Shown here piece after piece: positions 1-64,000 of a DNA stretch of 64,000 nt. The notes beneath the pieces are model-generated. The model saw only the letters and a list, made by a program, of their open reading frames with translations, made no database searches and had not been told where the DNA came from. Position 1 is the first letter of the stretch. Each line of letters starts with the position of its first letter. A program made the position numbers and the translations under genes. Origin of the DNA: Arenicellales bacterium (GTDB lineage: Bacteria > Pseudomonadota > Gammaproteobacteria > Arenicellales > Poriferihabitantaceae); assembly GCA_963693025.1 (NCBI GenBank), contig OY843749.1:2957617-3021616 (forward strand). The letters run 5' to 3'.

Positions 1-1372
1 CATCGGGAGCGATGCGTGGTATCAGCCTGTGCCCGGAACGCCGCATGCGGTTTTCTGGTCTCCTTACGTCCTGTTCCACGCGCTCAACGCCGAAGTCGGC
101 GCTTGCTTTCTGCTGATGGTCGCCGCGTTTTTATTTTTCCAATCGCTGTTTGCGCCGGCAAAGCGCGACAAAGTCATCCTGTTATGCGCGTCCGCCTTCA
201 TCGTCGGTTTTGTCAGCAGCGTCGCCTCCTATTTCTTTCTGGCCGCGACCCTGATTAGTTTGGCAACGATTGCGTTCTTTGAATTTCACCGGATTAAAAA
301 CAAAACGCATCGACTGCTGGCGTGGCTCATCCCCGCCGCGTTGTTCACCGGCTGGATTTTTCTGCGCCCCGATTCCCCCGGCGGCTTGGCATACTACGCA
401 ATCGGCGTGCTGCCCATCGCCTATCTGTTGCTCTCCTTCGCCGTCAAAAACTTCTATCCGGCGATGCTGGCGGGCGCTTCTTTCGTTGCCGGCATACTCC
501 CCCAACTGCTTCCGACCCTGAAAGCCATCCTCGCCAACGACGCCTTCCTTGCATACCGCGAAACCTCATCGCAAGGCAACCTCAACGTCCCGTTCGTTGA
601 CGGGGTCATCGCCGCCGCGCCGTTTCTGATTCTCATCGCGGTTATCGTATGCCACACGCTGGCAACCAACACCCCGAATAAAAACCTGAAGCGCTCGCTG
701 GCGCTCGGTTGTTTGTATGGATTTTTTATGTTGAGTTGGAACAACGTCTGGGGATTTCAGCAGGAACCTTACCGGTTATGGCTCAACACGATCACCCTCT
801 CGGCGCTCATTCTCTCCCCGCTTTTTGCCGAAGCGCTGGTCGGCGCGTTCAAGGCGCTTCGCCGGGTTAACCTCCACCGCTTCCACCGTTTTGGCACGGC
901 GTCCCTGCTGGCGTTATTCATGGCGTTGTATGTCAATGCGCTTCCCGGATTCACCGTATTTGCGAATTCAGTGCAATTCATCAACGTTGACACGCCCGAC
1001 CTGCGCAGACAACTGTCGCTTATCAATTCAACCGATTACGCCGGCAGCGGCGCTTTGCTTTTGCTCGACCCCGGATGCCGCAGGATTTCTCCGTTGATAT
1101 TGAAAACCGCCGCGGAAGTCAATGTCGCGTATTACCGGCTTGGCATGGCATGGCCCGACAACAAAGCATTGCTCGACAAACTAAAACATCAGTTGGAGAC
1201 CGGCGCCGAACTGCAAGCCGGTGACTTAACCGCCGCCAACATTTTCGGCGTGCTGACACATTCCCAATGCCCGCCGCCGACCTTTCAGGCGGACGCGGCT
1301 GAAATAGTGCGCGAACCGGATAGCGGCGTTGGTGCGGACGATTACTATGCGTTGTATCGGGTAGTGGAATGA
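1..1372 (+). CDS. polytopic membrane protein, possible GT-C-type glycosyltransferase (probably 5'-truncated by window edge)
   Basis: ORF 29..1372 (GTG) stays open in the same frame back to nt 2, so the true start is probably left of the window. The translation is mostly hydrophobic helices followed by a soluble C-terminal domain. It lies in a glycosylation-type neighbourhood. No catalytic motif recognised. Confidence 0.45.
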   Translation, partial: IGSDAWYQPVPGTPHAVFWSPYVLFHALNAEVGACFLLMVAAFLFFQSLFAPAKRDKVILLCASAFIVGFVSSVASYFFLAATLISLATIAFFEFHRIKNKTHRLLAWLIPAALFTGWIFLRPDSPGGLAYYAIGVLPIAYLLLSFAVKNFYPAMLAGASFVAGILPQLLPTLKAILANDAFLAYRETSSQGNLNVPFVDGVIAAAPFLILIAVIVCHTLATNTPNKNLKRSLALGCLYGFFMLSWNNVWGFQQEPYRLWLNTITLSALILSPLFAEALVGAFKALRRVNLHRFHRFGTASLLALFMALYVNALPGFTVFANSVQFINVDTPDLRRQLSLINSTDYAGSGALLLLDPGCRRISPLILKTAAEVNVAYYRLGMAWPDNKALLDKLKHQLETGAELQAGDLTAANIFGVLTHSQCPPPTFQADAAEIVREPDSGVGADDYYALYRVVE

Positions 1373-1401
1373 CGTTGCCTGAAAAACAAGCATCCCAACT
1401 T

Positions 1402-1708
1402 CGTCATTCGAACGGTAGAAAAATAACCAACACCCCGTCATTCTCGAATGATAGAAAAATAGGGAGCGCCAGCGACCATATTTTTCATCACCTTCGGGAA
1501 TCTCCCTAAGGCTAGCGTGGACTTTACCGAAGCCCCTGCCAACCTTAGGGAGATTCCCGAGGACGCAAGTGTCCGGTAAGCCGCCGCTTAAAAGAAAAAG
1601 CGCGGCGGCAACGGACACTAACGCTCGAGAATGACGGGTATTTGGGAATGACGGGTACTTGGGAATGACGAGTACTTGGGAATGACGCGTACTTGGGAAT
1701 GACGGGGG
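1402..1708. repeat. MITE-like modular palindromic repeat, copy 1 (T-end to S-end orientation) with flanking end-module and tandem tail
   Basis: The core 1436..1636 (201 bp) has two ends. The T end is CGTCATTCTCGAATGATAGAAAAATAGGGAGC and the S end is ...GTGTCCGGTAAGCCGCCGC-loop-GCGGCGGCAACGGACACTAACGCTCGAGAATGACG. An internal 16-bp inverted repeat GGGAATCTCCCTAAGG/CCTTAGGGAGATTCCC is present. The same element is seen at 6 other sites in the window. Confidence 0.9.
1627..1708. repeat. 17-bp tandem repeat (4 full units plus 1 partial) of the repeat terminus GGGAATGACGNGTACTT
   Basis: Units at 1627-1643, 1644-1660, 1661-1677 and 1678-1694, plus a partial unit at 1695-1708. They differ only at 1-3 positions. 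Confidence 0.9.
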
Positions 1709-1720
1709 CGCCGAAGGCTG

Positions 1721-1749
1721 TTGCGGCGGCGGTGTGTCTTGTTTATACT
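1721..1749 (+). promoter_or_regulatory. sigma70-like promoter candidate (TTGCGG-17 bp-TATACT)
   Basis: -35 TTGCGG at 1721-1726 and -10 TATACT at 1744-1749, with exactly 17 bp spacing. It points toward the gene starting at 1959. The same TATACTCC -10 context precedes rpsF. Confidence 0.45.
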
Positions 1750-1839
1750 CCGCACGCGCCCGTCTCTTATCGCCTCTGACAATGCCGCCCACATCCTCTC
1801 GTTCACGCCGTAAGAAGGCGCGCAACCAAGCCACGCTTA

Positions 1840-1857
1840 CCCCCCCCCCCCCCCCCC
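1840..1857. repeat. homopolymeric C18 tract (G18 on minus strand)
   Basis: Direct count gives C at 1840 through 1857. The tract lies between the candidate promoter (1721-1749) and the ATG at 1959. Confidence 0.95.
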
Positions 1858-1958
1858 GAATTCTGACGCACGCCGTCACGACTTAGTTTGCCCGGCTAAA
1901 CCCGCCACGCGCCGCCGGTGGGCGGGGGTGGCTTTGCCTGATTTAAGCGCGTTGCGTT

Positions 1959-2516
1959 ATGCGTAAGTGCGTGCTGTTGTTGGGCGTGTCGGCCGCCGGA
2001 GTGGGGTTTTACTTGCTGGCTTATAGCGTCAAGCGGCGCTGGTTTGCGTCCGATATTGCGCTGACCGAGGGCGGGCATGTCCTGCTGGCGGTGATGCCGG
2101 TGGTGGTCGTTGCGTTGTGGGTTTTGTGGCGCAAGCGGTTGCTCGCGGTTGACGCTTGCGTGGCGGCGGGCGTGATTATTTTTCTCAGCGGACTGGTGTT
2201 CAATCTCATCGTGCCGTCGGTGTTCGACCGCTCGGTGAGTTTGTATTTGCTCAACACGGTTTATCACGCGCCCGACGGTCTGAGCGAAGCCGACATCCGC
2301 AACGAGTTCAACACGGTTTACTTCGGCGCCAACTACGGCATTAAAAAACGCCTGCGCGAGCAAACGCGCATGGGCAATATCGCGTTTGACGCCGGCGGTG
2401 ACGAGCGCTACCGCATCACAAAAAGCGGGCGGCGGATGATGAACATCGTGCGCTTTGCGCATCGGTTATACGCGCTCGACCCGCAAATCGTGCAGCCCAA
2501 AAACAGCCTGCGTTGA
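1959..2516 (+). CDS. hypothetical membrane protein
   Basis: ATG ORF of 185 aa with several N-terminal hydrophobic helices and a basic C-terminal region. Codon composition is typical of the core genome. No family recognised. Confidence 0.5.
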   Translation: MRKCVLLLGVSAAGVGFYLLAYSVKRRWFASDIALTEGGHVLLAVMPVVVVALWVLWRKRLLAVDACVAAGVIIFLSGLVFNLIVPSVFDRSVSLYLLNTVYHAPDGLSEADIRNEFNTVYFGANYGIKKRLREQTRMGNIAFDAGGDERYRITKSGRRMMNIVRFAHRLYALDPQIVQPKNSLR

Positions 2517-2532
2517 GCAACGGATAAGCGGC

Positions 2533-3873
2533 ATGGCAAAACGCAGAAGGGAGCGAAAATCCGGCGAGCGGAAACGCGCCGGGCGGGTAACCAAAGCGCG
2601 TCCGGCGCCCGTGCCTTACCGCCCGTTGGCGGGCGCGCAGGACGCTGAAGCGCGGCGCGCGGCGTTGTTGTGGATTGGCGGGGTGTGGCTGGCATCGCGG
2701 GTGGTGTTGACCGCGGTCGGTCTGTTTGCCAGGGCGACATTGGGTCTGGCGACGGAGGGGTGCGGCATTGATTCCGGGCATGCATGGCTCAATATTTGGG
2801 GCGCGTGGGATTCGGCTTGGTATTACGGCATCGCCGAGGACGGCTATGACAGCGAACCGCGGGCGGACGGCTACGCCAACTACAACTTCTTTCCGTTGTA
2901 TCCGTGGCTGGCGCGGCTCATCGGCTGGCCGCTCGGCGAGGGCGGGAGTTATGTCGGCGGCTTGCTGCTTTCCAACTTCGCGTTGCTGGCCGGCGCGTGG
3001 ATGTTATATCGCTGGCTGGAACTTGAAAAAGACCGTGACACCGCCAAAAAAGCCGTGCTGTTTATGTTCTTGTTCCCGACCGCCTATGTCTTCTCCGCGC
3101 TGATGACCGAGGCGCTGTTCATCGCGCTCAGCATCGGCGCATACTATTTCGCGCGTCGTGGCAACTGGATGCTGGCCGGCGCGCTCGGCGGCTTGAGCGC
3201 GATGACGCGCTCGCTGGGGCTGTTCATCGCGCCGTTGCTGGCGTGGGAATACTTGCGCCAACAATACTGGCGCACCACATCCGCTCCCCCGAGTTTTTCG
3301 CTTCAAGCCGCGCGGCGTTTGCTCATGGCGCTTGACTTCCGCATCCTGTGGCTGGGGCTGGTGCCGGCGGGCTTGGGCGTGTTCATCGTGGTTTGCTGGC
3401 AAGTGACCGGCGACCCGCTGGCGTTCGTCACCATCCAAAAAGATGCGTGGACGCATGGCGGGGAGCAGGGCGTCAACCCGCTGGCGGTGCTGGCGCGCTC
3501 GTTTGATTATTTGTCCACCGTGGCGACGAATGTGGACGAGCGGGTTGCGCTGTTCGGGCTGGACCGCCGCATTATCGGGATAATTTACGGCGCGCTGCTT
3601 TCCATTGCGGTGTTCGCGCTGCTGCTCGCCGGGTGCAAGAAAATCGGCGCGCCGCTCACGCTGTGGTCGATGGCGATGGTGCTGCTGCCGTTGTCGTCGG
3701 CTTACCGCTCGACCTATTCGATGCCGCGCTATCTGGCGGTCATCTTCCCGTTGTTCGTCATCTTCGCGGCGCTGAAGTGGCGCGGTTTTTTATGGGCGGT
3801 CGCCATCGCGCTCGCACTACTGCAGTTGCTCACTTGGTCGCTGTGGACGGTGTGCATTGGCGTCGCTATCTGA
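2533..3873 (+). CDS. GT-C fold membrane glycosyltransferase, PIG-V / Mannosyl_trans2-like
   Basis: The ATG at 2533 (MAKRRRERK...) lies just after the previous stop. Many TM helices are present. The motif WDSAWYYGIAEDGY followed by NFFPLYPW resembles the conserved periplasmic loop I remember for PIG-V-like/DUF2029-like bacterial mannosyltransferases. Confidence 0.55.
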   Translation: MAKRRRERKSGERKRAGRVTKARPAPVPYRPLAGAQDAEARRAALLWIGGVWLASRVVLTAVGLFARATLGLATEGCGIDSGHAWLNIWGAWDSAWYYGIAEDGYDSEPRADGYANYNFFPLYPWLARLIGWPLGEGGSYVGGLLLSNFALLAGAWMLYRWLELEKDRDTAKKAVLFMFLFPTAYVFSALMTEALFIALSIGAYYFARRGNWMLAGALGGLSAMTRSLGLFIAPLLAWEYLRQQYWRTTSAPPSFSLQAARRLLMALDFRILWLGLVPAGLGVFIVVCWQVTGDPLAFVTIQKDAWTHGGEQGVNPLAVLARSFDYLSTVATNVDERVALFGLDRRIIGIIYGALLSIAVFALLLAGCKKIGAPLTLWSMAMVLLPLSSAYRSTYSMPRYLAVIFPLFVIFAALKWRGFLWAVAIALALLQLLTWSLWTVCIGVAI

Positions 3874-3877
3874 GGCA

Positions 3878-5380
3878 ATGAGCCCGCATGACGAACAACG
3901 CGCGGCGGGCGCGGCTGAAGCGGACACCGCGCCGCTGGTCTGCGATGTGGACGGCACGCTGTTGCGCGGCGATTTGCTAATCGAAGGCGTGCTGCGCTTG
4001 CTGGCGGAGGAGCCGCAAATGCTGCTGCGGTTGCCGGGCTGGTTGGCGCGCGGGCGCGCGCACTTGAAGCGCAAGGTGGCGGAGGCGGTGGAGTTGCCGC
4101 CCGACACGCTGGTGTTCGCGCCGCCGGTGCTGGCTGAGCTCAAAGCCGCCGGCGCCGCCGGGCGCGAGGTCTGGCTGGCATCGGCGGCCGATGCGCGCGC
4201 GGTGGCGCCGCTCGCCCGGCGCGTTGCGGCGCGCGGTTATGTGGCGTCGGACGGCGCGGTTAATCTGGCCGGGCGCGCCAAAGCCGAGGCGCTGGTGGCG
4301 CGCTTCGGCGAGCGCGGCTTTGACTACATCGGCGATGCGCGCCGCGACCTCGCGGTGTGGCGGCATGCGCGCCGCGCCATCGGCATCAACTTGCCGCGCC
4401 GCCTGCAACGCCGCGTGCGCGCGCTCGACCGTGAGGCGCGTTTTCTGGCAACCGACGACGGCGGCGTGCGCGCTTATCTGAACGCGCTGCGCCCGTATCA
4501 GTGGCTGAAGAACGCCCTGGTGTTTGCGCCGTTGCTCGCCGACCACAGCGTTGCGCCCGCGCCGTATCTGGCGGCGGCGGTGTTGTTCGTGGCGCTCTCG
4601 GCGTGCGCGTCGGGGGCGTATATTTTCAACGACCTGCGCGACCTCGCGCACGACCGCCGCCACCCGCGCAAACGCCACCGCGCGCTGGCATCCGGCGCGT
4701 TGCGGTTGTTGCCCGCCATCGCCCTCAGCGCGCTGTTGATGAGCGCCGGCGTCGCGCTGGCGTTCGCGCTGTCCGCCACCGCCGGGCGCTGGGCGCTGGG
4801 CTACCTGCTGATTACGCTCGCCTATTCGCTGTGGCTCAAAACCAAACTGTATGCCGATGTGGTGACGCTCGGGCTGCTGTATACATTGCGCGTGCTGGCA
4901 GGTGGCGCGGTGGCGTCGGTCACGCCGTCGCACTGGCTGCTGGCGTTTTCCATCTTCTTGTTCCTCGCGCTGGCAATCACCAAGCGCCAAGCCGAGTTGC
5001 ACCGCATGTTCGAATCCGCCCCATCGCGCGACTCCGGGCGTGGAGCAGGACGTGGCTCCGGGCGCGATTTCGGGCGCGACTATTTCGCCGCCGACCGGCT
5101 CGCGCTGGCGGCGCTCAATGCCGCCAGCGGCATCGCTGCGGTGGTGGTGATGCTGTTGTATTTCCATAGCCCCGAACTGTCCGCGCGCTATGTGCGCTCG
5201 GAGTTGTTGTGGCTGCTCTGCCCGCTCATTCTCTACTGGCTCGGGCGCATCACACTGCTGGCGGGGCGCGGCGCGATGCACGACGACCCGCTGGTCTTCA
5301 CGTTGCGCGACAAAGCCAGTTGGCTATGCGGCGCGGGCGCGCTGGCGGTGCTGGTCGCCGCCAGCGGGGGCGCCGGATGA
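3878..5380 (+). CDS. HAD-phosphatase domain fused to UbiA-family polyprenyl-phosphate phosphoribosyltransferase (DPPR-synthase-like)
   Basis: The N-terminus has the HAD motif I, VCDVDGTLL. The C-terminal half is polytopic and carries the UbiA signature NDLRDLAHDRRHPRKRHRALASG. Start could be ATG 3878, or alternatively TTG 3857. The stop overlaps the next start (ATGA at 5377-5380). Confidence 0.7.
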   Translation: MSPHDEQRAAGAAEADTAPLVCDVDGTLLRGDLLIEGVLRLLAEEPQMLLRLPGWLARGRAHLKRKVAEAVELPPDTLVFAPPVLAELKAAGAAGREVWLASAADARAVAPLARRVAARGYVASDGAVNLAGRAKAEALVARFGERGFDYIGDARRDLAVWRHARRAIGINLPRRLQRRVRALDREARFLATDDGGVRAYLNALRPYQWLKNALVFAPLLADHSVAPAPYLAAAVLFVALSACASGAYIFNDLRDLAHDRRHPRKRHRALASGALRLLPAIALSALLMSAGVALAFALSATAGRWALGYLLITLAYSLWLKTKLYADVVTLGLLYTLRVLAGGAVASVTPSHWLLAFSIFLFLALAITKRQAELHRMFESAPSRDSGRGAGRGSGRDFGRDYFAADRLALAALNAASGIAAVVVMLLYFHSPELSARYVRSELLWLLCPLILYWLGRITLLAGRGAMHDDPLVFTLRDKASWLCGAGALAVLVAASGGAG

Positions 5381-5727
5381 CGGTGGCGCTCATCCTGCTG
5401 TCGGTGGGGCTCAACGCGCTGGCGCAAATCTTCCTGCGCGCCGCCATGCGCGAGGCGGAAATCGTCTGGTCGCTCGGCTTCTTTCTTGGCAAAGCGCTCT
5501 CGCCGGCGATGCTCGGCGGGCTGGCGTGCTACGCCCTCAGCATCTTTTTGTGGCTGGCGGTGCTGGCGCGCGTGCAGGTCTCCGTCGCCTATCCGTTTCA
5601 AGCGCTCGGCTATGTATTCGCCGCCGTGGTCGCGTGGCGCTTTCTGGGCGAAGGCGTGAGCGCGCTCAACTTGCTCGGCTTAGGCTTAATTTGCGCCGGC
5701 GTGGTGGTGCTGGCGCGCGCCGCCTGA
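5377..5727 (+). CDS. small 4-TM EamA/SMR-like protein (ArnE/ArnF-like polyprenyl-P-sugar flippase subunit candidate)
   Basis: The internal ATG at 5377 of ORF 5209..5727 gives 116 aa, MTVALILLSVGLNALAQIFLR..., with four hydrophobic helices. It is translationally coupled on both sides (ATGA at 5377-5380 and TGATG at 5725-5729). Confidence 0.6.
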   Translation: MTVALILLSVGLNALAQIFLRAAMREAEIVWSLGFFLGKALSPAMLGGLACYALSIFLWLAVLARVQVSVAYPFQALGYVFAAVVAWRFLGEGVSALNLLGLGLICAGVVVLARAA

Positions 5728-6716
5728 TGCCCGGCGATTGCGTCATCGTCGGCGGCTGCGGTTTCCTCGGCACTGCGCTGACGCGGCGGCTGGCGGCGCC
5801 GGGGAAGGGCGGCGGCGCGCGCGTGGTGGTCATCGACCGCCAAGCGCCGGCGGCGCCTTGTGCCGGGGTGGACTATCACACCGCCGACATCCGCGACGCC
5901 GCCGCGTTGCTGCGCTTGGCGCGGGCGTGTCCGCCGGGCGCGTGGGTCGTCAATCTGGCGGCGCGCCAGTATCAAGCCGCCATCCCCCGCCGCGGGCGCG
6001 CGCAGTGGTTCGCCGGCGTCAATGTAGACGGCGCGTTGCATGTCGGCCGCCTCGCGGCTGAAATCCGCGCCGCCGGCTGGGTGCAGTTCTCCACCGACAT
6101 GGTCTATGGCTTGCCGCGCGCGGTGCCGGTCGGCGAAGACCACCCGCACAACCCGGTTGGCGAATACGGCGCGTCCAAAGCGCAAATGGAGCGGCGCGTG
6201 CGCGCGTTCGCCAATGCTCACCGCATCCCGCTGACCCTCTTCCGCCCGCGCCTGATTTCGGGACCCGGACGCCTCGGCGTATTCACCCGGCTGTTTGCGC
6301 TCATCCACCGCCACCGCCCGCTGCCCCTCATCGGCAACGGCCGCAACTTCTATCAAATGGTCGCGGTGGAAGATTGCGCGCGCGCGGTGCTGTGCGCCAT
6401 TGAGCGCGGTTGCCCGAACACGGTTTACAACCTCGGCTCGACCCCAACGCTGTGTGTTCGTGACTTGCTCACCGCGTTGCGCGACCGCGTCCAATCCCGC
6501 TCCCCCCTCGTCCCCCTCCCCGCGGCCCCGGTGCGCGCCGCGCTGCGCACGCTCGCGCTGTTCGGCGTTGAGCCGCTCTATCCCGAACAATACCAACTCG
6601 CCGACCGCCACTTCATCGTCACCACCCAAAAAGCCCAGAGCGAACTCAACTGGCAGCCGTCTCGCGATGACCTGGAAATGCTCGTCGACGCCTACCGCTA
6701 CTGGGAGCGCCTGTGA
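5727..6716 (+). CDS. NAD-dependent epimerase/dehydratase (extended SDR)
   Basis: ATG 5727 gives [22 protein letters not shown] (a GxxGxxG Rossmann motif) and a YGASK catalytic motif (EYGASKAQ). The ORF-track entry 5190..6716 is the same frame with a spurious N-terminal extension. Confidence 0.8.
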
Positions 6717-6741
6717 AACCTCGCGGTTGATTTTAGTTGGG

Positions 6742-6770
6742 TTGCCCTGCGCGCGCGACTCGGGTATACT
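6742..6770 (+). promoter_or_regulatory. sigma70-like promoter candidate for rpsF operon (TTGCCC-17 bp-TATACT)
   Basis: -35 at 6742-6747 and -10 at 6765-6770, with 17 bp spacing, about 90 nt upstream of the rpsF ATG. Confidence 0.5.
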
Positions 6771-6861
6771 CCGCCGCACAACTTTCAATCAACTCCTTTC
6801 TTCACCGCCGCCTTCATCAACACGCGCGGGAAGATATAACCCGTGGGGAGAAGCAAAATCC

Positions 6862-7545
6862 ATGAGACATTACGAAATCGTGTTGCTGGTCCATCCCGAC
6901 CAGAGCGAGCAGGCGCCGGCGATGCTGGAGAAGTACAAGGAGATGGTGACCGCCGAAAAGGGGGTGGTTCATCGCGCTGAGGATTGGGGCAGGCGGCGCT
7001 TGGCGTATATGATTAACGAGATTTACAAAGCGCATTACATTATGCTCAATGTGGAGTGCGGCTTGGAGACGCTGCGCGAACTTGAGAAGAATTTCAAGTT
7101 CAACGATTCCATCGTGCGCAGTTTGGTGATTCGGCGCACGCGCGCGATTAGCGAGCAATCCGCGCTCGCCAGGGCGAAAGTGGAAGAGGACAGGATGGAG
7201 GCGGAGAAGGAAGCGGCGCAGCGCAAGGAGGCGGCGAAACGCCAGAGCGCCGAGGCGGCGAAACCGCCGCCTTCGGAGCCGGAAGCCGAACCGAAAGCCG
7301 AACCGAAAGCCGAACCGGAAGCCGCCGAGCCGGTTGAGGCGAAGGACGATAACGCGGATGAAAGCGCCGGCGAAGAGTCCGGCAAAAAAACCGGCGAAGC
7401 CGCCGGCGACGAGGTCGGCGAAGCGGTTGTCGAAGCGCCTGATAAAAAAACCGACGCGAAGGCGGACGACAAACCGGATGAAGTCAAATCCGAATCCGAA
7501 CCCGAACCCGAATCCGAACCCGAAGCACAACCGGAGAAAGTCTGA
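6862..7545 (+). CDS. rpsF: 30S ribosomal protein S6 with long acidic C-terminal extension
   Basis: Starts [17 protein letters not shown]..., a canonical S6 N-terminus. It is 227 aa, roughly 90 aa longer than E. coli S6, because of an E/A/K/P/D-rich tail. The stop overlaps the rpsR start. Confidence 0.93.
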
Positions 7546-7775
7546 TGGCAAGATTTCAACGCCGACCGCGCTTTTGTAAATTCACCGCCGAGGGGATTGA
7601 GTCCATCGACTACAAGGACTTGGACATTCTCAAAGCCAATATCAGCGAAACCGGCAAGATTTTGCCGCGGCGCAGCACCGGCACCAAGGCGCATTTCCAG
7701 AGGCAACTGGCGAGGGCAATCAAGCGCGCGCGCTATCTGGCGATGATTCCTTACACCGACCAACACGACAACTAG
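7545..7775 (+). CDS. rpsR: 30S ribosomal protein S18
   Basis: [30 protein letters not shown]...[20 protein letters not shown] is a canonical S18 sequence. Confidence 0.95.
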
Positions 7776-7797
7776 GCTCAGGCAATCAGAGGACAGG

Positions 7798-8418
7798 ATG
7801 GAAATCATCTTACTGGAGAAAATCCGCAATCTCGGCGACCTCGGCGAAACCGTCAAGGTGGCAAACGGCTACGCCCGCAATTTCTTGATTCCGCGCAAAA
7901 AAGCGATGCGCGCGACCGAGGAAGCCAAAGCCGAGGTGGAAGAGCGCCGGCGCCAACTGGCGATGGAGGAAAGCCAGCGGCAGGAAGTCGCCCAGGCGCG
8001 CGCCGACCTGGCGATTCGGGAAATCACCGTCACCCGTCTGGCGGGCGAAGGCGGTGGTCTGTACGGCTCGGTCTCGCCGGCGGACATCGCCGAAGCGCTG
8101 GCGGAAGCGGGCACGCAGATTGAAAAAGCCGAGATATTTCAGCCCGACGGACCGATAAAACAAATCGGCGAGTTTGAGGCGGAGGTGATTCTGCATCCGG
8201 AAGTTCGGTTCGGTTTGAAAATCACCGTGCAAGAAGGGCAGAGCAATGCGGCGTCGGCGGTTGAGGCGGCGGGGGATGATGCCGGGGCTGAGAGCGAAGC
8301 CGAGCCCGACCTTCCCGATGCCGACGCCAAAGCCGAAACCGCCACCGCCACCGCCACCGACACTCCCGACGCCGACGCCGAGACCGACCTCCCCAAAGCG
8401 CCGCAGGGCGGGGAATAA
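7798..8418 (+). CDS. rplI: 50S ribosomal protein L9 with acidic C-terminal extension
   Basis: MEIILLEKIRNLGDLGETVKVANGYARNFLIPRKKA is a canonical L9 N-terminus. It is 206 aa, about 55 aa longer than E. coli L9, with a D/E/A/T-rich tail. Confidence 0.93.
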   Translation: MEIILLEKIRNLGDLGETVKVANGYARNFLIPRKKAMRATEEAKAEVEERRRQLAMEESQRQEVAQARADLAIREITVTRLAGEGGGLYGSVSPADIAEALAEAGTQIEKAEIFQPDGPIKQIGEFEAEVILHPEVRFGLKITVQEGQSNAASAVEAAGDDAGAESEAEPDLPDADAKAETATATATDTPDADAETDLPKAPQGGE

Positions 8419-8513
8419 TCCGGTTGTTGTGCCTGCCATGCGCGTCAAAAAAAGCGCATCGCGGTTTATGTTCGAGCGCCGCACACGCGTGAATCGGCGG
8501 TGAGTTGAGCGCC

Positions 8514-9884
8514 ATGGCAGAGCCTTCCGCTTCCGCCACCCTTCCGCCGCAGGCGCTGGAAGCGGAGCAATCGTTGCTCGGCGGGTTGTTGCTGGACAAC
8601 CGCAAATGGGATGAAGTCATCAGCGATGTCGGGCTGGGGGCGGACGATTTCTACAACCACAATCACCGCCTAATCTTCGAAGCCATCGGCGCGCTGCAGG
8701 AAGCCAGCGACCCGGCGGACATCGTCACCGTCACCGAATGGCTGACCAAGAAAGACAGCCTGGAAAAGAGCGGCGGAATCGCCTACATCAGCACGCTGGC
8801 GAACAACACCCCTAGCACCGCCAACATCCTCACCTACGCCAGAATCGTGCACGAGCGCGCGATTTTGCGCCAGTTGATTGCCGCCGCCAACGACATAGCC
8901 GACAGCGCCTACAACACCGGCGGGCGCGCCCCGCGCGAGGTGCTGGACCACGCGGAAAAACTGGTCTTCGACATCGCCGAGCGCGACGGGCGCAATCGCG
9001 CGGGTTTTATCTCGTTGCAGAATTTGCTGACCGCATCCATCAATCGAATCGAAGAGTTGTATGAGTCGAAGGAAGCGATTACCGGCGTGCCGACCGGGTT
9101 TGCCGACATTGACGAAAAGACCTCGGGACTGCAGCGCGGCGACTTGGTCATCGTCGCCGGCAGGCCCTCCATGGGCAAGACGTCGTTCGCCATGAACATC
9201 GCCGAATACGCGGCGGTGGACAAGAAACTGCCGGTGGCGGTGTTCAGCATGGAGATGTCCGGCGAGCAATTGTGTATGCGCTTGCTGTCCTCCATGGGGC
9301 GCATCAATTCCGAGAAAATTCGCGCCGGCAGGCTGGCGGAACTGGATTGGTCACGGCTGACTTCAACCGCCGGAATGCTCGGCAAGGCGCCAATCTTTGT
9401 GGACGATTCGGTCGGCTTGACCGCGCTGGAACTGCGCTCAAGGTCGCGGCAGTTATTGCGTAAAAACAGAGAGATAGGGTTGATTATTGTGGATTATCTT
9501 CAACTGATGATGTCCACCGAAGAAAACGAAAACCGCGCCACGCAAATCTCCGGCATCACGCGCTCGCTCAAAATGCTGGCGAAGGAACTCAACGTGCCGG
9601 TGATTGCGTTGTCGCAACTCAATCGTGCGCTCGAACAGCGCCCCAACAAGCGACCGGTGATGTCCGACCTGCGCGAATCCGGCGCCATCGAGCAGGATGC
9701 CGATGTGATTTTCTTCATCTACCGGGATGAAATCTACAACGAAGAATCCGACCAAAAAGGCGTCGCCGAAGTGATTATCGGCAAGCAACGCAATGGCCCC
9801 ATCGGCACCGTCAAACTGGCTTTCCTCGATGAATTCACGCGCTTTGAAAACCTGGCACGAACCGATTTTGAACCACACGCATAG
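8514..9884 (+). CDS. dnaB: replicative DNA helicase DnaB
   Basis: Contains PPQALEAEQSLLGGLL, Walker A GRPSMGKTSFAMN, and IIVDYLQLM...LSQLNR...SDLRESGAIEQDAD. The ATG at 8514 is preferred over the TTG at 8505. Confidence 0.95.
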   Translation: MAEPSASATLPPQALEAEQSLLGGLLLDNRKWDEVISDVGLGADDFYNHNHRLIFEAIGALQEASDPADIVTVTEWLTKKDSLEKSGGIAYISTLANNTPSTANILTYARIVHERAILRQLIAAANDIADSAYNTGGRAPREVLDHAEKLVFDIAERDGRNRAGFISLQNLLTASINRIEELYESKEAITGVPTGFADIDEKTSGLQRGDLVIVAGRPSMGKTSFAMNIAEYAAVDKKLPVAVFSMEMSGEQLCMRLLSSMGRINSEKIRAGRLAELDWSRLTSTAGMLGKAPIFVDDSVGLTALELRSRSRQLLRKNREIGLIIVDYLQLMMSTEENENRATQISGITRSLKMLAKELNVPVIALSQLNRALEQRPNKRPVMSDLRESGAIEQDADVIFFIYRDEIYNEESDQKGVAEVIIGKQRNGPIGTVKLAFLDEFTRFENLARTDFEPHA

Positions 9885-9954
9885 CGCGCCACAGGGATAC
9901 GATTTGCCCGAGACGGATTGGGAAAACTTAAACGGAACAAAGGAGGGATTTGCA

Positions 9955-10455
9955 ATGGACAGTTTGAGCGTGCAGTTGGCGCCGCTAATCGTGGCGGTGA
10001 TGGCGTTGTGTTTTAGTGTGTACAATTTCGCGCAATCGCGCCACAGAAGGCGGCGAAAGTTGCTCAACGCGATTTATCATCACGCCACCAGGGCGATGGA
10101 AAGTCTCAGCGAACAGCAAAAAGCCAACCGGGGAATTCGCAAAACCATTGAGAGCGATGAATCATACACGCCCTATGTGGTGGCGGTTTCGCCCGCCAAT
10201 GAACTCGTCTATGATCAGGTGATCGAGGCGATGGAATGGTTGAATCCGGCGGACGAAAAAACCATGCTGCGCTATTTTCATAGCCAGTCGAACCTTCACG
10301 CGCTGGGGCAGAGTTTCAACTCCGATTTTGTCAGGAGTTGGAACCGGGAGAGGAAACTAGCAATGTGGAGTATTCTGGAAAAGGAACTGGATGGGACGCT
10401 ACAACACGCCCGCGCGGTGAAATCCCTTTTGCACGCCAAAAGGTCTGCGTGGTGA
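9955..10455 (+). CDS. hypothetical membrane-anchored protein (orphan between dnaB and alr)
   Basis: The ATG at 9955 is preceded by AGGAGGG (9941-9947). The protein is 166 aa with one N-terminal TM helix. The gene looks less GC-rich than its neighbours. No family recognised. Confidence 0.5.
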   Translation: MDSLSVQLAPLIVAVMALCFSVYNFAQSRHRRRRKLLNAIYHHATRAMESLSEQQKANRGIRKTIESDESYTPYVVAVSPANELVYDQVIEAMEWLNPADEKTMLRYFHSQSNLHALGQSFNSDFVRSWNRERKLAMWSILEKELDGTLQHARAVKSLLHAKRSAW

Positions 10456-10603
10456 GTGTGTCAGAGGATGGGGGGAATGCCGGGACCGAACCCGAAAATC
10501 GGGGGAATACCGGGTCCAAAACGCGTATTCACAAAACGCATAGTCATCATCTTGTCTCGTAATAAAGTGAAATCAGACCCAACTATGGACGCATCCGGCA
10601 AAA

Positions 10604-11704
10604 ATGTCAAGTATGAACACCGAGCACTGGCGCGCCAGGGCGCTGATTGACGCGCGCGCGTTGCGCCATAATCTCGCGCTGGTTCGCCAACTGGCGCCCG
10701 GCTGCCGCGTGATGGCGGTCATCAAGTCGAACGCATACGGGCACGGCATGGCGGCGGTCAGCCGGGAAATCGCGGGGCGGGTGGATGCGTTTGCGGTGGC
10801 GACGCTGCAGGAAGGCATCGATTGCCGCAACGCCAATCCGGCGACGCCGGTGACGGTGTTGTCCGGCTTGCAGCAGCCGGCGGCGCTGGACTTGTGCCGG
10901 CGGTATCGGTTGGACCCGGTCTTGCATGCCGACGAACACCTGCGCTGGGTCGAGCAATATCGCGGTGCGCCGCTGGCGCCGTGGCTCAAAATCGATACCG
11001 GTATGAACCGGCTGGGCATTGCGCCGGGGCGGGTCGCCGAGGCGGTCGCCCGCTTGCGTCGCAACAAACGGGTCGGGAGCATCCGCCTGATGTCGCACTT
11101 GGCAAACGCCGACGACACCGAAGACGCGCATTCGGCGGCGCAGTTAAAGCGCTTCAAGCAGGCGAGCGATGCGTATGAAATGGAGCGCAGTCTTGCCAAT
11201 TCCGCCGGGGTGATGCGCTGGCAGAAAACGCATTTTGAGTGGGTCAGACCGGGCATTATGCTGTATGGCGGCTCGCCGTTGCGCGGGTATTTGGGTCCCC
11301 AACTGGGCTTGCAACCGGTCATGCAACTGGAGGCGCGATTGCTGGCAATCAAAACCGTGGCGAAGGGTCAGCCGGTCGGCTACGGCGGCGTTTTTGTCGC
11401 GCCCAAATCATTGCGGCTTGGCGTGGTCGGCTTCGGTTACGGGGACGGCTATCCGCGACTCCTCAGGCCGACTGCCGAGGTGTTGATTGACGGCGAGCGC
11501 GCGCCGGTGGTTGGCAGGGTTGCGATGGACATGACCACGGTGGATTTGTCGCGCTGCGCGGATGCCGCCATCGGCGACAAGGTGGTGCTGTGGGGCAACG
11601 GGCTGAGCGTCGATGAAGTGGCGAATTGGGCTGGCACCATTTCCTATGAATTGCTGTGCAAGGTCAGCGAGCGCGTGCCGCGAGCCACCCTGCAGGCGGA
11701 GTAG
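10604..11704 (+). CDS. alr: alanine racemase
   Basis: The PLP-lysine motif region VIKSNAYGHG is present. Length is 366 aa, and the gene sits downstream of dnaB as in many gammaproteobacteria. Confidence 0.9.
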   Translation: MSSMNTEHWRARALIDARALRHNLALVRQLAPGCRVMAVIKSNAYGHGMAAVSREIAGRVDAFAVATLQEGIDCRNANPATPVTVLSGLQQPAALDLCRRYRLDPVLHADEHLRWVEQYRGAPLAPWLKIDTGMNRLGIAPGRVAEAVARLRRNKRVGSIRLMSHLANADDTEDAHSAAQLKRFKQASDAYEMERSLANSAGVMRWQKTHFEWVRPGIMLYGGSPLRGYLGPQLGLQPVMQLEARLLAIKTVAKGQPVGYGGVFVAPKSLRLGVVGFGYGDGYPRLLRPTAEVLIDGERAPVVGRVAMDMTTVDLSRCADAAIGDKVVLWGNGLSVDEVANWAGTISYELLCKVSERVPRATLQAE

Positions 11705-11705
11705 A

Positions 11706-13067
11706 ATGGCGAAACCTAAAAAAACCTATCACTGCGCCGAGTGCGGCGCCGACAGCCCGAAGTGGGCGGGGCAGTGCGGCGAGTGCGGCGCGTGGAATAC
11801 GCTGGTCGAGCGCGCCGCGGCGCCGGACGTTTCGTCGCCCAGCCGCTTCGCCGGCTTCGCGCCGGCTTCCGTGGCGCAGGCGCTCGACCAAATAGACATC
11901 TCCGAAGTCAACCGGTTGTCCAGCGGCAGCGCCGAATTCGACCGCGTGCTCGGCGGCGGCTTGGTGTGCGGCTCCACCGTGCTGATTGGCGGCGACCCCG
12001 GCATCGGCAAATCGACCCTGTTGCTGCAACACCTGTCCATCATCAGCCGCGACTTGCCGGTGCTGTATGTCAGCGGCGAGGAATCCACCGAGCAACTCGC
12101 GTTGCGCGCCAAGCGGTTGGAACTGAGCAGCGGTCGCCTCAAAGTGATGGCAGAGACGCGCTTGGAAACGCTGCTCGAAACCGCGCACAAGGAAGCGCCG
12201 GCGGTGCTGGTGGCGGACTCGATTCAGACCCTGTATAGCGAGGCGGCCACGCAGGCGCCGGGCAGCGTGTCGCAGGTGCGCGAGTGCGCGGCGCGGCTGG
12301 TGCGCTACGCCAAGCAAAGCGGCTGCACCGTGCTGCTGGTCGGCCACGTGACCAAAGAGGGCGCGCTCGCCGGACCGCGCATTCTGGAGCACATGGTGGA
12401 CAGCGTGCTGTATTTTGAGGGCGACAGCGCGAGTTCGTTTCGCCTCATCCGCGCCTTCAAGAACCGCTTCGGCGCGGTCAACGAAATCGGCGTGTTTGCG
12501 ATGACCGAGCAGGGCTTGAAGGACGTCGCCAACCCCTCGGCGATGTTCGTCAGCCGGCAGGGCGCGTCGCGCCCCGGCAGCGTGGTGCTGGCGACGCAGG
12601 AAGGAACCCGCCCGCTGCTGGTCGAGGTGCAGGCGCTGGTCGCCGACAGCGCGCTCGCCAATCCGCGCCGCCTGTGCGTCGGCCTGGAACACAACCGGCT
12701 CGCCATGCTACTGGCGGTGGCGCACCGCCACGCCGGCATTTCCCTCAACAGTTACGATGTCTTCGCCAACGTGGTCGGCGGCGTGCGTGTGACCGAAACC
12801 GGCGCCGACCTGGCGCTGCTCATCGCGATTTTGTCAAGCGTCAAAAACCGCCCCGCCGGCGCCGACTTGGTGGTCTTCGGCGAAGTCGGATTGTCGGGCG
12901 AACTCCGCCCCGTGCAACGCGGACTGGAGCGCATCCGCGAAGCGCAGAAACTCGGCTTCGAACGCGCGCTGATTCCGAGAGCCAATAAACCAAAAGACCC
13001 GCCCAAAGGCATCGAGTTAATCGCGGCGCGCAAGGTTGAAGATGCGCTCGTCATTCTCGAACAGTAG
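11706..13067 (+). CDS. radA: DNA repair protein RadA/Sms
   Basis: From ATG 11706: a zinc ribbon YHCAECGADSPKWAGQCGECGAWNT, Walker A GGDPGIGKST, the KNRFG motif, and a Lon-like C-terminal domain. The last 6 codons and the stop lie in a repeat end-module. Confidence 0.93.
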   Translation: MAKPKKTYHCAECGADSPKWAGQCGECGAWNTLVERAAAPDVSSPSRFAGFAPASVAQALDQIDISEVNRLSSGSAEFDRVLGGGLVCGSTVLIGGDPGIGKSTLLLQHLSIISRDLPVLYVSGEESTEQLALRAKRLELSSGRLKVMAETRLETLLETAHKEAPAVLVADSIQTLYSEAATQAPGSVSQVRECAARLVRYAKQSGCTVLLVGHVTKEGALAGPRILEHMVDSVLYFEGDSASSFRLIRAFKNRFGAVNEIGVFAMTEQGLKDVANPSAMFVSRQGASRPGSVVLATQEGTRPLLVEVQALVADSALANPRRLCVGLEHNRLAMLLAVAHRHAGISLNSYDVFANVVGGVRVTETGADLALLIAILSSVKNRPAGADLVVFGEVGLSGELRPVQRGLERIREAQKLGFERALIPRANKPKDPPKGIELIAARKVEDALVILEQ

Positions 13068-13284
13068 AAAAATACCAACTACCCGTCATTCTCGAGCGTT
13101 AGTGTCCGTTTGCCGCCGCGCTTTTTCTTTTTAAGCGGCGGCTTACGGACACTTGCGTCCTCGGGAATCTCCCTAAGGTTGGCACGGGCTTTGTTGAAAT
13201 TCACGGTAGCCTTAGGGAGATTCCCGAATCGAAGAAAATATGGTCGCCTATCGGCTCCCTATTTTCTACCGTTCGAGAATGACG
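13049..13284. repeat. MITE-like repeat, copy 2 (end-module at 13049-13075 plus core 13084-13284, S-end to T-end)
   Basis: The core is 201 bp with terminal inverted repeats CGTCATTCTCGAGCG / CGTTCGAGAATGACG. It has the GCCGCCGC/GCGGCGGC hairpin and a perfect 16-bp GGGAATCTCCCTAAGG/CCTTAGGGAGATTCCC hairpin. Confidence 0.9.
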
Positions 13285-13359
13285 AGGTGGTTGTTTTTTG
13301 TTTGTCAACTTTGCCTTGATAGTCCCCGGTATTTTTGATGCACGACTAAGCGAACGCCG

Positions 13360-13560
13360 CTATTGCCTAATAGCAAGAACCCCGGCAACGGTAAGCAACA
13401 TCATCCCCAACACGGTAACGGCATCCGGTGTCTCGGCAAAAAACAGCATCCCCCAGATGACGGCGAATGCCAGATACGCGAAGTCAAACGTCGCCACCAC
13501 CGGCAGGGGTCCGAGTTGGTAGGCGATCGCCGTTCCCGCGCTGGCGGTCGGGCGCTCGTT
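13360..13560 (-). pseudogene. 3' remnant of an EamA/DMT-family transporter gene
   Basis: The minus-strand frame reads NERPTASAGTAIAYQLGPLPVVATFDFAYLAFAVIWGMLFFAETPDAVTVLGMMLLTVAGVLAIRQ*. It is bounded upstream by an in-frame TGA (13561-13563) and has no start codon. This looks like the last two TM helices of a DMT transporter. Confidence 0.5.
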
Positions 13561-13600
13561 TCACGCGCGGTCAAACAGCGGCGGCGCGGGTGAGCGCCGC

Positions 13601-14446
13601 TCAGACATCGGGCGCTCCCGGCTTGTGCGTGTTGCGCAACAACTCGTTGATGCCGACTTTGGCGCGCGTTTTTTCGTCCACGGTCTTGACGATGACCGCG
13701 CAATACAGGCTGTGCGAGCCGTCCGACGCCGGCATCGAGCCGGACACCACCACCGCGCCGGGCGGGATTTCGCCGTAACTGACTTCGCCGCTGGCGCGGT
13801 CGAGGATGCGCGTGCTCTGCCCGATGAACACGCCCATCGAAATGACCGCGCCCTTGCCGACGCGCACGCCTTCCACGACCTCCGAGCGCGCGCCGATGAA
13901 GCAGTCGTCTTCGATGATGGTGGGGGCGGCCTGCAGCGGCTCCAGCACGCCGCCGATGCCGACGCCGCCGGAGAGGTGCACGTTGCTGCCGATTTGCGCG
14001 CACGAGCCGACCGTCGCCCAGGTGTCCACCATCGTCCCCGCCCCGACATACGCGCCGATGTTGACATAACTCGGCATCAGAATCACATCGGGCGAGATAT
14101 GCGCGCCCTTGCGGACATGCGCCGGCGGCACCACGCGAAAATCGCCGCGCGCAAAATCTTCGCTGGTGTAGTCGGCGAACTTGAGGTCGATTTTGTCGTA
14201 GTAACTGGAAAAGCCGCCGCGAATGATGCGGTTCTCCTCAATCAAAAACGACAGCAGCACCGCCATCTTGAGCCACTGATTGACCTTCCAACCGTCGCCA
14301 CTCGGCTCAGCGACCCGCGCCTTGCCCGAGTCCAACAACTCCAACGCATCGTTAATCGCCTCGCGCACCTCGGCGGTGACGGTATGCGGCTTAATCTCGC
14401 CCCGACGCTCCCAGGCGTCGAGAATCATCTGCTCGGTTTCTTTCAT
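13601..14446 (-). CDS. dapD: 2,3,4,5-tetrahydropyridine-2,6-dicarboxylate N-succinyltransferase
   Basis: From ATG 14446: [15 protein letters not shown]..., then the hexapeptide-repeat region [30 protein letters not shown]. Length is 281 aa. The ORF-track extension to 14755 is spurious. Confidence 0.92.
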
Positions 14447-14538
14447 GGTGTTTGCGTGAATGAATGTCGGCGTATTATGCCATTGCAGTTCCCCAATATA
14501 ATAGTAGCGGCTTAAACAACCGGCACAATCAACTTGGC

Positions 14539-15480
14539 ATGAACACCCCCCCCGTTCTTTTCCTGATGGGACCGACCGCTTCCGGCAAGACCGAGTTGGC
14601 GGCGGCGTTGTTTGATGCGTTTGATGTTGAACTGGTGAGCGTGGATGCCGCGCAGGTTTACCGCGGGATGGACATCGGCACCGCCAAGCCGGCGCGCGAA
14701 TTTCTGCGTCGCTATCCGCATCATTTGATCGACATTCGCGCGCCACAGGAGACATATAGCGCGGCGGAATTCTGCGCCGATGCGCGTGCGTTAATCAGTC
14801 AAATTCACTCGCGCGGCAAACTGCCGGTATTGGTCGGCGGGACGATGTTTTATTTTAACGCGCTGGAAAACGGGTTGTCGGATTTGCCCCCCGCCGACCC
14901 CGCGGCGCGCGCGCAAATCACGCGTGAAATTGAAACGCACGGGTTGGCGGCGATGCACGCGCGGTTGTCGCGTTTGGATGCCAAACTGGCGGCGGCGATT
15001 GCGCCTTCGGACGCGCAGCGCATTCAGCGCGCGATGGAGATTCACCGCGCAACCGGCAGCGCGCCGAGCGAGGTGATGGCGCAATCCGCCGCCACGCCAT
15101 TGCCTTTTCCGCTGATTAAACTCGGCCTGTTCACCGCCGACCGGCGGTTGTTACACGCGCGAATTGAGACGCGCTTCCGGCGGATGTTAGAGCAGGGGTT
15201 GGTGGATGAAGTGAAAACGCTCGCCGCCGGTTTGTCCGATACCGACGCGGACCAACAAACCGCCATGCGCACCGTCGGCTACCGCCAGGCGCTCGGCTTC
15301 TTGCGCGGCGCGTTTGGTTACGACGAGATGATTGACCAAGCCATCGCCGCCACACGCCAACTCGCCAAACGCCAACTCACCTGGATGCGCAACCAGCGCA
15401 ACTTGGTGTGGATTGACAATACCGAGGGTGTTGCTGTGGATGGGGTTTGTTTGTATTTGGGGGCTAGTGCGCAAAGTTGA
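14539..15480 (+). CDS. miaA: tRNA dimethylallyltransferase
   Basis: From ATG 14539: [21 protein letters not shown] (P-loop), then [19 protein letters not shown]. Length is 313 aa. Confidence 0.93.
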
Positions 15481-15497
15481 CAAACAAAAACAACTCT

Positions 15498-15871
15498 TCG
15501 TCATTCAAAAACCAATACCTCGTCATTCTCGAACGGTAGAAAATAGGGAGCCGACAGGCGACCATATTTTGTTTGTATCATCCCTGATACAAACCCTTCG
15601 GGCTACGCGAAAATCCGCTCCCGGCGGATTTTTCTTCGATTCGGGAATCTCGTCCCGTTTGACGTGGTCTTGAACGAAGCGACACTAAGACACTGTATGG
15701 ATTCCCGCTCAAAAGACTGCCGGAATGGCGGCTTACTCGCCGCCTGCTTCGCTCGCTCCGTTTGAACTCAGCGCCAGTCTGAGGGAGATTCCCGAGGTCG
15801 TAAGTGTCCGTAAGCCGCCGCTTAAAAGAAAAAGCGCGGCGGCAAACGGACACTAACGCTCGAGAATGACG
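15498..15871. repeat. MITE-like repeat, copy 3 (enlarged variant carrying a nested insert)
   Basis: The core is 15521..15871 (351 bp). T end CGTCATTCTCGAACGGTAGAAAATAGGGAGCC; S end ...GCGGCGGCAAACGGACACTAACGCTCGAGAATGACG. The central hairpin loop is replaced by a longer segment shared with copy 7. Confidence 0.85.
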
Positions 15872-15895
15872 AAGTGGGCGGATTAGCCGGGCGGA

Positions 15896-16258
15896 CTAAT
15901 TCACCAATTTGCCGATAATGTCTGAAATCGTGCGGGCGAATTCGCTTTCCAGTGGGAAGGACAGCATGCCCATGACCGAGTAGCCGAGCAGCCACGGCAT
16001 CAGGTAGAAGCGGATGATGTAGAAGAACCAGGCGATGAACAGCGGCACCAGCGGGCGCACGAGGAAGCGCGGTGTGATGGGGTCGAAGAGTTTAATCAGC
16101 GGGTCGGTGGCGCGCACGAAGAAGCGCATGAAAAAAAACGAACTGTCTTCGGGCAGGAAAATGCCCATGGCGAAGCGACCGAAGAGCGTCCACATGACCA
16201 CGCCGAGGACGTAGTCGAGCGCGAGCACCCACAGCGGGAAGGCTTCAAGCACGCGCAA
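15896..16258 (-). CDS. YggT-like small integral membrane protein
   Basis: 120 aa from TTG 16258. A GTG at 16252 with GGAGA 6 nt upstream is a better start. The protein has hydrophobic helices flanking TDPLIKLFDPITPRFL, which resembles the YGGT repeat loop. Confidence 0.5.
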   Translation of the reverse strand: MRVLEAFPLWVLALDYVLGVVMWTLFGRFAMGIFLPEDSSFFFMRFFVRATDPLIKLFDPITPRFLVRPLVPLFIAWFFYIIRFYLMPWLLGYSVMGMLSFPLESEFARTISDIIGKLVN

Positions 16259-16291
16259 TCTCCGGCATGTCCGGCACGGCGACCCGGTGAC

Positions 16292-16321
16292 AAAAAGCCG
16301 GGGCGCGACACCCCGGCTTTT
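16292..16321 (-). terminator. bidirectional rho-independent terminator candidate
   Basis: AAAAA-GCCGGGG-cgcgaca-CCCCGGC-TTTT sits immediately downstream of the symporter stop (16343) on the minus strand. Confidence 0.7.
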
Positions 16322-16342
16322 CGTTGGCTTGCATGTCAGCCG

Positions 16343-18160
16343 TTAGTGCGTGGAATCCAGCACGGTTTTGCCGCGCGGTATGCGGATTTCATCCACCATC
16401 GCCTGGGTTTCGGCGTCCGGTTCGGCGGTCATCAGTGAAGCGGCGACCATCGCCACCAGGCTGACCGGCATGCCGATGATGCCGAAGCGCAGGTGGTCGA
16501 TGCCGAACCACGGGTCGTTGCCGAGGAATTGCGGCGCCACCCAATACAGGTAGGCGGTGCCGGCGATGAAGCCGCACACCATGCCGGCAACCGCCCCGGC
16601 GCGGTTGGCGCGCTTCCACCAGATGCCCAGCACAATCGGAAAGAACAGCCCGGAGCAGGCGAAGTCAAACGCCCAAATCACCGCGCCCAGGATGCCGGTT
16701 AGTTTGAGGCTGGCGACGAAAGCGCCGGCGGCGCCGATGCCGAGAAGCAGAACGCGCGCCACCAGCAAGCGGTGTTTGGTGTCGGCTTTCGGGTCGATGA
16801 TTTTGTAATACAAATCATGCGACAACGCATTGGCGATTGCCAGCAACAAGCCGTCGGCGGTCGACATCGCCGCCGCCATGCCACCGGCGGCGACCAGCCC
16901 GGAGATGACATACGGCAACCCTGCAATCTCCGGCGTCGCCAGCACCACGATGTCCGGGCGCATGAAAAACTCGTTGATTTGCAAGATGCCGTCGCCGTTG
17001 CCGTCGGTAATCGCCAGCATGCCGACATTGCTCCATTTCTGCACCCATTCCAGCGCGTTCACATCGGCAATCGCCTGCCCAATCACGCTGGTGGCGAGGC
17101 TGGGGTCGAGCAACTGCAGTTTGGTGAAAGTCGCCAGCGCCGGTGCGGTGAAATACAGCAGGAAGATGAAGAACAGCGACCACGCCACCGACTGACGCGC
17201 GGCTTTCACCGACGGCGTGGTGAAGTAGCGCATCAGAATATGCGGCAGCGAAGCGGTGCCCGCCATCATGCACAGCACCAGCGTGACGAATTTCCAACTA
17301 TACATCGCGCTGTCTTGCGGGGCGTTATGGAGCGTGGTCAGCACCCTCAGCCCGGCAACGCTTTCCACCGCCGGCGTGCCGACTCCCAGGGTCTGCTCCA
17401 ACTCGCTGATTCGCACCACCGCTTCGCCGTAAGCGAACTGCGGAATGACGCCGAAATCTTGCACGTTGGACATCCAGAACACCGGCACCAGATACGCGAT
17501 GATGAGCACGATGTATTGCGCGACTTGCGTCCACGTGACCGCGCGCATGCCGCCGAGCATCGAGCACAACAAAATGCCGGCAAGCCCAATCCACACGCCG
17601 ACCTCAAAAGGAATCGTCAAGGCGCGCGCGGCGATGGTTCCGGTGGCGTTGATTTGCGCGGTCACATAAGTGAACGACGCGACCGCCAGCACCACCACGG
17701 CGCAGAGGCGCGGCAGGTTGCCGCCGTAGCGCGTGCCGACAAAATCGGGCACGGTGTAGCAGCCGAACTTGCGCAAGTAAGGCGCCATCAGCGCGGACAC
17801 CAGCACATAGCCGCCGGTCCAGCCGACCACCAATGCGAGGTAGCCGTGGCCGCCGAAGTAGATGCCGCCGGCGAGCGCCACGAATGACGCGCCGGACATC
17901 CAGTCGGCGGCGGTCGCCATGCCGTTGAACACCGCCGGCACCTGGCGCCCGGCTACGTAGTAGGCGTCCACCTGCATGGTGCGCGACAGCACGCCGATGG
18001 TGGCGTAAATCGCGATGGTGAAGGCGACGAACAAAATACCGATGGTGTCAGACGCCACGCCGAGTTGCTCAAGCACCGCCATCAGCACGACGAAGAGGAG
18101 AAAGCCGCCGGTGTAGAGCCCGTATATTTTGGGCAGGTTGTCGATGAAGTTACCTTTCAT
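16343..18160 (-). CDS. sodium:solute symporter family transporter, large subunit (ActP/VC_2705-like)
   Basis: 605 aa from ATG 18160, with GGAGGAGG upstream. It is polytopic, with SSS-type segments such as GGMRAVTWTQVAQY. It pairs with the small subunit gene 4 nt upstream. Confidence 0.85.
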   Translation of the reverse strand: MKGNFIDNLPKIYGLYTGGFLLFVVLMAVLEQLGVASDTIGILFVAFTIAIYATIGVLSRTMQVDAYYVAGRQVPAVFNGMATAADWMSGASFVALAGGIYFGGHGYLALVVGWTGGYVLVSALMAPYLRKFGCYTVPDFVGTRYGGNLPRLCAVVVLAVASFTYVTAQINATGTIAARALTIPFEVGVWIGLAGILLCSMLGGMRAVTWTQVAQYIVLIIAYLVPVFWMSNVQDFGVIPQFAYGEAVVRISELEQTLGVGTPAVESVAGLRVLTTLHNAPQDSAMYSWKFVTLVLCMMAGTASLPHILMRYFTTPSVKAARQSVAWSLFFIFLLYFTAPALATFTKLQLLDPSLATSVIGQAIADVNALEWVQKWSNVGMLAITDGNGDGILQINEFFMRPDIVVLATPEIAGLPYVISGLVAAGGMAAAMSTADGLLLAIANALSHDLYYKIIDPKADTKHRLLVARVLLLGIGAAGAFVASLKLTGILGAVIWAFDFACSGLFFPIVLGIWWKRANRAGAVAGMVCGFIAGTAYLYWVAPQFLGNDPWFGIDHLRFGIIGMPVSLVAMVAASLMTAEPDAETQAMVDEIRIPRGKTVLDSTH

Positions 18161-18164
18161 GGCG

Positions 18165-18428
18165 CTAGTCCTCCTCCGCAAAACCGGTCTCCCGGTCGAT
18201 GTTATGCTGCGTCCTGGCGAACCAGAAAATGAGAATCACAAAGATGATCTCAGAACCTTGCGCCGCCATGTAATAACCCAGCGGAAAGCCGATAAAGTTA
18301 AACGCATTGAGCGCGTTTGCAAACCAATGGACTGCAAACGAAAAGATAAACCAAAGCGCCAGGGTGATAAACATCAGCCGTTTTGTTCTCTGCCAATGAA
18401 CGACCCGTTGTTGGGATGTGTCTGTCAT
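18165..18428 (-). CDS. solute:sodium symporter small subunit (DUF4212-like)
   Basis: 87 aa from ATG 18428. Two TM helices, with HWFANALNAFNFIGFPLGYYMAAQGS as I remember for DUF4212. It lies directly upstream of the SSS large subunit. Confidence 0.7.
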   Translation of the reverse strand: MTDTSQQRVVHWQRTKRLMFITLALWFIFSFAVHWFANALNAFNFIGFPLGYYMAAQGSEIIFVILIFWFARTQHNIDRETGFAEED

Positions 18429-18618
18429 GGTCTGTCCTCTTGTTGGGAAAGTAAGGAGAAAGGAAATTAACACGGAGTGCCTGAAGCACGATGGGCGGAT
18501 ACTATCCGATTTGGGGCGTCAGGGCAATACGGCGGAAACGGTTTGTGTTATGTTGTGTCTTGTTTTGTAAATCAAATAGTTATACTGTTTTTATCCGGCG
18601 ATGGTTTTAGATAGGGGG

Positions 18619-19257
18619 CTAACTGGTCATATTTTGCATGAACTCGACAAGTTCATGGGCTTTGGTTGATGGATTGTCGGTGTGATTGTTGGCAGCGGCT
18701 TTCATCGACTTTTTTGCATGAGTTTTTGCGGTTTCCAACTTGTCGCGCACAATGTCGTATATGTTTTCTTTGCCTTTCCGGTATCCGCGGATATGTTTTT
18801 TCAATTCAGATAATACTTGCTTGCTGGTGTAGGGTGAGGTGGTGTATTTGTAGTGCAGTAGCAAAAAGTACTCAAAAGCCGGCACAGACATGATTGCGTG
18901 AAAAACGTGGCGCGGTTTCATGGCCGTGATTTGTGTCAACGCTTGTTGGTAATCCGTATGGCTATTTTTGTCGAACACACAGAAAACTTGGTCGAAAGGG
19001 AAGCCTGCTTTTTTCTCTTTCTCATAGCGTTCCCTGGCAAAGGCGACGACACTCGTGGGGGAGGGATTACTCTCCCCGGTAATTTCCGCGCCGCTGAGTC
19101 TGAGTTCGTTCTTGAGACCACCAAAATAGTTGGGTTCGGTTTTCTTGCCTTCGCAAACGATTAGAATCTTGGGATAAGTCTTCCGCTTGGCTCTTCGGCG
19201 CGAAAGCCCCCGGGCGCCTCTTGCCTTGCGCTTATGGAACAGGTTGTCCGTCCCCAT
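18619..19257 (-). CDS. RloB-like (Toprim-like) protein, AbiLii-like
   Basis: The sequence KILIVCEGKKTEPNYFGGL...QVFCVFDKNSHTDY is the RloB signature as I recall it. The region is AT-rich. It starts 8 nt after the upstream ATPase gene. Confidence 0.75.
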   Translation of the reverse strand: MGTDNLFHKRKARGARGLSRRRAKRKTYPKILIVCEGKKTEPNYFGGLKNELRLSGAEITGESNPSPTSVVAFARERYEKEKKAGFPFDQVFCVFDKNSHTDYQQALTQITAMKPRHVFHAIMSVPAFEYFLLLHYKYTTSPYTSKQVLSELKKHIRGYRKGKENIYDIVRDKLETAKTHAKKSMKAAANNHTDNPSTKAHELVEFMQNMTS

Positions 19258-19265
19258 TTCTGCGC

Positions 19266-20525
19266 TTACGCTTCTTGGATATAGGGCAGGGCGCCATAAG
19301 CGCCGGAGAGATAGCCCAGCTCCAGGTTTTCCCGCCCCTTGCGCGGGCTAAAATCAGTCAACGGATAAACCGCCGTCTCGCCCTGTTTGTTTTTTTCGCA
19401 GAACCAAATTTGGTCGCGGCGCATAATTTTCTGGTTCAGCATGGCGGTCTCGTGCGTGGTGAATACCAGTTGTGCGTTATGCGGGTTTGTTTTGTCGTTG
19501 TGAAACAGTTCCACCAGGAACTTGACCAGTTTCAAGTGAAGGTGTTCGTGCAATTCATCAACAAAAATCACGCGACCTTTCTTCAAGGCGTCAATCCAAT
19601 AACCGGCGAAAGCAAACATTTTCCGGGTGCCCATTGACTCGTCACCAAAATCAAACGTCACCGGTTTCCCATCGGTGTCCGTATAAACCGTGGCAATTTC
19701 ATAAACGGCTTCACCCTGCATTTCCCTGACAAAAAATTGTTGCACGTGCTCCGGCAAGTCTTGGGGCAACTCATCCCGGCTGAGCGCTTTCTTTTTGACA
19801 TATAAGTCGTCAATATCCAAGTCAGCCGCTTTCAGAAAATTCAGCACTTTTTCCTTTCCATACGGGGATGAACCGGGGTTGTAATTCAATGCCGAACTAC
19901 CGGGGGAAGGTGTATTATTCGTGAACCAATCGTAAAGCGGTTGCAATTGTTGGCTGTTTAACTGAACCGCGGTTGACAGAAACAACGCATTATCGCGGGT
20001 GGATTTTTTCCAGAGGCTCTTCTCACCGCTCAGGAACGCACCGAATTCCCATTCATATTCCCGCTTGTCCGATGACCATGTCCGCTCAAACCACCGTTGC
20101 GCGCGATTGCGCGGGTAAGCGATCAACCACTCTTCCCTGACTTGCTCTTGCGTAATCGAAAAACCATATTGATAGCGCACACCGTCAGCGATAAAGTGCA
20201 TTTCAAATTCACTGGGCGCATTCCGTGTCTTGGAATCCAGCATAAACGGCCGCGCCGGAAGCGGGCCGCCTCGAAGTTGCTCCAAACCCGATTTCACCAC
20301 CACCGACCGCATGGTCTTAAACGCCAGCAAGAGATTGGTCTTGCCCGCGGCATTGGCGCCGTAAATCGCCGCCGAACGCAGCAATCTGATATTGTTCTTG
20401 CCCGTGGCAATCGGGGCGTCAAAGGTGTGCGTGTCGGCCATATCCGTGCTTTTGGAAGCGACCAGACTGAAAGTCTGCCGCTCCTTAATGGACATGAAAT
20501 TGCCCACGCTGAATTCAATCAACAT
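19266..20525 (-). CDS. AAA_15/AAA_21-type (ABC-like) ATPase, AbiLi/OLD-ATPase-like
   Basis: N-terminus MLIEFSVGNFMSIKE; Walker A GANAAGKTNLL; Walker B/D-loop VIFVDELHEHLH; then VFTTHE. A hand count of line 19801-19860 gives 23/60 G+C. Confidence 0.8.
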   Translation of the reverse strand: MLIEFSVGNFMSIKERQTFSLVASKSTDMADTHTFDAPIATGKNNIRLLRSAAIYGANAAGKTNLLLAFKTMRSVVVKSGLEQLRGGPLPARPFMLDSKTRNAPSEFEMHFIADGVRYQYGFSITQEQVREEWLIAYPRNRAQRWFERTWSSDKREYEWEFGAFLSGEKSLWKKSTRDNALFLSTAVQLNSQQLQPLYDWFTNNTPSPGSSALNYNPGSSPYGKEKVLNFLKAADLDIDDLYVKKKALSRDELPQDLPEHVQQFFVREMQGEAVYEIATVYTDTDGKPVTFDFGDESMGTRKMFAFAGYWIDALKKGRVIFVDELHEHLHLKLVKFLVELFHNDKTNPHNAQLVFTTHETAMLNQKIMRRDQIWFCEKNKQGETAVYPLTDFSPRKGRENLELGYLSGAYGALPYIQEA

Positions 20526-20621
20526 TGATGTCTCCTCGTGTTTAGCAGCGAATTATGACAAATTTTGCCGAAATAAACCATAAAAAACTGCTTTTGTCCA
20601 TTTTATTTGGCGCGATACGGC

Positions 20622-21314
20622 ATGAATAATATACGAAAAGCAGTAAAAACATCCCTCAGCGCGCTGTTTTCAGTCCATTTTTGGCGGGTGGTGGGTGGGT
20701 ATTTGGGCATCGGCAAGCGCGCCGGTGAGGGGGAGTTGAATCGGGCGGATTTGTTTGGGGAATTTTTGGATAGTCGAGCGAGTCATGTGGCGCAGACGGC
20801 GTTGTATGGGTATATGAAGACGCGGGCGGGGACGGGGTTTCCGGCGTTGTTTGAGGACTCGGCGATGCTGGCGTCCATCAATATCGCCAAGTGGCAGATT
20901 TGGTTGGCGTGTTTGTCGGATTTGGCGGTGTATGGCGGCGTGCTGATGCGCCTTCGCACGGGCGCGCCGGCGGGGGTGATTCGGGGGATGTTGGAGGGCG
21001 TGGTGGCGCGGGTGTTGGAGGCGGGCGGGGCGCGCGCGGCGGATGAAGCGGGCGAGGATTTTGCCGCCGGTGTGCGCCAAGTCAGGGAGCGCATCGCCGC
21101 TTGCGACTTCGATGCGTTGCGCGATGACGAGTCGGCATTCACCGAGAGCCCGCGGGCAGTGGTGTATTGGTCGCCGGTCGCCGATGAACTGAAAAACCGG
21201 GATGTGGACATCGTGCGCAACTCGGTGCGCTTTCGCTGGCAAGAAGTGCGCCGCGACCTGCGCCGGCGGTTGCGGGCGGAGGCGTTGGTTTCGGGTGTGG
21301 ATGCGGACGGGTAA
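20622..21314 (+). CDS. hypothetical protein (core-like GC)
   Basis: 230 aa from ATG 20622 (the ORF track uses TTG 20607). Hand counts of two lines give 37/60 and 46/60 G+C, i.e. backbone-like. No family recognised. Confidence 0.5.
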   Translation: MNNIRKAVKTSLSALFSVHFWRVVGGYLGIGKRAGEGELNRADLFGEFLDSRASHVAQTALYGYMKTRAGTGFPALFEDSAMLASINIAKWQIWLACLSDLAVYGGVLMRLRTGAPAGVIRGMLEGVVARVLEAGGARAADEAGEDFAAGVRQVRERIAACDFDALRDDESAFTESPRAVVYWSPVADELKNRDVDIVRNSVRFRWQEVRRDLRRRLRAEALVSGVDADG

Positions 21315-21491
21315 GTTCGCCGACCGGCGGCTTGTCAAATGCGGGCGTAGCCGCAAACCACGCCGGCGAAGGGACGCGGTGTGCGGGTCGGGCATGGGTT
21401 GAATTCGAGCGATGATATTGCCGGCGATAGAATGTTTGCAGTATCTTTGGAGTATGGCAAAAGGTGTTAATGTCCTTGCGGCAAACTATTA

Positions 21492-23891
21492 ATGACATTG
21501 CAACGACACGGGTGTTTATTTGTGACAACCGACAATCCGGCGGACGCAAGCCGAGAAATTGAGCTGCTCAATCAACGGCTTTATGCGTTGGAAGTGGAAA
21601 AGTCACGACTGCTTTCCCACAAAGTCCGCTTGGAGTCTGCGGCTTCAAACTCGATGGCCGACTCGTCCACGCTGTCATCAAAAGACAAAGTGGCGCTGTT
21701 CCAAAAATTCTTTGCCGGCAGAAAAGATAGTTACGCTTTTCGGTGGGAAAATAAAACGGGCAGAAGCGGGTATGCGGTCGCTTGTCATAATGAATGGCAG
21801 CCCTGCTTATGCAATAAACCCAAAGTCAAATGCGGCGAATGTGCCAATAAAGCCTATAAAAAATTGGAGCCAAAGGTCATATACGAGCACTTGTCGGGTG
21901 TTCAAACTGTCGGGCTATACCCGCTGATGCGTGATGATACTTGCCGGTTGCTGGCGGTGGATTTTGATAAATCAGATTGGCAACAGGCGGTAAAAGCGTT
22001 TGCGCAAATTTGTGACGGTCAAGACATCCCCTTTGCGATTGAGCGTTCGCGGTCGGGGAATGGTGCGCATGTTTGGATTTTCTTTGAGAGCAAGGCGCCG
22101 GCAAAGGATGCGCGCCGTCTGGGATTTGGGCTGCTGGACCGAACGATGGAAAATTATCCCCACTTGTCGTTTGACTCCTATGACCGTTTATTTCCGAATC
22201 AAGATTCAATGCCAAGCGGTGGTTTTGGAAACTTGATTGCGCTGCCTTTGCAGTATCAACCGCGTCAATACGGCAACTCCGTATTTGTTGACCGCGAATT
22301 GGTTGCTTACGCTGACCAATGGCGGTTTCTTGGCGGACTTAAACGACTTGCCCCCGACAGGCTGCATAAACTCCTGCACCGGTTCGAAGAAGAAACGCCG
22401 GAGCCGTCCGCCAAGCCCTGGGAGCAGGGTATTCCCATTGCCCGCACAAAAATCGAGAATTGCCCCGCCAAACTGAAAATCGTGCTGGCAAATCAAGTTT
22501 TTATCCCCACCGCCACGCTGCCGTCTAACTTGTTGGCTCGCCTGAAGCGTCTTGCCAGTTTTGCCAATCCCGTGTTTTTCAAAACACAAGCGATGCGTTT
22601 CAGCACTCGCGGCATCCCGCGCTATATCAGCCTGGCGCACATTGAACAGGAATACCTTGTTGTTCCCCGCGGATGTCTGGATGATGTTCGGCAATTACTC
22701 ACCGGGCAGAATATCTCGCTTGAGTTCGATGATAAGCGGGAACAGGGAAAGCGCCTGAAAAGCATTCGGTTTTTGGGCGAGTTGCGCGGCGACCAGAAAG
22801 ATGCGGTTGACAAGTTAGTCACGCACGATGCGGGTATTCTTCACGCGCCAACGGCATTTGGAAAAACAGTGACTGCGATTGGGGTGCTCGCCCAACGCAA
22901 AACAAACACGCTGATACTGACGCATACCCGGCAGTTGCTCGACCAGTGGAAGGAGCGCTTAACCGCTTTTCTTGCAGGCGCGGACATTGGTGTTATCGGC
23001 GGGGGCAAACGCACGCCGACCGGCTGTGTTGATATTGCCACCTACCAAAGCCTTTTGAATCGAAAAGACAATAGTATTGCCCCGTTAGTGTTGGACTATG
23101 GTCAAGTCATTATCGACGAATGCCATCATCTGTCGGCACCAAATTATGACCGCTTGCTGTCGGATGTCCGGGCGCGCTATGTTCTCGGGCTAACGGCCAC
23201 ACCCGAACGGCAAGATGGTCATCATCCAATTATCTTTATGCAGGCGGGTCCCATCCGCCACCGGGTTAAAATCGACAAGCAGACCCATTTTGAACAGCAA
23301 GTCATCATAAGGCTCGTTGCGGACAAGCCGCCGGAACCGCTGGCTTCGGAAGAAAGGCCGCATATTGCGGATGTTTACCGATGGCTGATGGAATCAAGCA
23401 AGCGGGACGAGTTAATCGTGCAAGACATCGCGGCACAAATCGAGATGGGCGGCAACCCGCTGGTGTTGACGGAGCGCAGAGAACATGCCGGTTTGTTGAG
23501 TCAAGCGCTGTCTGAGCGGGGGTATGAAACCATTGTTTTGCGAGGCGCCATGCGCGCCAAAGAGCGCACACAAGCCATGGAGAAAGTCCAAACCGCGCAA
23601 GCGTTGATTGCCACGGGAAAGTATATTGGCGAAGGCTTCGACCTCCCCAGGCTGGATACGTTATTCCTGGCGCTGCCTATTTCATGGAAGGGCTCGCTTG
23701 TGCACTATGCGGGGCGTATTCACCGCGTCGCCGAGCGCAAAAAGAAAGTGACTATTTACGACTATGTGGACAGCGCGCTACCCATGTTGCAGCGCATGTT
23801 TCAACGCCGCCGCAAAGGCTATGAGGCGATGGGGTATCGTCTGGTTAGCGGTGATGATGCGCCGGTGATTCAATCCCGGCTGGAGGTTTGA
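21492..23891 (+). CDS. archaeo-eukaryotic primase (AEP/PrimPol)-like domain fused to SF2 DEAH-box helicase
   Basis: N-terminal coiled coil, then a Cys-rich cluster CHNEWQPCLCNKPKVKCGEC. AEP motifs LLAVDFDK (DxD) and SGNGAHVWIFF (sGxGxH). Helicase Walker A APTAFGKT, IIDECHH, LGLTATP and YAGRIHR. Line 22201-22260 has 27/60 G+C. Confidence 0.75.
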   Translation: MTLQRHGCLFVTTDNPADASREIELLNQRLYALEVEKSRLLSHKVRLESAASNSMADSSTLSSKDKVALFQKFFAGRKDSYAFRWENKTGRSGYAVACHNEWQPCLCNKPKVKCGECANKAYKKLEPKVIYEHLSGVQTVGLYPLMRDDTCRLLAVDFDKSDWQQAVKAFAQICDGQDIPFAIERSRSGNGAHVWIFFESKAPAKDARRLGFGLLDRTMENYPHLSFDSYDRLFPNQDSMPSGGFGNLIALPLQYQPRQYGNSVFVDRELVAYADQWRFLGGLKRLAPDRLHKLLHRFEEETPEPSAKPWEQGIPIARTKIENCPAKLKIVLANQVFIPTATLPSNLLARLKRLASFANPVFFKTQAMRFSTRGIPRYISLAHIEQEYLVVPRGCLDDVRQLLTGQNISLEFDDKREQGKRLKSIRFLGELRGDQKDAVDKLVTHDAGILHAPTAFGKTVTAIGVLAQRKTNTLILTHTRQLLDQWKERLTAFLAGADIGVIGGGKRTPTGCVDIATYQSLLNRKDNSIAPLVLDYGQVIIDECHHLSAPNYDRLLSDVRARYVLGLTATPERQDGHHPIIFMQAGPIRHRVKIDKQTHFEQQVIIRLVADKPPEPLASEERPHIADVYRWLMESSKRDELIVQDIAAQIEMGGNPLVLTERREHAGLLSQALSERGYETIVLRGAMRAKERTQAMEKVQTAQALIATGKYIGEGFDLPRLDTLFLALPISWKGSLVHYAGRIHRVAERKKKVTIYDYVDSALPMLQRMFQRRRKGYEAMGYRLVSGDDAPVIQSRLEV

Positions 23892-23892
23892 T

Positions 23893-25092
23893 TTGATTCA
23901 AGGCAACGCAGGCTTTAACTTCACCCCCCAAGAACACGCCGCCCGCCTCGCCAAAACCCGCCGGGCGATGGTGGCGCGTGGGGTGGAGGTTTTGTTGGTT
24001 AGCGACCCGTCCAATATGGCGTGGCTGACCGGTTATGACGGCTGGTCGTTTTATGTTCACCAGTGCGTGGTCGTGCCGCCGGACGGGGCGCCGTTGTGGT
24101 ATGGGCGCGGGATGGATGCCGCCGGGGCGAGGAGGACCGTGGATGCGCGGGTGATGCCGCACGACCACATCATCGGTTATGCCGACGAGTATGTGCAGAA
24201 TCCGGCGCAGCATCCGATGGAGCCGCTGAGCGCCTTGTTGCGCGAGCGCGGCTGGGCGGGGGCGGTGATTGGCGTGGAGATGGATAACTATTATTTCAGC
24301 GCGGCGGCTTATCGCGCGTTGACCGAGCAGTTGCCGGACGCCGAGTGGGTTGACGCCACTTCGTTGGTGAACTGGCAACGCGCGGTCAAGTCCGCCGCCG
24401 AAATTGACTATATGAAGCGCGCCGCCGCCATCGTCGAGCGGATGCACCGGCGCGCGTTTGAGTTGATTGAGCCGGGTCTGCGGAAAAACGAGTTGGTGGC
24501 GGAGATTTACCGCTGCGCGATCGAGGGCGCGGGCGGGCATGGCGGCGACTATCCTGCCATCGTCCCGCTGGTGCCGACCGGACGCGACGCCGGCGCGCCG
24601 CATCTGACCTGGGACGACCGCCCCATCCCCGCCAACTCGGGCACATTTTTTGAAATCGCCGGCGTGTATAAGCGCTATCACTGCCCGCTGTCCAGAACGA
24701 TTTATCTCGGCGCGCCGCCGGATGAATTCTTGCGCGCCGAGGCCGCCCTGCAGGAAGGCATCGCCGCCGGGCTGGCGGTCGCCAAGCCGGGCAACCGGTG
24801 CCGCGACATTGCGCTGGCGTTGTTCGACGCGCTCGCGCGGCACGGGTTTGAGAAGGACAACCGTTGCGGCTACGCGATTGGCTTGAGTTACCCGCCCGAC
24901 TGGGGCGAGCGCACCATGAGTTTCCGCGCCGAAGACGAGACCGTCCTCGCGCCCGGCATGACCTTTCATTTCATGCCGGGGCTATGGCTGGACGACTGGG
25001 GCATTGAGATTACTGAAAGCCTGCTGATTACCGAGTCGGGCTGCGAGACGCTGGCGGATTATCCGCGCGAACTGCTGGTCAAGCGCGGTTGA
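23893..25092 (+). CDS. doeA: M24-family hydrolase, ectoine hydrolase DoeA-like
   Basis: 399 aa from TTG 23893, with GGAGG 5 nt upstream. VSDPSNMAWLTGYDGWSFYVHQ matches my memory of DoeA/creatinase-like N-domains. It is followed by a DoeB-like gene. Confidence 0.6.
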   Translation: MIQGNAGFNFTPQEHAARLAKTRRAMVARGVEVLLVSDPSNMAWLTGYDGWSFYVHQCVVVPPDGAPLWYGRGMDAAGARRTVDARVMPHDHIIGYADEYVQNPAQHPMEPLSALLRERGWAGAVIGVEMDNYYFSAAAYRALTEQLPDAEWVDATSLVNWQRAVKSAAEIDYMKRAAAIVERMHRRAFELIEPGLRKNELVAEIYRCAIEGAGGHGGDYPAIVPLVPTGRDAGAPHLTWDDRPIPANSGTFFEIAGVYKRYHCPLSRTIYLGAPPDEFLRAEAALQEGIAAGLAVAKPGNRCRDIALALFDALARHGFEKDNRCGYAIGLSYPPDWGERTMSFRAEDETVLAPGMTFHFMPGLWLDDWGIEITESLLITESGCETLADYPRELLVKRG

Positions 25093-25100
25093 ATTGCGCC

Positions 25101-26126
25101 ATGCCGACCAGCCCGCATAGCCCGAGTCCGCCGAGCCCGCCAAGCCCGGTCACGGCGACGGTCGATTTCGCCGCCGACGGCATTCAACACGGCTACCTCA
25201 AACTGCCGCATTCGGACGACCAGTCCGCCTGGGGCGCGATTATGACGCCGTTGTCGGTCATCAAAAACGGCGAGGGTCCGACCGCGCTGCTGACCGGCGG
25301 CAACCACGGCGACGAATACGAGGGAGCAACCGCGTTGCTTGACTTGGTTAACCGGGTCGATTTGGGCGAAATCAAGGGCCGCATCATCGTCGTGCCGATG
25401 ATGAACTACCCGGCATTCTGCGCCGGCACGCGCACCTCGCCGCTCGACCGGGGCAATATGAACCGCGTGTTTCCCGGTAAGCCGGACGGCGGCGCGACCG
25501 AGAAAATGGCGGACTATTTCCAGCGCGTGCTGCTGCCGGCGGCGGACTATGTGCTCGACATTCACTCGGGCGGCAAGACGCTGCACTTCATCCCATTCGC
25601 CGCCGCCCACGCGCTCGACGATGCCGCGCAGCAGGCTCGATGCGAAGCCGCCATGCTCGCATTCGCGGCGCCGTACAGCGTCCTGCTGAGGGAATTGGAC
25701 GCCACCGGGATGTATGACAGCGCGGCGGAAGCCCTGGGCAAGGTGTTCGTGTCCACCGAGCTCGGCGGCGGCGGCACGAACACCCCGCACACCAATGAAA
25801 TCGCGCGAACCGGCGTTGCCAACTTCCTGATTCACGCCGGCATCCTCGACCGGGCGCCGGTTTCGCGCCGCGGCGTGCGCCTGCACATGCCCGGCGACGA
25901 GTGCTTCGTGACCGCCGAACACGCCGGTTTGCTGGAAATGCTTGCCGACCCCGGCGAGCGCATTGAGGCGGGCGGGGAAATCGCCCGAATCTACGCCATC
26001 GACCGCACCGGCGCGCCGCCGGTGAAGGTTGCCGCCGGTTTGAGCGGCATCCTGCTGGGCCGCCACCATCCGGGGCTCATCCGCCGCGGCGACATGATTG
26101 CCGCGATTGCGCCGGAATCGCCGTGA
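25101..26126 (+). CDS. doeB: succinylglutamate desuccinylase/aspartoacylase-family deacetylase, DoeB-like
   Basis: 341 aa from ATG 25101. GGNHGDEYEG is a zinc-site motif of the AstE/AspA family, and DIHSGG is also present. It lies immediately after the doeA-like gene. Confidence 0.6.
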   Translation: MPTSPHSPSPPSPPSPVTATVDFAADGIQHGYLKLPHSDDQSAWGAIMTPLSVIKNGEGPTALLTGGNHGDEYEGATALLDLVNRVDLGEIKGRIIVVPMMNYPAFCAGTRTSPLDRGNMNRVFPGKPDGGATEKMADYFQRVLLPAADYVLDIHSGGKTLHFIPFAAAHALDDAAQQARCEAAMLAFAAPYSVLLRELDATGMYDSAAEALGKVFVSTELGGGGTNTPHTNEIARTGVANFLIHAGILDRAPVSRRGVRLHMPGDECFVTAEHAGLLEMLADPGERIEAGGEIARIYAIDRTGAPPVKVAAGLSGILLGRHHPGLIRRGDMIAAIAPESP

Positions 26127-26252
26127 ACTTTTTGCTGGCATTGTCCTCAAACTTCTGATATAAGCGGAGCAACACCGACGAACCGCGACAATCGGCGGAC
26201 TCATAAAATGCTGTATAAACGACGAACCACAGACTATAAGAGGGTGATAAAA

Positions 26253-26579
26253 ATGGCTCAACAAAGAGGCACCGCGTTACAAGACCCGTTCCTCAACATC
26301 CTGCGCCGCGAAAAAATCCCAGTGTCGATTTTTCTGGTGAACGGGATAAAACTGCAAGGGCAGATCGAATCATTCGACCAATTCGTTGTGCTGCTGCGCA
26401 ACAGCGTCAACCAGATGATTTACAAACACGCGATTTCGACCATCGTCCCGGCGCGCTCCATCCGCATTCCACACGATGGCGGCAGCGGCGGTGGTAGCAG
26501 CAGTGGCGGCAGTGGCGGCGGCGGCGGTTGGGACTACGGCAACAGTCCACAGAATGCCGACCATCAGCCGTCCTACTGA
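26253..26579 (+). CDS. hfq: RNA chaperone Hfq with Gly/Ser-rich C-terminal tail
   Basis: [58 protein letters not shown] is canonical. The tail reads [21 protein letters not shown]. Confidence 0.95.
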
Positions 26580-26700
26580 CCGGCATCAACGAGCGGACGT
26601 TTGACCGGCGACCGAGCCAGGTTGCCGGCGGAGGACGGCGTTTCTGTCTGACTCCGCCGCCCGCTCAGGCGCCGCCGTAAAAACCGCGCACGGTTCCTCC

Positions 26701-28005
26701 GTGCGTGGCGAGCATGGCCATATTGAGCGGGCTATTCTGGTGGCGCAGATTGACCGCCCGCTTAACGTTACCGCCGACGCCGCCGCCGCCGGGCAACCGT
26801 TGCGCGAACTCGATGAATTGACGCGCTCCGCCGGCGCCGCGGTCTGCGAGCGGGTTGTGCTGACGCGCGGCAAGCCGGTGGCGGCGACCTTCATCGGCAA
26901 GGGCAGGGCGGAGGAACTCGGGCAGTTGGTGAAGCAACATTGCGCCACGCTGGTCATATTCGACCACCCGGTGTCGCCGATTCAGGAGCGCAACCTTGAG
27001 AAAATTCTGGAATGCCGAGTGCTCGACCGCACCGCGCTCATCCTCGACATTTTCGCCCAGCGCGCGACCACCAGCGAAGGCAAACTGCAGGTTGAACTGG
27101 CGCAACTCAAACACCTGTCCACGCGCTTGGTGCGCGGCTGGTCGCACCTTGAGCGCCAAAAAGGCGGCGTCGGCTTGCGCGGACCGGGCGAAACCCAACT
27201 GGAAACCGACCGCCGCCTAATCGGCGCGCGCATCAAATCCTTGACGCGCGCATTGCAACGGGTGGAGTCACAGCGCGCGTTGCGCCGCCGGGCGAGGCGC
27301 CGCGCCGCGCTGCCGACGGTGTCGCTGGTCGGCTACACCAACGCGGGCAAATCTTCGCTGTTCAACCGCTTGACCGGCGCGCGCGCGCACACCGCCGACC
27401 AATTATTCGCCACGCTCGACCCGACCATGCGGCGGCTGGAAATCCCCGGTTTCGGCGCGGCGGTGCTGTCGGACACGGTCGGCTTCATCCGCGAATTGCC
27501 GCATACGCTGGTCGCCGCCTTCCACTCCACGCTGGAGGAGATGGCGAGCGCGTCCTGCCTGCTGCTGGTGAGCGACTACGCCGACCCGGAATTCGCCGAG
27601 TACCGGCGCGCGGTCGAGCAAGTGCTGGACGAAATCGGCGCCGGCGAGGTGCCGGTCATCCACGTCAACAACAAGGTGGATTTGACCGCCGACCACGCGC
27701 GCGTGCAACGCGGCAAGGACGGCTTGACTGGCACCGTGTGGCTGTCGGCGCACAGCGGCGAGGGAATCGACCTGCTGCAGCGGGCGCTCGGCGAGTTGCT
27801 TGGCCGCCGCCGCCGCGCGACGGTGCTCAGCCTGAAACCGCAAGCCGGGGCATTACGCGCCAAGTTATACCAGCGCTGCGAGGTGCTCGATGAGCAGACC
27901 GACGAGACGGGCTTAATCCGGCTGAAGTTGAAGATGGAAAGCGCCGACCGCGGCTGGCTGAAGGCGCAGAAACAGTTCGCCGGCAGTTGGTCGGAGCGGA
28001 AGTGA
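26701..28005 (+). CDS. hflX: GTPase HflX
   Basis: GKLQVELAQLKHL, the G1 motif GYTNAGKSSLFN, DTVGF and NKVD are present. The GTG start at 26701 is uncertain. Confidence 0.9.
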   Translation: MRGEHGHIERAILVAQIDRPLNVTADAAAAGQPLRELDELTRSAGAAVCERVVLTRGKPVAATFIGKGRAEELGQLVKQHCATLVIFDHPVSPIQERNLEKILECRVLDRTALILDIFAQRATTSEGKLQVELAQLKHLSTRLVRGWSHLERQKGGVGLRGPGETQLETDRRLIGARIKSLTRALQRVESQRALRRRARRRAALPTVSLVGYTNAGKSSLFNRLTGARAHTADQLFATLDPTMRRLEIPGFGAAVLSDTVGFIRELPHTLVAAFHSTLEEMASASCLLLVSDYADPEFAEYRRAVEQVLDEIGAGEVPVIHVNNKVDLTADHARVQRGKDGLTGTVWLSAHSGEGIDLLQRALGELLGRRRRATVLSLKPQAGALRAKLYQRCEVLDEQTDETGLIRLKLKMESADRGWLKAQKQFAGSWSERK

Positions 28006-28167
28006 GCGGTGGGCGGGCGACGGCGGCGCCCGGCGGGCGCCGACTAGCGAGCGCCCCCGATTAGCCCAAATTGCCCCGTCCGGTGTCGCAAATAGAAAGG
28101 TGCGAGAAGTGATATTGCGCCCGATTTCGGTATAATGACCCCCGCACCAACAACAGAGGACTAGAAT

Positions 28168-29829
28168 ATGTCAACCAAAAACCAACTTGAGTGCGCCCGT
28201 AGCGGGATTTGGAGCGGCCTCCACCCCGGCATGAGCATCGCCTCCAAAGGCATGGTGATTGCTTTCGTGGTATTCACCGTGCTGAATGTGGATTTCGCCG
28301 GCGGCATCTACAAAACCATCCGCACCTGGATCGAATCGACGCTGAACTGGTATTACGTCACCGTCGTGTGCGTGATGTTGTTCGCGTGTTTGTATTTGAT
28401 GTTCAGCCGCTTCGGTAGCGTCAGACTCGGCGACGACGATTCCAAACCCGAGTTCAGTTACTTCTCGTGGTTTTCGATGTTGTTCAGCGCCGGCGTCGGC
28501 ATCGGCTTGCTGTTCTGGTCAATCGCCGAGCCGATTTACCACTTCCAAGGCAACCCGTTCATCGACCAAGCCGGCGTCATGCCGCAGTCGGAAGCGGCGG
28601 CGGTGGTGGCGATGCGCGTCACCTATTTCCACTGGGGCTTCCACGGCTGGGCGGTCTACGTGTTGGTCGCGCTGTGCCTCGCCTACTTCGGCTTCCGCAA
28701 AAAACTGCCGCTCACCCTGCGCTCGGCGCTGCACCCGATTATCGGCGACAAAATCTACGGACCCCTCGGCCACGCGGTCGATTTGCTCGCCGTGTTCGGC
28801 ACGGTGTTCGGCGTCGCCACCTCGCTCGGGCTCGGCGTCAGCCAGATGGGCGCCGGACTCAATTACCTGTTCGGCTTGGACAACACCGTGATTACGCAGG
28901 TCGTGCTGATTGCAATCATATCGTTGCTCGCCACCGTGTCGGCGGTGTCCGGGGTCGGCAAGGGCATCCGCATCATCAGCGAGTGGAACATCTGGCTGAG
29001 CGTGATTTTAATCCTCGCCTTCCTGTTTTACGGACCCACCAAATACCTCATCAGTTTCTACCTGACCACCTTCGGCGACTACCTGTGGAACGCGATTCCG
29101 ATGGGCTTCTGGACCGCCGGCGGCGGGCAATACGCCGGCTGGCAGGGCGGCTGGACGATCTTCTACTGGGGCTGGTGGATTTCGTGGGCGCCGTTTGTCG
29201 GCATGTTCATCGCGCGCATCTCGCGCGGGCGCACCATCCGCGAATTCATGTTCGGCGCGATGTTCGTGCCGACCTCCATCGCCTTTCTGTGGCTCGCGAT
29301 TTTCGGCGGCTCGGCGTTGCATCTGGAACTGTTCGGCCTGCAAGGCTCGGTGCTCGGTGGCGACACCTCCTCACCGCTGGCGGCGCTGATTCAACCCGAA
29401 CAAGGCGTCATCGCCGCAGTCAACGAGGACATTTCGCAGGCGCTGTATCGCACCATCGAGTTGATGGGCTTCGGCTGGCTGGAATGGATCGTGGCGGCGC
29501 TGGCAACCTTCCTCATCGCCACCTGGTTCATCACCTCATCCGACTCCGGCACGCTGGTCATCACCACGATGCTCAGCATGGGCGACGAAAACCCGCCGCA
29601 ACGCTTCCGCATCGTATGGGGAGTCGGCGAAGGCGTGGTCGCCGCGGTGCTGCTACTCGCCGGCGGCCTCGGCGCCCTACAAACCGCCGCCATCGCCGCC
29701 GCGCTACCGGTCAGCGTCATCATGCTGCTAATGACCTGGGGCGTAATAAAATCCCTGTCCCAAGACTCCTCCGCCGTCCCCGCCCACTCCGTCCCACCCG
29801 GCGCGGCGCCTGAGACCGAAACCAACTGA
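28168..29829 (+). CDS. BCCT-family (betaine/carnitine/choline/ectoine-type) transporter
   Basis: FSWFSMLFSAGVGIGLLFWSIAEP and WTIFYWGWWISWAPFVGMFIARISRGRTIREF are hallmark BCCT segments. Confidence 0.9.
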   Translation: MSTKNQLECARSGIWSGLHPGMSIASKGMVIAFVVFTVLNVDFAGGIYKTIRTWIESTLNWYYVTVVCVMLFACLYLMFSRFGSVRLGDDDSKPEFSYFSWFSMLFSAGVGIGLLFWSIAEPIYHFQGNPFIDQAGVMPQSEAAAVVAMRVTYFHWGFHGWAVYVLVALCLAYFGFRKKLPLTLRSALHPIIGDKIYGPLGHAVDLLAVFGTVFGVATSLGLGVSQMGAGLNYLFGLDNTVITQVVLIAIISLLATVSAVSGVGKGIRIISEWNIWLSVILILAFLFYGPTKYLISFYLTTFGDYLWNAIPMGFWTAGGGQYAGWQGGWTIFYWGWWISWAPFVGMFIARISRGRTIREFMFGAMFVPTSIAFLWLAIFGGSALHLELFGLQGSVLGGDTSSPLAALIQPEQGVIAAVNEDISQALYRTIELMGFGWLEWIVAALATFLIATWFITSSDSGTLVITTMLSMGDENPPQRFRIVWGVGEGVVAAVLLLAGGLGALQTAAIAAALPVSVIMLLMTWGVIKSLSQDSSAVPAHSVPPGAAPETETN

Positions 29830-29864
29830 CGCAACCCAAAACTCAAAGCGTCACTTAAACCCCC

Positions 29865-29896
29865 GGCGGCTGCCTAACCTCAGCCGCCGTTTTTTT
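29865..29896 (+). terminator. rho-independent terminator
   Basis: GGCGGCTG-cctaacct-CAGCCGCC followed by GTTTTTTT, 36 nt after the BCCT stop. Confidence 0.8.
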
Positions 29897-29904
29897 ATGC
29901 AACT

Positions 29905-30143
29905 CGTCATTCTCGAGCGTTAGTGTCCGTTGCCGCCGCGCTTTTTCTTTTAAGCGGCGGCTTACGGACACTTACGTCCTCGGGAATCTCCCTAAGGTTG
30001 GCACGGGCTTCGGTAAAGTCCACGGTAGCCTTAGGGAGATTCCCGAAGGCGATGAAAAATATGGTCGCCTAACGGCTCCCTATTTTTCTATCGTTCGAGA
30101 ATGACGAGTTGTGGGGGGCTCCCTGTTTTCTGCCGTTCGAGAC
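29905..30143. repeat. MITE-like repeat, copy 4 (core 29905-30106, S to T, plus extra partial T module)
   Basis: The 202-bp core is nearly identical to copy 2. It is followed by GGCTCCCTGTTTTCTGCCGTTCGAGACGA. Confidence 0.9.
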
Positions 30144-30176
30144 GAAATCTGGTAGTTGTTTTTTAAGCGAATCCCA

Positions 30177-33023
<2,847 letters not shown>

Positions 33024-33158
33024 GGATGATTCACGACGGCAAATTGTTCACGACGGGCAACCTGATACTATACGCGCCTTTGCTTTCGCGGAACAAATAA
33101 ATTGCAGGATTGTCGCTTCTCGTCGTCATCGTCGCCGTCATCGCCGTCGCCGCCGCCA

Positions 33159-34361
33159 ATGAGCGCGCCGGAAAAAAAGGCGGTGTCGGCGCTCGCCGGC
33201 ATCTTCGCGTTGCGGATGTTCGGCTTGTTTCTGCTGCTGCCGGTGCTGGCAATCTACGCCGCCCGGCTGCCCGCGAGCACGCCGCTGCTGGTCGGCCTGG
33301 CGCTCGGCGTCTATGGGCTCACCCAGGGGCTGTTCCAAATCGCCTTCGGAATCGCCTCCGACCGCTTTGGCCGCAAGCCGGTGATTACCGCCGGATTGCT
33401 GGTGTTCGCCGCCGGCAGCCTCATTGCGGCGCTGGCGGACAACATCGGCGCGCTCATCATCGGCAGGGCGATTCAAGGCGCCGGGGCGGTCTCGGCGGCG
33501 GCGCTGGCGCTGACCGCCGACCTCACCTCGGAAGCGCAGCGCACCAAAGCGATGGCGGTGATTGGCGTCAGCATCGGCGCCGTCTTCCTGCTCTCGCTGA
33601 TGCTCGCCCCGCCGCTACAAGGCATCATCGGCGTGGCGGGCATTTTCTGGCTGGGCGCGGCGCTGGCGCTGGCGGCGGTCGGGGTGTTGTGGCGCTGGGT
33701 GCCTGAGCCGGACGCCTCGCCGCGGCGCGAACACGCACCGGTGGCGTGGCACTTACGCCGCATCCTCGCCGACGCCCACCTGATGCGCCTCAACGCCGGC
33801 GTATTCTGCCTGCACGCATCGCTGACCGCCGTGTTCGTGGTGCTGCCGGCGCTACTACAAACCCAAAGCGGCATCCCGCTGGCGGGACACTGGCAACTCT
33901 ATGTGCCGGTGCTGCTGCTGTCGGTGGTCGGCATGGTGCCGCTGGTGCTACTCGGCTCGCGCGACACCGGCATCGCCGCGGCATTCGGCGGCGCGGTCGG
34001 GTTGCTACTGCTGGCAAGCGGCGCGCTGGCATGGAGCGCCGGCGGCGGACTAGTGGCATTGCTCGCCGCACTGTGGCTGTTTTTCGTGGCATTCAACGCA
34101 CTCGAAGCGCTGCTACCCTCACTGGTCTCCCGCACCGCCCCCCCCGCCGACAAAGGCGCCGCCATCGGCGTATATACCAGTTTTCAATTCCTCGGCATGT
34201 TCGCCGGCGGCCTAATAGCCGGCTACCTAACCACCCCCTTCGGCGCCACCGGCGTCTTCTACTTCTGCACCGTCGCCGCTGGGTTGTGGTTGGTGAGTAT
34301 TCTGGTCGCGCCGAAAACAAACAAGCCGCCAACTTCGTCATTCCCGAACGGTAGAAAATAG
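33159..34361 (+). CDS. MFS transporter (YajR-like)
   Basis: 400 aa from ATG 33159. It has 12-TM-like hydrophobicity and the MFS motif [11 protein letters not shown]. Its position between uvrA and ssb is as in Pseudomonas. The last 9 codons and the stop come from a repeat end-module. Confidence 0.8.
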
Positions 34362-34362
34362 G
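34336..34362. repeat. solo T-end module of the MITE-like repeat
   Basis: CGTCATTCCCGAACGGTAGAAAATAGG matches the end-modules at 35685 and 15521. Confidence 0.75.
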
Positions 34363-34488
34363 TAGGGGGAATCCCGAAGTAGTAGAATTCCCCCCGGATT
34401 ATTTGCTAAACTAACCCGGCTTATCCAAGCAAAGGAGCGCAGGAAGCCTGTGCTTGACAATCAATCTGAAATCAAAGGAGTTACGACC

Positions 34489-34950
34489 ATGGCACGAGGT
34501 ATCAACAAAGTTATCCTGATTGGAAATCTGGGGCAGGACCCCGAAGTTCGCTATACGCAGGGCGGGTCGGCGGTTGCTAATGTATCGATTGCGACCAGCG
34601 AATCGTGGAAAGACAAGCAGACCGGGGAGCAGCAGGAGCGCACCGAATGGCACCGGGTGGTGTTCTTCGACCGCCGCGCCGAAGTCGTCGGCGAATACCT
34701 GAAAAAAGGCTCGAAGGTTTATATCGAGGGGCGTTTGCAGACGCGCAAGTGGCAGGACAAAGAGGGACACGACCGCTACTCCACCGAAGTGGTCGCCAAC
34801 GATATGCAAATGCTGGACAGCCGCGGCGGCGGCGGCTCGTCCGGAGACTTCAATCAATCCGCACCGCCCTCAGCGCCCGCATCAAAAGGGCAGGGCGGCG
34901 CGCCTGCCAGCCAGCCGGCGGATGATTTTGACGATGACATTCCGTTTTAG
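34489..34950 (+). CDS. ssb: single-stranded DNA-binding protein
   Basis: [23 protein letters not shown]...TEWHRVVFF... and the C-terminal DDFDDDIPF tip. Confidence 0.96.
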
Positions 34951-34995
34951 GGCGGGTTTTCATCGGCGCGGTCGCGCGCTCGTTGTTTGCGCTGA

Positions 34996-35643
34996 GTGAG
35001 TCCGCCTTCGATCCCGCGCGAGCAGTATGCCGCCCGGCTTGCCCGCGCGGACGTGGACGGCGACCCGCTGGTTCAATTCCGCCGCTGGCTTGACGACGCG
35101 CGCGCCGCCGGCATCGCGGAGCCCAATGCGATGTCGCTCGCCACGGTGTCCGCGCCGCCGGACAACGCGCCCTCGCAGCGCAACGTGTTGATGAAGGGGG
35201 TCGATGAAAACGGCTTCGTCTTCTTCACCAATCACGGCAGCCGCAAAGCCGGGCAGATGCGCCACAACAGCGCCGTGTCCGCGCTGTTTCCGTGGTATGC
35301 GCTGCACCGCCAGGTAATCATCGAGGGCAACGTCCGGCGGGTCGGCGAGGACGAGTCGCGAGCATATTTTCACTCACGCCCGCGCGACGCCCAGTTGGGC
35401 GCATGGGCTTCCCGGCAAAGCGAGTCGCTGGCGTCCCGGCGCACGCTGGAGGAGCGCATGGCGCGCATCACCGAGCGCTTCGGCGACGGCGAAGTGCCAC
35501 TACCCGAATTCTGGGGCGGCTACCGCATCATCCCCCACCGCATCGAATTCTGGCAGGGGCAAACTCACCGCTTGCATGACCGCATACTCTATACACGCCG
35601 TGACCAAGTTGCTGGTTGGGAGATTAGTCGGTTGTATCCCTGA
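34996..35643 (+). CDS. pdxH: pyridoxamine 5'-phosphate oxidase
   Basis: FHSRPRDAQLGAWASRQS, PLPEFWGGYRIIPHRIEFWQGQTHRLHDR and a C-terminal RLYP closely parallel E. coli PdxH. Confidence 0.93.
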   Translation: MSPPSIPREQYAARLARADVDGDPLVQFRRWLDDARAAGIAEPNAMSLATVSAPPDNAPSQRNVLMKGVDENGFVFFTNHGSRKAGQMRHNSAVSALFPWYALHRQVIIEGNVRRVGEDESRAYFHSRPRDAQLGAWASRQSESLASRRTLEERMARITERFGDGEVPLPEFWGGYRIIPHRIEFWQGQTHRLHDRILYTRRDQVAGWEISRLYP

Positions 35644-35684
35644 GTGGGCGTGTGGTGAAGGGTCGAAAGCGGCGGTTTAGTACT

Positions 35685-35926
35685 CGTCATTCCCGAACAG
35701 TAGAAAATAGGGAGCCCCCAACCCCGTCATTCTCGAACGATAGAAAAATAGGGAGCCGTTAGGCGACCATATTTTTCATCGCCTTCGGGAATCTCCCTAA
35801 GGCTGCCGTGAATTCCAACAAAGCCCGTGCCAACCTGATGGAGATTCCCGAGGACGCAAGTGTCCGTAAGCCGCCGCTTAAAAGAAAAAGCGCGGCGGCA
35901 ACGGACACTAACGCTCGAGAATGACG
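35685..35926. repeat. MITE-like repeat, copy 5 (extra T module 35685-35718 plus core 35725-35926, T to S)
   Basis: The termini and GCCGCCGC hairpin match the other copies. The right arm of the central hairpin is degenerate (TGATGGAGATTCCC). Confidence 0.9.
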
Positions 35927-36003
35927 GGTAGGGGGGATTTCCTCATCGTATTGCCCACCAACTTGATATACTCCCCTCCACCGGCGAGGACCCCCGGTCA
36001 ACC

Positions 36004-36094
36004 GGAGAGATGTCTGAGTGGTTGAAAGAGCACGCCTGGAAAGTGTGTATACGTTAATAGCGTATCGAGGGTTCGAATCCCTCTCTCTCCGCCA
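36004..36094 (+). tRNA. tRNA-Ser(GGA)
   Basis: GGAGAGATGTCTGAGTGGTTGAAAGAGCACGCCTGGAAAGTGTGTATACGTTAATAGCGTATCGAGGGTTCGAATCCCTCTCTCTCCGCCA. Acceptor stem GGAGAGA/TCTCTCC, anticodon loop CT-GGA-AA, long variable arm, T-loop GGTTCGAATCC, and an encoded CCA. It is near-identical in layout to E. coli tRNA-Ser(GGA). Confidence 0.95.
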
Positions 36095-36296
36095 GTTTAC
36101 AACATCCAATTTTACGCCCGCCAAGCCATAGCGCGTAGCAGAATGAGGGATTGACCAGCGGCTCGCGTGGGTGGAATGACGAGTTGTGGCAGATTTTCCC
36201 CGCCAAATTGCTATACTCCCCCCGGCGCACGATGGTTGCTATAAACCGCAGTCCGCCGATTTATCAACACTAAATTTCCACGCTACGGGGGTTTCC

Positions 36297-37466
36297 ATGA
36301 GTATAAAAAGCAAATTGTATCAATGCCTTGTTTCGGCTTGGGTGGCGGTTGTGGGCTTTGCCGCCGGGGCGGTGTCGGCTGATATGGTGACCGATATTGG
36401 CGCCGGTGAGGGGGTGGTCGATATTGTTGCTTGGCCCGGCTACATTGAGCGCGGCGAGACCGATAAGGCGTTTGACTGGGTGAGCGGGTTTGAGGCGGCC
36501 ACTGGGTGCCGTGTGCGCGTGAAGACCGCCGGCACTTCGGATGAGATGGTCGCGCTGATGAACGAGGGCGGTTTTGATTTGGTGACCGCTTCGGGCGACG
36601 CCAGTTTGCGGTTGATTGCGGGCAAGCGGGTGCAGCCGGTCAATATCGGCTTGATTCCATCCTGGAAAGACATCGACCCGCGCTTGCAGAATGCGCCTTG
36701 GCACACCGTGGACGGCACGCATTACGGCACGCCCTACCAGTGGGGGACGAATGTGCTGATGTATAACTCCGACACCTTCAAGCAGGCGCCGGACAGTTGG
36801 CGCGTGGTGTTTGAGGAAACCACGCTGCCCGACGGCCAGTCCAACAAGGGGCGCATTCAGGCGTTTGACGGGCCGATTTATATCGCCGACGCCGCCTTGT
36901 ATTTGATGGCGACCCAGCCGGGCCTCGGCATCGCGGATCCTTATGAGTTGACCGAGGAACAATATCAGGCTTCGCTCAACCTGCTGCGCCAGCAACGCGC
37001 GATCATCAACCGCTACTGGCACGACCCGTTCATGCAGATGGACGACTTCACCAACGAGGGCGTGGTGGCGTCTTCGTCCTGGCCCTTTCAGGTCAATATC
37101 TTGAAATCGCAGGACGCGCCCATCGCCAGCGTGGTGCCGAAAGAGGGCGCCACCGGCTGGGCCGACACCACCATGATGCACGTCGATGCGCCGCATCCCA
37201 ACTGCGCCTATCGCTGGCTTGAGCATTCGCTCAACCCCAAGTTGCAGGGCGATTTGGCCGCGTGGTTTGGCTCCGTGCCGGTCAACCTGAATGCGTGCAC
37301 GGGCAACCCGTTGCTGGGAGACGGCGGCTGCCAGACCAACGGCCTCGGCAACTTCGACAAGGTGCATTTCTGGCGCACCCCGGTGTCCGCCTGCGCGACC
37401 CAGAGCGCCTGCGTGCCGTACTATCGCTGGGTCACCGACTACATCGCCGTATTGGGCGGCCGCTAA
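36297..37466 (+). CDS. ABC transporter periplasmic substrate-binding protein (PotD/PotF polyamine-type)
   Basis: 389 aa from ATG 36297, with a signal-peptide-like N-terminus. It is followed by PotA/B/C-like genes. Confidence 0.75.
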   Translation: MSIKSKLYQCLVSAWVAVVGFAAGAVSADMVTDIGAGEGVVDIVAWPGYIERGETDKAFDWVSGFEAATGCRVRVKTAGTSDEMVALMNEGGFDLVTASGDASLRLIAGKRVQPVNIGLIPSWKDIDPRLQNAPWHTVDGTHYGTPYQWGTNVLMYNSDTFKQAPDSWRVVFEETTLPDGQSNKGRIQAFDGPIYIADAALYLMATQPGLGIADPYELTEEQYQASLNLLRQQRAIINRYWHDPFMQMDDFTNEGVVASSSWPFQVNILKSQDAPIASVVPKEGATGWADTTMMHVDAPHPNCAYRWLEHSLNPKLQGDLAAWFGSVPVNLNACTGNPLLGDGGCQTNGLGNFDKVHFWRTPVSACATQSACVPYYRWVTDYIAVLGGR

Positions 37467-37544
37467 TACGCCCAACCGAATGGGCCCGCGCGCCCCGCCG
37501 CGCGCGGCTCCGGCATCCCGCCTATCCGCTGCCCGCTGCCTGAT

Positions 37545-38612
37545 GTGAACGCGGTGACCTCAAGGAGTCATGCGGTCGAGTTTGAGCGCGTGACATTGCG
37601 CTTCGGTGACATCGTCGCGGTCGATGAGGTGTCGCTCGCCATTGAACACGGCGAGTTTTTCTCGTTGCTGGGACCTTCCGGCTCGGGCAAGACTTCCTGC
37701 CTGCGCATGATTGCCGGGTTTGAGCGTCCGAGCGCCGGGCGCATCTTTCTGGATGGCGCCGCCACCGAGATGCTGCCGCCTTTCCGCCGGGATGTGAACA
37801 CCGTGTTCCAGGATTACGCGCTGTTCCCCCACATGACGGTGCGGGAAAACGTCGCTTACAGCCTGATGATTCAGCGGGTCGCCAAAGCGGAGCGCAACCG
37901 GCGCGCCGAGCGCATGCTCGAAAAAGTGCGTCTGGACGGCATGGCACAGCGCAAGCCGGCGGAGTTGTCGGGGGGCCAGCGTCAGCGCGTGTCGCTGGCG
38001 CGTGCGTTGATCAACCGGCCGCGCGTGCTGTTGCTGGACGAGCCCCTGGGTGCGCTCGACCTCAAGTTGCGCGAGCAGATGCAGGAAGAGTTGAAGGCGT
38101 TGCAACGCGACCTCGGCATCACCTTCATCCACGTGACCCACGACCAGCAGGAAGCGCTCGCCATGAGCGACCGCGTGGCGGTTTTCAACCACGGTCGTGT
38201 CCGTCAGGTCAGCACGCCCAGAGACATCTACACCTACCCCGCCAACCCCTTCGTCGCCAACTTCGTCGGCGTCTCCAACCTGCTGAGCGCCACCGAAGCG
38301 AAGGCGTTGTTTGGAATAGATTCCGCGCTGGCAATTCGCCCGGAGTGCATCGTGTTGCGGCGAGACGCCGATAGCGATGACGCGGGCGATGGCGATCCCG
38401 ACGCCAAGCGGTTGCGGCTGTCCGCCGTCGTCAAGGATGTGGTGTTTCAGGGGCATAGCCACAAACTCGCGCTCGACTGCGGGCGCGGCGTGACGCTGAC
38501 CGGCGTGCTCGAACACCAACGAGAGAAATCCCTCGGCTTGCCGCGCGTCGGCGAGCGGTTGCGGTTGGACATCGACCGCAACGACATTCAGTTGCTCGGC
38601 GAGGACGCATGA
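37545..38612 (+). CDS. ABC transporter ATP-binding protein (PotA-like)
   Basis: Walker [10 protein letters not shown], the signature [15 protein letters not shown], and Walker [15 protein letters not shown] start. Confidence 0.9.
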
Positions 38613-39523
38613 TGCGGTCGGCGGCGCGCTTCGCGGTCTGGAGTTACCGCCATCCGAAAGGACTGCTGTTGTTGTTCCTGTTGCCGCCACTGTTGTGGCT
38701 CGGCGTGGTTTATCTCGGTGCGCTGTTTGCGTTGCTGGCGCAGAGTTTTTTCTCCATCGACGAATTCTCCGGCGCCATCGTGCGCGAGTTGACATTCAAG
38801 ACCTACGGCGAATTGCTGAGCGCCGCCAATCTGGATGTCATCGCGCGCACCGTGTTGATGGCTGCCGCGGTCACCATCGCCGCCGCCGTCATCGCCTTCC
38901 CCATCGCCTACTTCGCCGCCCGTTACGCGCGCGGCTACCTGCGCGCGGTGTTCTACATCGGCATCATGCTGCCGTTGTGGTCGAGTTATCTCGTGCGGGT
39001 GTATGCGTGGAAATTGATTCTGGCGAAGGAGGGCATCCTCAACTGGGTGCTCGTCAAGTTGCATCTGACCTGGCTGCTGGAGGCGTTGCTGTCGCTGCCG
39101 ACGCTGGGCGGCTCATCGCTGTCGGTCAGTTACTTCGGCACCTTTCTGGTGTTCGTGTATATCTGGTTGCCGTTCATGATTCTGCCGCTCCAGTCCGCAT
39201 TGGAGCGGGTGCCGCGCTCGGTCACCGAAGCCTCCGCCGACCTCGGCGCGCGCCCGTGGGCGACGCTTCGCCACGTCGTCCTGCCACTGGCGTTGCCCGG
39301 CGCGATTGCCGGCTCCATCTTCACCTTTTCCCTGACGCTCGGCGACTACATCATCCCCGGCATCATCGGCTCATCGCGCCCCTTCATCGGCCAGGTGGTC
39401 TTCCTGCACCAGGGAACCGCCGGCAACATCCCGATGGCGGCGGCGTTTTCCGTGGTGCCGATTGTGGTGATGTTCGTCTACCTCACGCTCGCGCGGCGCG
39501 CCGGGGCGTTCGATGCGCTTTAG
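38609..39523 (+). CDS. ABC transporter permease (PotB-like)
   Basis: ATGA overlap with the ATPase gene. Six TM segments and an EAA-like loop ([18 protein letters not shown]). Confidence 0.85.
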
Positions 39524-40322
39524 GCGCGATCAACGCGTGTCGTTGCCGCTTGCGCTCGCGGCGGGCGCGGGCTTGCTGTTCCTGCTCGCGCCGCTGTGCC
39601 TGATTTTGTTGTATGCGCTGACCACCGAAGACAAGACCTTTCAGTTCCCGCCGCCGGGCTTGACCCTGAAATGGTTCGGCATCGCCTGGGAGCGTCAGGA
39701 CATTCGTGATGCGCTGTTTCTGTCGTTCAAGGTGGCGCTGATTTCCACCGCCATCGCGCTGGTGCTCGGCACGCTGGCGGCGGCGGCGATGTACCGCCAC
39801 CGTTTCTTTGGCCGCGAAAGCATCACCCTGCTCATCATCCTGCCAATCGCCTTGCCCGGCATCGTCACCGGCATCGCGTTGCGCTCGGCGTTCAGCCTGA
39901 TGGAGATTCCGTTCAGCATCTGGACGATTATCCTGGGCCACGCCACCTTCTGCATCGTGGTGGTCTATAACAACGTCATCGCGCGCTTTCGCCGGACGTC
40001 GTATTCGCTCATCGAGGCGTCGATGGATCTCGGCGCCGGCGGCTGGCGGACTTTCTGGCATGTGGTGCTGCCCAACACCGCCACCGCGTTGCTGGTCGGC
40101 GGGTTGCTCGCGTTTGCGCTCAGTTTTGACGAGGTCATCGTCACCACCTTCACCGCGGGTCAACAGACCACGCTGCCGATTTGGATGTTGAGCGAGTTGG
40201 TGCGGCCACGGCAACGGCCCGTGACCAATGTTGTGGCGGTGTTCGTGATTGCGGTAACCTTTGTGCCGATTCTGCTGGCGTATTTTTTGACGCGCGATGC
40301 AGGCGGTGGCGCGGGGAAGTGA
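39513..40322 (+). CDS. ABC transporter permease (PotC-like)
   Basis: Overlaps the previous gene by 11 nt. It is polytopic with the EAA-like loop [17 protein letters not shown]. Confidence 0.85.
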
Positions 40323-40380
40323 GTGGCGCGCATCGAATGGCGTGCGCGCCGCATTGTTGAAACCAACCGGGTGATAAGTG

Positions 40381-41382
40381 ATGACTGAAAGCAAAAAGCA
40401 AAAAGACCACGCGACTATGCTGGACGGGTTGTATTGGTGGGGTATTCCGACTTTGTTTCGGTGTCCGCATAATCCCGACCTCGCGCAGTGCGATATTGGC
40501 TTGGTCGGCGTGCCGCACAGCACCGGTAACGGCACTACCGAGCGCGACCAGCATCTTGGTCCGCGTGCGGTTCGGAATGTTAGTGCGATGGGGCGGCGGG
40601 TGCATATGGAATTTAATATTGACCCGTGGCGGCGTTGTCGTATCAGCGATTTGGGGGATGTGCCGTTGCCGCATGCCAACGACAACGAAAAGTGCATCGA
40701 ACATATCACGCAGTTCTACCGCGACATCGACGCCGCCGGAGTCAAGCCGGTGTCCGTCGGCGGCGACCACTCGGTCACCGGCGGTATCTTGCAAGCGATT
40801 GCCGGCAAGCAAGCGCGGTTGAGCGGCGGCGAAAAAGCGGTGCTGTTGCATTTTGACGCGCACACCGACGCCTATCACAACCTCGACCACTTCCTCGGGG
40901 CGGTCAAGTCGGCGGCGCACTGGGCGAGTTATTTGGTCAGGGACGGACACGTGGACGCGGCGCACAGCGTGCAAGTCGGCATTCGCGGCAACCCGCGCAC
41001 GCTCGACTGGCTGGAGCCGAGCCGCGACCTCGGCTACGAAGTCATTCGCAAGGACGACTTCGACGAGTTGGGCGTTGAGAAGTGCATCGAAATCATTCAC
41101 CAACGCATCGGCGACCGCCCGCTGTATATCACCTTTGATTTGGACTGCCTCGACCCCACCGTGGCGCCGGGGGTTGCCAACATCGAGGCCGGTTGCGAAG
41201 GGTTGCGAATGGCCGATGTGACGCGCATTCTGCAGGCGATGCGCGGGCGCAACATCATCGGCGGCGATGTGGTGTGCCTGATGCCGAGCAAAGATTCGCC
41301 CAATCAAATCACCGCGCTGGTGGCGATGTCGGTGATGTTTGAAATCGTCAGTTTGATTGCCGACGGTGTTGCGGTGGAGTGA
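40381..41382 (+). CDS. arginase-family ureohydrolase (agmatinase / guanidino-acid hydrolase-like)
   Basis: The Mn-site motifs HFDAHTD, GGDHSVT and TFDLDCLDP are present. Confidence 0.8.
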   Translation: MTESKKQKDHATMLDGLYWWGIPTLFRCPHNPDLAQCDIGLVGVPHSTGNGTTERDQHLGPRAVRNVSAMGRRVHMEFNIDPWRRCRISDLGDVPLPHANDNEKCIEHITQFYRDIDAAGVKPVSVGGDHSVTGGILQAIAGKQARLSGGEKAVLLHFDAHTDAYHNLDHFLGAVKSAAHWASYLVRDGHVDAAHSVQVGIRGNPRTLDWLEPSRDLGYEVIRKDDFDELGVEKCIEIIHQRIGDRPLYITFDLDCLDPTVAPGVANIEAGCEGLRMADVTRILQAMRGRNIIGGDVVCLMPSKDSPNQITALVAMSVMFEIVSLIADGVAVE

Positions 41383-41395
41383 CTGCGGCGGCGGT

Positions 41396-42226
41396 TTATT
41401 TTTCCTCGCCGGGTGTTTCGTTTTCGTTTTCGCTTTCGTTAAGGTCGCCGTCATCCGCGCCTTCTTCATACCATTCGGGGTCGAGTAGCGCGTCTTCCTC
41501 GTCCATGTAATACGGCTCCAATTCGTCATCGGTATTGTCATCGTCATACGGTGGCGGGCTCTCCGCCGGCGCCGCCACCGGCAAGCGCCACTGGTCGCCA
41601 ATCACCGGGTCTTCCGAATCGTCATCCTCCCAGTCGTATTTCTCGGCGGGCGGTTGCGGGTCGTGCGCGCGCAGAACAAACGCGCAAGCCGCGCCCGCCA
41701 GCGCGCCGAAGAGGTGATATTCAAACGAGATGCCGGAATCTTCCGGCAGCAATCCAATCAGCATCCCGCTGTAAAGAAACAACACCGCCGTGGAAAACCC
41801 AACCGAGCCGCGGTCTTTACGCAGCATCCCGACCACCAACAGAAAAAACATCATCCCGTACACCAAACCGCTGGCGCCAAGATGATAAGCATCACGCGCA
41901 AACAACCACACACCGACACCCGGCGCAAGATGCAGAAACGGCAACGCAAACTGAGACGCGCGCGGATAGAGAAACAACATCCCCGTTCCCAGCAACAACA
42001 ACGGCAGCGTGTTGGAAATCAAATGCTCAAACGAGCCATGCACCAACGGCGCCAACGGAATTCCAACAAGCCCCGCTATGGTGCGCGGGTAAACTCCGGG
42101 TTTGATTGCGGTTGGCAGGAGCAATGCATCGACGAAGTGGATTAACCACAGTAGCAACGCGAAAGCCGCGGTTAAGAGCGCGGCGTTGCGTAGGGAGATG
42201 GTTTTTGGCGGCGGGTGTGTTGGCAA
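41396..42226 (-). CDS. rhomboid-family intramembrane serine protease with acidic C-terminal tail
   Basis: HGSFEHLISNTLPLLLLG and the catalytic GASGLVYG motif. The TTG start is uncertain. The C-terminal ~90 aa are D/E-rich. Confidence 0.75.
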   Translation of the reverse strand: MPTHPPPKTISLRNAALLTAAFALLLWLIHFVDALLLPTAIKPGVYPRTIAGLVGIPLAPLVHGSFEHLISNTLPLLLLGTGMLFLYPRASQFALPFLHLAPGVGVWLFARDAYHLGASGLVYGMMFFLLVVGMLRKDRGSVGFSTAVLFLYSGMLIGLLPEDSGISFEYHLFGALAGAACAFVLRAHDPQPPAEKYDWEDDDSEDPVIGDQWRLPVAAPAESPPPYDDDNTDDELEPYYMDEEDALLDPEWYEEGADDGDLNESENENETPGEEK

Positions 42227-42296
42227 GGGTTGATGGTTTGTGTGGGAGTTGTGTTGTATTTTGCCATGGTTGGCGTTTACTTAAAAACCACCACTT

Positions 42297-42536
42297 CGTC
42301 ATCGAGAGCGGTAGAAAACAGGGAGCCCCAAACCCCGTCATTCTCGAACGATAGAAAAATAGGGAGCGTCAGCGACCATATTTTTCATCGCCTTCGGGAA
42401 TCTTCCTAAGTCTACCGTGAATTCCAACAAAGCCCGTGCCAGTATTAGGAAGATTCCCGAGGACGCAAGTGTCCGTAAGCCGCCGCTTAAAAGAAGAAGC
42501 GCGGCGACTAACGGACACTAACGCTCGAGAATGACG
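42297..42536. repeat. MITE-like repeat, copy 6 (extra T module plus core 42336-42536, T to S)
   Basis: The architecture matches the other copies. The central hairpin arms read GGGAATCTTCCTAA (42396-42409) and TTAGGAAGATTCCC (42445-42458), a paired C>T/G>A change relative to other copies. Confidence 0.9.
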
Positions 42537-42765
42537 AGTAGTAGGCGCGCGGCGGTGGTAGGATGTGGCGTGTTGGGGTTGGGGGTGGCGCGGCGGTGGT
42601 TGTGGTGGCGCGAAGAAAGAAATACCGCATAGCCGCCAAGCGCCCACAGGTATATAATCCCTCATCAAACCACCGCCGCAACCCGCTTGCTTTTTCGGTG
42701 AACGGACAGCGAACGCCGCGTGTTGTCATACCGGTAATTAAATTTTGTTGAACGCGAACAGCACT

Positions 42766-44379
42766 ATGAAAAAACTAAACATTGCCGACTGGAATAAACT
42801 CGAAGAACGACAACCAACCCACGCATTGGTCTCCAACGTCGACCTGGTCATCATCCGCTACGGCGAATCGGTCTCCGTGTTGTATGGGCGTTGTGCTCAT
42901 CGGGGGGCGTTGATGGCGGATGGTTATATCACCGGCGACAACATCATCTGCGGTTTGCATGGGTGGGATTACCGCTTTGACACGGGTGTCAGCGAATACA
43001 ACAACAGCGAAACCCTGCCCAAGTTCACCGCGTGGATTGAGCAAGGCAAGGTGTGCGTGGATGAGGATGAAATTCTCGACTGGGAGCGCGCGCATCCGCA
43101 GCCTTATCGCCGCGCGTCTTATCAGGGCGCGTATCAAGACCCGGTCGGCACGCCCGATGAGCCGCATGTTAAATTGATTCGCCAACTCGCCGGTTCCGGG
43201 CTGAGCAAGACCGGGCACCACGGGCCGATGGGCGCGATGGGCGTGAGTCGGGAGCAACTGCCGCAGTGGGATGAATTGCAATTCGTCGTCGGGCAACTGG
43301 CGACTATGCCGCGGCTGGACGACGATGCGGTCGGCACCGACCTGGTCATCGGCGCCGCGGCGGCGAAGCCGTTGAAACTCGCCATCCCGTTGTTCGTGTC
43401 GGACATGAGTTTTGGCGCGTTGTCGGAGGAGGCGAAAATCGCGTTGTCCAAAGGCGCGGAACTCGCCGGCACCGGCATTTGCTCCGGCGAGGGCGGCGTG
43501 CTTCCCGAAGAGCAAGCCGCCAACAGCCGCTATTTTTATCAACTGGCGTCGGCGCGCTTCGGGTTTGGCTGGGACAAGGTGAAAAAATGCCAGGCGTTTC
43601 ATTTCAAGGGCGGGCAGGGCGCGAAAACGGGCACCGGCGGGCATCTGCCCGGTGTCAAGGTGCAGGGCAAAATTGCGGAGGTGCGGGGCTTGCAAGCGGG
43701 GCAGCCGGCGATTTCCCCGGCGCGCTTTCCGGACTGGGACAGCGTGGCGCAGATTGCCGATTACGCCGCCGAAGTGCGCGAACAAACCGGCGGAATTCCG
43801 GTCGGCTACAAGTTGTCGGCGCAGCACATTGAGCGGGACATCGACGCCGCGCTGGAGGTCGGCGTGGATTACATCATCTTGGACGGACGCGGCGGCGGCA
43901 CCGGCGCGGCGCCGTTGATATTCAGGGAGAACATCTCAGTGCCGACGATTGCGGCGGTCGCGCGCGCGCGCCGTCATCTCGACCGGTGCGAGCAGAAACA
44001 AGTCGCCTTGATCGCCACCGGCGGGCTCAGAACGCCGGCTGATTTCGCCAAGGCGATGGCGCTCGGCGCCGATGGCGTGGCGCTCTCCAACGCCGCGTTG
44101 CAAGCCATCGGCTGCCTCGGCATGCGCGCCTGCCACACCAACAACTGCCCGGTCGGCATCGCCACGCAGAAAAAAGATTTGCGCGCGCGCCTGATTGTGG
44201 ACGACGCCGCCAAGCGCCTCGACCGCTTCTTTCGCGCCTCGGTCGAGCTCATGCAAATCCTCGCGCGCGCATGCGGACACACGCACTTGAATCAGTTTAC
44301 GCTTTCCGACCTCACCACTTTCAACCGCGACATGGCGTATTTGACCGGTGTCGCTTATGGCGGCGTGGTTTCGTTGTAA
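42766..44379 (+). CDS. Rieske [2Fe-2S] domain fused to glutamate-synthase-related FMN (GltB domain 2-like) protein
   Basis: The N-terminus has CAHRG...x16...CGLHGW (CxH/CxxH). The C-terminal part has FVSDMSFGALS and GEGG...KGGQGAKTGTGGHLPG, typical of the GltS FMN domain. Confidence 0.75.
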   Translation: MKKLNIADWNKLEERQPTHALVSNVDLVIIRYGESVSVLYGRCAHRGALMADGYITGDNIICGLHGWDYRFDTGVSEYNNSETLPKFTAWIEQGKVCVDEDEILDWERAHPQPYRRASYQGAYQDPVGTPDEPHVKLIRQLAGSGLSKTGHHGPMGAMGVSREQLPQWDELQFVVGQLATMPRLDDDAVGTDLVIGAAAAKPLKLAIPLFVSDMSFGALSEEAKIALSKGAELAGTGICSGEGGVLPEEQAANSRYFYQLASARFGFGWDKVKKCQAFHFKGGQGAKTGTGGHLPGVKVQGKIAEVRGLQAGQPAISPARFPDWDSVAQIADYAAEVREQTGGIPVGYKLSAQHIERDIDAALEVGVDYIILDGRGGGTGAAPLIFRENISVPTIAAVARARRHLDRCEQKQVALIATGGLRTPADFAKAMALGADGVALSNAALQAIGCLGMRACHTNNCPVGIATQKKDLRARLIVDDAAKRLDRFFRASVELMQILARACGHTHLNQFTLSDLTTFNRDMAYLTGVAYGGVVSL

Positions 44380-44403
44380 CCGCCCGCCGCGCGACAACCA
44401 ACA

Positions 44404-46413
44404 ATGCCCATGACCCAAACGCACACGCCCGAATTACAATGGCACAAAATCGCCGACCTCGACGAGTTGCCCGAGGGCCGCGTCAAGACCGTAACCGCCG
44501 GCGCCAAGTCGATGGCGTTGACGCATGTCAACGGCGAATACACCGCGATGGACAACCACTGCCCGCATCAGGGCGGACCGCTCGGCGAGGGCTCCATTGA
44601 AGTCGGCAACGATGGCAAATGCTGGTTGCGTTGTCCGTGGCACGGCTGGGATTTTGACCCGCAGACCGGCAAGCCGCCCGGCGGACACGCGGACTCGGGG
44701 CAGACACTCTACGCGCTGGAAACCCGCGAAGACGGCATCTATCTCGGGCTGGAAGTTGAGCCGGAAAAAATCCCGACCATTTCCGATGTGATGGTGGAAA
44801 CCATGGTGAACTGGGGCGTGAAATCCGTGTTCGGCATGGTCGGGCATTCCAACCTGGGGCTCGCCGATGCGTTGCGCGTGCAAGAGGCGAAGGGCAAGGT
44901 CAACTACTACGGCATCCGGCACGAGGGCAGCGCCGCGTTTGCCTGCTCCGGCTACGCCAAAGCATCGGGCAAACCGGCGGCGTGCCTGACCATCGCCGGT
45001 CCCGGCGCAACCAATCTGCTGACCGGGTTGTGGGACGCCAAGGTGGACCGCGCGCCGGTGTTGGCGCTCACCGGTCAGGTCAATGTGCAGGTGTTCGGTC
45101 CCGGCGCGTTTCAGGAAATCGACCTCGCATCGGCGTTTGAATCGGTGGCGGAGTTTAGCCAAACCGTCTTGCACACCAGCAAGCACGGCGAGTTGATGAG
45201 CCTGGCGTGCAAGAACGCCATCGTCAACCGCCTGCCGGCGCATCTGATTTTTCCGGACGACGTGCAGACCATTGAAGCGGGCGCGAATGCCAAGGCGCAG
45301 GCGGGACATCCGCAGGGGCGTCTGGGCAATCCCGCTATCACGCCTTCCGAGGAGTCGGTGGCGCAGGCGGTCGCGCTGCTGGCGCAACATCGCAGACCCA
45401 TCATCATCGCCGGCTATGGCGCCAAGCACGCTATGCGCGAGGTCATTGCGCTGGCGGAAAAACTGGGCGCGCCAATACTCACCACCTTCAAGGGCAAGGG
45501 GCAAATTGCGGACGACCATCCGCTGGCGGCGGGCGTGCTCGGGCGGTCGGGAACGCCGATTGCGAGTTGGTTTATGAATGAATGCGATTTGATTCTGGCG
45601 TTTGGCTCGTCGTTTTCTAATCACACCGGCATCACCGAAAAACGCCCGATTATTCAGGTTGATTTTGAGCAGATGGCGCTCGGTAAATTTCATCCGGTGA
45701 CGCTGCCGGTGTGGGGCGAAATCGCCACCACCGCGCGCTTGCTCGGCGAGCGCATCCGAGTCGCCGGCAAAGTTGAAACCGTCGACCAACGCGATGAAGT
45801 CGCCGAGCGTTGGAAAATTTGGCGCAGCGAAAAACAAAACCGCCGCAGCGACGAGCGCGGCAAAGGCATCAACTCCGCCGTCATCTTCGATGCGTTGACG
45901 CGCTTGCTGCCCGGCGATGCAATCATTGCGGTCGATGTCGGCAACAACACCTATTCATTCGGCCGCTATTTTGAATGCGCGCAGCAGTCGGTGTTGATGT
46001 CGGGCTATCTCGGCTCCATCGGGTTTTCATTCCCCGCCGCGATGGGCGCGTGGGCGGCGACGCGGGATTGCGAAGAATTGCGCGGTCGTCCGGTGGTCTC
46101 AATCAGCGGCGACGGCGGCTTTGGGCAATACCTCGCGGACTTCACCACCGCCGTCAAATACAAAATGAACATCACGCACATCTTGCTGAACAACCACCAG
46201 TTGGGAAAAATTACCAAAGAGCAGCGCGCGGCGGAGTGGCAAGTGTGGCAGACCGCGTTGCATAATCCGAACTTCGCCGCGTATGCAAAGTTATGCGGCG
46301 CGTTTGGCGAGCGCGTGACGCAGCCCGGCAAGTTGGATGAAGCGGTAACGCGCGCGCTCGCCCACGACGGTCCGGCGCTGGTTGAAATTATTTCCGACCC
46401 GGATGCAATATAA
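44404..46413 (+). CDS. Rieske-like [2Fe-2S] domain fused to thiamine-diphosphate-dependent enzyme (acetolactate synthase/pyruvate oxidase-like)
   Basis: The N-terminus has CPHQGGPL...CPWHGW. The remainder has a ThDP-enzyme layout, including GDGGFGQY...NN (a ThDP-binding GDG-x-NN motif). Confidence 0.7.
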   Translation: MPMTQTHTPELQWHKIADLDELPEGRVKTVTAGAKSMALTHVNGEYTAMDNHCPHQGGPLGEGSIEVGNDGKCWLRCPWHGWDFDPQTGKPPGGHADSGQTLYALETREDGIYLGLEVEPEKIPTISDVMVETMVNWGVKSVFGMVGHSNLGLADALRVQEAKGKVNYYGIRHEGSAAFACSGYAKASGKPAACLTIAGPGATNLLTGLWDAKVDRAPVLALTGQVNVQVFGPGAFQEIDLASAFESVAEFSQTVLHTSKHGELMSLACKNAIVNRLPAHLIFPDDVQTIEAGANAKAQAGHPQGRLGNPAITPSEESVAQAVALLAQHRRPIIIAGYGAKHAMREVIALAEKLGAPILTTFKGKGQIADDHPLAAGVLGRSGTPIASWFMNECDLILAFGSSFSNHTGITEKRPIIQVDFEQMALGKFHPVTLPVWGEIATTARLLGERIRVAGKVETVDQRDEVAERWKIWRSEKQNRRSDERGKGINSAVIFDALTRLLPGDAIIAVDVGNNTYSFGRYFECAQQSVLMSGYLGSIGFSFPAAMGAWAATRDCEELRGRPVVSISGDGGFGQYLADFTTAVKYKMNITHILLNNHQLGKITKEQRAAEWQVWQTALHNPNFAAYAKLCGAFGERVTQPGKLDEAVTRALAHDGPALVEIISDPDAI

Positions 46414-46457
46414 ATTGCGGGAACACCCCAAGCGCTAAACGCGCCGCACTTCGAGCG

Positions 46458-47081
46458 ATGAACTACGAAACGATCACCGCCCTGACGGTCTTTGCGCTGG
46501 TCGCCGCCATGACACCGGGTCCCAATACCTTGATGCTGCTGACATCCGGCGCCAACTTCGGATTCAGGCGAAGCCTCCCGCACATGTCGGGCATCCTCGC
46601 CGGGTTTGCCCTCATGGTGGTGTTGGTGGGCATCGGCTTGATGCAGTTATTCAACGCCTTCCCGGTCAGTTATCTCGTGCTAAAGTTTGCCAGCATCGCC
46701 TACCTGTTGTTCCTCGCGTGGAAAATTGCGACCGCCTCCAAACCCGATGACGGCGGCGGTGGCGAGGGCGGCGAAATCGTGCAAGGCAAACCATTCACTT
46801 TCTTACAAGCCGCGCTCTTTCAATGGGTCAATCCCAAAGCCTGGGCGGCTGTGCTCGCCGCCCTCAGCGCCTACACGCCGCCGTCGCGCCCGCTATCCGG
46901 CGTCTTTCTGGTCGCGCTAATTTTCACGCTGGTGAACGTGCTGTCCGCTTGCACCTGGACGGTGGCGGGCGTGCAGGCAAGACGCTTGTTATCCGAGCCG
47001 TTGAAACTGCGCGTCTTCAACGTGACGATGGCGTTGTTGTTGGTCGCCACGCTGTATCCCATTTTGTTTAACCGCATTTGA
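46458..47081 (+). CDS. LysE/RhtB-family amino-acid exporter
   Basis: 207 aa with six hydrophobic helices, an N-terminal TPGPNTLMLLTSG motif and a WVNPKAW motif. Confidence 0.8.
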   Translation: MNYETITALTVFALVAAMTPGPNTLMLLTSGANFGFRRSLPHMSGILAGFALMVVLVGIGLMQLFNAFPVSYLVLKFASIAYLLFLAWKIATASKPDDGGGGEGGEIVQGKPFTFLQAALFQWVNPKAWAAVLAALSAYTPPSRPLSGVFLVALIFTLVNVLSACTWTVAGVQARRLLSEPLKLRVFNVTMALLLVATLYPILFNRI

Positions 47082-47088
47082 GCGCACG

Positions 47089-47408
47089 ATGACCGTCATC
47101 AACTTCATCCTCGCCGACGGCAGCCGCCACGCCGTTGAAGCCACCGACGGCGAAGTGGTCATGCGCGTCGCCGTGCGCAGCGGCTTCTCCGGCATTCTCG
47201 CGGAATGCGGCGGCGCGTGCAGTTGCGCCACCTGCCATGTGCATATCGACCCGTCGTGGGTCGACAAACTGCCGCCCAAAGACGAACTGGAAACCGAGAT
47301 GTTGGACTTTGCCGAAGGCGTGGACGCGACCAGCCGCCTCAGTTGCCAAATCAAAATCACCCCGGCGTTGGATGGTTTAATCGTCCACGTGCCGGAGTCG
47401 CAGTATTG

Positions 47409-47409
<1 letters not shown>
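47089..47409 (+). CDS. [2Fe-2S] ferredoxin, adrenodoxin/putidaredoxin type
   Basis: 106 aa with the cluster ligands in CGGACSCATCHV...SRLSCQI. Confidence 0.85.
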
Positions 47410-49391
<1,982 letters not shown>

Positions 49392-49484
49392 TAGTGCTAA
49401 AATTGCCGTTTGGCGATGCCAATTTTAGTGGTTTATCGAGCCGCCAAAAGCGTTATAGTGCTATCTCTAATATCGGATGACATA

Positions 49485-52319
49485 ATGAACACCATTCACA
49501 GTTTGTTAAGGAATAAGGTCGAGACATGGGTAAGACTGGAGAAAGAAAATAACCAATCTCTTGTCAAAAATATGCTTCAACACATTGACAAAGTCGGAAA
49601 GCTTCGCCCACCGCAGAAAGAAGCCATAGAAACCCACCTTTGGATTAAATTCGTGGGCAATAATAAAAAACTCTCTGATGTGGTAAGGAACGGGCTTTTA
49701 TATGACGATAGCGTTGCCATGACGTATGGAAATTATCTCACTTTCAAAAAAGGCGATTATGTTGCCCAATTCTTGAATCAATTCTTTCAAGATAACAGGT
49801 TAAAGAACCTGCACAAGGAACTCTTAAATGATCCAAATGGAAAAGAAATCAGTTGGAATTCCACGCTTGATGACTTGCTCCACAATTTCGAGTACCCAAA
49901 TTACCTCTACAGTCTTCCAATGGGGGCAGGCAAAACATTTTTAATGGCTTGTTTCATTTACCTTGATCTTTATTTTGCTACTTTATTCAAAGAAGATAAA
50001 AGATTTGCTCACAACTTCGTTGTTTTCGCGCCACACTCTGCAAAAACCGCAATCCTTCCATCCCTCCGAACAATCAAGGATTTCAACCCTGAATGGATAC
50101 TGCCAAAGAATGATGCCGATAAACTGAAACAAGTTATTTCTATTGAGATACTTGATAGTTTAAGTTCCAAAAGAAAAGACAAGTTGCATGGAAATAACCC
50201 AAACCTTGAAAAAGTAAATCGAATGAAACAGACAAAAGATTTTGGGCTTGTCTTTATAACCAACGCTGAGAAAGTAGTACTTGAAAAGTATGATGATAGG
50301 GATAAAGCGCTGGTAGATAGCCTTGAGAGAGGACAAGCAGATGCGCTTGATGCGCGCTCGATCGATGAAATAAAGAAATCGAATCAACTCAGAGAAGCAT
50401 TATCGCAGATACCAAATCTAACGGTAATACTTGATGAAGTGCACCATTCTTACGGAAGCACGGGAAACGGAGAGAAAAAACTGAGGCAGGCGGTCAATAT
50501 ACTAAACCAGCATAAACACATTAATACCGTTATCGGATTATCCGGTACACCCTACGTTAAAAGTGAAATTAAAGTTGCCGACAACAGTATACGATTAAGT
50601 CAGATACAAGACATAGTTTATAACTACCCCTTAAATATTGGCATTGGCAAGTTTCTAAAGAAACCTGTCATTAAAAAAGCAAGCGTAAGAGAAAAAGCAT
50701 TTATCCAACAGGCTCTTTCAGACTTTTTTAAGGATTATGACAAAAAGTATAAGGATGGAACAAAAAGCAAAATAGCTTTTTACTGTCCTTCGATTAAAAA
50801 ATTGAATGATGATATTCTTCCTGTCGTTCAGGAATGGTACCGCAAAAATCGCTCTAAAAAAGAAGAAGAAATATTTAGATATTATTCGAAAGTAAAAAAG
50901 GATAATAAGCAGTATGCGTTACCAAGAGATAGCCTTGCTATTTTCAACAATCTCGACAGACCATACTCAAAAAAACGGGTAATTTTATTGGTTGCAGTCG
51001 GCACGGAAGGTTGGGATTGCAGAAGTCTGACAGCGGTTGTATTGCCAAGACAAGACACGCCTAAGAATTTTGTATTGCAGACAGCTTGCAGATGTTTGAG
51101 AGAGGTTGATGATTCGGCGCACGAAAGTGCGCTTATTTATTTATCAGAAGAAAACCATGAAACTCTCGACAAAGAATTGAAGGAAAATTATCAGCTTTCA
51201 ATATCCGATTTCTCTGAAAGGAAAGAACAAACGATACAAGTTCAAGTTCGCAAACCAAAACTGGGAAAACTCAAATACAAGCAAATTGACACTCGTTACA
51301 AGATTGTCAAAAAAATGGCGCCCGACATAAAGAAAGAATTGACAAAGTTAAGATTTTCAAAATTGAAAAGCAAGTATAAGTATGACAAGAGCATCGTCTC
51401 CGGCACGATCGGTAAAACGGGGATAACAGGTGAGGTAGCAGCAGATCACATCAAGGAAAAAAGCAACGGCATGTTTTCTTTTGCAGAATTTATTTACAGT
51501 CTGTCTGCCAATACATATGCAAAGTTTAGCGAACACGAACTGGAGAGTAAGTATAAAGATGACCTTTCACAAATACATAAACAAATTTCTAGAAATTTGG
51601 AATGGATAAATTTAAATCCTTATATCGGATTAACTGATATTGTAAAGTTTATCGCGGCCAGTTTTATGGACAAGGTGGAATACACCAAAGATATTATAAA
51701 AAACGAAACTGAGATTGAACTTCTGGAGTGGGCAGGCACTGACAATGAGATGAGTTTCTTTTCTCCAACCGGATCAACTTATAAGTTTATGCCGAAAATT
51801 AGTATGGCGAATTATGGGGGAAATAGAGGCTACGGGAAACACCTAGAATATATGGAAGACGACTTTTTTGGAGAGAGCGGTATCGACCCACAGGACATCA
51901 GTTTTAATTACATTCCTTACAAAATGGACAGCGAATTTGAGCAAAATACTCTTGCGGAAATGTTGAAATTGGCTGAACTCAAGGGGCTTGAAATTTATTT
52001 TAACGGGTATAAAGATGAAAAACTGCAGTCATTTTGGATACAAACACCGCGAGGAAAATATACTCCGGATTTTTTGATATTGAAAAGAAAGGGGGGTAAA
52101 TACAGGAAAAACAGAAAGGCGATTATTGACAAGGTGTTTATTGTCGAGACAAAGGGGAAACCTTATTACAACGATGAATTTAAAGCGAAAGAGAAGTTTG
52201 TTAATGACGAGTTTTTGAGGCATAATGAGCACTTCGAATATCGTTGTTTCCTCGATGACGGAAAAAACGATTTCACAAAGCATCTTGGTAGATTTAAGAA
52301 ACTTTTGGAAAATTTCTAA
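49485..52319 (+). CDS. Type III restriction enzyme Res-like SF2 helicase-nuclease (island 2)
   Basis: Walker A SLPMGAGKTF, DEVH box (VILDEVHHSYG) and LSGTPY. The C-terminal PD-(D/E)xK-like motif is YTPDFLILKRK...VFIVETKGK. Line 50581-50640 has 18/60 G+C. ATG 49485 is preferred over TTG 49410. Confidence 0.8.
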   Translation: MNTIHSLLRNKVETWVRLEKENNQSLVKNMLQHIDKVGKLRPPQKEAIETHLWIKFVGNNKKLSDVVRNGLLYDDSVAMTYGNYLTFKKGDYVAQFLNQFFQDNRLKNLHKELLNDPNGKEISWNSTLDDLLHNFEYPNYLYSLPMGAGKTFLMACFIYLDLYFATLFKEDKRFAHNFVVFAPHSAKTAILPSLRTIKDFNPEWILPKNDADKLKQVISIEILDSLSSKRKDKLHGNNPNLEKVNRMKQTKDFGLVFITNAEKVVLEKYDDRDKALVDSLERGQADALDARSIDEIKKSNQLREALSQIPNLTVILDEVHHSYGSTGNGEKKLRQAVNILNQHKHINTVIGLSGTPYVKSEIKVADNSIRLSQIQDIVYNYPLNIGIGKFLKKPVIKKASVREKAFIQQALSDFFKDYDKKYKDGTKSKIAFYCPSIKKLNDDILPVVQEWYRKNRSKKEEEIFRYYSKVKKDNKQYALPRDSLAIFNNLDRPYSKKRVILLVAVGTEGWDCRSLTAVVLPRQDTPKNFVLQTACRCLREVDDSAHESALIYLSEENHETLDKELKENYQLSISDFSERKEQTIQVQVRKPKLGKLKYKQIDTRYKIVKKMAPDIKKELTKLRFSKLKSKYKYDKSIVSGTIGKTGITGEVAADHIKEKSNGMFSFAEFIYSLSANTYAKFSEHELESKYKDDLSQIHKQISRNLEWINLNPYIGLTDIVKFIAASFMDKVEYTKDIIKNETEIELLEWAGTDNEMSFFSPTGSTYKFMPKISMANYGGNRGYGKHLEYMEDDFFGESGIDPQDISFNYIPYKMDSEFEQNTLAEMLKLAELKGLEIYFNGYKDEKLQSFWIQTPRGKYTPDFLILKRKGGKYRKNRKAIIDKVFIVETKGKPYYNDEFKAKEKFVNDEFLRHNEHFEYRCFLDDGKNDFTKHLGRFKKLLENF

Positions 52320-52321
52320 CG

Positions 52322-54142
52322 ATGAAAAAATCGAAACCATACAACCTATCGCCGGCAAGAGGGCAAGCGCTTCTTAACTTTGAGGGTAGAAGGTTCCCTG
52401 ACAAACTAGATGTGTTTGAAACTGAAGTCATTGAAACAGTCCGAAAGAAACAGTCGAAAGCGCAGTCCTTGTTAAGCGAGGAAAGTGATTTAAATGCTGA
52501 TTTCAGGAATTTACTCATTCAAGGTGATTGTTTATCTGCTTGCGCCTATTTGAAGTCAAGGAGCATTAAGGTCGATTTAGTTTATATTGATCCACCGTTT
52601 GCAAGCGGAGCAAATTATGCCAAGAAGATTTACCTGCGTAATGGGGGCAAATCTCAGATCGAAGCGGACGACAATACTATTGGTGAAGAGGTGATGTATG
52701 GAGACATCTGGCAAAAAGAAGATTACCTTAATTGGTTGTATGAAAGATTGCTCGTAATTAAAGATGTTATGAATGAAACAGCAAGCATTTATGTGCATTT
52801 GGACTGGCATATTGGGCATTATGTAAAGATATTGATGGATGAAATATTTGGGGAGGAGAATTTTAGGAACGAGATTATTTGGCATTATCCGGATAACTTC
52901 CAAGGCAATGTAAACCGGTATCCTATTAACCATAATGTAATTTTTTATTATGTGAAAACAGCAGACAATTTTGTTTATAAAAGATTGCAAGAGAAATTGG
53001 ATAAAAAAGTAAAACGACCAACAAGAATATGGGATAAAACTACACAAAAACTAGAAATTGACCGCGATCATAACGGTGCTCCGGTATACAAAGAGTATAG
53101 TGAGAAATTTATTGATGATGTTTGGCGGATTGCACAAAGACCGGTTGTAGTGCCGGGTAATAAAGAACATACTGGCTATACAACTCAAAAACCTGAAGCT
53201 CTTTTAGAGCGTATCATCAAAGCATCGTCAGACGAAGGGATGATAGTTGCTGATTTCTTTTCCGGTTCTGGAACAACAACCAAAGTAACCAGCGATCTAA
53301 ACCGTAAATTCGTAGCTTGCGATATAGGCATCAATGCCCTGCAAACTACAAGAGATCGCCTTGTCAAGGCTGGGGCAAATTTTGATATATTGAAAATTAA
53401 TGATGGTTTACGCCTTTTCAGAAACCCAGCACAAACAACCGCAAAAATATTCAGCATCATTGATGGTTTCAGGTCCAGAACAGATTTGGATTTAAATGAC
53501 TTCTGGGATGGTGGTATCGCTCAGGCAAAAGGCTCCTACACCCCTGTAAAATTTTCAGGCATTCACGACAAACTCACCAAAGAACTCTTGGATGTATATC
53601 TGGAAGAAATCTATAAACTCGAAGACACCGACAGCGCCAGTGAAGTGGTTATTATTTATGCCCATAAAGATGTGGATATTGACCAAGCATCGTTGGATAA
53701 ACGACTCAAGAGAATTGCTAAAACAGAGATACAGGTAAAACTTGTTTCTTTGGATAGCCTGCTAGGTGAGAAAAAAGACGCTCTTTTCACGCCTGACAAC
53801 GCAGATATTAAAATAACCAAGAAAGGAAATAAATACAAAGTAGAAATCAAGAAATTTTACAGCCCTTACCTGAAAAATAAAATTGACGAGTACAACGCAA
53901 AGAAAGTGAAAAGTGGCACGATAGTAAAAATCGGCAATGCTGGATTAGAAATGATTGAAGCGGTGCAATTTGATACTACTTGTCGGAAAGTTTGGAAAAG
54001 CAACAGTGATTTAGAAGATAAAGCAGGCGTTAAAGACAGAGTCAAAGCCGTTTATACACTCGCCACGAGCAACTTTAGAATGAAAATTAGAAACATAGCA
54101 GGTGATGAAATAATAATTGATAGCAAGGAAATAAGCGGCTAG
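52322..54142 (+). CDS. beta-class amino (N6-adenine/N4-cytosine) DNA methyltransferase, Type III Mod-like (island 2)
   Basis: Motif IV VYIDPPFASGANY precedes motif [24 protein letters not shown] is present. It starts 2 nt after the res stop. Confidence 0.85.
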   Translation: MKKSKPYNLSPARGQALLNFEGRRFPDKLDVFETEVIETVRKKQSKAQSLLSEESDLNADFRNLLIQGDCLSACAYLKSRSIKVDLVYIDPPFASGANYAKKIYLRNGGKSQIEADDNTIGEEVMYGDIWQKEDYLNWLYERLLVIKDVMNETASIYVHLDWHIGHYVKILMDEIFGEENFRNEIIWHYPDNFQGNVNRYPINHNVIFYYVKTADNFVYKRLQEKLDKKVKRPTRIWDKTTQKLEIDRDHNGAPVYKEYSEKFIDDVWRIAQRPVVVPGNKEHTGYTTQKPEALLERIIKASSDEGMIVADFFSGSGTTTKVTSDLNRKFVACDIGINALQTTRDRLVKAGANFDILKINDGLRLFRNPAQTTAKIFSIIDGFRSRTDLDLNDFWDGGIAQAKGSYTPVKFSGIHDKLTKELLDVYLEEIYKLEDTDSASEVVIIYAHKDVDIDQASLDKRLKRIAKTEIQVKLVSLDSLLGEKKDALFTPDNADIKITKKGNKYKVEIKKFYSPYLKNKIDEYNAKKVKSGTIVKIGNAGLEMIEAVQFDTTCRKVWKSNSDLEDKAGVKDRVKAVYTLATSNFRMKIRNIAGDEIIIDSKEISG

Positions 54143-54196
54143 AAAACCATTTCCGCGGTTGAGAAGAGCAGTAGGTCACCTTAAGTCGAGCGACAC

Positions 54197-55342
54197 ATGA
54201 CAAAAAATTTTTTCAACGAAAGCACGAAACAGTCACGGGTCAAGTCTGCCATCGTTGCCAAATATTTTACAGCTTGGGCAAGGATAATTATTGGGGCCCA
54301 AAACAAGAATCCAGCGCAAGAGGATAAAAGAATTGCTTACATAGATTTGTTTGCCGGGCCGGGTCGATATTCAGATGGCACAACTTCAACGCCTTTGCGG
54401 ATTTTGGGAGTGGCCATTAAGAACGAAGATATTCGTCAAAGACTCGTAACATTTTTCAATGATAAAGATCAAGAGCAAATGAATTCGTTAGAGAAATCTA
54501 TCGGTCAATTATCGGATGTAGATTCACTCAAACATCCTCCAGAAATTTCAAATCAGGAAGTTGATGAAACTATCGCTAATACGTTTGAAAATAAAAAACT
54601 CGTTCCCACACTCTTTTTCTTCGACCCATGGGGTTATAAAGGGGTTACTTTGCGCTTGCTTAAGTCTGTACTGAAAGATTGGGGTTGTGATTGCATTTTT
54701 TTCTTTAACTATAATCGTATCAATATGGGGCTGAATAATCCTATGGTCAAAGAACATATGAATATGCTTTTTGGTGCGGAGCGTGCAGACAAATTAAGGA
54801 GGAAATTAAGTAGACTTTCCACGACTAAACGGGAATCGACTATCCTCGATGAATTGTGCGGTGCGCTACACGAATCTGGACCAGAATATGTATTACCGTT
54901 TTGCTTCAAGAATGACCGGGGGACAAGAGTGAGTCATTACCTAATATTTGTGAGTAAGAATTTCAAAGGTTATGAAGTTATGAAGGAAATTATGGCCAAA
55001 GAATCTTCGACAATTGTACAGGGTGTTGCCAGCTTCGAGTATAATCCAGCGGCGACACAAGTGCGGCAGGTGCTATTCTTTCCGTCACGCCCCCATGAAG
55101 CGTTGCGTCCTCTTGATGATTTGGGTGATATGCTTCTCAAAGAATTTTCTGGAGAAACAATCACGATGCGACAAATCTACAAACGACACAGCGTTAATCG
55201 CCCTTACATCAGTGCAAACTATAAGGAAGTACTCCAACAATTGGATCAACAACAAAAAATTACAGCACCTAAACACAAAAAAGGTACATTCGGAGATGAT
55301 GTTCCCGTAACATTTCCTCGATTAAAAGGAAATGAGCAATGA
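54197..55342 (+). CDS. tcmP: three-Cys-motif partner protein TcmP-like
   Basis: The N-terminus [23 protein letters not shown]...[11 protein letters not shown] and the later [10 protein letters not shown] match my memory of the TcmP family. It is followed, with an ATGA overlap, by a Gp37/Gp68-type gene, the defining context of that family. Confidence 0.65.
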
Positions 55343-56058
55343 GCGGAACATCGTCAATCGAATGGACCGAGACTACTTGGAATCCAGTCACAGGCTGTAC
55401 CAAAATCAGCGCCGGATGCAAGCATTGCTATGCTCATCGTATGGCTTTTCGGCTTCAGGCTATGGGTAATAAACGCTACCAGAATGGGTTCAAAATTACC
55501 CTCCACGACGACCTGATTGATGCGCCGAGAAGGTGGCGTTCATCACGTATAATTTTTGTCAACTCCATGAGCGATTTGTTTCATAAGGACGTGCCAACCG
55601 AATTCATTCAGCGCGTATTCCAAACGATGAACGATTGCCCGCAGCATACCTTTCAAGTATTAACCAAACGCGGCGGTCGCTTGAAAACTCTGGCGAACAA
55701 GCTCAACTGGACACCGAATATCTGGATGGGTGTCAGTGTAGAGGACGAACGTGTTTATCACCGCATCCATGACTTGCTTGAAGTGCCCGCTCATGTCCGT
55801 TTTCTTTCCTGCGAACCGCTAATTGGGCCAACGGAAAATCTGCCGCTTGATGGCATCCACTGGGTGATTGTTGGCGGTGAATCGGGACCTAAAGCAAGAC
55901 CGATGGAAAAAACTTGGGTTTGGTCAATCAGAAAACAATGTCGTGCTGTTGATGCCGCTTTCTTTTTCAAGCAATGGGGTGGTGTTCAAAAGCATCGGCA
56001 CGGGCGTCTGCTTAACAATCGGACATACGATGAAATGCCGGAAACTCAACCGGCATAG
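55339..56058 (+). CDS. phage Gp37/Gp68-family protein (DUF5131), three-Cys motif
   Basis: [26 protein letters not shown] (C-x6-C-x2-C) and the later [10 protein letters not shown]...FFFKQWGG are as I remember for PF07505 proteins. Confidence 0.7.
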
Positions 56059-56062
56059 CTGA

Positions 56063-56086
56063 GCGCGTTTTACGCGCGTTTGTTTT
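56063..56086 (+). terminator. rho-independent terminator candidate ending island-2 operon
   Basis: GCGCG-tttta-CGCGC followed by GTTTGTTTT, 5 nt after the stop of the DUF5131 gene. Confidence 0.5.
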
Positions 56087-56217
56087 AATCGGATTTCGAT
56101 TTTCTCCGTTGCCATCGTCAGTCAGAGGTTTTGAACACTAATGCCATCTGTGTCAAAAAGTTATGGAACTATCAAGCAAAGTTGATAAGAACAACAACTC
56201 CAACAAAAACAAAACCT

Positions 56218-56555
56218 CGTCATTCACAACAACCTCGTCATTCTCGAGCGTTAGTGTCCGTTGCCGCCGCGCTTTTTCTTTTAAGCGGCGGCTTACCGGA
56301 CACTTGCGTCCTCGGGAATCTCCCTAAGACTGACGCGGACTTGAACAAAGCGAGCGAAGCAGGCGGCGGGTAAGCCGCCATTCCCGCAGTCTTTTGAGCG
56401 GGAATGACGTTGTTTGGGCTCAGCGCTAGTCTTAGGGAGATTCCCGAGGACGTAAGCGCCCGTAAGTCGCTGCGCGACAACGGGCGCTAACGCTCGAGAA
56501 TGACGAGGTTATTGTGAATGACGGAGTAGGGGGACACTAACGCTCGGGAATGACG
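56218..56555. repeat. MITE-like repeat, copy 7 (composite: S end, nested insert, second S-like end, extra end modules)
   Basis: The core is 56236..56505. It has a 19-bp central hairpin, GGGAATCTCCCTAAGACTG/CAGTCTTAGGGAGATTCCC, enclosing an insert shared with copy 3. The extra modules reach 56555 and overlap the stop of the PglB-like gene. Confidence 0.85.
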
Positions 56556-58846
56556 CCTACTTCCCACAACGACACCGTCGGGCTCTGCACAAAAGCGTGA
56601 CGGAAGTAAGCGGGGTTCATTGTGTGGCGGATGAATAGGCGGTTGATTAGTGACTCGGCTACTTCGTGGGTCATTAGCATTCCGAATGCGGCGCTGGGTA
56701 TCCATTCGAAGTGCAGGCCGCCGGGGTGTCCGTAGTCGGTTTCTTCTAGCGCGTGTCCGGTGTGGGTGATGAATTTGTTGAGGGGTTGGCGGATGGTTTC
56801 GTCGTTGACCGAGAACACGGTGTTTTTTCCCTCGCGCACGTCGAAGGAGAAGTCGCCGCCGGTCATCAGCCTGTCGCCTTGCAGGCGCACGTTGTGGAAG
56901 AGCAGATGCGCCGGCGGCAAGCCCTTCCCGCGCGCCGCGTCCCAGGTGCCATACCAGAACCATTTGCTGGTTAGTTGCTCGTGATAGATGGACAGGAAAA
57001 TCGGCTCGGTGTTGTTGGGAAACAGGAAAGCGCGGCACGCTTCCACGGTGGCGAACTCATCGCCGTCGTTAGCGGTGCTTGATGCCGGCGCATCGGCAGC
57101 GAGTTGGTGCAGGCTTTGCGCGGCTGCATCGGCGGGCTTGCCAAACCATTCCCGCATCCAGCGCAAGCCCGTGTCGGTCGAGCCGGCGAGTTGGTTGATT
57201 TTCCGCAAGCCGCTCAGACCGCGTTGCGCGTAAAAACGAATGAAGTGGCGCGCGAACGCCGGGTCGTTGCTCGCCAGCGGCATATTCGCATAGACCTGCC
57301 GCTCGCCGCTCATAAACTCGCCATCCGCAATCACGCGCCGCCCGGTGTAATACATAATCGGATAGCCGAGCGACCACGGCGCCCACAGGAGCGCGTCGGG
57401 CGGGGTGTGCGCGCGAATGGCTTGGATGACCGGCAGCGCCAGCGTGATGCGCGGCGACAGCACCGATGAATCCAACTCGCGCGCCGCCGCCGGCACGATG
57501 GCGAGCGCCGCGCCCGCCGCGAAGAGGGGAGCGGCGAGCCAGTGCGCGGGCATTTCCAACCCAAACCGCAACCCCAATCGCCGCGCATGGCGGGCGGCGA
57601 GGGCGAGGATGAAGCCGGTGCCGATGCCGAGCGGCGGTCCCCAGAACAGCAGCCCGCGCTGGCCGAAGTAGAACGCGCTGAGGGCGAGCAGCACCGGCAC
57701 GGCGAGCGCGGTGAATGCCGCTTTGGGTTGCGCGCACGCCAGCCACGCGAGACCGGCGATGCCGAGTAGCAGGCTCGCGAGGAGACCCGTGGTGTTGTTA
57801 ATCAGCGATTGCAGACCGAAGCCGCCGAGTTCGGCGATGTCGGTCGCCACGTTGGGAAAGCCGCCGCCACCGCCACCGCTTTTGATGCCGTAGAACAAGA
57901 TTTCCCGGATGTTGCGCACGAGCGCGACCAGTTGTTCGCCCCACACGCCCGCCACGACGATGAGCAGAACCAACCCGAGCGCGGCGGCGGCGAGCGCTTC
58001 ACCGCGCGGCGGGCGGTAATACCACGCGGCGCTGATGAGCAACGGCGTGAGGCAAATCACCGCGACCACTTCCGGCGCCAGGTCCCACCACAGCGCGAAG
58101 AGTGCGGCGTTGAGCGCGGCGCCGAGCAGATAGAAATACCGCCGGCGGTCGCGGCATAAGCCGAAGCCCAGCGCCGCCGCCTGCGCGCCCAGGGTGAAGG
58201 CGACGATGAGGCAGTCGGTGTCGAATGCGCCGAGGCGCGTGCGCGTGACGAACCACTGGGTGTTGAGCGCAACCAGCGTGGCGACCAGCGCGGCGAAGGG
58301 CGGGATGCGCAACTGCCGGCAGAGCATCAGCACCGGAATGGACAGCAACAGGGCGAGGGCAATCGGCAGCAGCACGGCGGTCCACGCCAGCGACAGGGGA
58401 GTGGCGGCGCTGACCGTGGCGGTCATCCACGAGAGCAGCGGCACCGGCGCAGGGCGCGGCGGATGCTCCGGCGTGGTTCGCAATTCGTCGGTGGGCGCAT
58501 AGCGGTCGTCGCGATAGTCGCGCGCCAAGCGCAGGTAGTGGTAGCCGTCGGCGTTCAGCAACACCGGCTGGTCGTCAAAGAAATACCGCTCGCGATGGTC
58601 TTGCCACGCGCCGTAATCGGCAACGCGCAATGCGGCGCTGATGCCCAGCACCAGTAATAGGAGCAGCCACCATGTCGTGCGTGCGAGGCGGGTGGTGCTG
58701 AGCTCAGCGGTGGCGGTGGCGGTTGGCGACGACGGTTCCGGCGGCAACGGCGGCAACGTCGGCTTAGCGTCAGCCACCGCCGCCGTGTCGGTTACCGCCG
58801 ACTTGCGACCCGGCTTTCTTTTCCGGTGGGAGCGATTGGATGCCAA
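56537..58846 (-). CDS. STT3/PglB-family oligosaccharyltransferase homologue with non-canonical WWDYG region
   Basis: Four segments parallel Campylobacter PglB. [24 protein letters not shown] parallels [34 protein letters not shown] parallels [19 protein letters not shown] parallels [32 protein letters not shown] aligns with [22 protein letters not shown]. The protein has about 13 TM helices plus a periplasmic domain. Confidence 0.75.
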   Translation of the reverse strand: [769 protein letters not shown]

Positions 58847-58881
58847 GAGGTCTGCGGCGCGGGTTTATGTTTCGTGCGAGG

Positions 58882-60288
58882 TCACGCCTTCCACAATCCT
58901 TCGCGGGTCAGGTCGTCCATCACTTCAACGATGGACTCGCGCAACACCGACACCAGCGTATCGATTTGCTCGCGTGTCAATATCAGCGGCGGGGACAGCA
59001 CATTCAAGTGACCGATGGGGCGCACCAGCACGCCGCGTTTTTCCGCCGCATCGGCGATGCGATTGCCGACTTCAACCTCGTCCGCCAGCAGCGCTTTGCT
59101 GTGCTTGTCGGCGACGTTCTCCACGCACATCATAAAATGACTGCCGCGAATGTCGCCGACTATGTCGAGGTCGGCGAGGGTCGCAAGTTGCGCTTCCAGA
59201 TAGGGTCCGACTTCGCGCACATGTCCGCAAATATCTTCGCGCTCCATAATCTCAATATTTTTGAGCCCGGCGGCGCAGCACACCGGATGCCCCGAGTAGG
59301 TGAAGCCGTGGGTGAGCAATGCGCCTTTGGAGCGGGGGGCGCTGATGACGTCGTAGAACTCGTCGGACATGATGGTGGCGGACAGCGGGGCGTAGGCGGA
59401 AGACAACCCTTTGGCGCTGGTGATTAAGTCGGGCACGATGCCGAACACGTCTTGCGATGCGAAGAAGTGCCCGAGGCGCCCGAAGGCGGTGACGACTTCG
59501 TCGGCGATATACAGCACGCCGTGGCGGCGGCACACTTCCAGCATGCGGCGGTGGTAGTCGGGCGGGGCGACGATGACGCCGCCGGCGCCCATAATCGGCT
59601 CGGCGATAAAAGCGGCGACGTTGTCGGCGCCGAGCGCGGCGATTTTGTTTTCAAACTCATCGACCAGTTCATCGCAGAACTGCGCCGGCGACAAGCCGTC
59701 GGGGCGGCGGTAAGTGTTGGGCGATGACACGCGCTCAATCAAGCCGTCGTCGATGATGTCAAAACCTTGATGGTCGAACGCCACGCCGGTCAGCGACATC
59801 GCCAAATAAGTGCTGCCGTGATAGCCGTCGTGGCGCGTGATGATTTTCTTTTTGGATTGTTTGCCGAGCCGGTTGAAGTAGAAATGAACCATGCGAATGG
59901 CGGTGTCGTTAGCCATCGACCCGCCGGTGCCGAACTGAATGTGGTTGAGCCCGGCGGGGGCGAGCGAAGCCAGTTTATGCGCCAACTCGGCGGCGGGGAT
60001 GGAGGTGTGCGCGCCGAACGAGGAGTAATAAACCATCTTCCCCGCCTGCGCCGCCATCGCCTCGGCAATCTCGGTGCGCCCATAACCCACATTAACACAC
60101 CACAACCCGCCAATCCCATCGAGATATTTATTCCCAACCGAATCACAAACATAAGCCCCCTCAGCATCAGTCAAAACCAACGACCCCTTCTCCTCAAGCC
60201 CGGCAAAATCAGTCCACGGATGAAGATGATGCGCGCGGTCTTTACGCTGGATTTCCTGAGTGTCGTAGGGTGGGGTGGGTGTTTTCAT
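58882..60288 (-). CDS. class-III (omega) aminotransferase, SpuC-like polyamine/beta-alanine:pyruvate transaminase
   Basis: DRAHHLHPWTDF, GLWCVNVGYGR, AAFIAEPIMGAGGVIV and IADEVVTAFGRLG closely parallel P. aeruginosa SpuC as I recall it. Confidence 0.8.
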   Translation of the reverse strand: MKTPTPPYDTQEIQRKDRAHHLHPWTDFAGLEEKGSLVLTDAEGAYVCDSVGNKYLDGIGGLWCVNVGYGRTEIAEAMAAQAGKMVYYSSFGAHTSIPAAELAHKLASLAPAGLNHIQFGTGGSMANDTAIRMVHFYFNRLGKQSKKKIITRHDGYHGSTYLAMSLTGVAFDHQGFDIIDDGLIERVSSPNTYRRPDGLSPAQFCDELVDEFENKIAALGADNVAAFIAEPIMGAGGVIVAPPDYHRRMLEVCRRHGVLYIADEVVTAFGRLGHFFASQDVFGIVPDLITSAKGLSSAYAPLSATIMSDEFYDVISAPRSKGALLTHGFTYSGHPVCCAAGLKNIEIMEREDICGHVREVGPYLEAQLATLADLDIVGDIRGSHFMMCVENVADKHSKALLADEVEVGNRIADAAEKRGVLVRPIGHLNVLSPPLILTREQIDTLVSVLRESIVEVMDDLTREGLWKA

Positions 60289-60304
60289 GGGGTTATGTTA
60301 AAAA

Positions 60305-62101
60305 TTATTTGGTGATAATCGTTTCTTCTCCCAGCATATCTACAATCTTTACTGCGATTTTAGCTTTGGCGCTGGGAAGGGACAACGTATACCGGCCTTT
60401 GATGAAGTCGCTTTTCTTTTGCGGGATGTCACTTTCCACGATGTTGAAGTGCTTGTTATTGTAGTTGGTGTCAATCAGTACGCAGTCGATTTGCGCGCGG
60501 AAGTCATCGATATGCTCATCAAAAAGCGTTCGGTCAATATTTAATCTAGCAAGGATGGTCGGGCTGATGTACTGCTCAATAGTTACGGTTGCCCGTTTCC
60601 CTCTTTTTGTGATTTTCACTTCTGATTCTGCGGGTTGATTGGTTATCATACCGTCCTGTTGAATATCGTGGACGGTGATTTTATTGATGGGACTCTTCTC
60701 CTCGGAAAGTTCGTTGATTATTTCCAATTCGGAACCGTTGCAGAACACTGCAATATCTCGAATATCGTCCGCCCGGTTGTTGGCAATTTCATCTTTGATG
60801 ATTTGTATATCCAATCGAGTCAACGGTCTGTTCAGGTCAATAACTTTTGCCAGCAAACCACCGACCGTTCCATCAAAGAACATATCCTGACGATCTATTT
60901 GAATGCCGTATTTGGAGATAATTATTTTCTTGAGATCGTTCTGTTTGGCACAGTCGTAATTGTTCACCCGATAGTGGATAAGTCCATGCCCATTTTTTTC
61001 CGTCAGTTTGTCGTTTTTTTCTTTGATTATGCTTTGTAATCTGTTGATGGTGGTTTGGATTGCGCCTTTGTTCAAATCAGCCATAATCCAGCGACGGCCT
61101 AATTTTTCCGTGACTGCGGCGGTTGTACCGGAGCCACAGAAGCAGTCAAGGATGATAGAATTTTCGTTGCTAGATGCTTTGATTATGCGCTCTAAAAGGG
61201 CTTCTGGTTTTTGGGTTGGGTAAGGTGTTCTTTCGAGGGCCACAGGATTTATCATTGAAATCTCCCAAAAATCACTAGTTCCTTCTTCAAATTTCCATAC
61301 ATCTGGCATAGGAACGCCTTTCGTCGGTTCTTTAGTTTGAATTGACACTCTTTGCCCATATTCATTAACGACACTTTTCCACGCAACTCCTTGAGCACTG
61401 GATTGTTCGCTTTTTGGAATAAACATTTGATTGAAAATATGAGACCCTTTTGTTTTGGCATACCAAAACACATTGTCGTAATTACTTGCAAATGATTTGG
61501 CTTCAATATTCCAGCGTCTGTAATACCATGCGATATTATTGCAAAAATTCTCCTCCCCAAAAACTTCATCTAATAAAAATCGCAAGTGATGATTTTTGCG
61601 CCAATCGCAATGCAAATAAATACTGCCTTGATCGCTCAACAACTCCCGTAGCAAAATCAATCGCTCATACATGAACTGTAAATAATTATCATTTGCCCAA
61701 ATGTCCTCATACTGCGCTTGTTCTACTCTTGAGTAACCTTCACTCGCAATTTCGTTACTATTTCCGTTACCATTTCCATTGCCTACACCGCGCAACTTGA
61801 CCTTGCGCACATAATCCGCGCCACTGTCAAATGGTGGATCAATATAAATTAAATCAATCTTTCCCCTAAACCCCGAAATCAAAAGGGAAGACAGAATTTC
61901 TTTGTTATCGCCGTGAAGCAGTAGATTGTAATTATTTTCGGCAAATTGCTTGTAAGAGGGCTCCGCGGGTGGATTGCTTATGCCAACTCCTTCACACAAT
62001 TGTGCGGGAAAATGCTTGACAACATCAAGCGGCTTTTTGCCTACCCAATGCAATAATGGACGACCTTTGACGGAACTAATTTTAAGCGACTTCTTTTTCA
62101 T
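60305..62101 (-). CDS. beta-class amino DNA methyltransferase, Type III Mod-like (island 3, paralogue of 52322..54142)
   Basis: Motif [15 protein letters not shown], then [17 protein letters not shown] and motif [10 protein letters not shown]. The region is AT-rich. The start overlaps the res stop (ATGA). Confidence 0.85.
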
Positions 62102-64000
62102 TTCCTCACCCAGTCCATAACTGGCTTGATGTCTTCGATACCGATAGCGTTTGTCGAAGTATAGACGATGTTGTACTTGAACCTGTCCGGTTGTATTTTT
62201 TGCAACCTCTCGACCGCCTTTCTCTTGGCTTCCACGATAGCGTCCTTGCGTCTACTTTCGTCTTTAACCTCAACGATGTAAAATTCCCCAGTCTTTTTTA
62301 CAATCACGAAATCGGGAAAATAGCGGTGATACCGCTTGTCCTCACCCAGATATTCAAAGTGAAAATCGGTTTTTCTCGAATCGGTCATTCCACCGGTGAA
62401 TAAGAACGCTTCCACATCATCGGGGTCAGTATTCAGCACGGATAAAACCTGTTGAAATAATGAACGCTCTGGCTGGCTGTCAAAGTTGTAAGGATCATAG
62501 TGAAAACTCAGATTATGCTTGTCCGAATACTGGCCGCTTTCAGCAAACAGGTCATTTTGCTTCATTTCATCGTATGTTTTTTCCAGCAAGCGCAAATTAT
62601 GAACATAAACATCATTTGCATCTTTCTCAAAAACATCCTCCCCGTTCTCATCCTGCATTCGAATTAACGCCATCACTTCTGTTACCGTATCTTTAACTGT
62701 TTTGTAGTTCGCTTGCTGTTGTTCGACCTGACGAAAAAGTCCGTATAGATGATTATCCGGTATTTCCCCTTTCGGGTAAAAGTTGTTCAGTTTTTCCAAT
62801 ATCCACATCACAGGCAAATGATATCGCGATGCGATTTTCCAAGCGGCGGTGTGGCAATCTGTTCCTCGCTTTTCCGCAGGCAACTCCATGGTTTCGCCTG
62901 TCGGCAACAATATTTCCCTCGGTCCGCTGAAATCCGGTGTTAATATGCTACGCAGAATTCCGGGCATTTGTTGCGCTTTTGGTTTTGTTAAAGCGACCTT
63001 CCCGCATTTTGCGTCATCCCTTTCCGCTCTTTTCACCGTACGGGTGATTTCCAGTTTCGGTAGTTCGGTTTTGAGGATGCGCAGAGTGACGGTTTTTTTG
63101 TTGCGTTCCCTAAATCTAAGATCATCCAAATTGGAACGAAAATTTTCCTGCAACTGTTTGTTTAGCGTGTTGGAATTTCCGGAGTCGAGAAAGATTTTTG
63201 CCGAATGTGTGTTGCCCGGAACCTGCCGCAAACATCGAGTTGCCGCTTGTAAGACGTAGTTGTTGCTTGATGTTTGTTCTTTAATTAACGCACAAGCAAA
63301 CAAACTTGGGCAATTCCAGCCTTCCACCCCTTTGCTGATAAGTAAAATCACCCGCTTTTGATTGCCGGGATTATTAAGCCGTTTGAATTCGTCTATCTGG
63401 GCGGCGGCGGATGTTTGCGTATTTACCAGTATCTGTGCAGCATTTTCCCCGACTTTGGCCATCGCCAATTCAATCAGCGGTCGGGAGTTGTCCAAGTGCG
63501 CTTGCGTTTTGAAATAGAAAGCAATTTTTGCTTTCGCTCCGTTGGGAAGTGAAACATCGCCGTAATTATTGAAAAATTCCTCTATGATGTCGGCAAATAC
63601 GATTTTTTCTGAGCGTTTTTTCAAGTTGTATTGATGAATGCCATTATTCAGGTCTTTCAAAATGTTGTCTTTGATGCCTTCCCCAAGTCCATACCAGACA
63701 ATCACCTCTTTCAAGGGTTGCTTTTTATAGTATGGCGTTCCGGTTGTGTTGATTACTGCAATTATCTGTGTTTGTTGATGTATGTAATCAATTGTTTCCC
63801 GCACTCGTTTTATTTTGTCAAAAGTATTTCCATAGGTATGGTGGGCTTCATCGGAAAACACGCCGAGATTCGGCAGACTTGCAATTTTTTGCAATCTTAA
63901 ATTTGCTTGCGCTTCTTTGTGCTCAAAAGCTAGCGCGCTCTGATTGCTTCTTTGCTTGGCGCGCAGGCTGATTTTTTCGGTGTTGGTTACAATCAAGTTA
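62098..64000 (-). CDS. Type III Res-like SF2 helicase-nuclease, 5'-truncated by window edge (island 3)
   Basis: DEAH box ([12 protein letters not shown]), TTGTPYY, and the C-terminal PD-(D/E)xK-like [22 protein letters not shown]. Walker A is not seen, so the N-terminus must lie beyond 64000. Confidence 0.8.

Follow-up and report, generated by a model that had tools for sequence, protein, structure and literature searches.

A TcmP/DUF5131 gene pair in a defense-gene cassette as a candidate two-protein SAM-dependent enzyme

Introduction

The closest described counterparts of the locus analyzed here are two protein families that databases already catalog as neighbors, TcmP (TIGR04474) and DUF5131 (PF07505), which also appear in PADLOC as the candidate defense systems PDC-M30 and PDC-M41. 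In SFLD/RadicalSAM.org, DUF5131 is classified as a radical-SAM subgroup, Megacluster-5-2, beside the MJ0683-like proteins (5-1) and spore photoproduct lyase (5-3) (PMC9477430). Our search of the literature found no biochemical or genetic study of the TcmP or DUF5131 family and no defense phenotype for PDC-M30 or PDC-M41. Because these names and classifications already imply most of the idea that the two proteins make up a SAM-using enzyme, the pair in the window (the whole stretch of 64,000 nucleotides that was analyzed) is a typical member of a cataloged, uncharacterized pair.

Results

Arrangement of the two genes

The pair and its immediate surroundings comprise the following features.

54197 to 55342, + strand: tcmP gene (381 aa; TIGR04474 match, AlphaFold2 model and Foldseek matches)
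55339 to 56058, + strand: gene of the DUF5131 / phage Gp37-Gp68 family (239 aa; PF07505; predicted minimal radical-SAM-type protein resembling spore photoproduct lyase)
55339 to 55342, + strand: ATGA in which the stop codon of tcmP and the start codon of the DUF5131 gene overlap, read in the DNA sequence
56060 to 56082, + strand: terminator-like hairpin plus T run, 2 nt 3' of the DUF5131 stop codon (consensus match only)

Both open reading frames, the peptides quoted from them and the ATGA overlap are present in the sequence as an earlier note on this DNA had stated, and the start codons of both genes fit the N termini of their homologs. The note had also taken the overlap to imply stoichiometric co-translation. 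The overlap itself stood, but co-translation did not hold as a property of the family, since only about one-fifth of the co-directional pairs overlap by 4 nt. The hairpin downstream is a likely end of the transcription unit, judging by its consensus match; terminator-like sites in the region are in total no more numerous than expected by chance. An Rfam match to "MIR839" at 56222 to 56518 was dismissed because it lies far under the gathering score and reflects only a long hairpin.

tcmP and the DUF5131 gene travel together

The DUF5131 gene adjoins tcmP in 80 of the 83 loci. The 80 pairs include co-directional and convergent arrangements (the latter in 25), and a divergent arrangement was found on a plasmid. 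At one locus a divergent Cys-rich relative stands in the place of DUF5131. The divergence of TcmP is correlated with that of DUF5131 (Mantel r = 0.58, a value reached in 0 of 999 permutations), and natural DUF5131-TcmP fusion proteins (P0391 to P0395) occur in at least two lineages, one of them confirmed on DNA. On a haloarchaeal plasmid of Halopiger, no DUF5131 gene is found among the annotated neighbors of tcmP, and TcmP is adjoined by a canonical radical-SAM protein (GCRHGCKFCY) of the PA0069/Rv2578c (SplB-like) type, which has in common with the DUF5131 triad the signature TGC...GCxxCY. The pair is widespread: it was seen in at least 535 of the species genomes scanned, in many bacterial phyla, and clustering at 50% identity gave at least 2,544 clusters. 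Related pairs are also found on haloarchaeal plasmids and in phages.

Because the two genes almost always travel together, TcmP and DUF5131 very likely constitute one SAM-using enzyme. The proposal that they form a two-protein enzyme, made originally from motifs, thus gains further computational support from adjacency in all four orientations, correlated divergence, the fusions and the Halopiger neighbor. DUF5131 occurs without TcmP in ~170 phage genomes and in a sister strain (L102), so TcmP is not obligatory for DUF5131. Clustering of the neighbors across the 83 loci revealed no third gene that is conserved; the clusters that recurred were shadow ORFs or generic paralogs (such as kinases and ABC ATPases). 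The idea that DUF5131 is more conserved than TcmP was dropped (mean identity 0.55 versus 0.61 across the TcmP-selected loci).

TcmP has a predicted methyltransferase fold and a winged helix

Five features of TcmP carry the argument about its function.

TcmP residues ~1 to 270: class I SAM-methyltransferase-like N-terminal domain (AlphaFold2 model and Foldseek)
54332 to 54370, + strand: motif I, putative SAM-binding loop (residues 46 to 58), after beta1 (46 to 50)
54458 to 54463, + strand: N88-D89 at the end of beta2 (residues 83 to 88), motif II acidic position
54614 to 54643, + strand: motif IV-like loop, putatively catalytic (residues 140 to 149), directly after beta4 (138 to 142)
55049 to 55267, + strand: C-terminal winged helix-turn-helix (residues 285 to 357; PF22560, GMT-like wHTH; Pfam E = 1.9e-15)

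Over residues 12 to 269, TcmP matched TIGR04474 with E = 1.5e-60 and 205.4 bits, the NCBIfam cut-off being 53. No methyltransferase family came up when 59 TcmP members were scanned against Pfam at E <= 5, so membership of one cannot be claimed, and PDB searches with the single sequence and with a profile found no sequence relative. The AlphaFold2 model (pLDDT 94, pTM 0.92) returned only class I SAM methyltransferases in Foldseek (CmoA, Trm1, RlmJ, PsiM, TrmM, METTL16 and Trm5), with probability 1.0 and E values down to 6e-6 and with TM-scores of only 0.30 to 0.38; the viral matches were all methyltransferases too. The model has a seven-stranded Rossmann-like fold whose strand order includes the hairpin 231 to 238 / 245 to 253 (beta6-beta7). 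A non-Rossmann fold, named beforehand as the outcome that would speak against the proposal, was thus looked for, and a class I methyltransferase fold was found.

The two stretches that the earlier note had likened to SAM-methyltransferase motifs lie in the model in the loops after beta1 and beta4 and are conserved among 59 diverse homologs. Nine columns are invariant in these homologs, which are 37 to 52% identical (K16, G54, G56, L98, P137, D143, P144, G146 and L309), and five of the nine fall inside the two motifs. In motif I, conservation is complete at G54 and G56 and at least 90% at Y48, D50 and Y58; it is likewise at least 90% at N88, D89, Y147 and K148. The glycine-rich D50-x3-G54-x-G56 and the N88-D89 at the end of beta2 are therefore invariant or nearly so (position 88 is N in 57 and position 89 is D in 55 of 59 sequences), the latter pair occupying what we take, from general knowledge of the fold, to be the acidic motif II position, which in methyltransferases of class I binds the ribose of SAM. 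The distant Halopiger TcmP has Ala at the position of G56. The motif IV-like block, with the family consensus F-x-D-P-[WF]-G-Y-K-G, is the most conserved 10-residue stretch of the protein (0.98): D143, P144 and G146 do not vary, 38 of the 59 sequences have W at position 145 and 16 have F, and 54 have Y147. D143 lies 93 residues after D50, and motifs I, II and IV follow one another in the model in the linear order proposed earlier, that of the gamma class. No hypervariable segment was found along the whole length of TcmP.

The winged helix-turn-helix was found in 59 of 59 homologs, and the model has helices and strands at residues 305 to 372 in this region; the literature searched did not reveal what "GMT" stands for in the PF22560 name. 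Longer homologs (403 to 512 aa) had been considered as carriers of an extra domain, but they contain no additional Pfam domain and probably have miscalled starts. On the strength of the model, we confidently assign to TcmP a class I SAM methyltransferase fold with a C-terminal winged helix.

DUF5131 is related to radical-SAM proteins

The feature on which the assignment of DUF5131 turns lies near its N terminus.

55396 to 55428, + strand: Cys triad C20-x6-C27-x2-C30 of DUF5131, in the loop after beta1, predicted [4Fe-4S] ligands

The protein matched PF07505 over model positions 2 to 243 of 243 (E = 1.3e-99, 333 bits against a threshold of 28.9) and phrog_2045 (E = 2.4e-96). A match to TIGR04471, the model of protein A of the "radical SAM mobile pair," had E = 1e-21 and lay under the equivalog cut-off. 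All 14 of 14 diverse DUF5131 members matched TIGR04471 (best 7.6e-33), and some members matched other radical-SAM models (PA0069, 4.9e-4; mobile pair B, 1.1e-4; Rv2578c, 0.017; and NrdG). PF04055 (Radical_SAM) gave no match at E <= 5 in a Pfam scan of 29 DUF5131 members, so membership of that family cannot be claimed.

The earlier note had remarked that three clustered cysteines, in a peptide now placed at residues 7 to 32, recall the radical-SAM motif without matching it. This likeness proved to be more than a resemblance, because the triad of the window protein aligns column for column with a canonical CxxxCxxC at the same place in divergent viral members (L089, L091 and L092), which makes it homologous to that motif. 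Conservation of the cysteines, the loss of which had been set as a possible refutation, was complete: C20, C27 and C30 are present in 78 of 78 full-length TcmP-linked DUF5131 copies, and in viral homologs down to 27% identity C20 still reaches at least 90% conservation, with no variation at C27 or C30. The canonical GGE SAM-binding motif was not found at the end of beta2.

PDB searches with the single sequence and with a profile found nothing, and the model, which has seven beta/alpha repeats, is of moderate pLDDT (77, with the Cys loop below 50). Its best Foldseek matches included LIAS, NifB and spore photoproduct lyase, all weak (E = 0.02 to 0.2, best 0.018), and none reached E <= 0.001, so the radical-SAM assignment rests on sequence evidence. 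The radical-SAM kinship of DUF5131, with a putative [4Fe-4S] triad, holds computationally.

The pair lies among defense and phage genes

Upstream of the pair lie two further genes, and a recombination junction falls within the DUF5131 gene.

49410 to 52319, + strand: Type III-like restriction gene, Res (969 aa, ResIII + RE_endonuc); context only, enzyme membership not claimed
52322 to 54142, + strand: Type III-like Mod gene (606 aa, N6_N4_Mtase); context only, enzyme membership not claimed
55550 to 55700, + strand: recombination junction inside the DUF5131 gene, from comparison with sister strain L102

The Res and Mod genes are on the same strand and in the same low-GC island as the pair, and only 54 nt separate Mod from tcmP. 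Embedding in Type III-like operons is seen in the window, in L020 (Res-TcmP-DUF5131-Mod) and in L010. To the right of the junction the window is 96 to 99% identical to L102; to the left identity is 63 to 82%, and beyond that the sequences are unrelated. Comparison also ruled out a 380-aa protein at the sister locus as a hidden TcmP.

PADLOC called adjacent components of candidate systems (PDC-M30A, 1.1e-28; PDC-M30B, 6.6e-116; PDC-M41B, 9.4e-122). Restriction-modification, toxin-antitoxin, TIR or ThiF/ubiquitin-like genes lie near the pair in L002, L003, L094, L095, L096, L098 and L101, and L097 has only an HNH gene and a caspase-like gene there. Gordonia phages carry the pair between the integrase and the immunity repressor, and in phages DUF5131 genes have replication and recombination genes around them. 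Taken together, these gene contexts point to a mobile defense-island module.

Discussion

The explanation that we favor, at somewhat better than an even chance, is that TcmP and DUF5131 are the subunits of a single SAM-dependent enzyme, which most probably acts by modifying a base of a nucleic acid, DNA being the favored substrate. DUF5131 would be a minimal radical-SAM protein of the spore photoproduct lyase / PA0069 / Rv2578c branch, whose C20-x6-C27-x2-C30 loop would hold a [4Fe-4S] cluster and cleave SAM to the 5'-deoxyadenosyl radical. TcmP has an intact putative SAM-binding loop and a putatively catalytic loop of the amino-methyltransferase type, D-P-[W/F]-G-Y, and its winged helix would bind the polynucleotide; with these parts, TcmP, in complex with its partner, would take up another SAM molecule and hold the target base ready for the radical step, probably N-methylating it as well. 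The pair would be a self-contained mobile module of defense islands and prophage lysogeny regions, with a presumed role in defense, and in the window, as part of this same modestly favored explanation, it would close a horizontally acquired low-GC cassette that contains a Type III-like restriction-modification system.

A more specific form of this idea, which we hold only tentatively, is that the pair carries out new radical-SAM nucleic-acid chemistry in phage-host conflict. In one version TcmP would N-methylate a flipped-out base and the SPL-like partner would then remove a hydrogen atom from the methyl. This could yield a novel methyl-derived DNA adduct or crosslink, which could either mark self epigenetically or form a lesion that stops replication of the invader.

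The choice of DNA has to be weighed against the structural matches of TcmP, the best of which are RNA and small-molecule methyltransferases and not DNA methyltransferases. The top ones (Trm1, RlmJ, TrmM, Trm5, METTL16 and CmoA, RNA methyltransferases) would suit a pair that modifies tRNA or rRNA, in which TcmP is an N-methyltransferase of the Trm1, RlmJ or TrmM type and DUF5131 contributes radical chemistry, in the manner of Cfr-like resistance methylation or of tRNA hypermodification in several steps. The D-P-[WF]-G loop of TcmP, which we presume to be like the D-P-F-G loop of Trm1, would count in the same direction, and because TcmP is devoid of a hypervariable target-recognition region, a single conserved substrate is suggested. 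However, the branch to which DUF5131 belongs groups with the DNA-acting spore photoproduct lyase, the genes around the pair are those of restriction-modification, defense and phage DNA metabolism and never those of translation, and the distribution of the pair is patchy and mobile. We consider RNA modification unlikely, and the spore photoproduct lyase-like branch of the partner, the phage DNA genes and the Type III-like operons slightly favor DNA over RNA as the substrate.

The defense context also invites a reading in which the pair resembles a restriction-modification or toxin-immunity system, DUF5131 using radical chemistry to damage unmodified nucleic acid and TcmP methylating the host target as protection. 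A two-gene mobile module in defense islands, convergent and divergent arrangements typical of type II restriction-modification systems and the listing as a PADLOC candidate defense system are all consistent with it. We nevertheless judge it improbable: a toxin would not usually be fused to its immunity factor, as the two proteins naturally are in some lineages, intact DUF5131 exists without TcmP in the sister strain and in many temperate phages, and TcmP has no variable specificity region. That DUF5131 is no radical-SAM protein at all, its cysteines binding structural zinc while TcmP is an ordinary methyltransferase acting on its own and the two genes are linked through regulation or hitchhiking, would accord with the missing PF04055 match, the noncanonical Cys spacing and the weak fold match but is very improbable given the canonical CxxxCxxC of divergent members, the matches to radical-SAM NCBIfam models, the canonical radical-SAM protein beside TcmP in Halopiger and the natural TcmP-DUF5131 fusions.

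The predicted methyltransferase fold with its intact, putatively catalytic loop, the homology of the Cys triad to the radical-SAM motif, the fusion proteins and the canonical radical-SAM neighbor of TcmP in Halopiger make of a database name a concrete hypothesis that can be tested with specific point mutants (C20, C27 and C30 of DUF5131; G54, G56 and D143 of TcmP). Should the pair write or damage a base through methyl and radical chemistry acting together, the known DNA or RNA modifications would gain a new entry, and defense possibly a new principle; if not, it stays a cataloged pair among defense genes without an assigned function.

Comparison with known systems

Like spore photoproduct lyase and the SplB-like proteins PA0069, Rv2578c and MJ0683, DUF5131 would be a small radical-SAM protein, putatively with a partial barrel, and it has a Cys triad right after beta1. 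Matches to the sequence models of this branch are weak, and the branch gave the best TM-score to the query (0.46). DUF5131 is shorter (~240 aa), the clade of the window protein having a 3-residue insertion in the motif (C-x6-C-x2-C).

TcmP shares with the amino-directed class I methyltransferases (Trm1, RlmJ, TrmM, METTL16 and M.TaqI) the Rossmann fold, motifs I, II and IV, a D-P-aromatic loop after beta4 and a C-terminal nucleic-acid-binding domain; unlike them, it comes with a putative radical-SAM partner. With the gamma-class (M.TaqI-type) amino DNA methyltransferases only the motif order fits, whereas the loop reads D-P-[WF]-G-Y and not (D/N/S)-P-P-(Y/F/W) and a variable target-recognition domain is missing.

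The likeness to RlmN and Cfr is a functional analogy only: SAM would be the source of both a methyl group and a radical acting on a nucleic-acid base, and Cfr, like the TcmP/DUF5131 pair, is mobile. In RlmN and Cfr, however, a single radical-SAM polypeptide does both jobs via a methyl-cysteine, whereas the pair has a separate Rossmann methyltransferase-like protein. The radical SAM mobile pair A/B (TIGR04471 / TIGR04470) is also a mobile two-gene module, and DUF5131 members match its A protein at up to 7.6e-33. Its partner is a second radical-SAM protein, whereas the partner here is TcmP, and since the window DUF5131 reaches 77 bits where the equivalog cut-off is 355, it is a relative and not a member.

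From the cataloged TcmP/DUF5131 pair (TIGR04474 and PF07505; PDC-M30/M41) the locus shows no essential difference: its proteins score far above the family thresholds, and the adjacency from which TcmP takes its name is present. What is particular to this copy is local, in that it closes a Type III-like cassette and its DUF5131 gene is recombinant.

The tcmP-DUF5131 gene pair

The pair consists of two co-directional ORFs, present in the window exactly as an earlier note, made from the sequence alone, had given them, and all of the peptides quoted there were located (TcmP residues 46-58 and 140-149; DUF5131 residues 7-32).

54197-55342, + strand: tcmP, ORF of 381 aa (ORF reading of the window)
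55339-56058, + strand: DUF5131 gene, ORF of 239 aa (ORF reading of the window)
55339-55342, + strand: ATGA, overlap of the tcmP stop and DUF5131 start codons (window DNA)

TcmP scored 205 bits with TIGR04474, whose cut-off is 53, and its sole Pfam match was PF22560 (GMT-like winged helix; residues 285-357) at the C-terminus. The partner matched PF07505 (DUF5131 / Gp37-Gp68) over its full length (E = 1.3e-99), and a terminator-like hairpin lies 3' of its stop codon.

TcmP has a predicted methyltransferase fold

We aligned TcmP with 59 homologues (37-52% identity) drawn from an exhaustive search that returned at least 2,544 clusters. Only nine columns were invariant (K16, G54, G56, L98, P137, D143, P144, G146 and L309), and a further set was at least 90% conserved (Y48, D50, Y58, S64-T65-P66, F87-N88-D89, F141, Y147, K148 and G149). 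The family consensus is Y-[IV]-D-L-[FY]-[ASC]-G-x-G-x-Y at motif I and F-x-D-P-[WF]-G-Y-K-G at the motif IV-like site; the two methyltransferase motifs read in the earlier note therefore form the core of the family. The m2,2G tRNA methyltransferase Trm1 has D-P-F-G as its catalytic loop. The conservation profile was even along the protein, with no hypervariable target-recognition segment.

An AlphaFold2 model built from this alignment (pLDDT 94, pTM 0.92) contains the following elements, by TcmP residue.

46-50: strand beta1, then the Gly loop
83-88: strand beta2, ending in N88-D89
138-142: strand beta4, then D143-P-W-G-Y
172-226: helical insert
231-253: beta6/beta7 hairpin
305-372: winged helix

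In the model, each motif occupies its class I methyltransferase place, and the gamma-class order proposed from sequence agrees with the predicted secondary structure. Together with Foldseek, the model gives a class I SAM methyltransferase fold, not the non-Rossmann fold against which the motif reading was to be checked. Searched against the PDB, it returned SAM methyltransferases alone at probability 1.0 (CmoA, Trm1, RlmJ, PsiM, TrmM, METTL16 and Trm5; E = 6e-6 to 5e-4, TM-score to query 0.30-0.38), and against viral models it returned methyltransferases alone. By sequence, neither a Pfam methyltransferase family nor a PDB chain matched TcmP, which therefore represents an outlying branch. TcmP is thus methyltransferase-like by predicted fold, beyond its motifs alone.

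DUF5131 is a predicted radical-SAM relative

C20, C27 and C30 were present in all 78 full-length TcmP-linked DUF5131 copies and were retained by ten phage, prophage and archaeal-virus homologues at identities down to 27%; the C-x6-C-x2-C spacing was found in 73 of 80 TcmP-linked copies. The remaining cysteines lack such family-wide conservation: TcmP-linked copies themselves differ at C100 and C158, and some viral homologues lack C201. The likeness of the triad to the radical-SAM CxxxCxxC motif, first noted from the window protein, held up on alignment, where three of the most divergent DUF5131 proteins carry the canonical spacing at the same position (GCLHGCEYCYA, GCTYGCSFCYA and LCPEACEYCYA). 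In the window clade, a genuine CxxxCxxC motif is therefore lengthened by a three-residue insertion.

TIGR04471 ("radical SAM mobile pair protein A") was matched by 14 of 14 diverse members (best 7.6e-33), some of which also matched the PA0069, Rv2578c, mobile-pair-B and NrdG radical-SAM models. RadicalSAM.org/SFLD holds DUF5131 as a radical-SAM subgroup, Megacluster-5-2, adjoining the MJ0683-like (5-1) and spore photoproduct lyase (5-3) groups (PMC9477430). PF04055 (Radical_SAM) was not matched by DUF5131. Its AlphaFold2 model was of moderate quality (pLDDT 77 overall and below 50 in the Cys loop), and the LIAS, NifB and spore photoproduct lyase structures that Foldseek matched to it fell short of significance (E = 0.02-0.2, best TM-score 0.46). 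Judged by sequence, DUF5131 is a radical-SAM relative, with the triad as its predicted cluster motif.

Linkage of the two genes

Among 83 loci from many phyla (including Cyanobacteria, Chloroflexota, Planctomycetota, Acidobacteriota, Desulfobacterota and Bacteroidota), DUF5131 directly adjoins TcmP in 80, and one of the three loci "missing" it has a divergent relative with GCSHGCLYPCYA. No conserved third gene was found beside the pair in the 83 loci. TcmP precedes DUF5131 on one strand in 52 of the 80 and follows it in 3; the remaining 25, mostly cyanobacterial, are convergent, their close 3' ends mostly overlapping by 8-23 nt. This tail-to-tail arrangement is unusual but conserved (L023, L027, L030, L036, L037 and 20 other loci). 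RefSeq annotation adds a divergent pair on a Mycolicibacterium plasmid and a convergent pair with a 4-nt overlap in Gordonia phages.

The pairwise divergences of TcmP and DUF5131 are correlated (Mantel r = 0.58, reached in 0 of 999 permutations), and a search with concatenated proteins revealed natural fusions in two lineages (P0391/P0392 and P0393-P0395; L101:6001-7896), with DUF5131 N-terminal, TcmP C-terminal and linkers of ~20-70 residues. The P0391 fusion ORF was confirmed on its own contig, and one fusion lies in an island of toxin-antitoxin and type I restriction genes. On the Halopiger xanaduensis plasmid pHALXA02 (L100:4317-8107), where no DUF5131 is annotated near TcmP, the archaeal TcmP adjoins two canonical SplB-like radical-SAM genes, both matching the PA0069 and Rv2578c models and one carrying TGCRHGCKFCY; a ThiF-family gene is nearby. 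A functional partnership of TcmP with a radical-SAM protein is thus very well supported. The ATGA overlap, from which stoichiometric co-translation had been proposed, is real in the window but not general, and translational coupling through it is a local feature.

A sister strain and a mosaic DUF5131 gene

Across the acetyl-CoA-synthetase-like gene, the related locus L102 matches the window at 99.6% identity. The interval from this gene to DUF5131 is occupied by a different cassette, which encodes a 380-aa protein, a HerA-like ATPase and a type II-like methyltransferase in place of Res-Mod-TcmP (L102:1-7976). TcmP is absent, and an intact DUF5131 can therefore persist without it. DNA identity to the window is 63-82% over the first 210 bp of the DUF5131 gene, 96-99% over the last 360 bp and ~94% over the 180 bp downstream, the 3' two-thirds of DUF5131 being common to both. 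The window gene is therefore recombinant.

55550-55700, + strand: recombination junction inside the DUF5131 gene (identity step versus L102)

The comparison implies cassette exchange at a defense-cassette hotspot with its junction inside DUF5131. A mosaic origin also fits the GC difference within the pair (1-kb bins over most of tcmP, 39.5%; over most of the DUF5131 gene, 46.7%) and the unequal identity of the closest relatives (90-91% for DUF5131, 68% for non-self TcmP).

Genomic and phage context

The pair ends a low-GC island (~49.4-56.1 kb; GC 37-47% versus 60-67% in the flanks) that also contains Type III-like restriction genes.

49410-54142, + strand: Res (ResIII + RE_endonuc; 49410-52319) and Mod (N6_N4_Mtase; 52322-54142), Type III-like, res before mod, upstream of the pair

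Res, which has a C-terminal RE_endonuc domain, shows just weak similarity to the BPTD_3080-type restriction endonuclease model. The Res of L020, where the tightly packed order is Res-TcmP-DUF5131-Mod, has the same architecture; Type III-like genes also adjoin the pair in L010, and L007 has short ORFs clustering with the Res and Mod proteins of these loci and the window. Mod proteins beside the pair are mutually 26-32% identical. The association is suggestive but limited to a few percent of loci.

A second low-GC island (60305-63996, minus strand; GC 41-46%) holds a further Type III-like system, again with res before mod and with no TcmP/DUF5131 attached. Its Mod (598 aa, 60305-62101) and Res (at least 632 aa from 62098, running off the window) are ~29-30% identical to those beside TcmP. 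Just right of the pair's island is a ~300-nt nested inverted-repeat element (56218-56555; 50-nt arms, 92% complementary, enclosing arms of 43 and 24 nt), whose 24-nt core, CGTCATTCTCGAGCGTTAGTGTCC, appears 9 times across the window versus 0 expected. With further copies at 1613, 13084, 15848, 29905, 35903 and 42513, it looks like a REP/MITE-like dispersed host repeat; its Rfam "MIR839" match is a hairpin artefact. Directly right of the island, 56537-58846 (minus strand) encodes a 769-aa high-GC membrane protein weakly similar to STT3/PglB oligosaccharyltransferases. Elsewhere (42745-46413), the products of two adjoining genes each have an N-terminal Rieske [2Fe-2S] domain in an unusual fusion. 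Its partner is a glutamate-synthase-type FMN domain in the 544-aa product and a thiamine-pyrophosphate enzyme in the 669-aa product.

Restriction-modification, toxin-antitoxin, TIR or ThiF/ubiquitin-like genes lay within 8-10 kb of the pair in seven of eight sampled Pfam-labelled neighborhoods, the ambiguous one (L097) having an HNH and a caspase-like gene. PADLOC lists the pair under candidate systems PDC-M30/M41. In a table of Sinorhizobium meliloti genes upregulated in the nolR+ strain, a TcmP gene (SMa2243) directly follows the Hna defense gene (SMa2245) (PMC12445080). Of the 181 phage records with DUF5131, most have it without TcmP, amid replication and recombination genes. TcmP-like genes occur in just 8 Gordonia phages, beside DUF5131 and between integrase and immunity repressor; in ThankyouJordi (L084:4248-6826), the gene is immediately downstream of the repressor, near the integrase. 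Prophage-expressed defense genes of actinobacteriophages usually occupy this position.

Possible activity and substrate

We judge it slightly more probable than an even chance that the two proteins form a heteromeric, SAM-dependent enzyme whose target is a nucleic-acid base, encoded by a mobile, defense-island-associated module. DUF5131 would perform radical chemistry, TcmP would bind SAM and present or N-methylate the base, and the winged helix may bind the polynucleotide. The SPL-like branch of DUF5131, the gene contexts (restriction-modification and phage DNA metabolism) and the winged helix of TcmP slightly favor DNA as the substrate. RNA is a serious rival, given that the structural neighbors of TcmP are RNA methyltransferases and that the substrate appears conserved. 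A toxin/immunity logic like that of restriction-modification is less likely, since fusions of the two proteins exist, as do DUF5131 copies without TcmP. Non-enzymatic readings are unlikely.

Parts of this picture are already recorded: the family name TcmP records the partnership, SFLD groups DUF5131 with radical-SAM enzymes, phage annotation labels the Gordonia TcmP-like genes "methyltransferase" and PADLOC has the pair as a defense candidate. Since we found no experimental work on TcmP or DUF5131 in the literature searched, the window pair is a typical member of a catalogued but uncharacterized pair, to which we add predicted structural confirmation, the Cys-motif homology, the fusions and the canonical radical-SAM protein beside Halopiger TcmP.

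Follow-up and report, generated by a model that had tools for sequence, protein, structure and literature searches.

The bacterial oligosaccharyltransferase (OST) PglB, known from Campylobacter lari and C. jejuni (structures 3RCE, 5OGL and 6GXC), belongs to an Und-PP-heptasaccharide pathway. In PglB, D56 is a metal ligand that also hydrogen-bonds to the acceptor amide, E319 is the second ligand of this amide, D56 and E319 together twist the Asn carboxamide, and R375 is a ligand of the donor phosphate (PMC7226087). Further, R375 contacts the pyrophosphate and Y468 the C2 N-acetyl group of the first sugar; conservation of R375 extends to AglB and eukaryotic STT3 (PMC7226087). The WWD motif is conserved in STT3, AglB and PglB, that is, in every one of life's three domains, and its sole described role is to read the Ser or Thr at position +2 (PMC7226087). 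Lipid-linked N-glycosylation in bacteria is conventionally held to be confined to delta- and epsilonproteobacteria (PMC4973528). A preliminary description of the DNA analyzed here agrees with this view; it gave epsilon- and some deltaproteobacteria as the main hosts of bacterial N-OSTs.

Other systems use monophosphate-linked sugars. Haloferax volcanii uses dolichol monophosphate: AglJ, a GT2 enzyme, charges the polyprenyl monophosphate with a hexose, and AglB is the STT3-family transferase. In the Gtr systems (GtrB, an Und-P-Glc synthase; GtrA, a flippase; and a serotype-specific GT-C enzyme), in ArnC/ArnT, and in PpgS with its GT-C enzyme, a GT2 makes a polyprenyl-phosphate sugar, which a GT-C uses for sugar transfer outside the cytoplasm. 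Classically, the targets of systems that combine a polyprenyl-phosphate sugar synthase, GtrA and a GT-C are glycans rather than proteins (PMC11127046).

We found that a 64,000-nucleotide stretch of DNA (the window, meaning the whole stretch analyzed) contains a gene for a very divergent member of the STT3/PglB family (Table 1). The Pfam STT3 family PF02516 matched the 769-residue product with 37.8 bits (gathering score 24.5; E=2.2e-9) and is present in 29 of 29 close homologues. The STT3/PglB/AglB core family PF21436 reached 20.3 bits, below its gathering score of 23, and over residues 487-541 only; some relatives carry PF21436. Compared to proteins in the PDB, the single sequence matched C. 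lari PglB (3RCE) at E=1.9e-8. The family profile matched C. lari PglB at E=3e-21, but AglB at only 0.89. A predicted model of the protein (pLDDT 78.4, pTM 0.76) had PglB (6GXC) as its best Foldseek match, over the full length (E=1.1e-24, TM 0.67/0.73). Other matches were to AglB (2e-11), STT3 (~1e-9), DPY19 (6e-5) and ArnT (9e-4). By the model and the Foldseek matches, the protein is a predicted GT-C with a multi-helix membrane domain and a C-terminal periplasmic domain, and OSTs are nearer to it than other GT-C families are. Residues 1-50 form a non-conserved cytoplasmic tail, the transmembrane core extends from about residue 55 to 460, and the periplasmic domain from about 465 to 769. A GTG codon at residue 24 of the open reading frame is a possible alternative start.

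The protein is not a PglB equivalog. It is only ~14% identical to PglB, and it scored 47.8 bits against the NCBIfam PglB equivalog NF050801 (cutoff 1300). Using hhalign, residues 258-743, including the C-terminal part, were homologous to a PglB-type protein from Desulfovibrio with a probability of 98.3%. Approximately 400 clusters (at 50% identity) matched the family profile at E<=1e-30. The hosts of the clade that includes the window protein are uncultured Gammaproteobacteria and metagenome-assembled genomes labeled Nitrospirales. Judged from sequence and the predicted model, the product is a real, very divergent enzyme of the STT3/PglB lineage, and its branch is large and bacterial. We found no description of such a system in the literature searched. 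The preliminary description had recognized the open reading frame exactly and had placed the product with STT3/PglB; it named assignment to another GT-C family, such as ArnT, PMT or YfhO, as an outcome that would refute this. Pfam, profile and Foldseek results all uphold the placement with STT3/PglB. In addition, the four segments that it quoted are all present, and HMMER aligned each of them to C. lari PglB (3RCE) as proposed.

Table 1. Features of the window. Residue numbers refer to the STT3-like protein unless PglB is named; R-M, restriction-modification.
Feature	Position	Strand	Description	Basis
STT3/PglB-family GT-C glycosyltransferase gene	56537..58846	-	769 aa, TTG start	ORF list, Pfam, profile, Foldseek
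D100 codon	58547..58549	-	EL1 'NADGY'; equivalent to PglB D56	Invariant in alignments A1 and A2; aligned to D56
D209-T210-D211 codons	58214..58222	-	DxD metal site; equivalent to PglB D154/D156	Invariant; alignment
E339 codon	57830..57832	-	EL5 'DIAE'; equivalent to PglB E319 of the TIXE motif	Invariant; aligned to E319
R397 codon	57656..57658	-	Equivalent to PglB R375	Invariant; alignment
P490-W-S-L-G-Y-P496 codons	57359..57379	-	Slot of PglB W463-W-D-Y-G-Y468-P	Alignment; clade pattern
D508-G-E-F-M512 codons	57311..57325	-	Slot of PglB D-G-G-K-H485	D-G invariant; His replaced by clade-invariant Met
C604-R605 codons	57032..57037	-	Periplasmic helix 'CRxFLFP'	Invariant in clade; W-L in canonical-WWD relatives
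W629-F-W-Y-G-T-W-D636 codons	56939..56962	-	Periplasmic motif	Common to Desulfovibrio PglB-type protein (…WISFYGSWD…)
Composite palindromic repeat element	56187..56540	.	Inverted repeats	50-nt arms, 92% complementary
Low-GC (0.37-0.43) defense island	49410..56058	+	At GT2 position	GC profile, Pfam, synteny
Second low-GC Type III R-M island	60305..63996	-	Methylase and res-like gene	ORFs, GC, Pfam
Class-III aminotransferase	58882..60288	-	PRK07036 type	Pfam 278.5 bits; NCBIfam 725 bits vs cutoff 618

By alignment, the catalytic set of OSTs (D56, R147, D154/D156, E319 and R375 of PglB) is conserved in the STT3-like protein. The equivalents D100, R202 (which lies N-terminal of the DxD site), D209, D211, E339 and R397 are invariant across a 48-sequence alignment with a mean identity of 32%, as are G494 and D508-G509, the latter equivalent to the D-G of DGGKH in PglB. 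This clade-wide invariance bears out the earlier statement that the catalytic acidic residues are conserved. The catalytic loops are placed in the periplasm by homology to PglB, as for a GT-C that functions outside the cytoplasm.

In contrast, the acceptor pocket has been rebuilt. In the WWDYG slot, other residues stand in for the first Trp and the Asp, and the second Trp, the Gly, the Tyr (equivalent to Y468) and the Pro are retained. The change of WWD to P-W-S had been noted before. We found that it is not peculiar to this protein: the slot departs from the canonical WWD and reads x-W-[S/T/N/H], then x-G, in 25 of 25 aligned clade members. Three further positions differ between members with WWD and members with xW[ST]. 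Position 512, the equivalent of H485, is His in 93 of 108 WWD members and Met in 21 of 33 xW[ST] members. Position 604 is Trp in 90/108 compared to Cys in 21/33, and position 605 is Leu in 63/108 compared to Arg in 23/33. The equivalent of PglB R331, which reads an Asp or Glu at -2, is the non-basic N351, and varies among G, N, E, D and L in the clade. An MXXI motif (in bacteria) or a DK motif contacts the +2 residue in canonical N-oligosaccharyltransferases. No alignable MXXI motif was found in the STT3-like protein; the helix containing C604-R605-x-F and the motif W629-F-W-Y-G-T-W-D are candidate regions. Because positions 490/492, 512 and 604/605 co-vary and the new residues are fixed in the clade, the aligned sequences indicate remodeling of the pocket (WWD together with H512 to M and W604/L605 to C/R) rather than decay.

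The relatives of the STT3-like gene have a partner that the window does not. A gene for a GT2 polyprenyl-phosphate sugar synthase is directly downstream of the STT3-like gene in 12 of 15 clade loci (33-75% identity, two phyla), and the stop and start codons of the pair often overlap. The GT2 is usually fused to a GtrA-type domain (PF04138), a domain that the P0009-P0018 subclade lacks. Among NCBIfam models, the GT2 matches PpgS, AglJ, ArnC and Dol-P-hexose transferase best; none of the partners reached an equivalog cutoff, including that of AglJ. In the wider family, about half of the 40 loci with full flanks have an adjacent GT2 on the same strand (15/32 with WWD, 4/8 without), and all ten of those tested matched the AglJ model over essentially the full extent of the model (78-137 bits). 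We found no other conserved neighbor, candidate target protein or extending glycosyltransferase near the module in the 15 clade loci. Likewise, no pgl-type cluster (phosphoglycosyltransferase, flippase and several glycosyltransferases) was found in these loci or in four wider-family loci with Pfam-annotated flanks (L015-L018). Synteny thus shows that the GT2 is a real, conserved partner, and its type points to a monophosphate-linked single-sugar donor and not to an Und-PP-oligosaccharide of the pgl type.

The preliminary description overlooked this partner because it is absent from the window. It was right that no pgl glycan-assembly genes flank the gene there. In contrast, its proposal that the class-III aminotransferase is the operon partner did not survive comparison: of the 15 clade loci, just three (the window, L004 and L008) have that gene next to the STT3-like gene, and in L004 it closes an ABC-transporter operon. 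The aminotransferase is an upstream neighbor, not a functional partner.

The STT3-like protein and GT2 resemble AglB and AglJ in combining an STT3-family transferase with a GT2 of the type that loads a hexose onto a polyprenyl monophosphate. They differ in that the transferase is far nearer to PglB than to AglB by both profile and Foldseek, the hosts are bacteria, the GT2s fall below the AglJ cutoff, and extending glycosyltransferases are not conserved nearby, so that a single sugar is the simplest reading. There is also a likeness to the Gtr systems, in that clade relatives have a GtrA-type membrane module, there fused to the GT2 (PMC11127046). However, the GT-C here is of the STT3/PglB family and has the Glu that activates the Asn amide, whereas the known GT-Cs of Gtr systems, ArnT and related GT-Cs come from other families, and their acceptors are glycans or lipid A. 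In addition, the GT2 and GtrA components of the three-component system are both missing in the window.

We looked for the missing partner. There is no GT2 or GtrA gene anywhere in the window, and no relocated GT2-GtrA orthologue from the window lineage was seen in the protein database. Window positions 44428-49385 match positions 16145-21096 of L004, and L008 has a GT2 gene between the same anchors. The GT2 gene has been deleted from the window genome and its 97% relative, and a repeat element and variable R-M islands are in its place. The repeat element abuts and overlaps the stop codon of the STT3-like gene and marks the junction where relatives carry the GT2. Six further copies are present in the window, and the R-M insertion in L004 is flanked by the same element. 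The island at the GT2 position encodes a Type III res-like helicase/endonuclease, an N6/N4 DNA methylase, a GMT-wHTH protein and a DUF5131 protein. The second island lies between the aminotransferase and the operon that was ancestrally upstream of it; L004 has ABC-transporter genes there. In the window, the donor-synthase gene was precisely swapped for interchangeable defense islands at a repeat-marked hotspot, and the transferase survives.

The STT3-like gene is still under purifying selection without its partner in cis. Neither the window nor L004 has the GT2, and their junction is the same. Between them, dN/dS for the STT3-like gene was 0.157 (0.119 for the core; 75 substitutions) compared to 0.171 for a flanking metabolic gene. 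Since selection on the transferase continued after loss of the synthase, a gene located elsewhere must now supply the donor.

Based on these results we infer the donor chemistry, the transfer of a single sugar, an Asn of a protein as acceptor, and a new sequon. We give roughly even odds to the reading that the protein is an active, single-subunit STT3-like transferase with a polyprenyl-monophosphate sugar as its donor and an acceptor rule other than N-x-S/T. The GT2 partner (AglJ/DPM1/GtrB type) would put one sugar on undecaprenyl phosphate at the cytoplasmic face of the membrane. The lipid-linked sugar would then get to the periplasmic face, possibly via the GtrA-type domain fused to the synthase. 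There, the STT3-like enzyme would bind the phosphate via R397 and a divalent metal (D100, D209, D211 and E339) and pass the sugar to a periplasmic acceptor. Because D100 and E339 are invariant and sister lineages with the same type of partner keep WWD, the acceptor is most likely a protein Asn. The reader of the +2 Ser/Thr (WWD, the His512 equivalent, and W604/L605) would have been exchanged for the fixed x-W-S/T, M512 and C604/R605. Given that this reader is replaced and that the -2 Arg of PglB has no counterpart, we expect a recognition rule other than (D/E-x-)N-x-S/T. Activity with a different acceptor rule, as predicted, would fit the invariant catalytic residues, the dN/dS of 0.12-0.16, and the coordinated, fixed change in the pocket. 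Several points count against this explanation: the window lacks GT2-GtrA, with no relocated orthologue in the protein database, the GT2 partners fall below every NCBIfam equivalog cutoff, three-component systems with GtrA classically act on glycans (PMC11127046), and GT2 adjacency holds for only about half of the wider-family loci. In addition, loss of both WWD and the R331 equivalent is also expected if peptide recognition was abandoned.

It is possible, although unlikely, that peptide recognition was indeed lost and that the enzyme is the GT-C of a Gtr- or Arn-type three-component system, transferring sugar from Und-P to O-antigen, LPS core, capsule or a periplasmic glucan. A GT2 with a GtrA-type partner is the architecture of the classical three-component systems (PMC11127046), and no candidate target protein is conserved beside the module. 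However, E339, equivalent to the EL5 Glu that twists the Asn carboxamide with D56, is invariant, and canonical WWD is kept in sister lineages that have the same kind of GT2 partner. Furthermore, the WWDYGYP block retains the second Trp, the Gly, the Tyr and the Pro, and the substituted positions hold fixed residues instead of varying freely. We consider it doubtful that the protein is a conventional PglB-type N-oligosaccharyltransferase that differs only in its sequon rule and uses an Und-PP-oligosaccharide made by genes elsewhere, as the preliminary description had it. PglB is the nearest solved structure, the equivalents of R375 and Y468 are conserved, and the gene is maintained in the window without a GT2. 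But the conservation of R375 in AglB and eukaryotic STT3 means that this residue does not distinguish pyrophosphate from monophosphate donors. The absence of a pgl-type cluster from the clade loci and from L015-L018, the single conserved neighbor being of the polyprenyl-monophosphate sugar synthase type, and the very low score against the PglB equivalog also argue against a conventional PglB.

Loss of WWD and, in the window genome, of the donor synthase might have left an orphan gene that is decaying. The partner in cis has been deleted with mobile DNA in its place, and the 4-kb native islet that carries the STT3-like gene has a foreign island on either side. However, the open reading frame is intact, all of the catalytic residues are invariant, and dN/dS between two partner-less lineages with a common deletion junction is similar to that of the flanking metabolic gene. 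The motif change is clade-wide, fixed, and older than the loss of the GT2. Decay of a non-functional relic is thus highly improbable.

More tentatively, and with somewhat less than even confidence, we suggest that an AglJ/DPM1-type synthase and a PglB-related transferase make up a widespread two-gene system for single-sugar, monophosphate-based N-glycosylation of periplasmic proteins far outside the delta- and epsilonproteobacteria, and that its sponge-symbiont-associated x-W-S/T clade no longer reads N-x-S/T. A clade that keeps the residues of the catalytic site while exchanging WWD in a coordinated, fixed way is a natural experiment on change of the OST acceptor rule, and changing that rule is a long-standing aim in glycoengineering. 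The two-gene cassettes of L005 and L008 are compact and directly testable in E. coli. If true, the x-W-S/T clade would be a natural example of re-specification of an OST sequon (WWD/H/W-L to xWS/M/C-R). If these systems glycosylate proteins, then lipid-linked N-glycosylation in bacteria would be much broader than the textbook delta/epsilonproteobacterial distribution and would include an archaeal-like route with a monophosphate donor.

We found that the STT3-like gene of the window encodes a member of the STT3/PglB superfamily with a GT-C fold. The preliminary description had proposed homology to PglB, and the searches agreed. The protein matched Pfam STT3 (PF02516) at 37.8 bits (gathering score 24.5), and Campylobacter lari PglB was its top solved-structure match in a single-sequence search (E=1.9e-8). 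A 25-member family profile searched against the PDB recovered PglB at E=3e-21 and archaeal AglB at only 0.89. An AlphaFold2 model made from the family alignment (mean pLDDT 78.4, pTM 0.76) matched PglB over its full length in Foldseek (E=1.1e-24, TM 0.67/0.73), with AglB (2e-11), eukaryotic STT3 (~1e-9), DPY19 (6e-5) and ArnT (9e-4) as runners-up. Because the Pfam, PDB-profile and Foldseek matches favor PglB, the protein is not assigned to another GT-C family, the alternative that the preliminary description had raised. ArnT, PMT, DPY19, ALG and Emb/Aft were ruled out, with Foldseek scores at least 19 orders of magnitude worse than that of PglB.

The gene lies within 4.1 kb of native-composition DNA (GC 0.61-0.64), with low-GC segments (0.37-0.43) on both sides. 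Translation could instead start from a GTG at residue 24, and the N-terminal ~50 residues show no conservation across homologues. An S-layer match to the low-complexity N-terminus was taken as noise. HaoB is a membrane protein encoded beside hydroxylamine oxidoreductase in nitrifiers. The NCBIfam HaoB model gave a weak match, probably noise, to residues 473-587 (~57086-57430) at the start of the periplasmic domain (E=0.09, 12.3 bits); the STT3 periplasmic core fold could also occur in HaoB.

The catalytic residues of PglB are kept. We counted equivalent positions in HMMER alignments to 3RCE and took residue roles in OSTs from a structural review (PMC7226087). D100 (PglB D56) corresponds to an acceptor amide and metal ligand, R202 (R147), D209 (D154) and D211 (D156) to the metal site, E339 (E319) to the second amide ligand of the carboxamide-twist mechanism, R397 (R375) to the residue at the donor phosphate, and D508-G509 to the conserved D-G of PglB DGGKH. 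All of these were invariant in the 25-member clade alignment and also across 48 sequences with a mean identity of 32%, and the catalytic residues are conserved across the wider family as well. Y495 (Y468), equivalent to the residue in contact with the first sugar's C2 N-acetyl, is nearly invariant in the clade and is H in about a third of the WWD-bearing relatives. An equivalent of MXXI/DK was not located by sequence comparison in the window protein.

The recognition motif is changed. The described role of WWD is to read the +2 Ser/Thr of the sequon (PMC7226087). P490-W491-S492 occupies the slot of PglB W463-W464-D465, so the altered triad seen in the preliminary description is real, and every clade member has x-W-[S/T/N/H] there; W491, G494, Y495 and P496 are kept. 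In PglB, R331 recognizes the acidic residue at -2 of the bacterial sequon (PMC7226087); the aligned position is N351, which is variable within the clade. We analyzed motifs and co-variation in 220 distinct family sequences, of which 108 had canonical WWD, 24 had xWD, 33 had xW[S/T] (mostly from the clade of the window and the closest relatives of that clade) and 55 had other combinations. Three further positions co-vary with this slot. Position 512 (the slot of PglB H485) is H in 93 of the 108 WWD members and M in 21 of the 33 xW[S/T] members; position 604 is W in 90/108 and C in 21/33; position 605 is L in 63/108 and R in 23/33. M512, C604 and R605 do not vary in the close clade. As the new residues (x-W-S/T, M512, C604, R605), which may line the +2 pocket, form a fixed set, they suggest a newly selected specificity and not relaxed constraint. 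The window protein lacks a WWDYG motif, an equivalent of R331 and a pgl context, and scores 47.8 bits against the NCBIfam PglB equivalog (cutoff 1300); it fails as a canonical PglB-type N-OST.

Relatives of the gene have a partner. A GT2 gene, encoding a putative polyprenyl-phosphate sugar synthase, lies directly downstream of the STT3-like gene in 12 of 15 independent loci (L001/L006, L002/L013, L003, L005, L007-L012 and the nearest outgroups L019 and L020). Across these 12 loci the STT3-like protein is 33-75% identical to the window protein. Complete pairs occupy 10001-13437 in L005 and 8076-11296 in L008. The STT3-like stop and the GT2 start overlap or are at most about 55 nt apart, and the GT2 carries a GtrA_DPMS_TM domain in most loci (L003 has no GtrA). 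All-against-all clustering of flanking ORFs gave no other conserved neighbor. The top NCBIfam matches of the GT2 were PpgS (polyprenyl-phospho-GalNAc synthase), AglJ, ArnC and Dol-P-hexose transferase, all polyprenyl-monophosphate sugar synthases and none at its cutoff; phmmer found no match to the GT2 in the PDB.

We fetched 80 metagenome loci of the wider family and scored those with full flanks. Of the 32 loci with WWD, 15 had an adjoining same-strand GT2, as did 4 of the 8 without it, which rules out a pairing specific to WWD-less enzymes. Ten of ten wider-family GT2s tested (282-365 aa) matched the AglJ model nearly end to end at 78-137 bits (cutoff 325); PpgS was second-best for 9 of them, and most also matched PgfS, Dol-P-hexose transferase and ArnC. 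The adjoining GT2 is missing in the distant members P0090 and P0047 and in locus L014. Since the GT2 is found beside WWD and non-WWD members alike, the two-gene module belongs to the bacterial branch as a whole; in the window's clade it takes a derived form, with the GT2 fused to GtrA and the putative pocket altered.

Some WWD homologues from sediment, lake and hydrothermal metagenomes lie back-to-back with a full-length AglJ-like GT2, upstream or downstream. Such pairs resemble a minimal bacterial N-glycosylation module of archaeal style and merit a study of their own.

The window has lost the GT2. Window 60290-56216 is collinear with the 97% relative L004 (on the 609-kb contig ena:ERZ22155170:ctg25871l) at 96.8% identity, and collinearity resumes at 49385-44428 (96.2%; both by blastn). 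L008 (62% protein identity) has the aminotransferase, the STT3-like gene and the GT2 in that order, followed by a homologue of window 49381-42766. Because L008 keeps the GT2 between anchors that are collinear in the window and L004, the GT2 was deleted in the window/L004 lineage. A tblastn search of window 56000-56600 for a GT2 remnant gave chance-level matches only (E>=0.12), blastn found no window counterpart of the GT2 region of L008 (10227-11341), and none of 3616 GT2/GtrA hits in the protein database was a relocated orthologue from this lineage. The GT2 orthologue set in that database mirrors the loci that keep the pair.

A low-GC defense island now occupies the interval. L004 carries a different gene there, encoding a Type ISP-like R-M protein, and therefore the cargo at the former GT2 site is interchangeable. 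A composite palindromic repeat, one arm of which overlaps the STT3-like stop codon, bounds the cargo in both genomes. This repeat family is MITE/REP-like and may mark a hotspot of island integration. Two separate low-GC Type III-like R-M islands flank the 4-kb native segment.

The preliminary description took the class-III aminotransferase for an operon partner, which the comparison did not bear out. The aminotransferase (Aminotran_3; NCBIfam PRK07036, 725 bits, cutoff 618) adjoins the STT3-like gene in only 3 of the 15 loci (the window, L004 and L008), and L004 has it at the end of an ABC-transporter operon that lies upstream. The second island separates it from this ancestral operon in the window. 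Promoter and terminator scans from the aminotransferase to the STT3-like gene gave nothing decisive. The aminotransferase is a neighbor through lineage-specific synteny, not a functional partner.

Features of the window and of homologue loci; positions are those of the window unless a locus is named
Feature	Position	Strand	Remarks
PIG-V-like GT-C / AZOBR_p60025-family protein	2455-3873		
UbiA-family prenyltransferase	3857-5380		PRK08238 530 bits, cutoff 351; related to decaprenyl-phosphate phosphoribosyltransferase
NAD-dependent epimerase/dehydratase	5190-6716		
AbiEii-like AAA_21 ATPase	19266-20525	minus	
TOTE conflict-system protein	21492-23891	plus	AEP-TOTE primase domain fused to ResIII/DEAD helicase
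Low-GC island, 6.6 kb	49410-56058		GC 0.37-0.43; ResIII/endonuclease protein, N6/N4 methylase, GMT-wHTH, DUF5131
GMT-wHTH protein	54197-55342		stop overlaps start of DUF5131 gene
DUF5131 protein	55339-56058		start overlaps stop of GMT-wHTH gene
Composite palindromic repeat	56187-56540		50-nt terminal inverted arms, nested inverted repeats
Shorter repeat copies (six)	1544-1653, 13076-13191, 15701-15875, 29903-30010, 35821-35926, 42430-42538		91-96% identical to composite
Same repeat family in L004	L004 12263-12557, 15744-16082		
STT3-like ORF	56537..58846	minus	769 aa, TTG start
Second low-GC island, Type III R-M	60305-63996		GC 0.37-0.43
WWD STT3 homologue with AglJ-like GT2	L031 3803-6906; L041 3779-6867; L024 2933-6052; L042 3047-6226		

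We infer the function of the enzyme throughout, and the window copy itself has no donor synthase. Euryarchaeal AglB and AglJ use monophosphate carriers, to which we liken the proposed Und-P donor. This donor would be Und-P-linked and probably a single sugar, as in Gtr, Arn or PpgS systems (PMC11127046). The conservation of Y495 and the best match of the GT2, a GalNAc-P-polyprenol synthase, weakly hint at a HexNAc. The catalytic architecture is like that of PglB, and this type of enzyme would be supplied with donor in the manner of Gtr or AglJ/AglB systems; by analogy, the transferase would work most like a hybrid, with PglB-like catalysis and Gtr or AglJ/AglB-like feeding. The acceptor would most likely be protein Asn, because E339 is retained and WWD persists in sister lineages whose partner is of the same type. 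The clade would have abandoned N-x-S/T and would not require an acid at -2.

The main rival to protein Asn is a glycan or lipid acceptor, that is, the classical three-component role. The GtrA-fused partner resembles that of such systems; a third component or target gene conserved near the module was searched for in the flanks and none was found. It is less likely that the enzyme is a conventional Und-PP-oligosaccharide OST; the PglB-like catalytic set would suit one, but no conserved extending glycosyltransferases or pgl-type genes occur near the STT3-like gene. Deletion of the GT2 raises the further reading that the window copy is a dead relic, which is also less likely. We compared the window with L004, both of which have the same deletion junction. 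The STT3-like genes differ by 51 synonymous and 24 non-synonymous changes, with a dN/dS of 0.157 (0.119 for residues 55-769); the values were 0.022 for the aminotransferase and 0.171 for the flanking acyl-CoA-synthetase-like gene. Given this low dN/dS between two genomes that share the junction, the partner-less gene is not decaying and is under purifying selection. Transfer of a sugar from Und-P to protein Asn would be our preferred reading.

The clade is rare and its parent family is broad. A word-indexed search recovered 29 close relatives, 42-97% identical and all uninformatively named; below these came a gap and then a Desulfovibrio PglB-type protein at E=2e-5. In hhalign the match to this protein had 98.3% probability over residues 258-743, through the C-terminal domain, with a common W-x-x-x-Y-G-S/T-W-D motif. 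Clade members occurred in only 9 of 185,579 species-representative genomes, all uncultured MAGs titled Gammaproteobacteria or Nitrospirales. An exhaustive profile search gave 414 clusters (50% identity) at E<=1e-30, many full length, named only 'hypothetical protein', 'STT3 domain-containing protein' or 'asparagine N-glycosylation enzyme membrane subunit Stt3'; hosts of the parent family include Parasphingorhabdus and Deferrisoma. Relatives carry isolate names (STY4_bin_4, PNGst_C_binSS2) that, together with the R-M density, suggest sponge symbionts as hosts, a suggestion read from names only (for context, PMC8163846).

In Nitrospirales-labelled MAGs (L001/L006 and L007) the STT3-like protein shares 61-62% identity with that of the window, and the adjoining GT2-GtrA shares ~70% with the GT2 of L005. 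L001/L006 is OY843588.1, a 2.99-Mb chromosome labelled 'Nitrospirales bacterium'. Compared with the gammaproteobacterial loci, these identities imply movement of the cassette across phyla. One assembly sample, ERZ22155170, holds three versions of the cassette (L001, L004 and L005). The P0009-P0018 subclade (for example L003 10001-13088) has long Ala/Pro/Arg-rich repetitive insertions in a transferase loop after ~residue 425, and its GT2 (242-258 aa) has no GtrA-type domain, matching PF00535 only. The L003 cassette adjoins genes for a giant autotransporter and fn3-repeat proteins.

Elsewhere, window 2455-6716 (GC about 0.70) holds a second, unrelated candidate extracytoplasmic glycosylation cluster that resembles polyprenyl-P-pentofuranose three-component systems (PMC11127046). 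Further defense genes lie within a lower-GC stretch at 18-24 kb.

The standard view confines lipid-linked N-glycosylation in bacteria to delta- and epsilonproteobacteria (PMC4973528). The full-text literature that we searched contained no description of the clade or of the two-gene bacterial module. The STT3-like system is real, uncharacterized and broad at the family level, and its compact cassettes make it testable.
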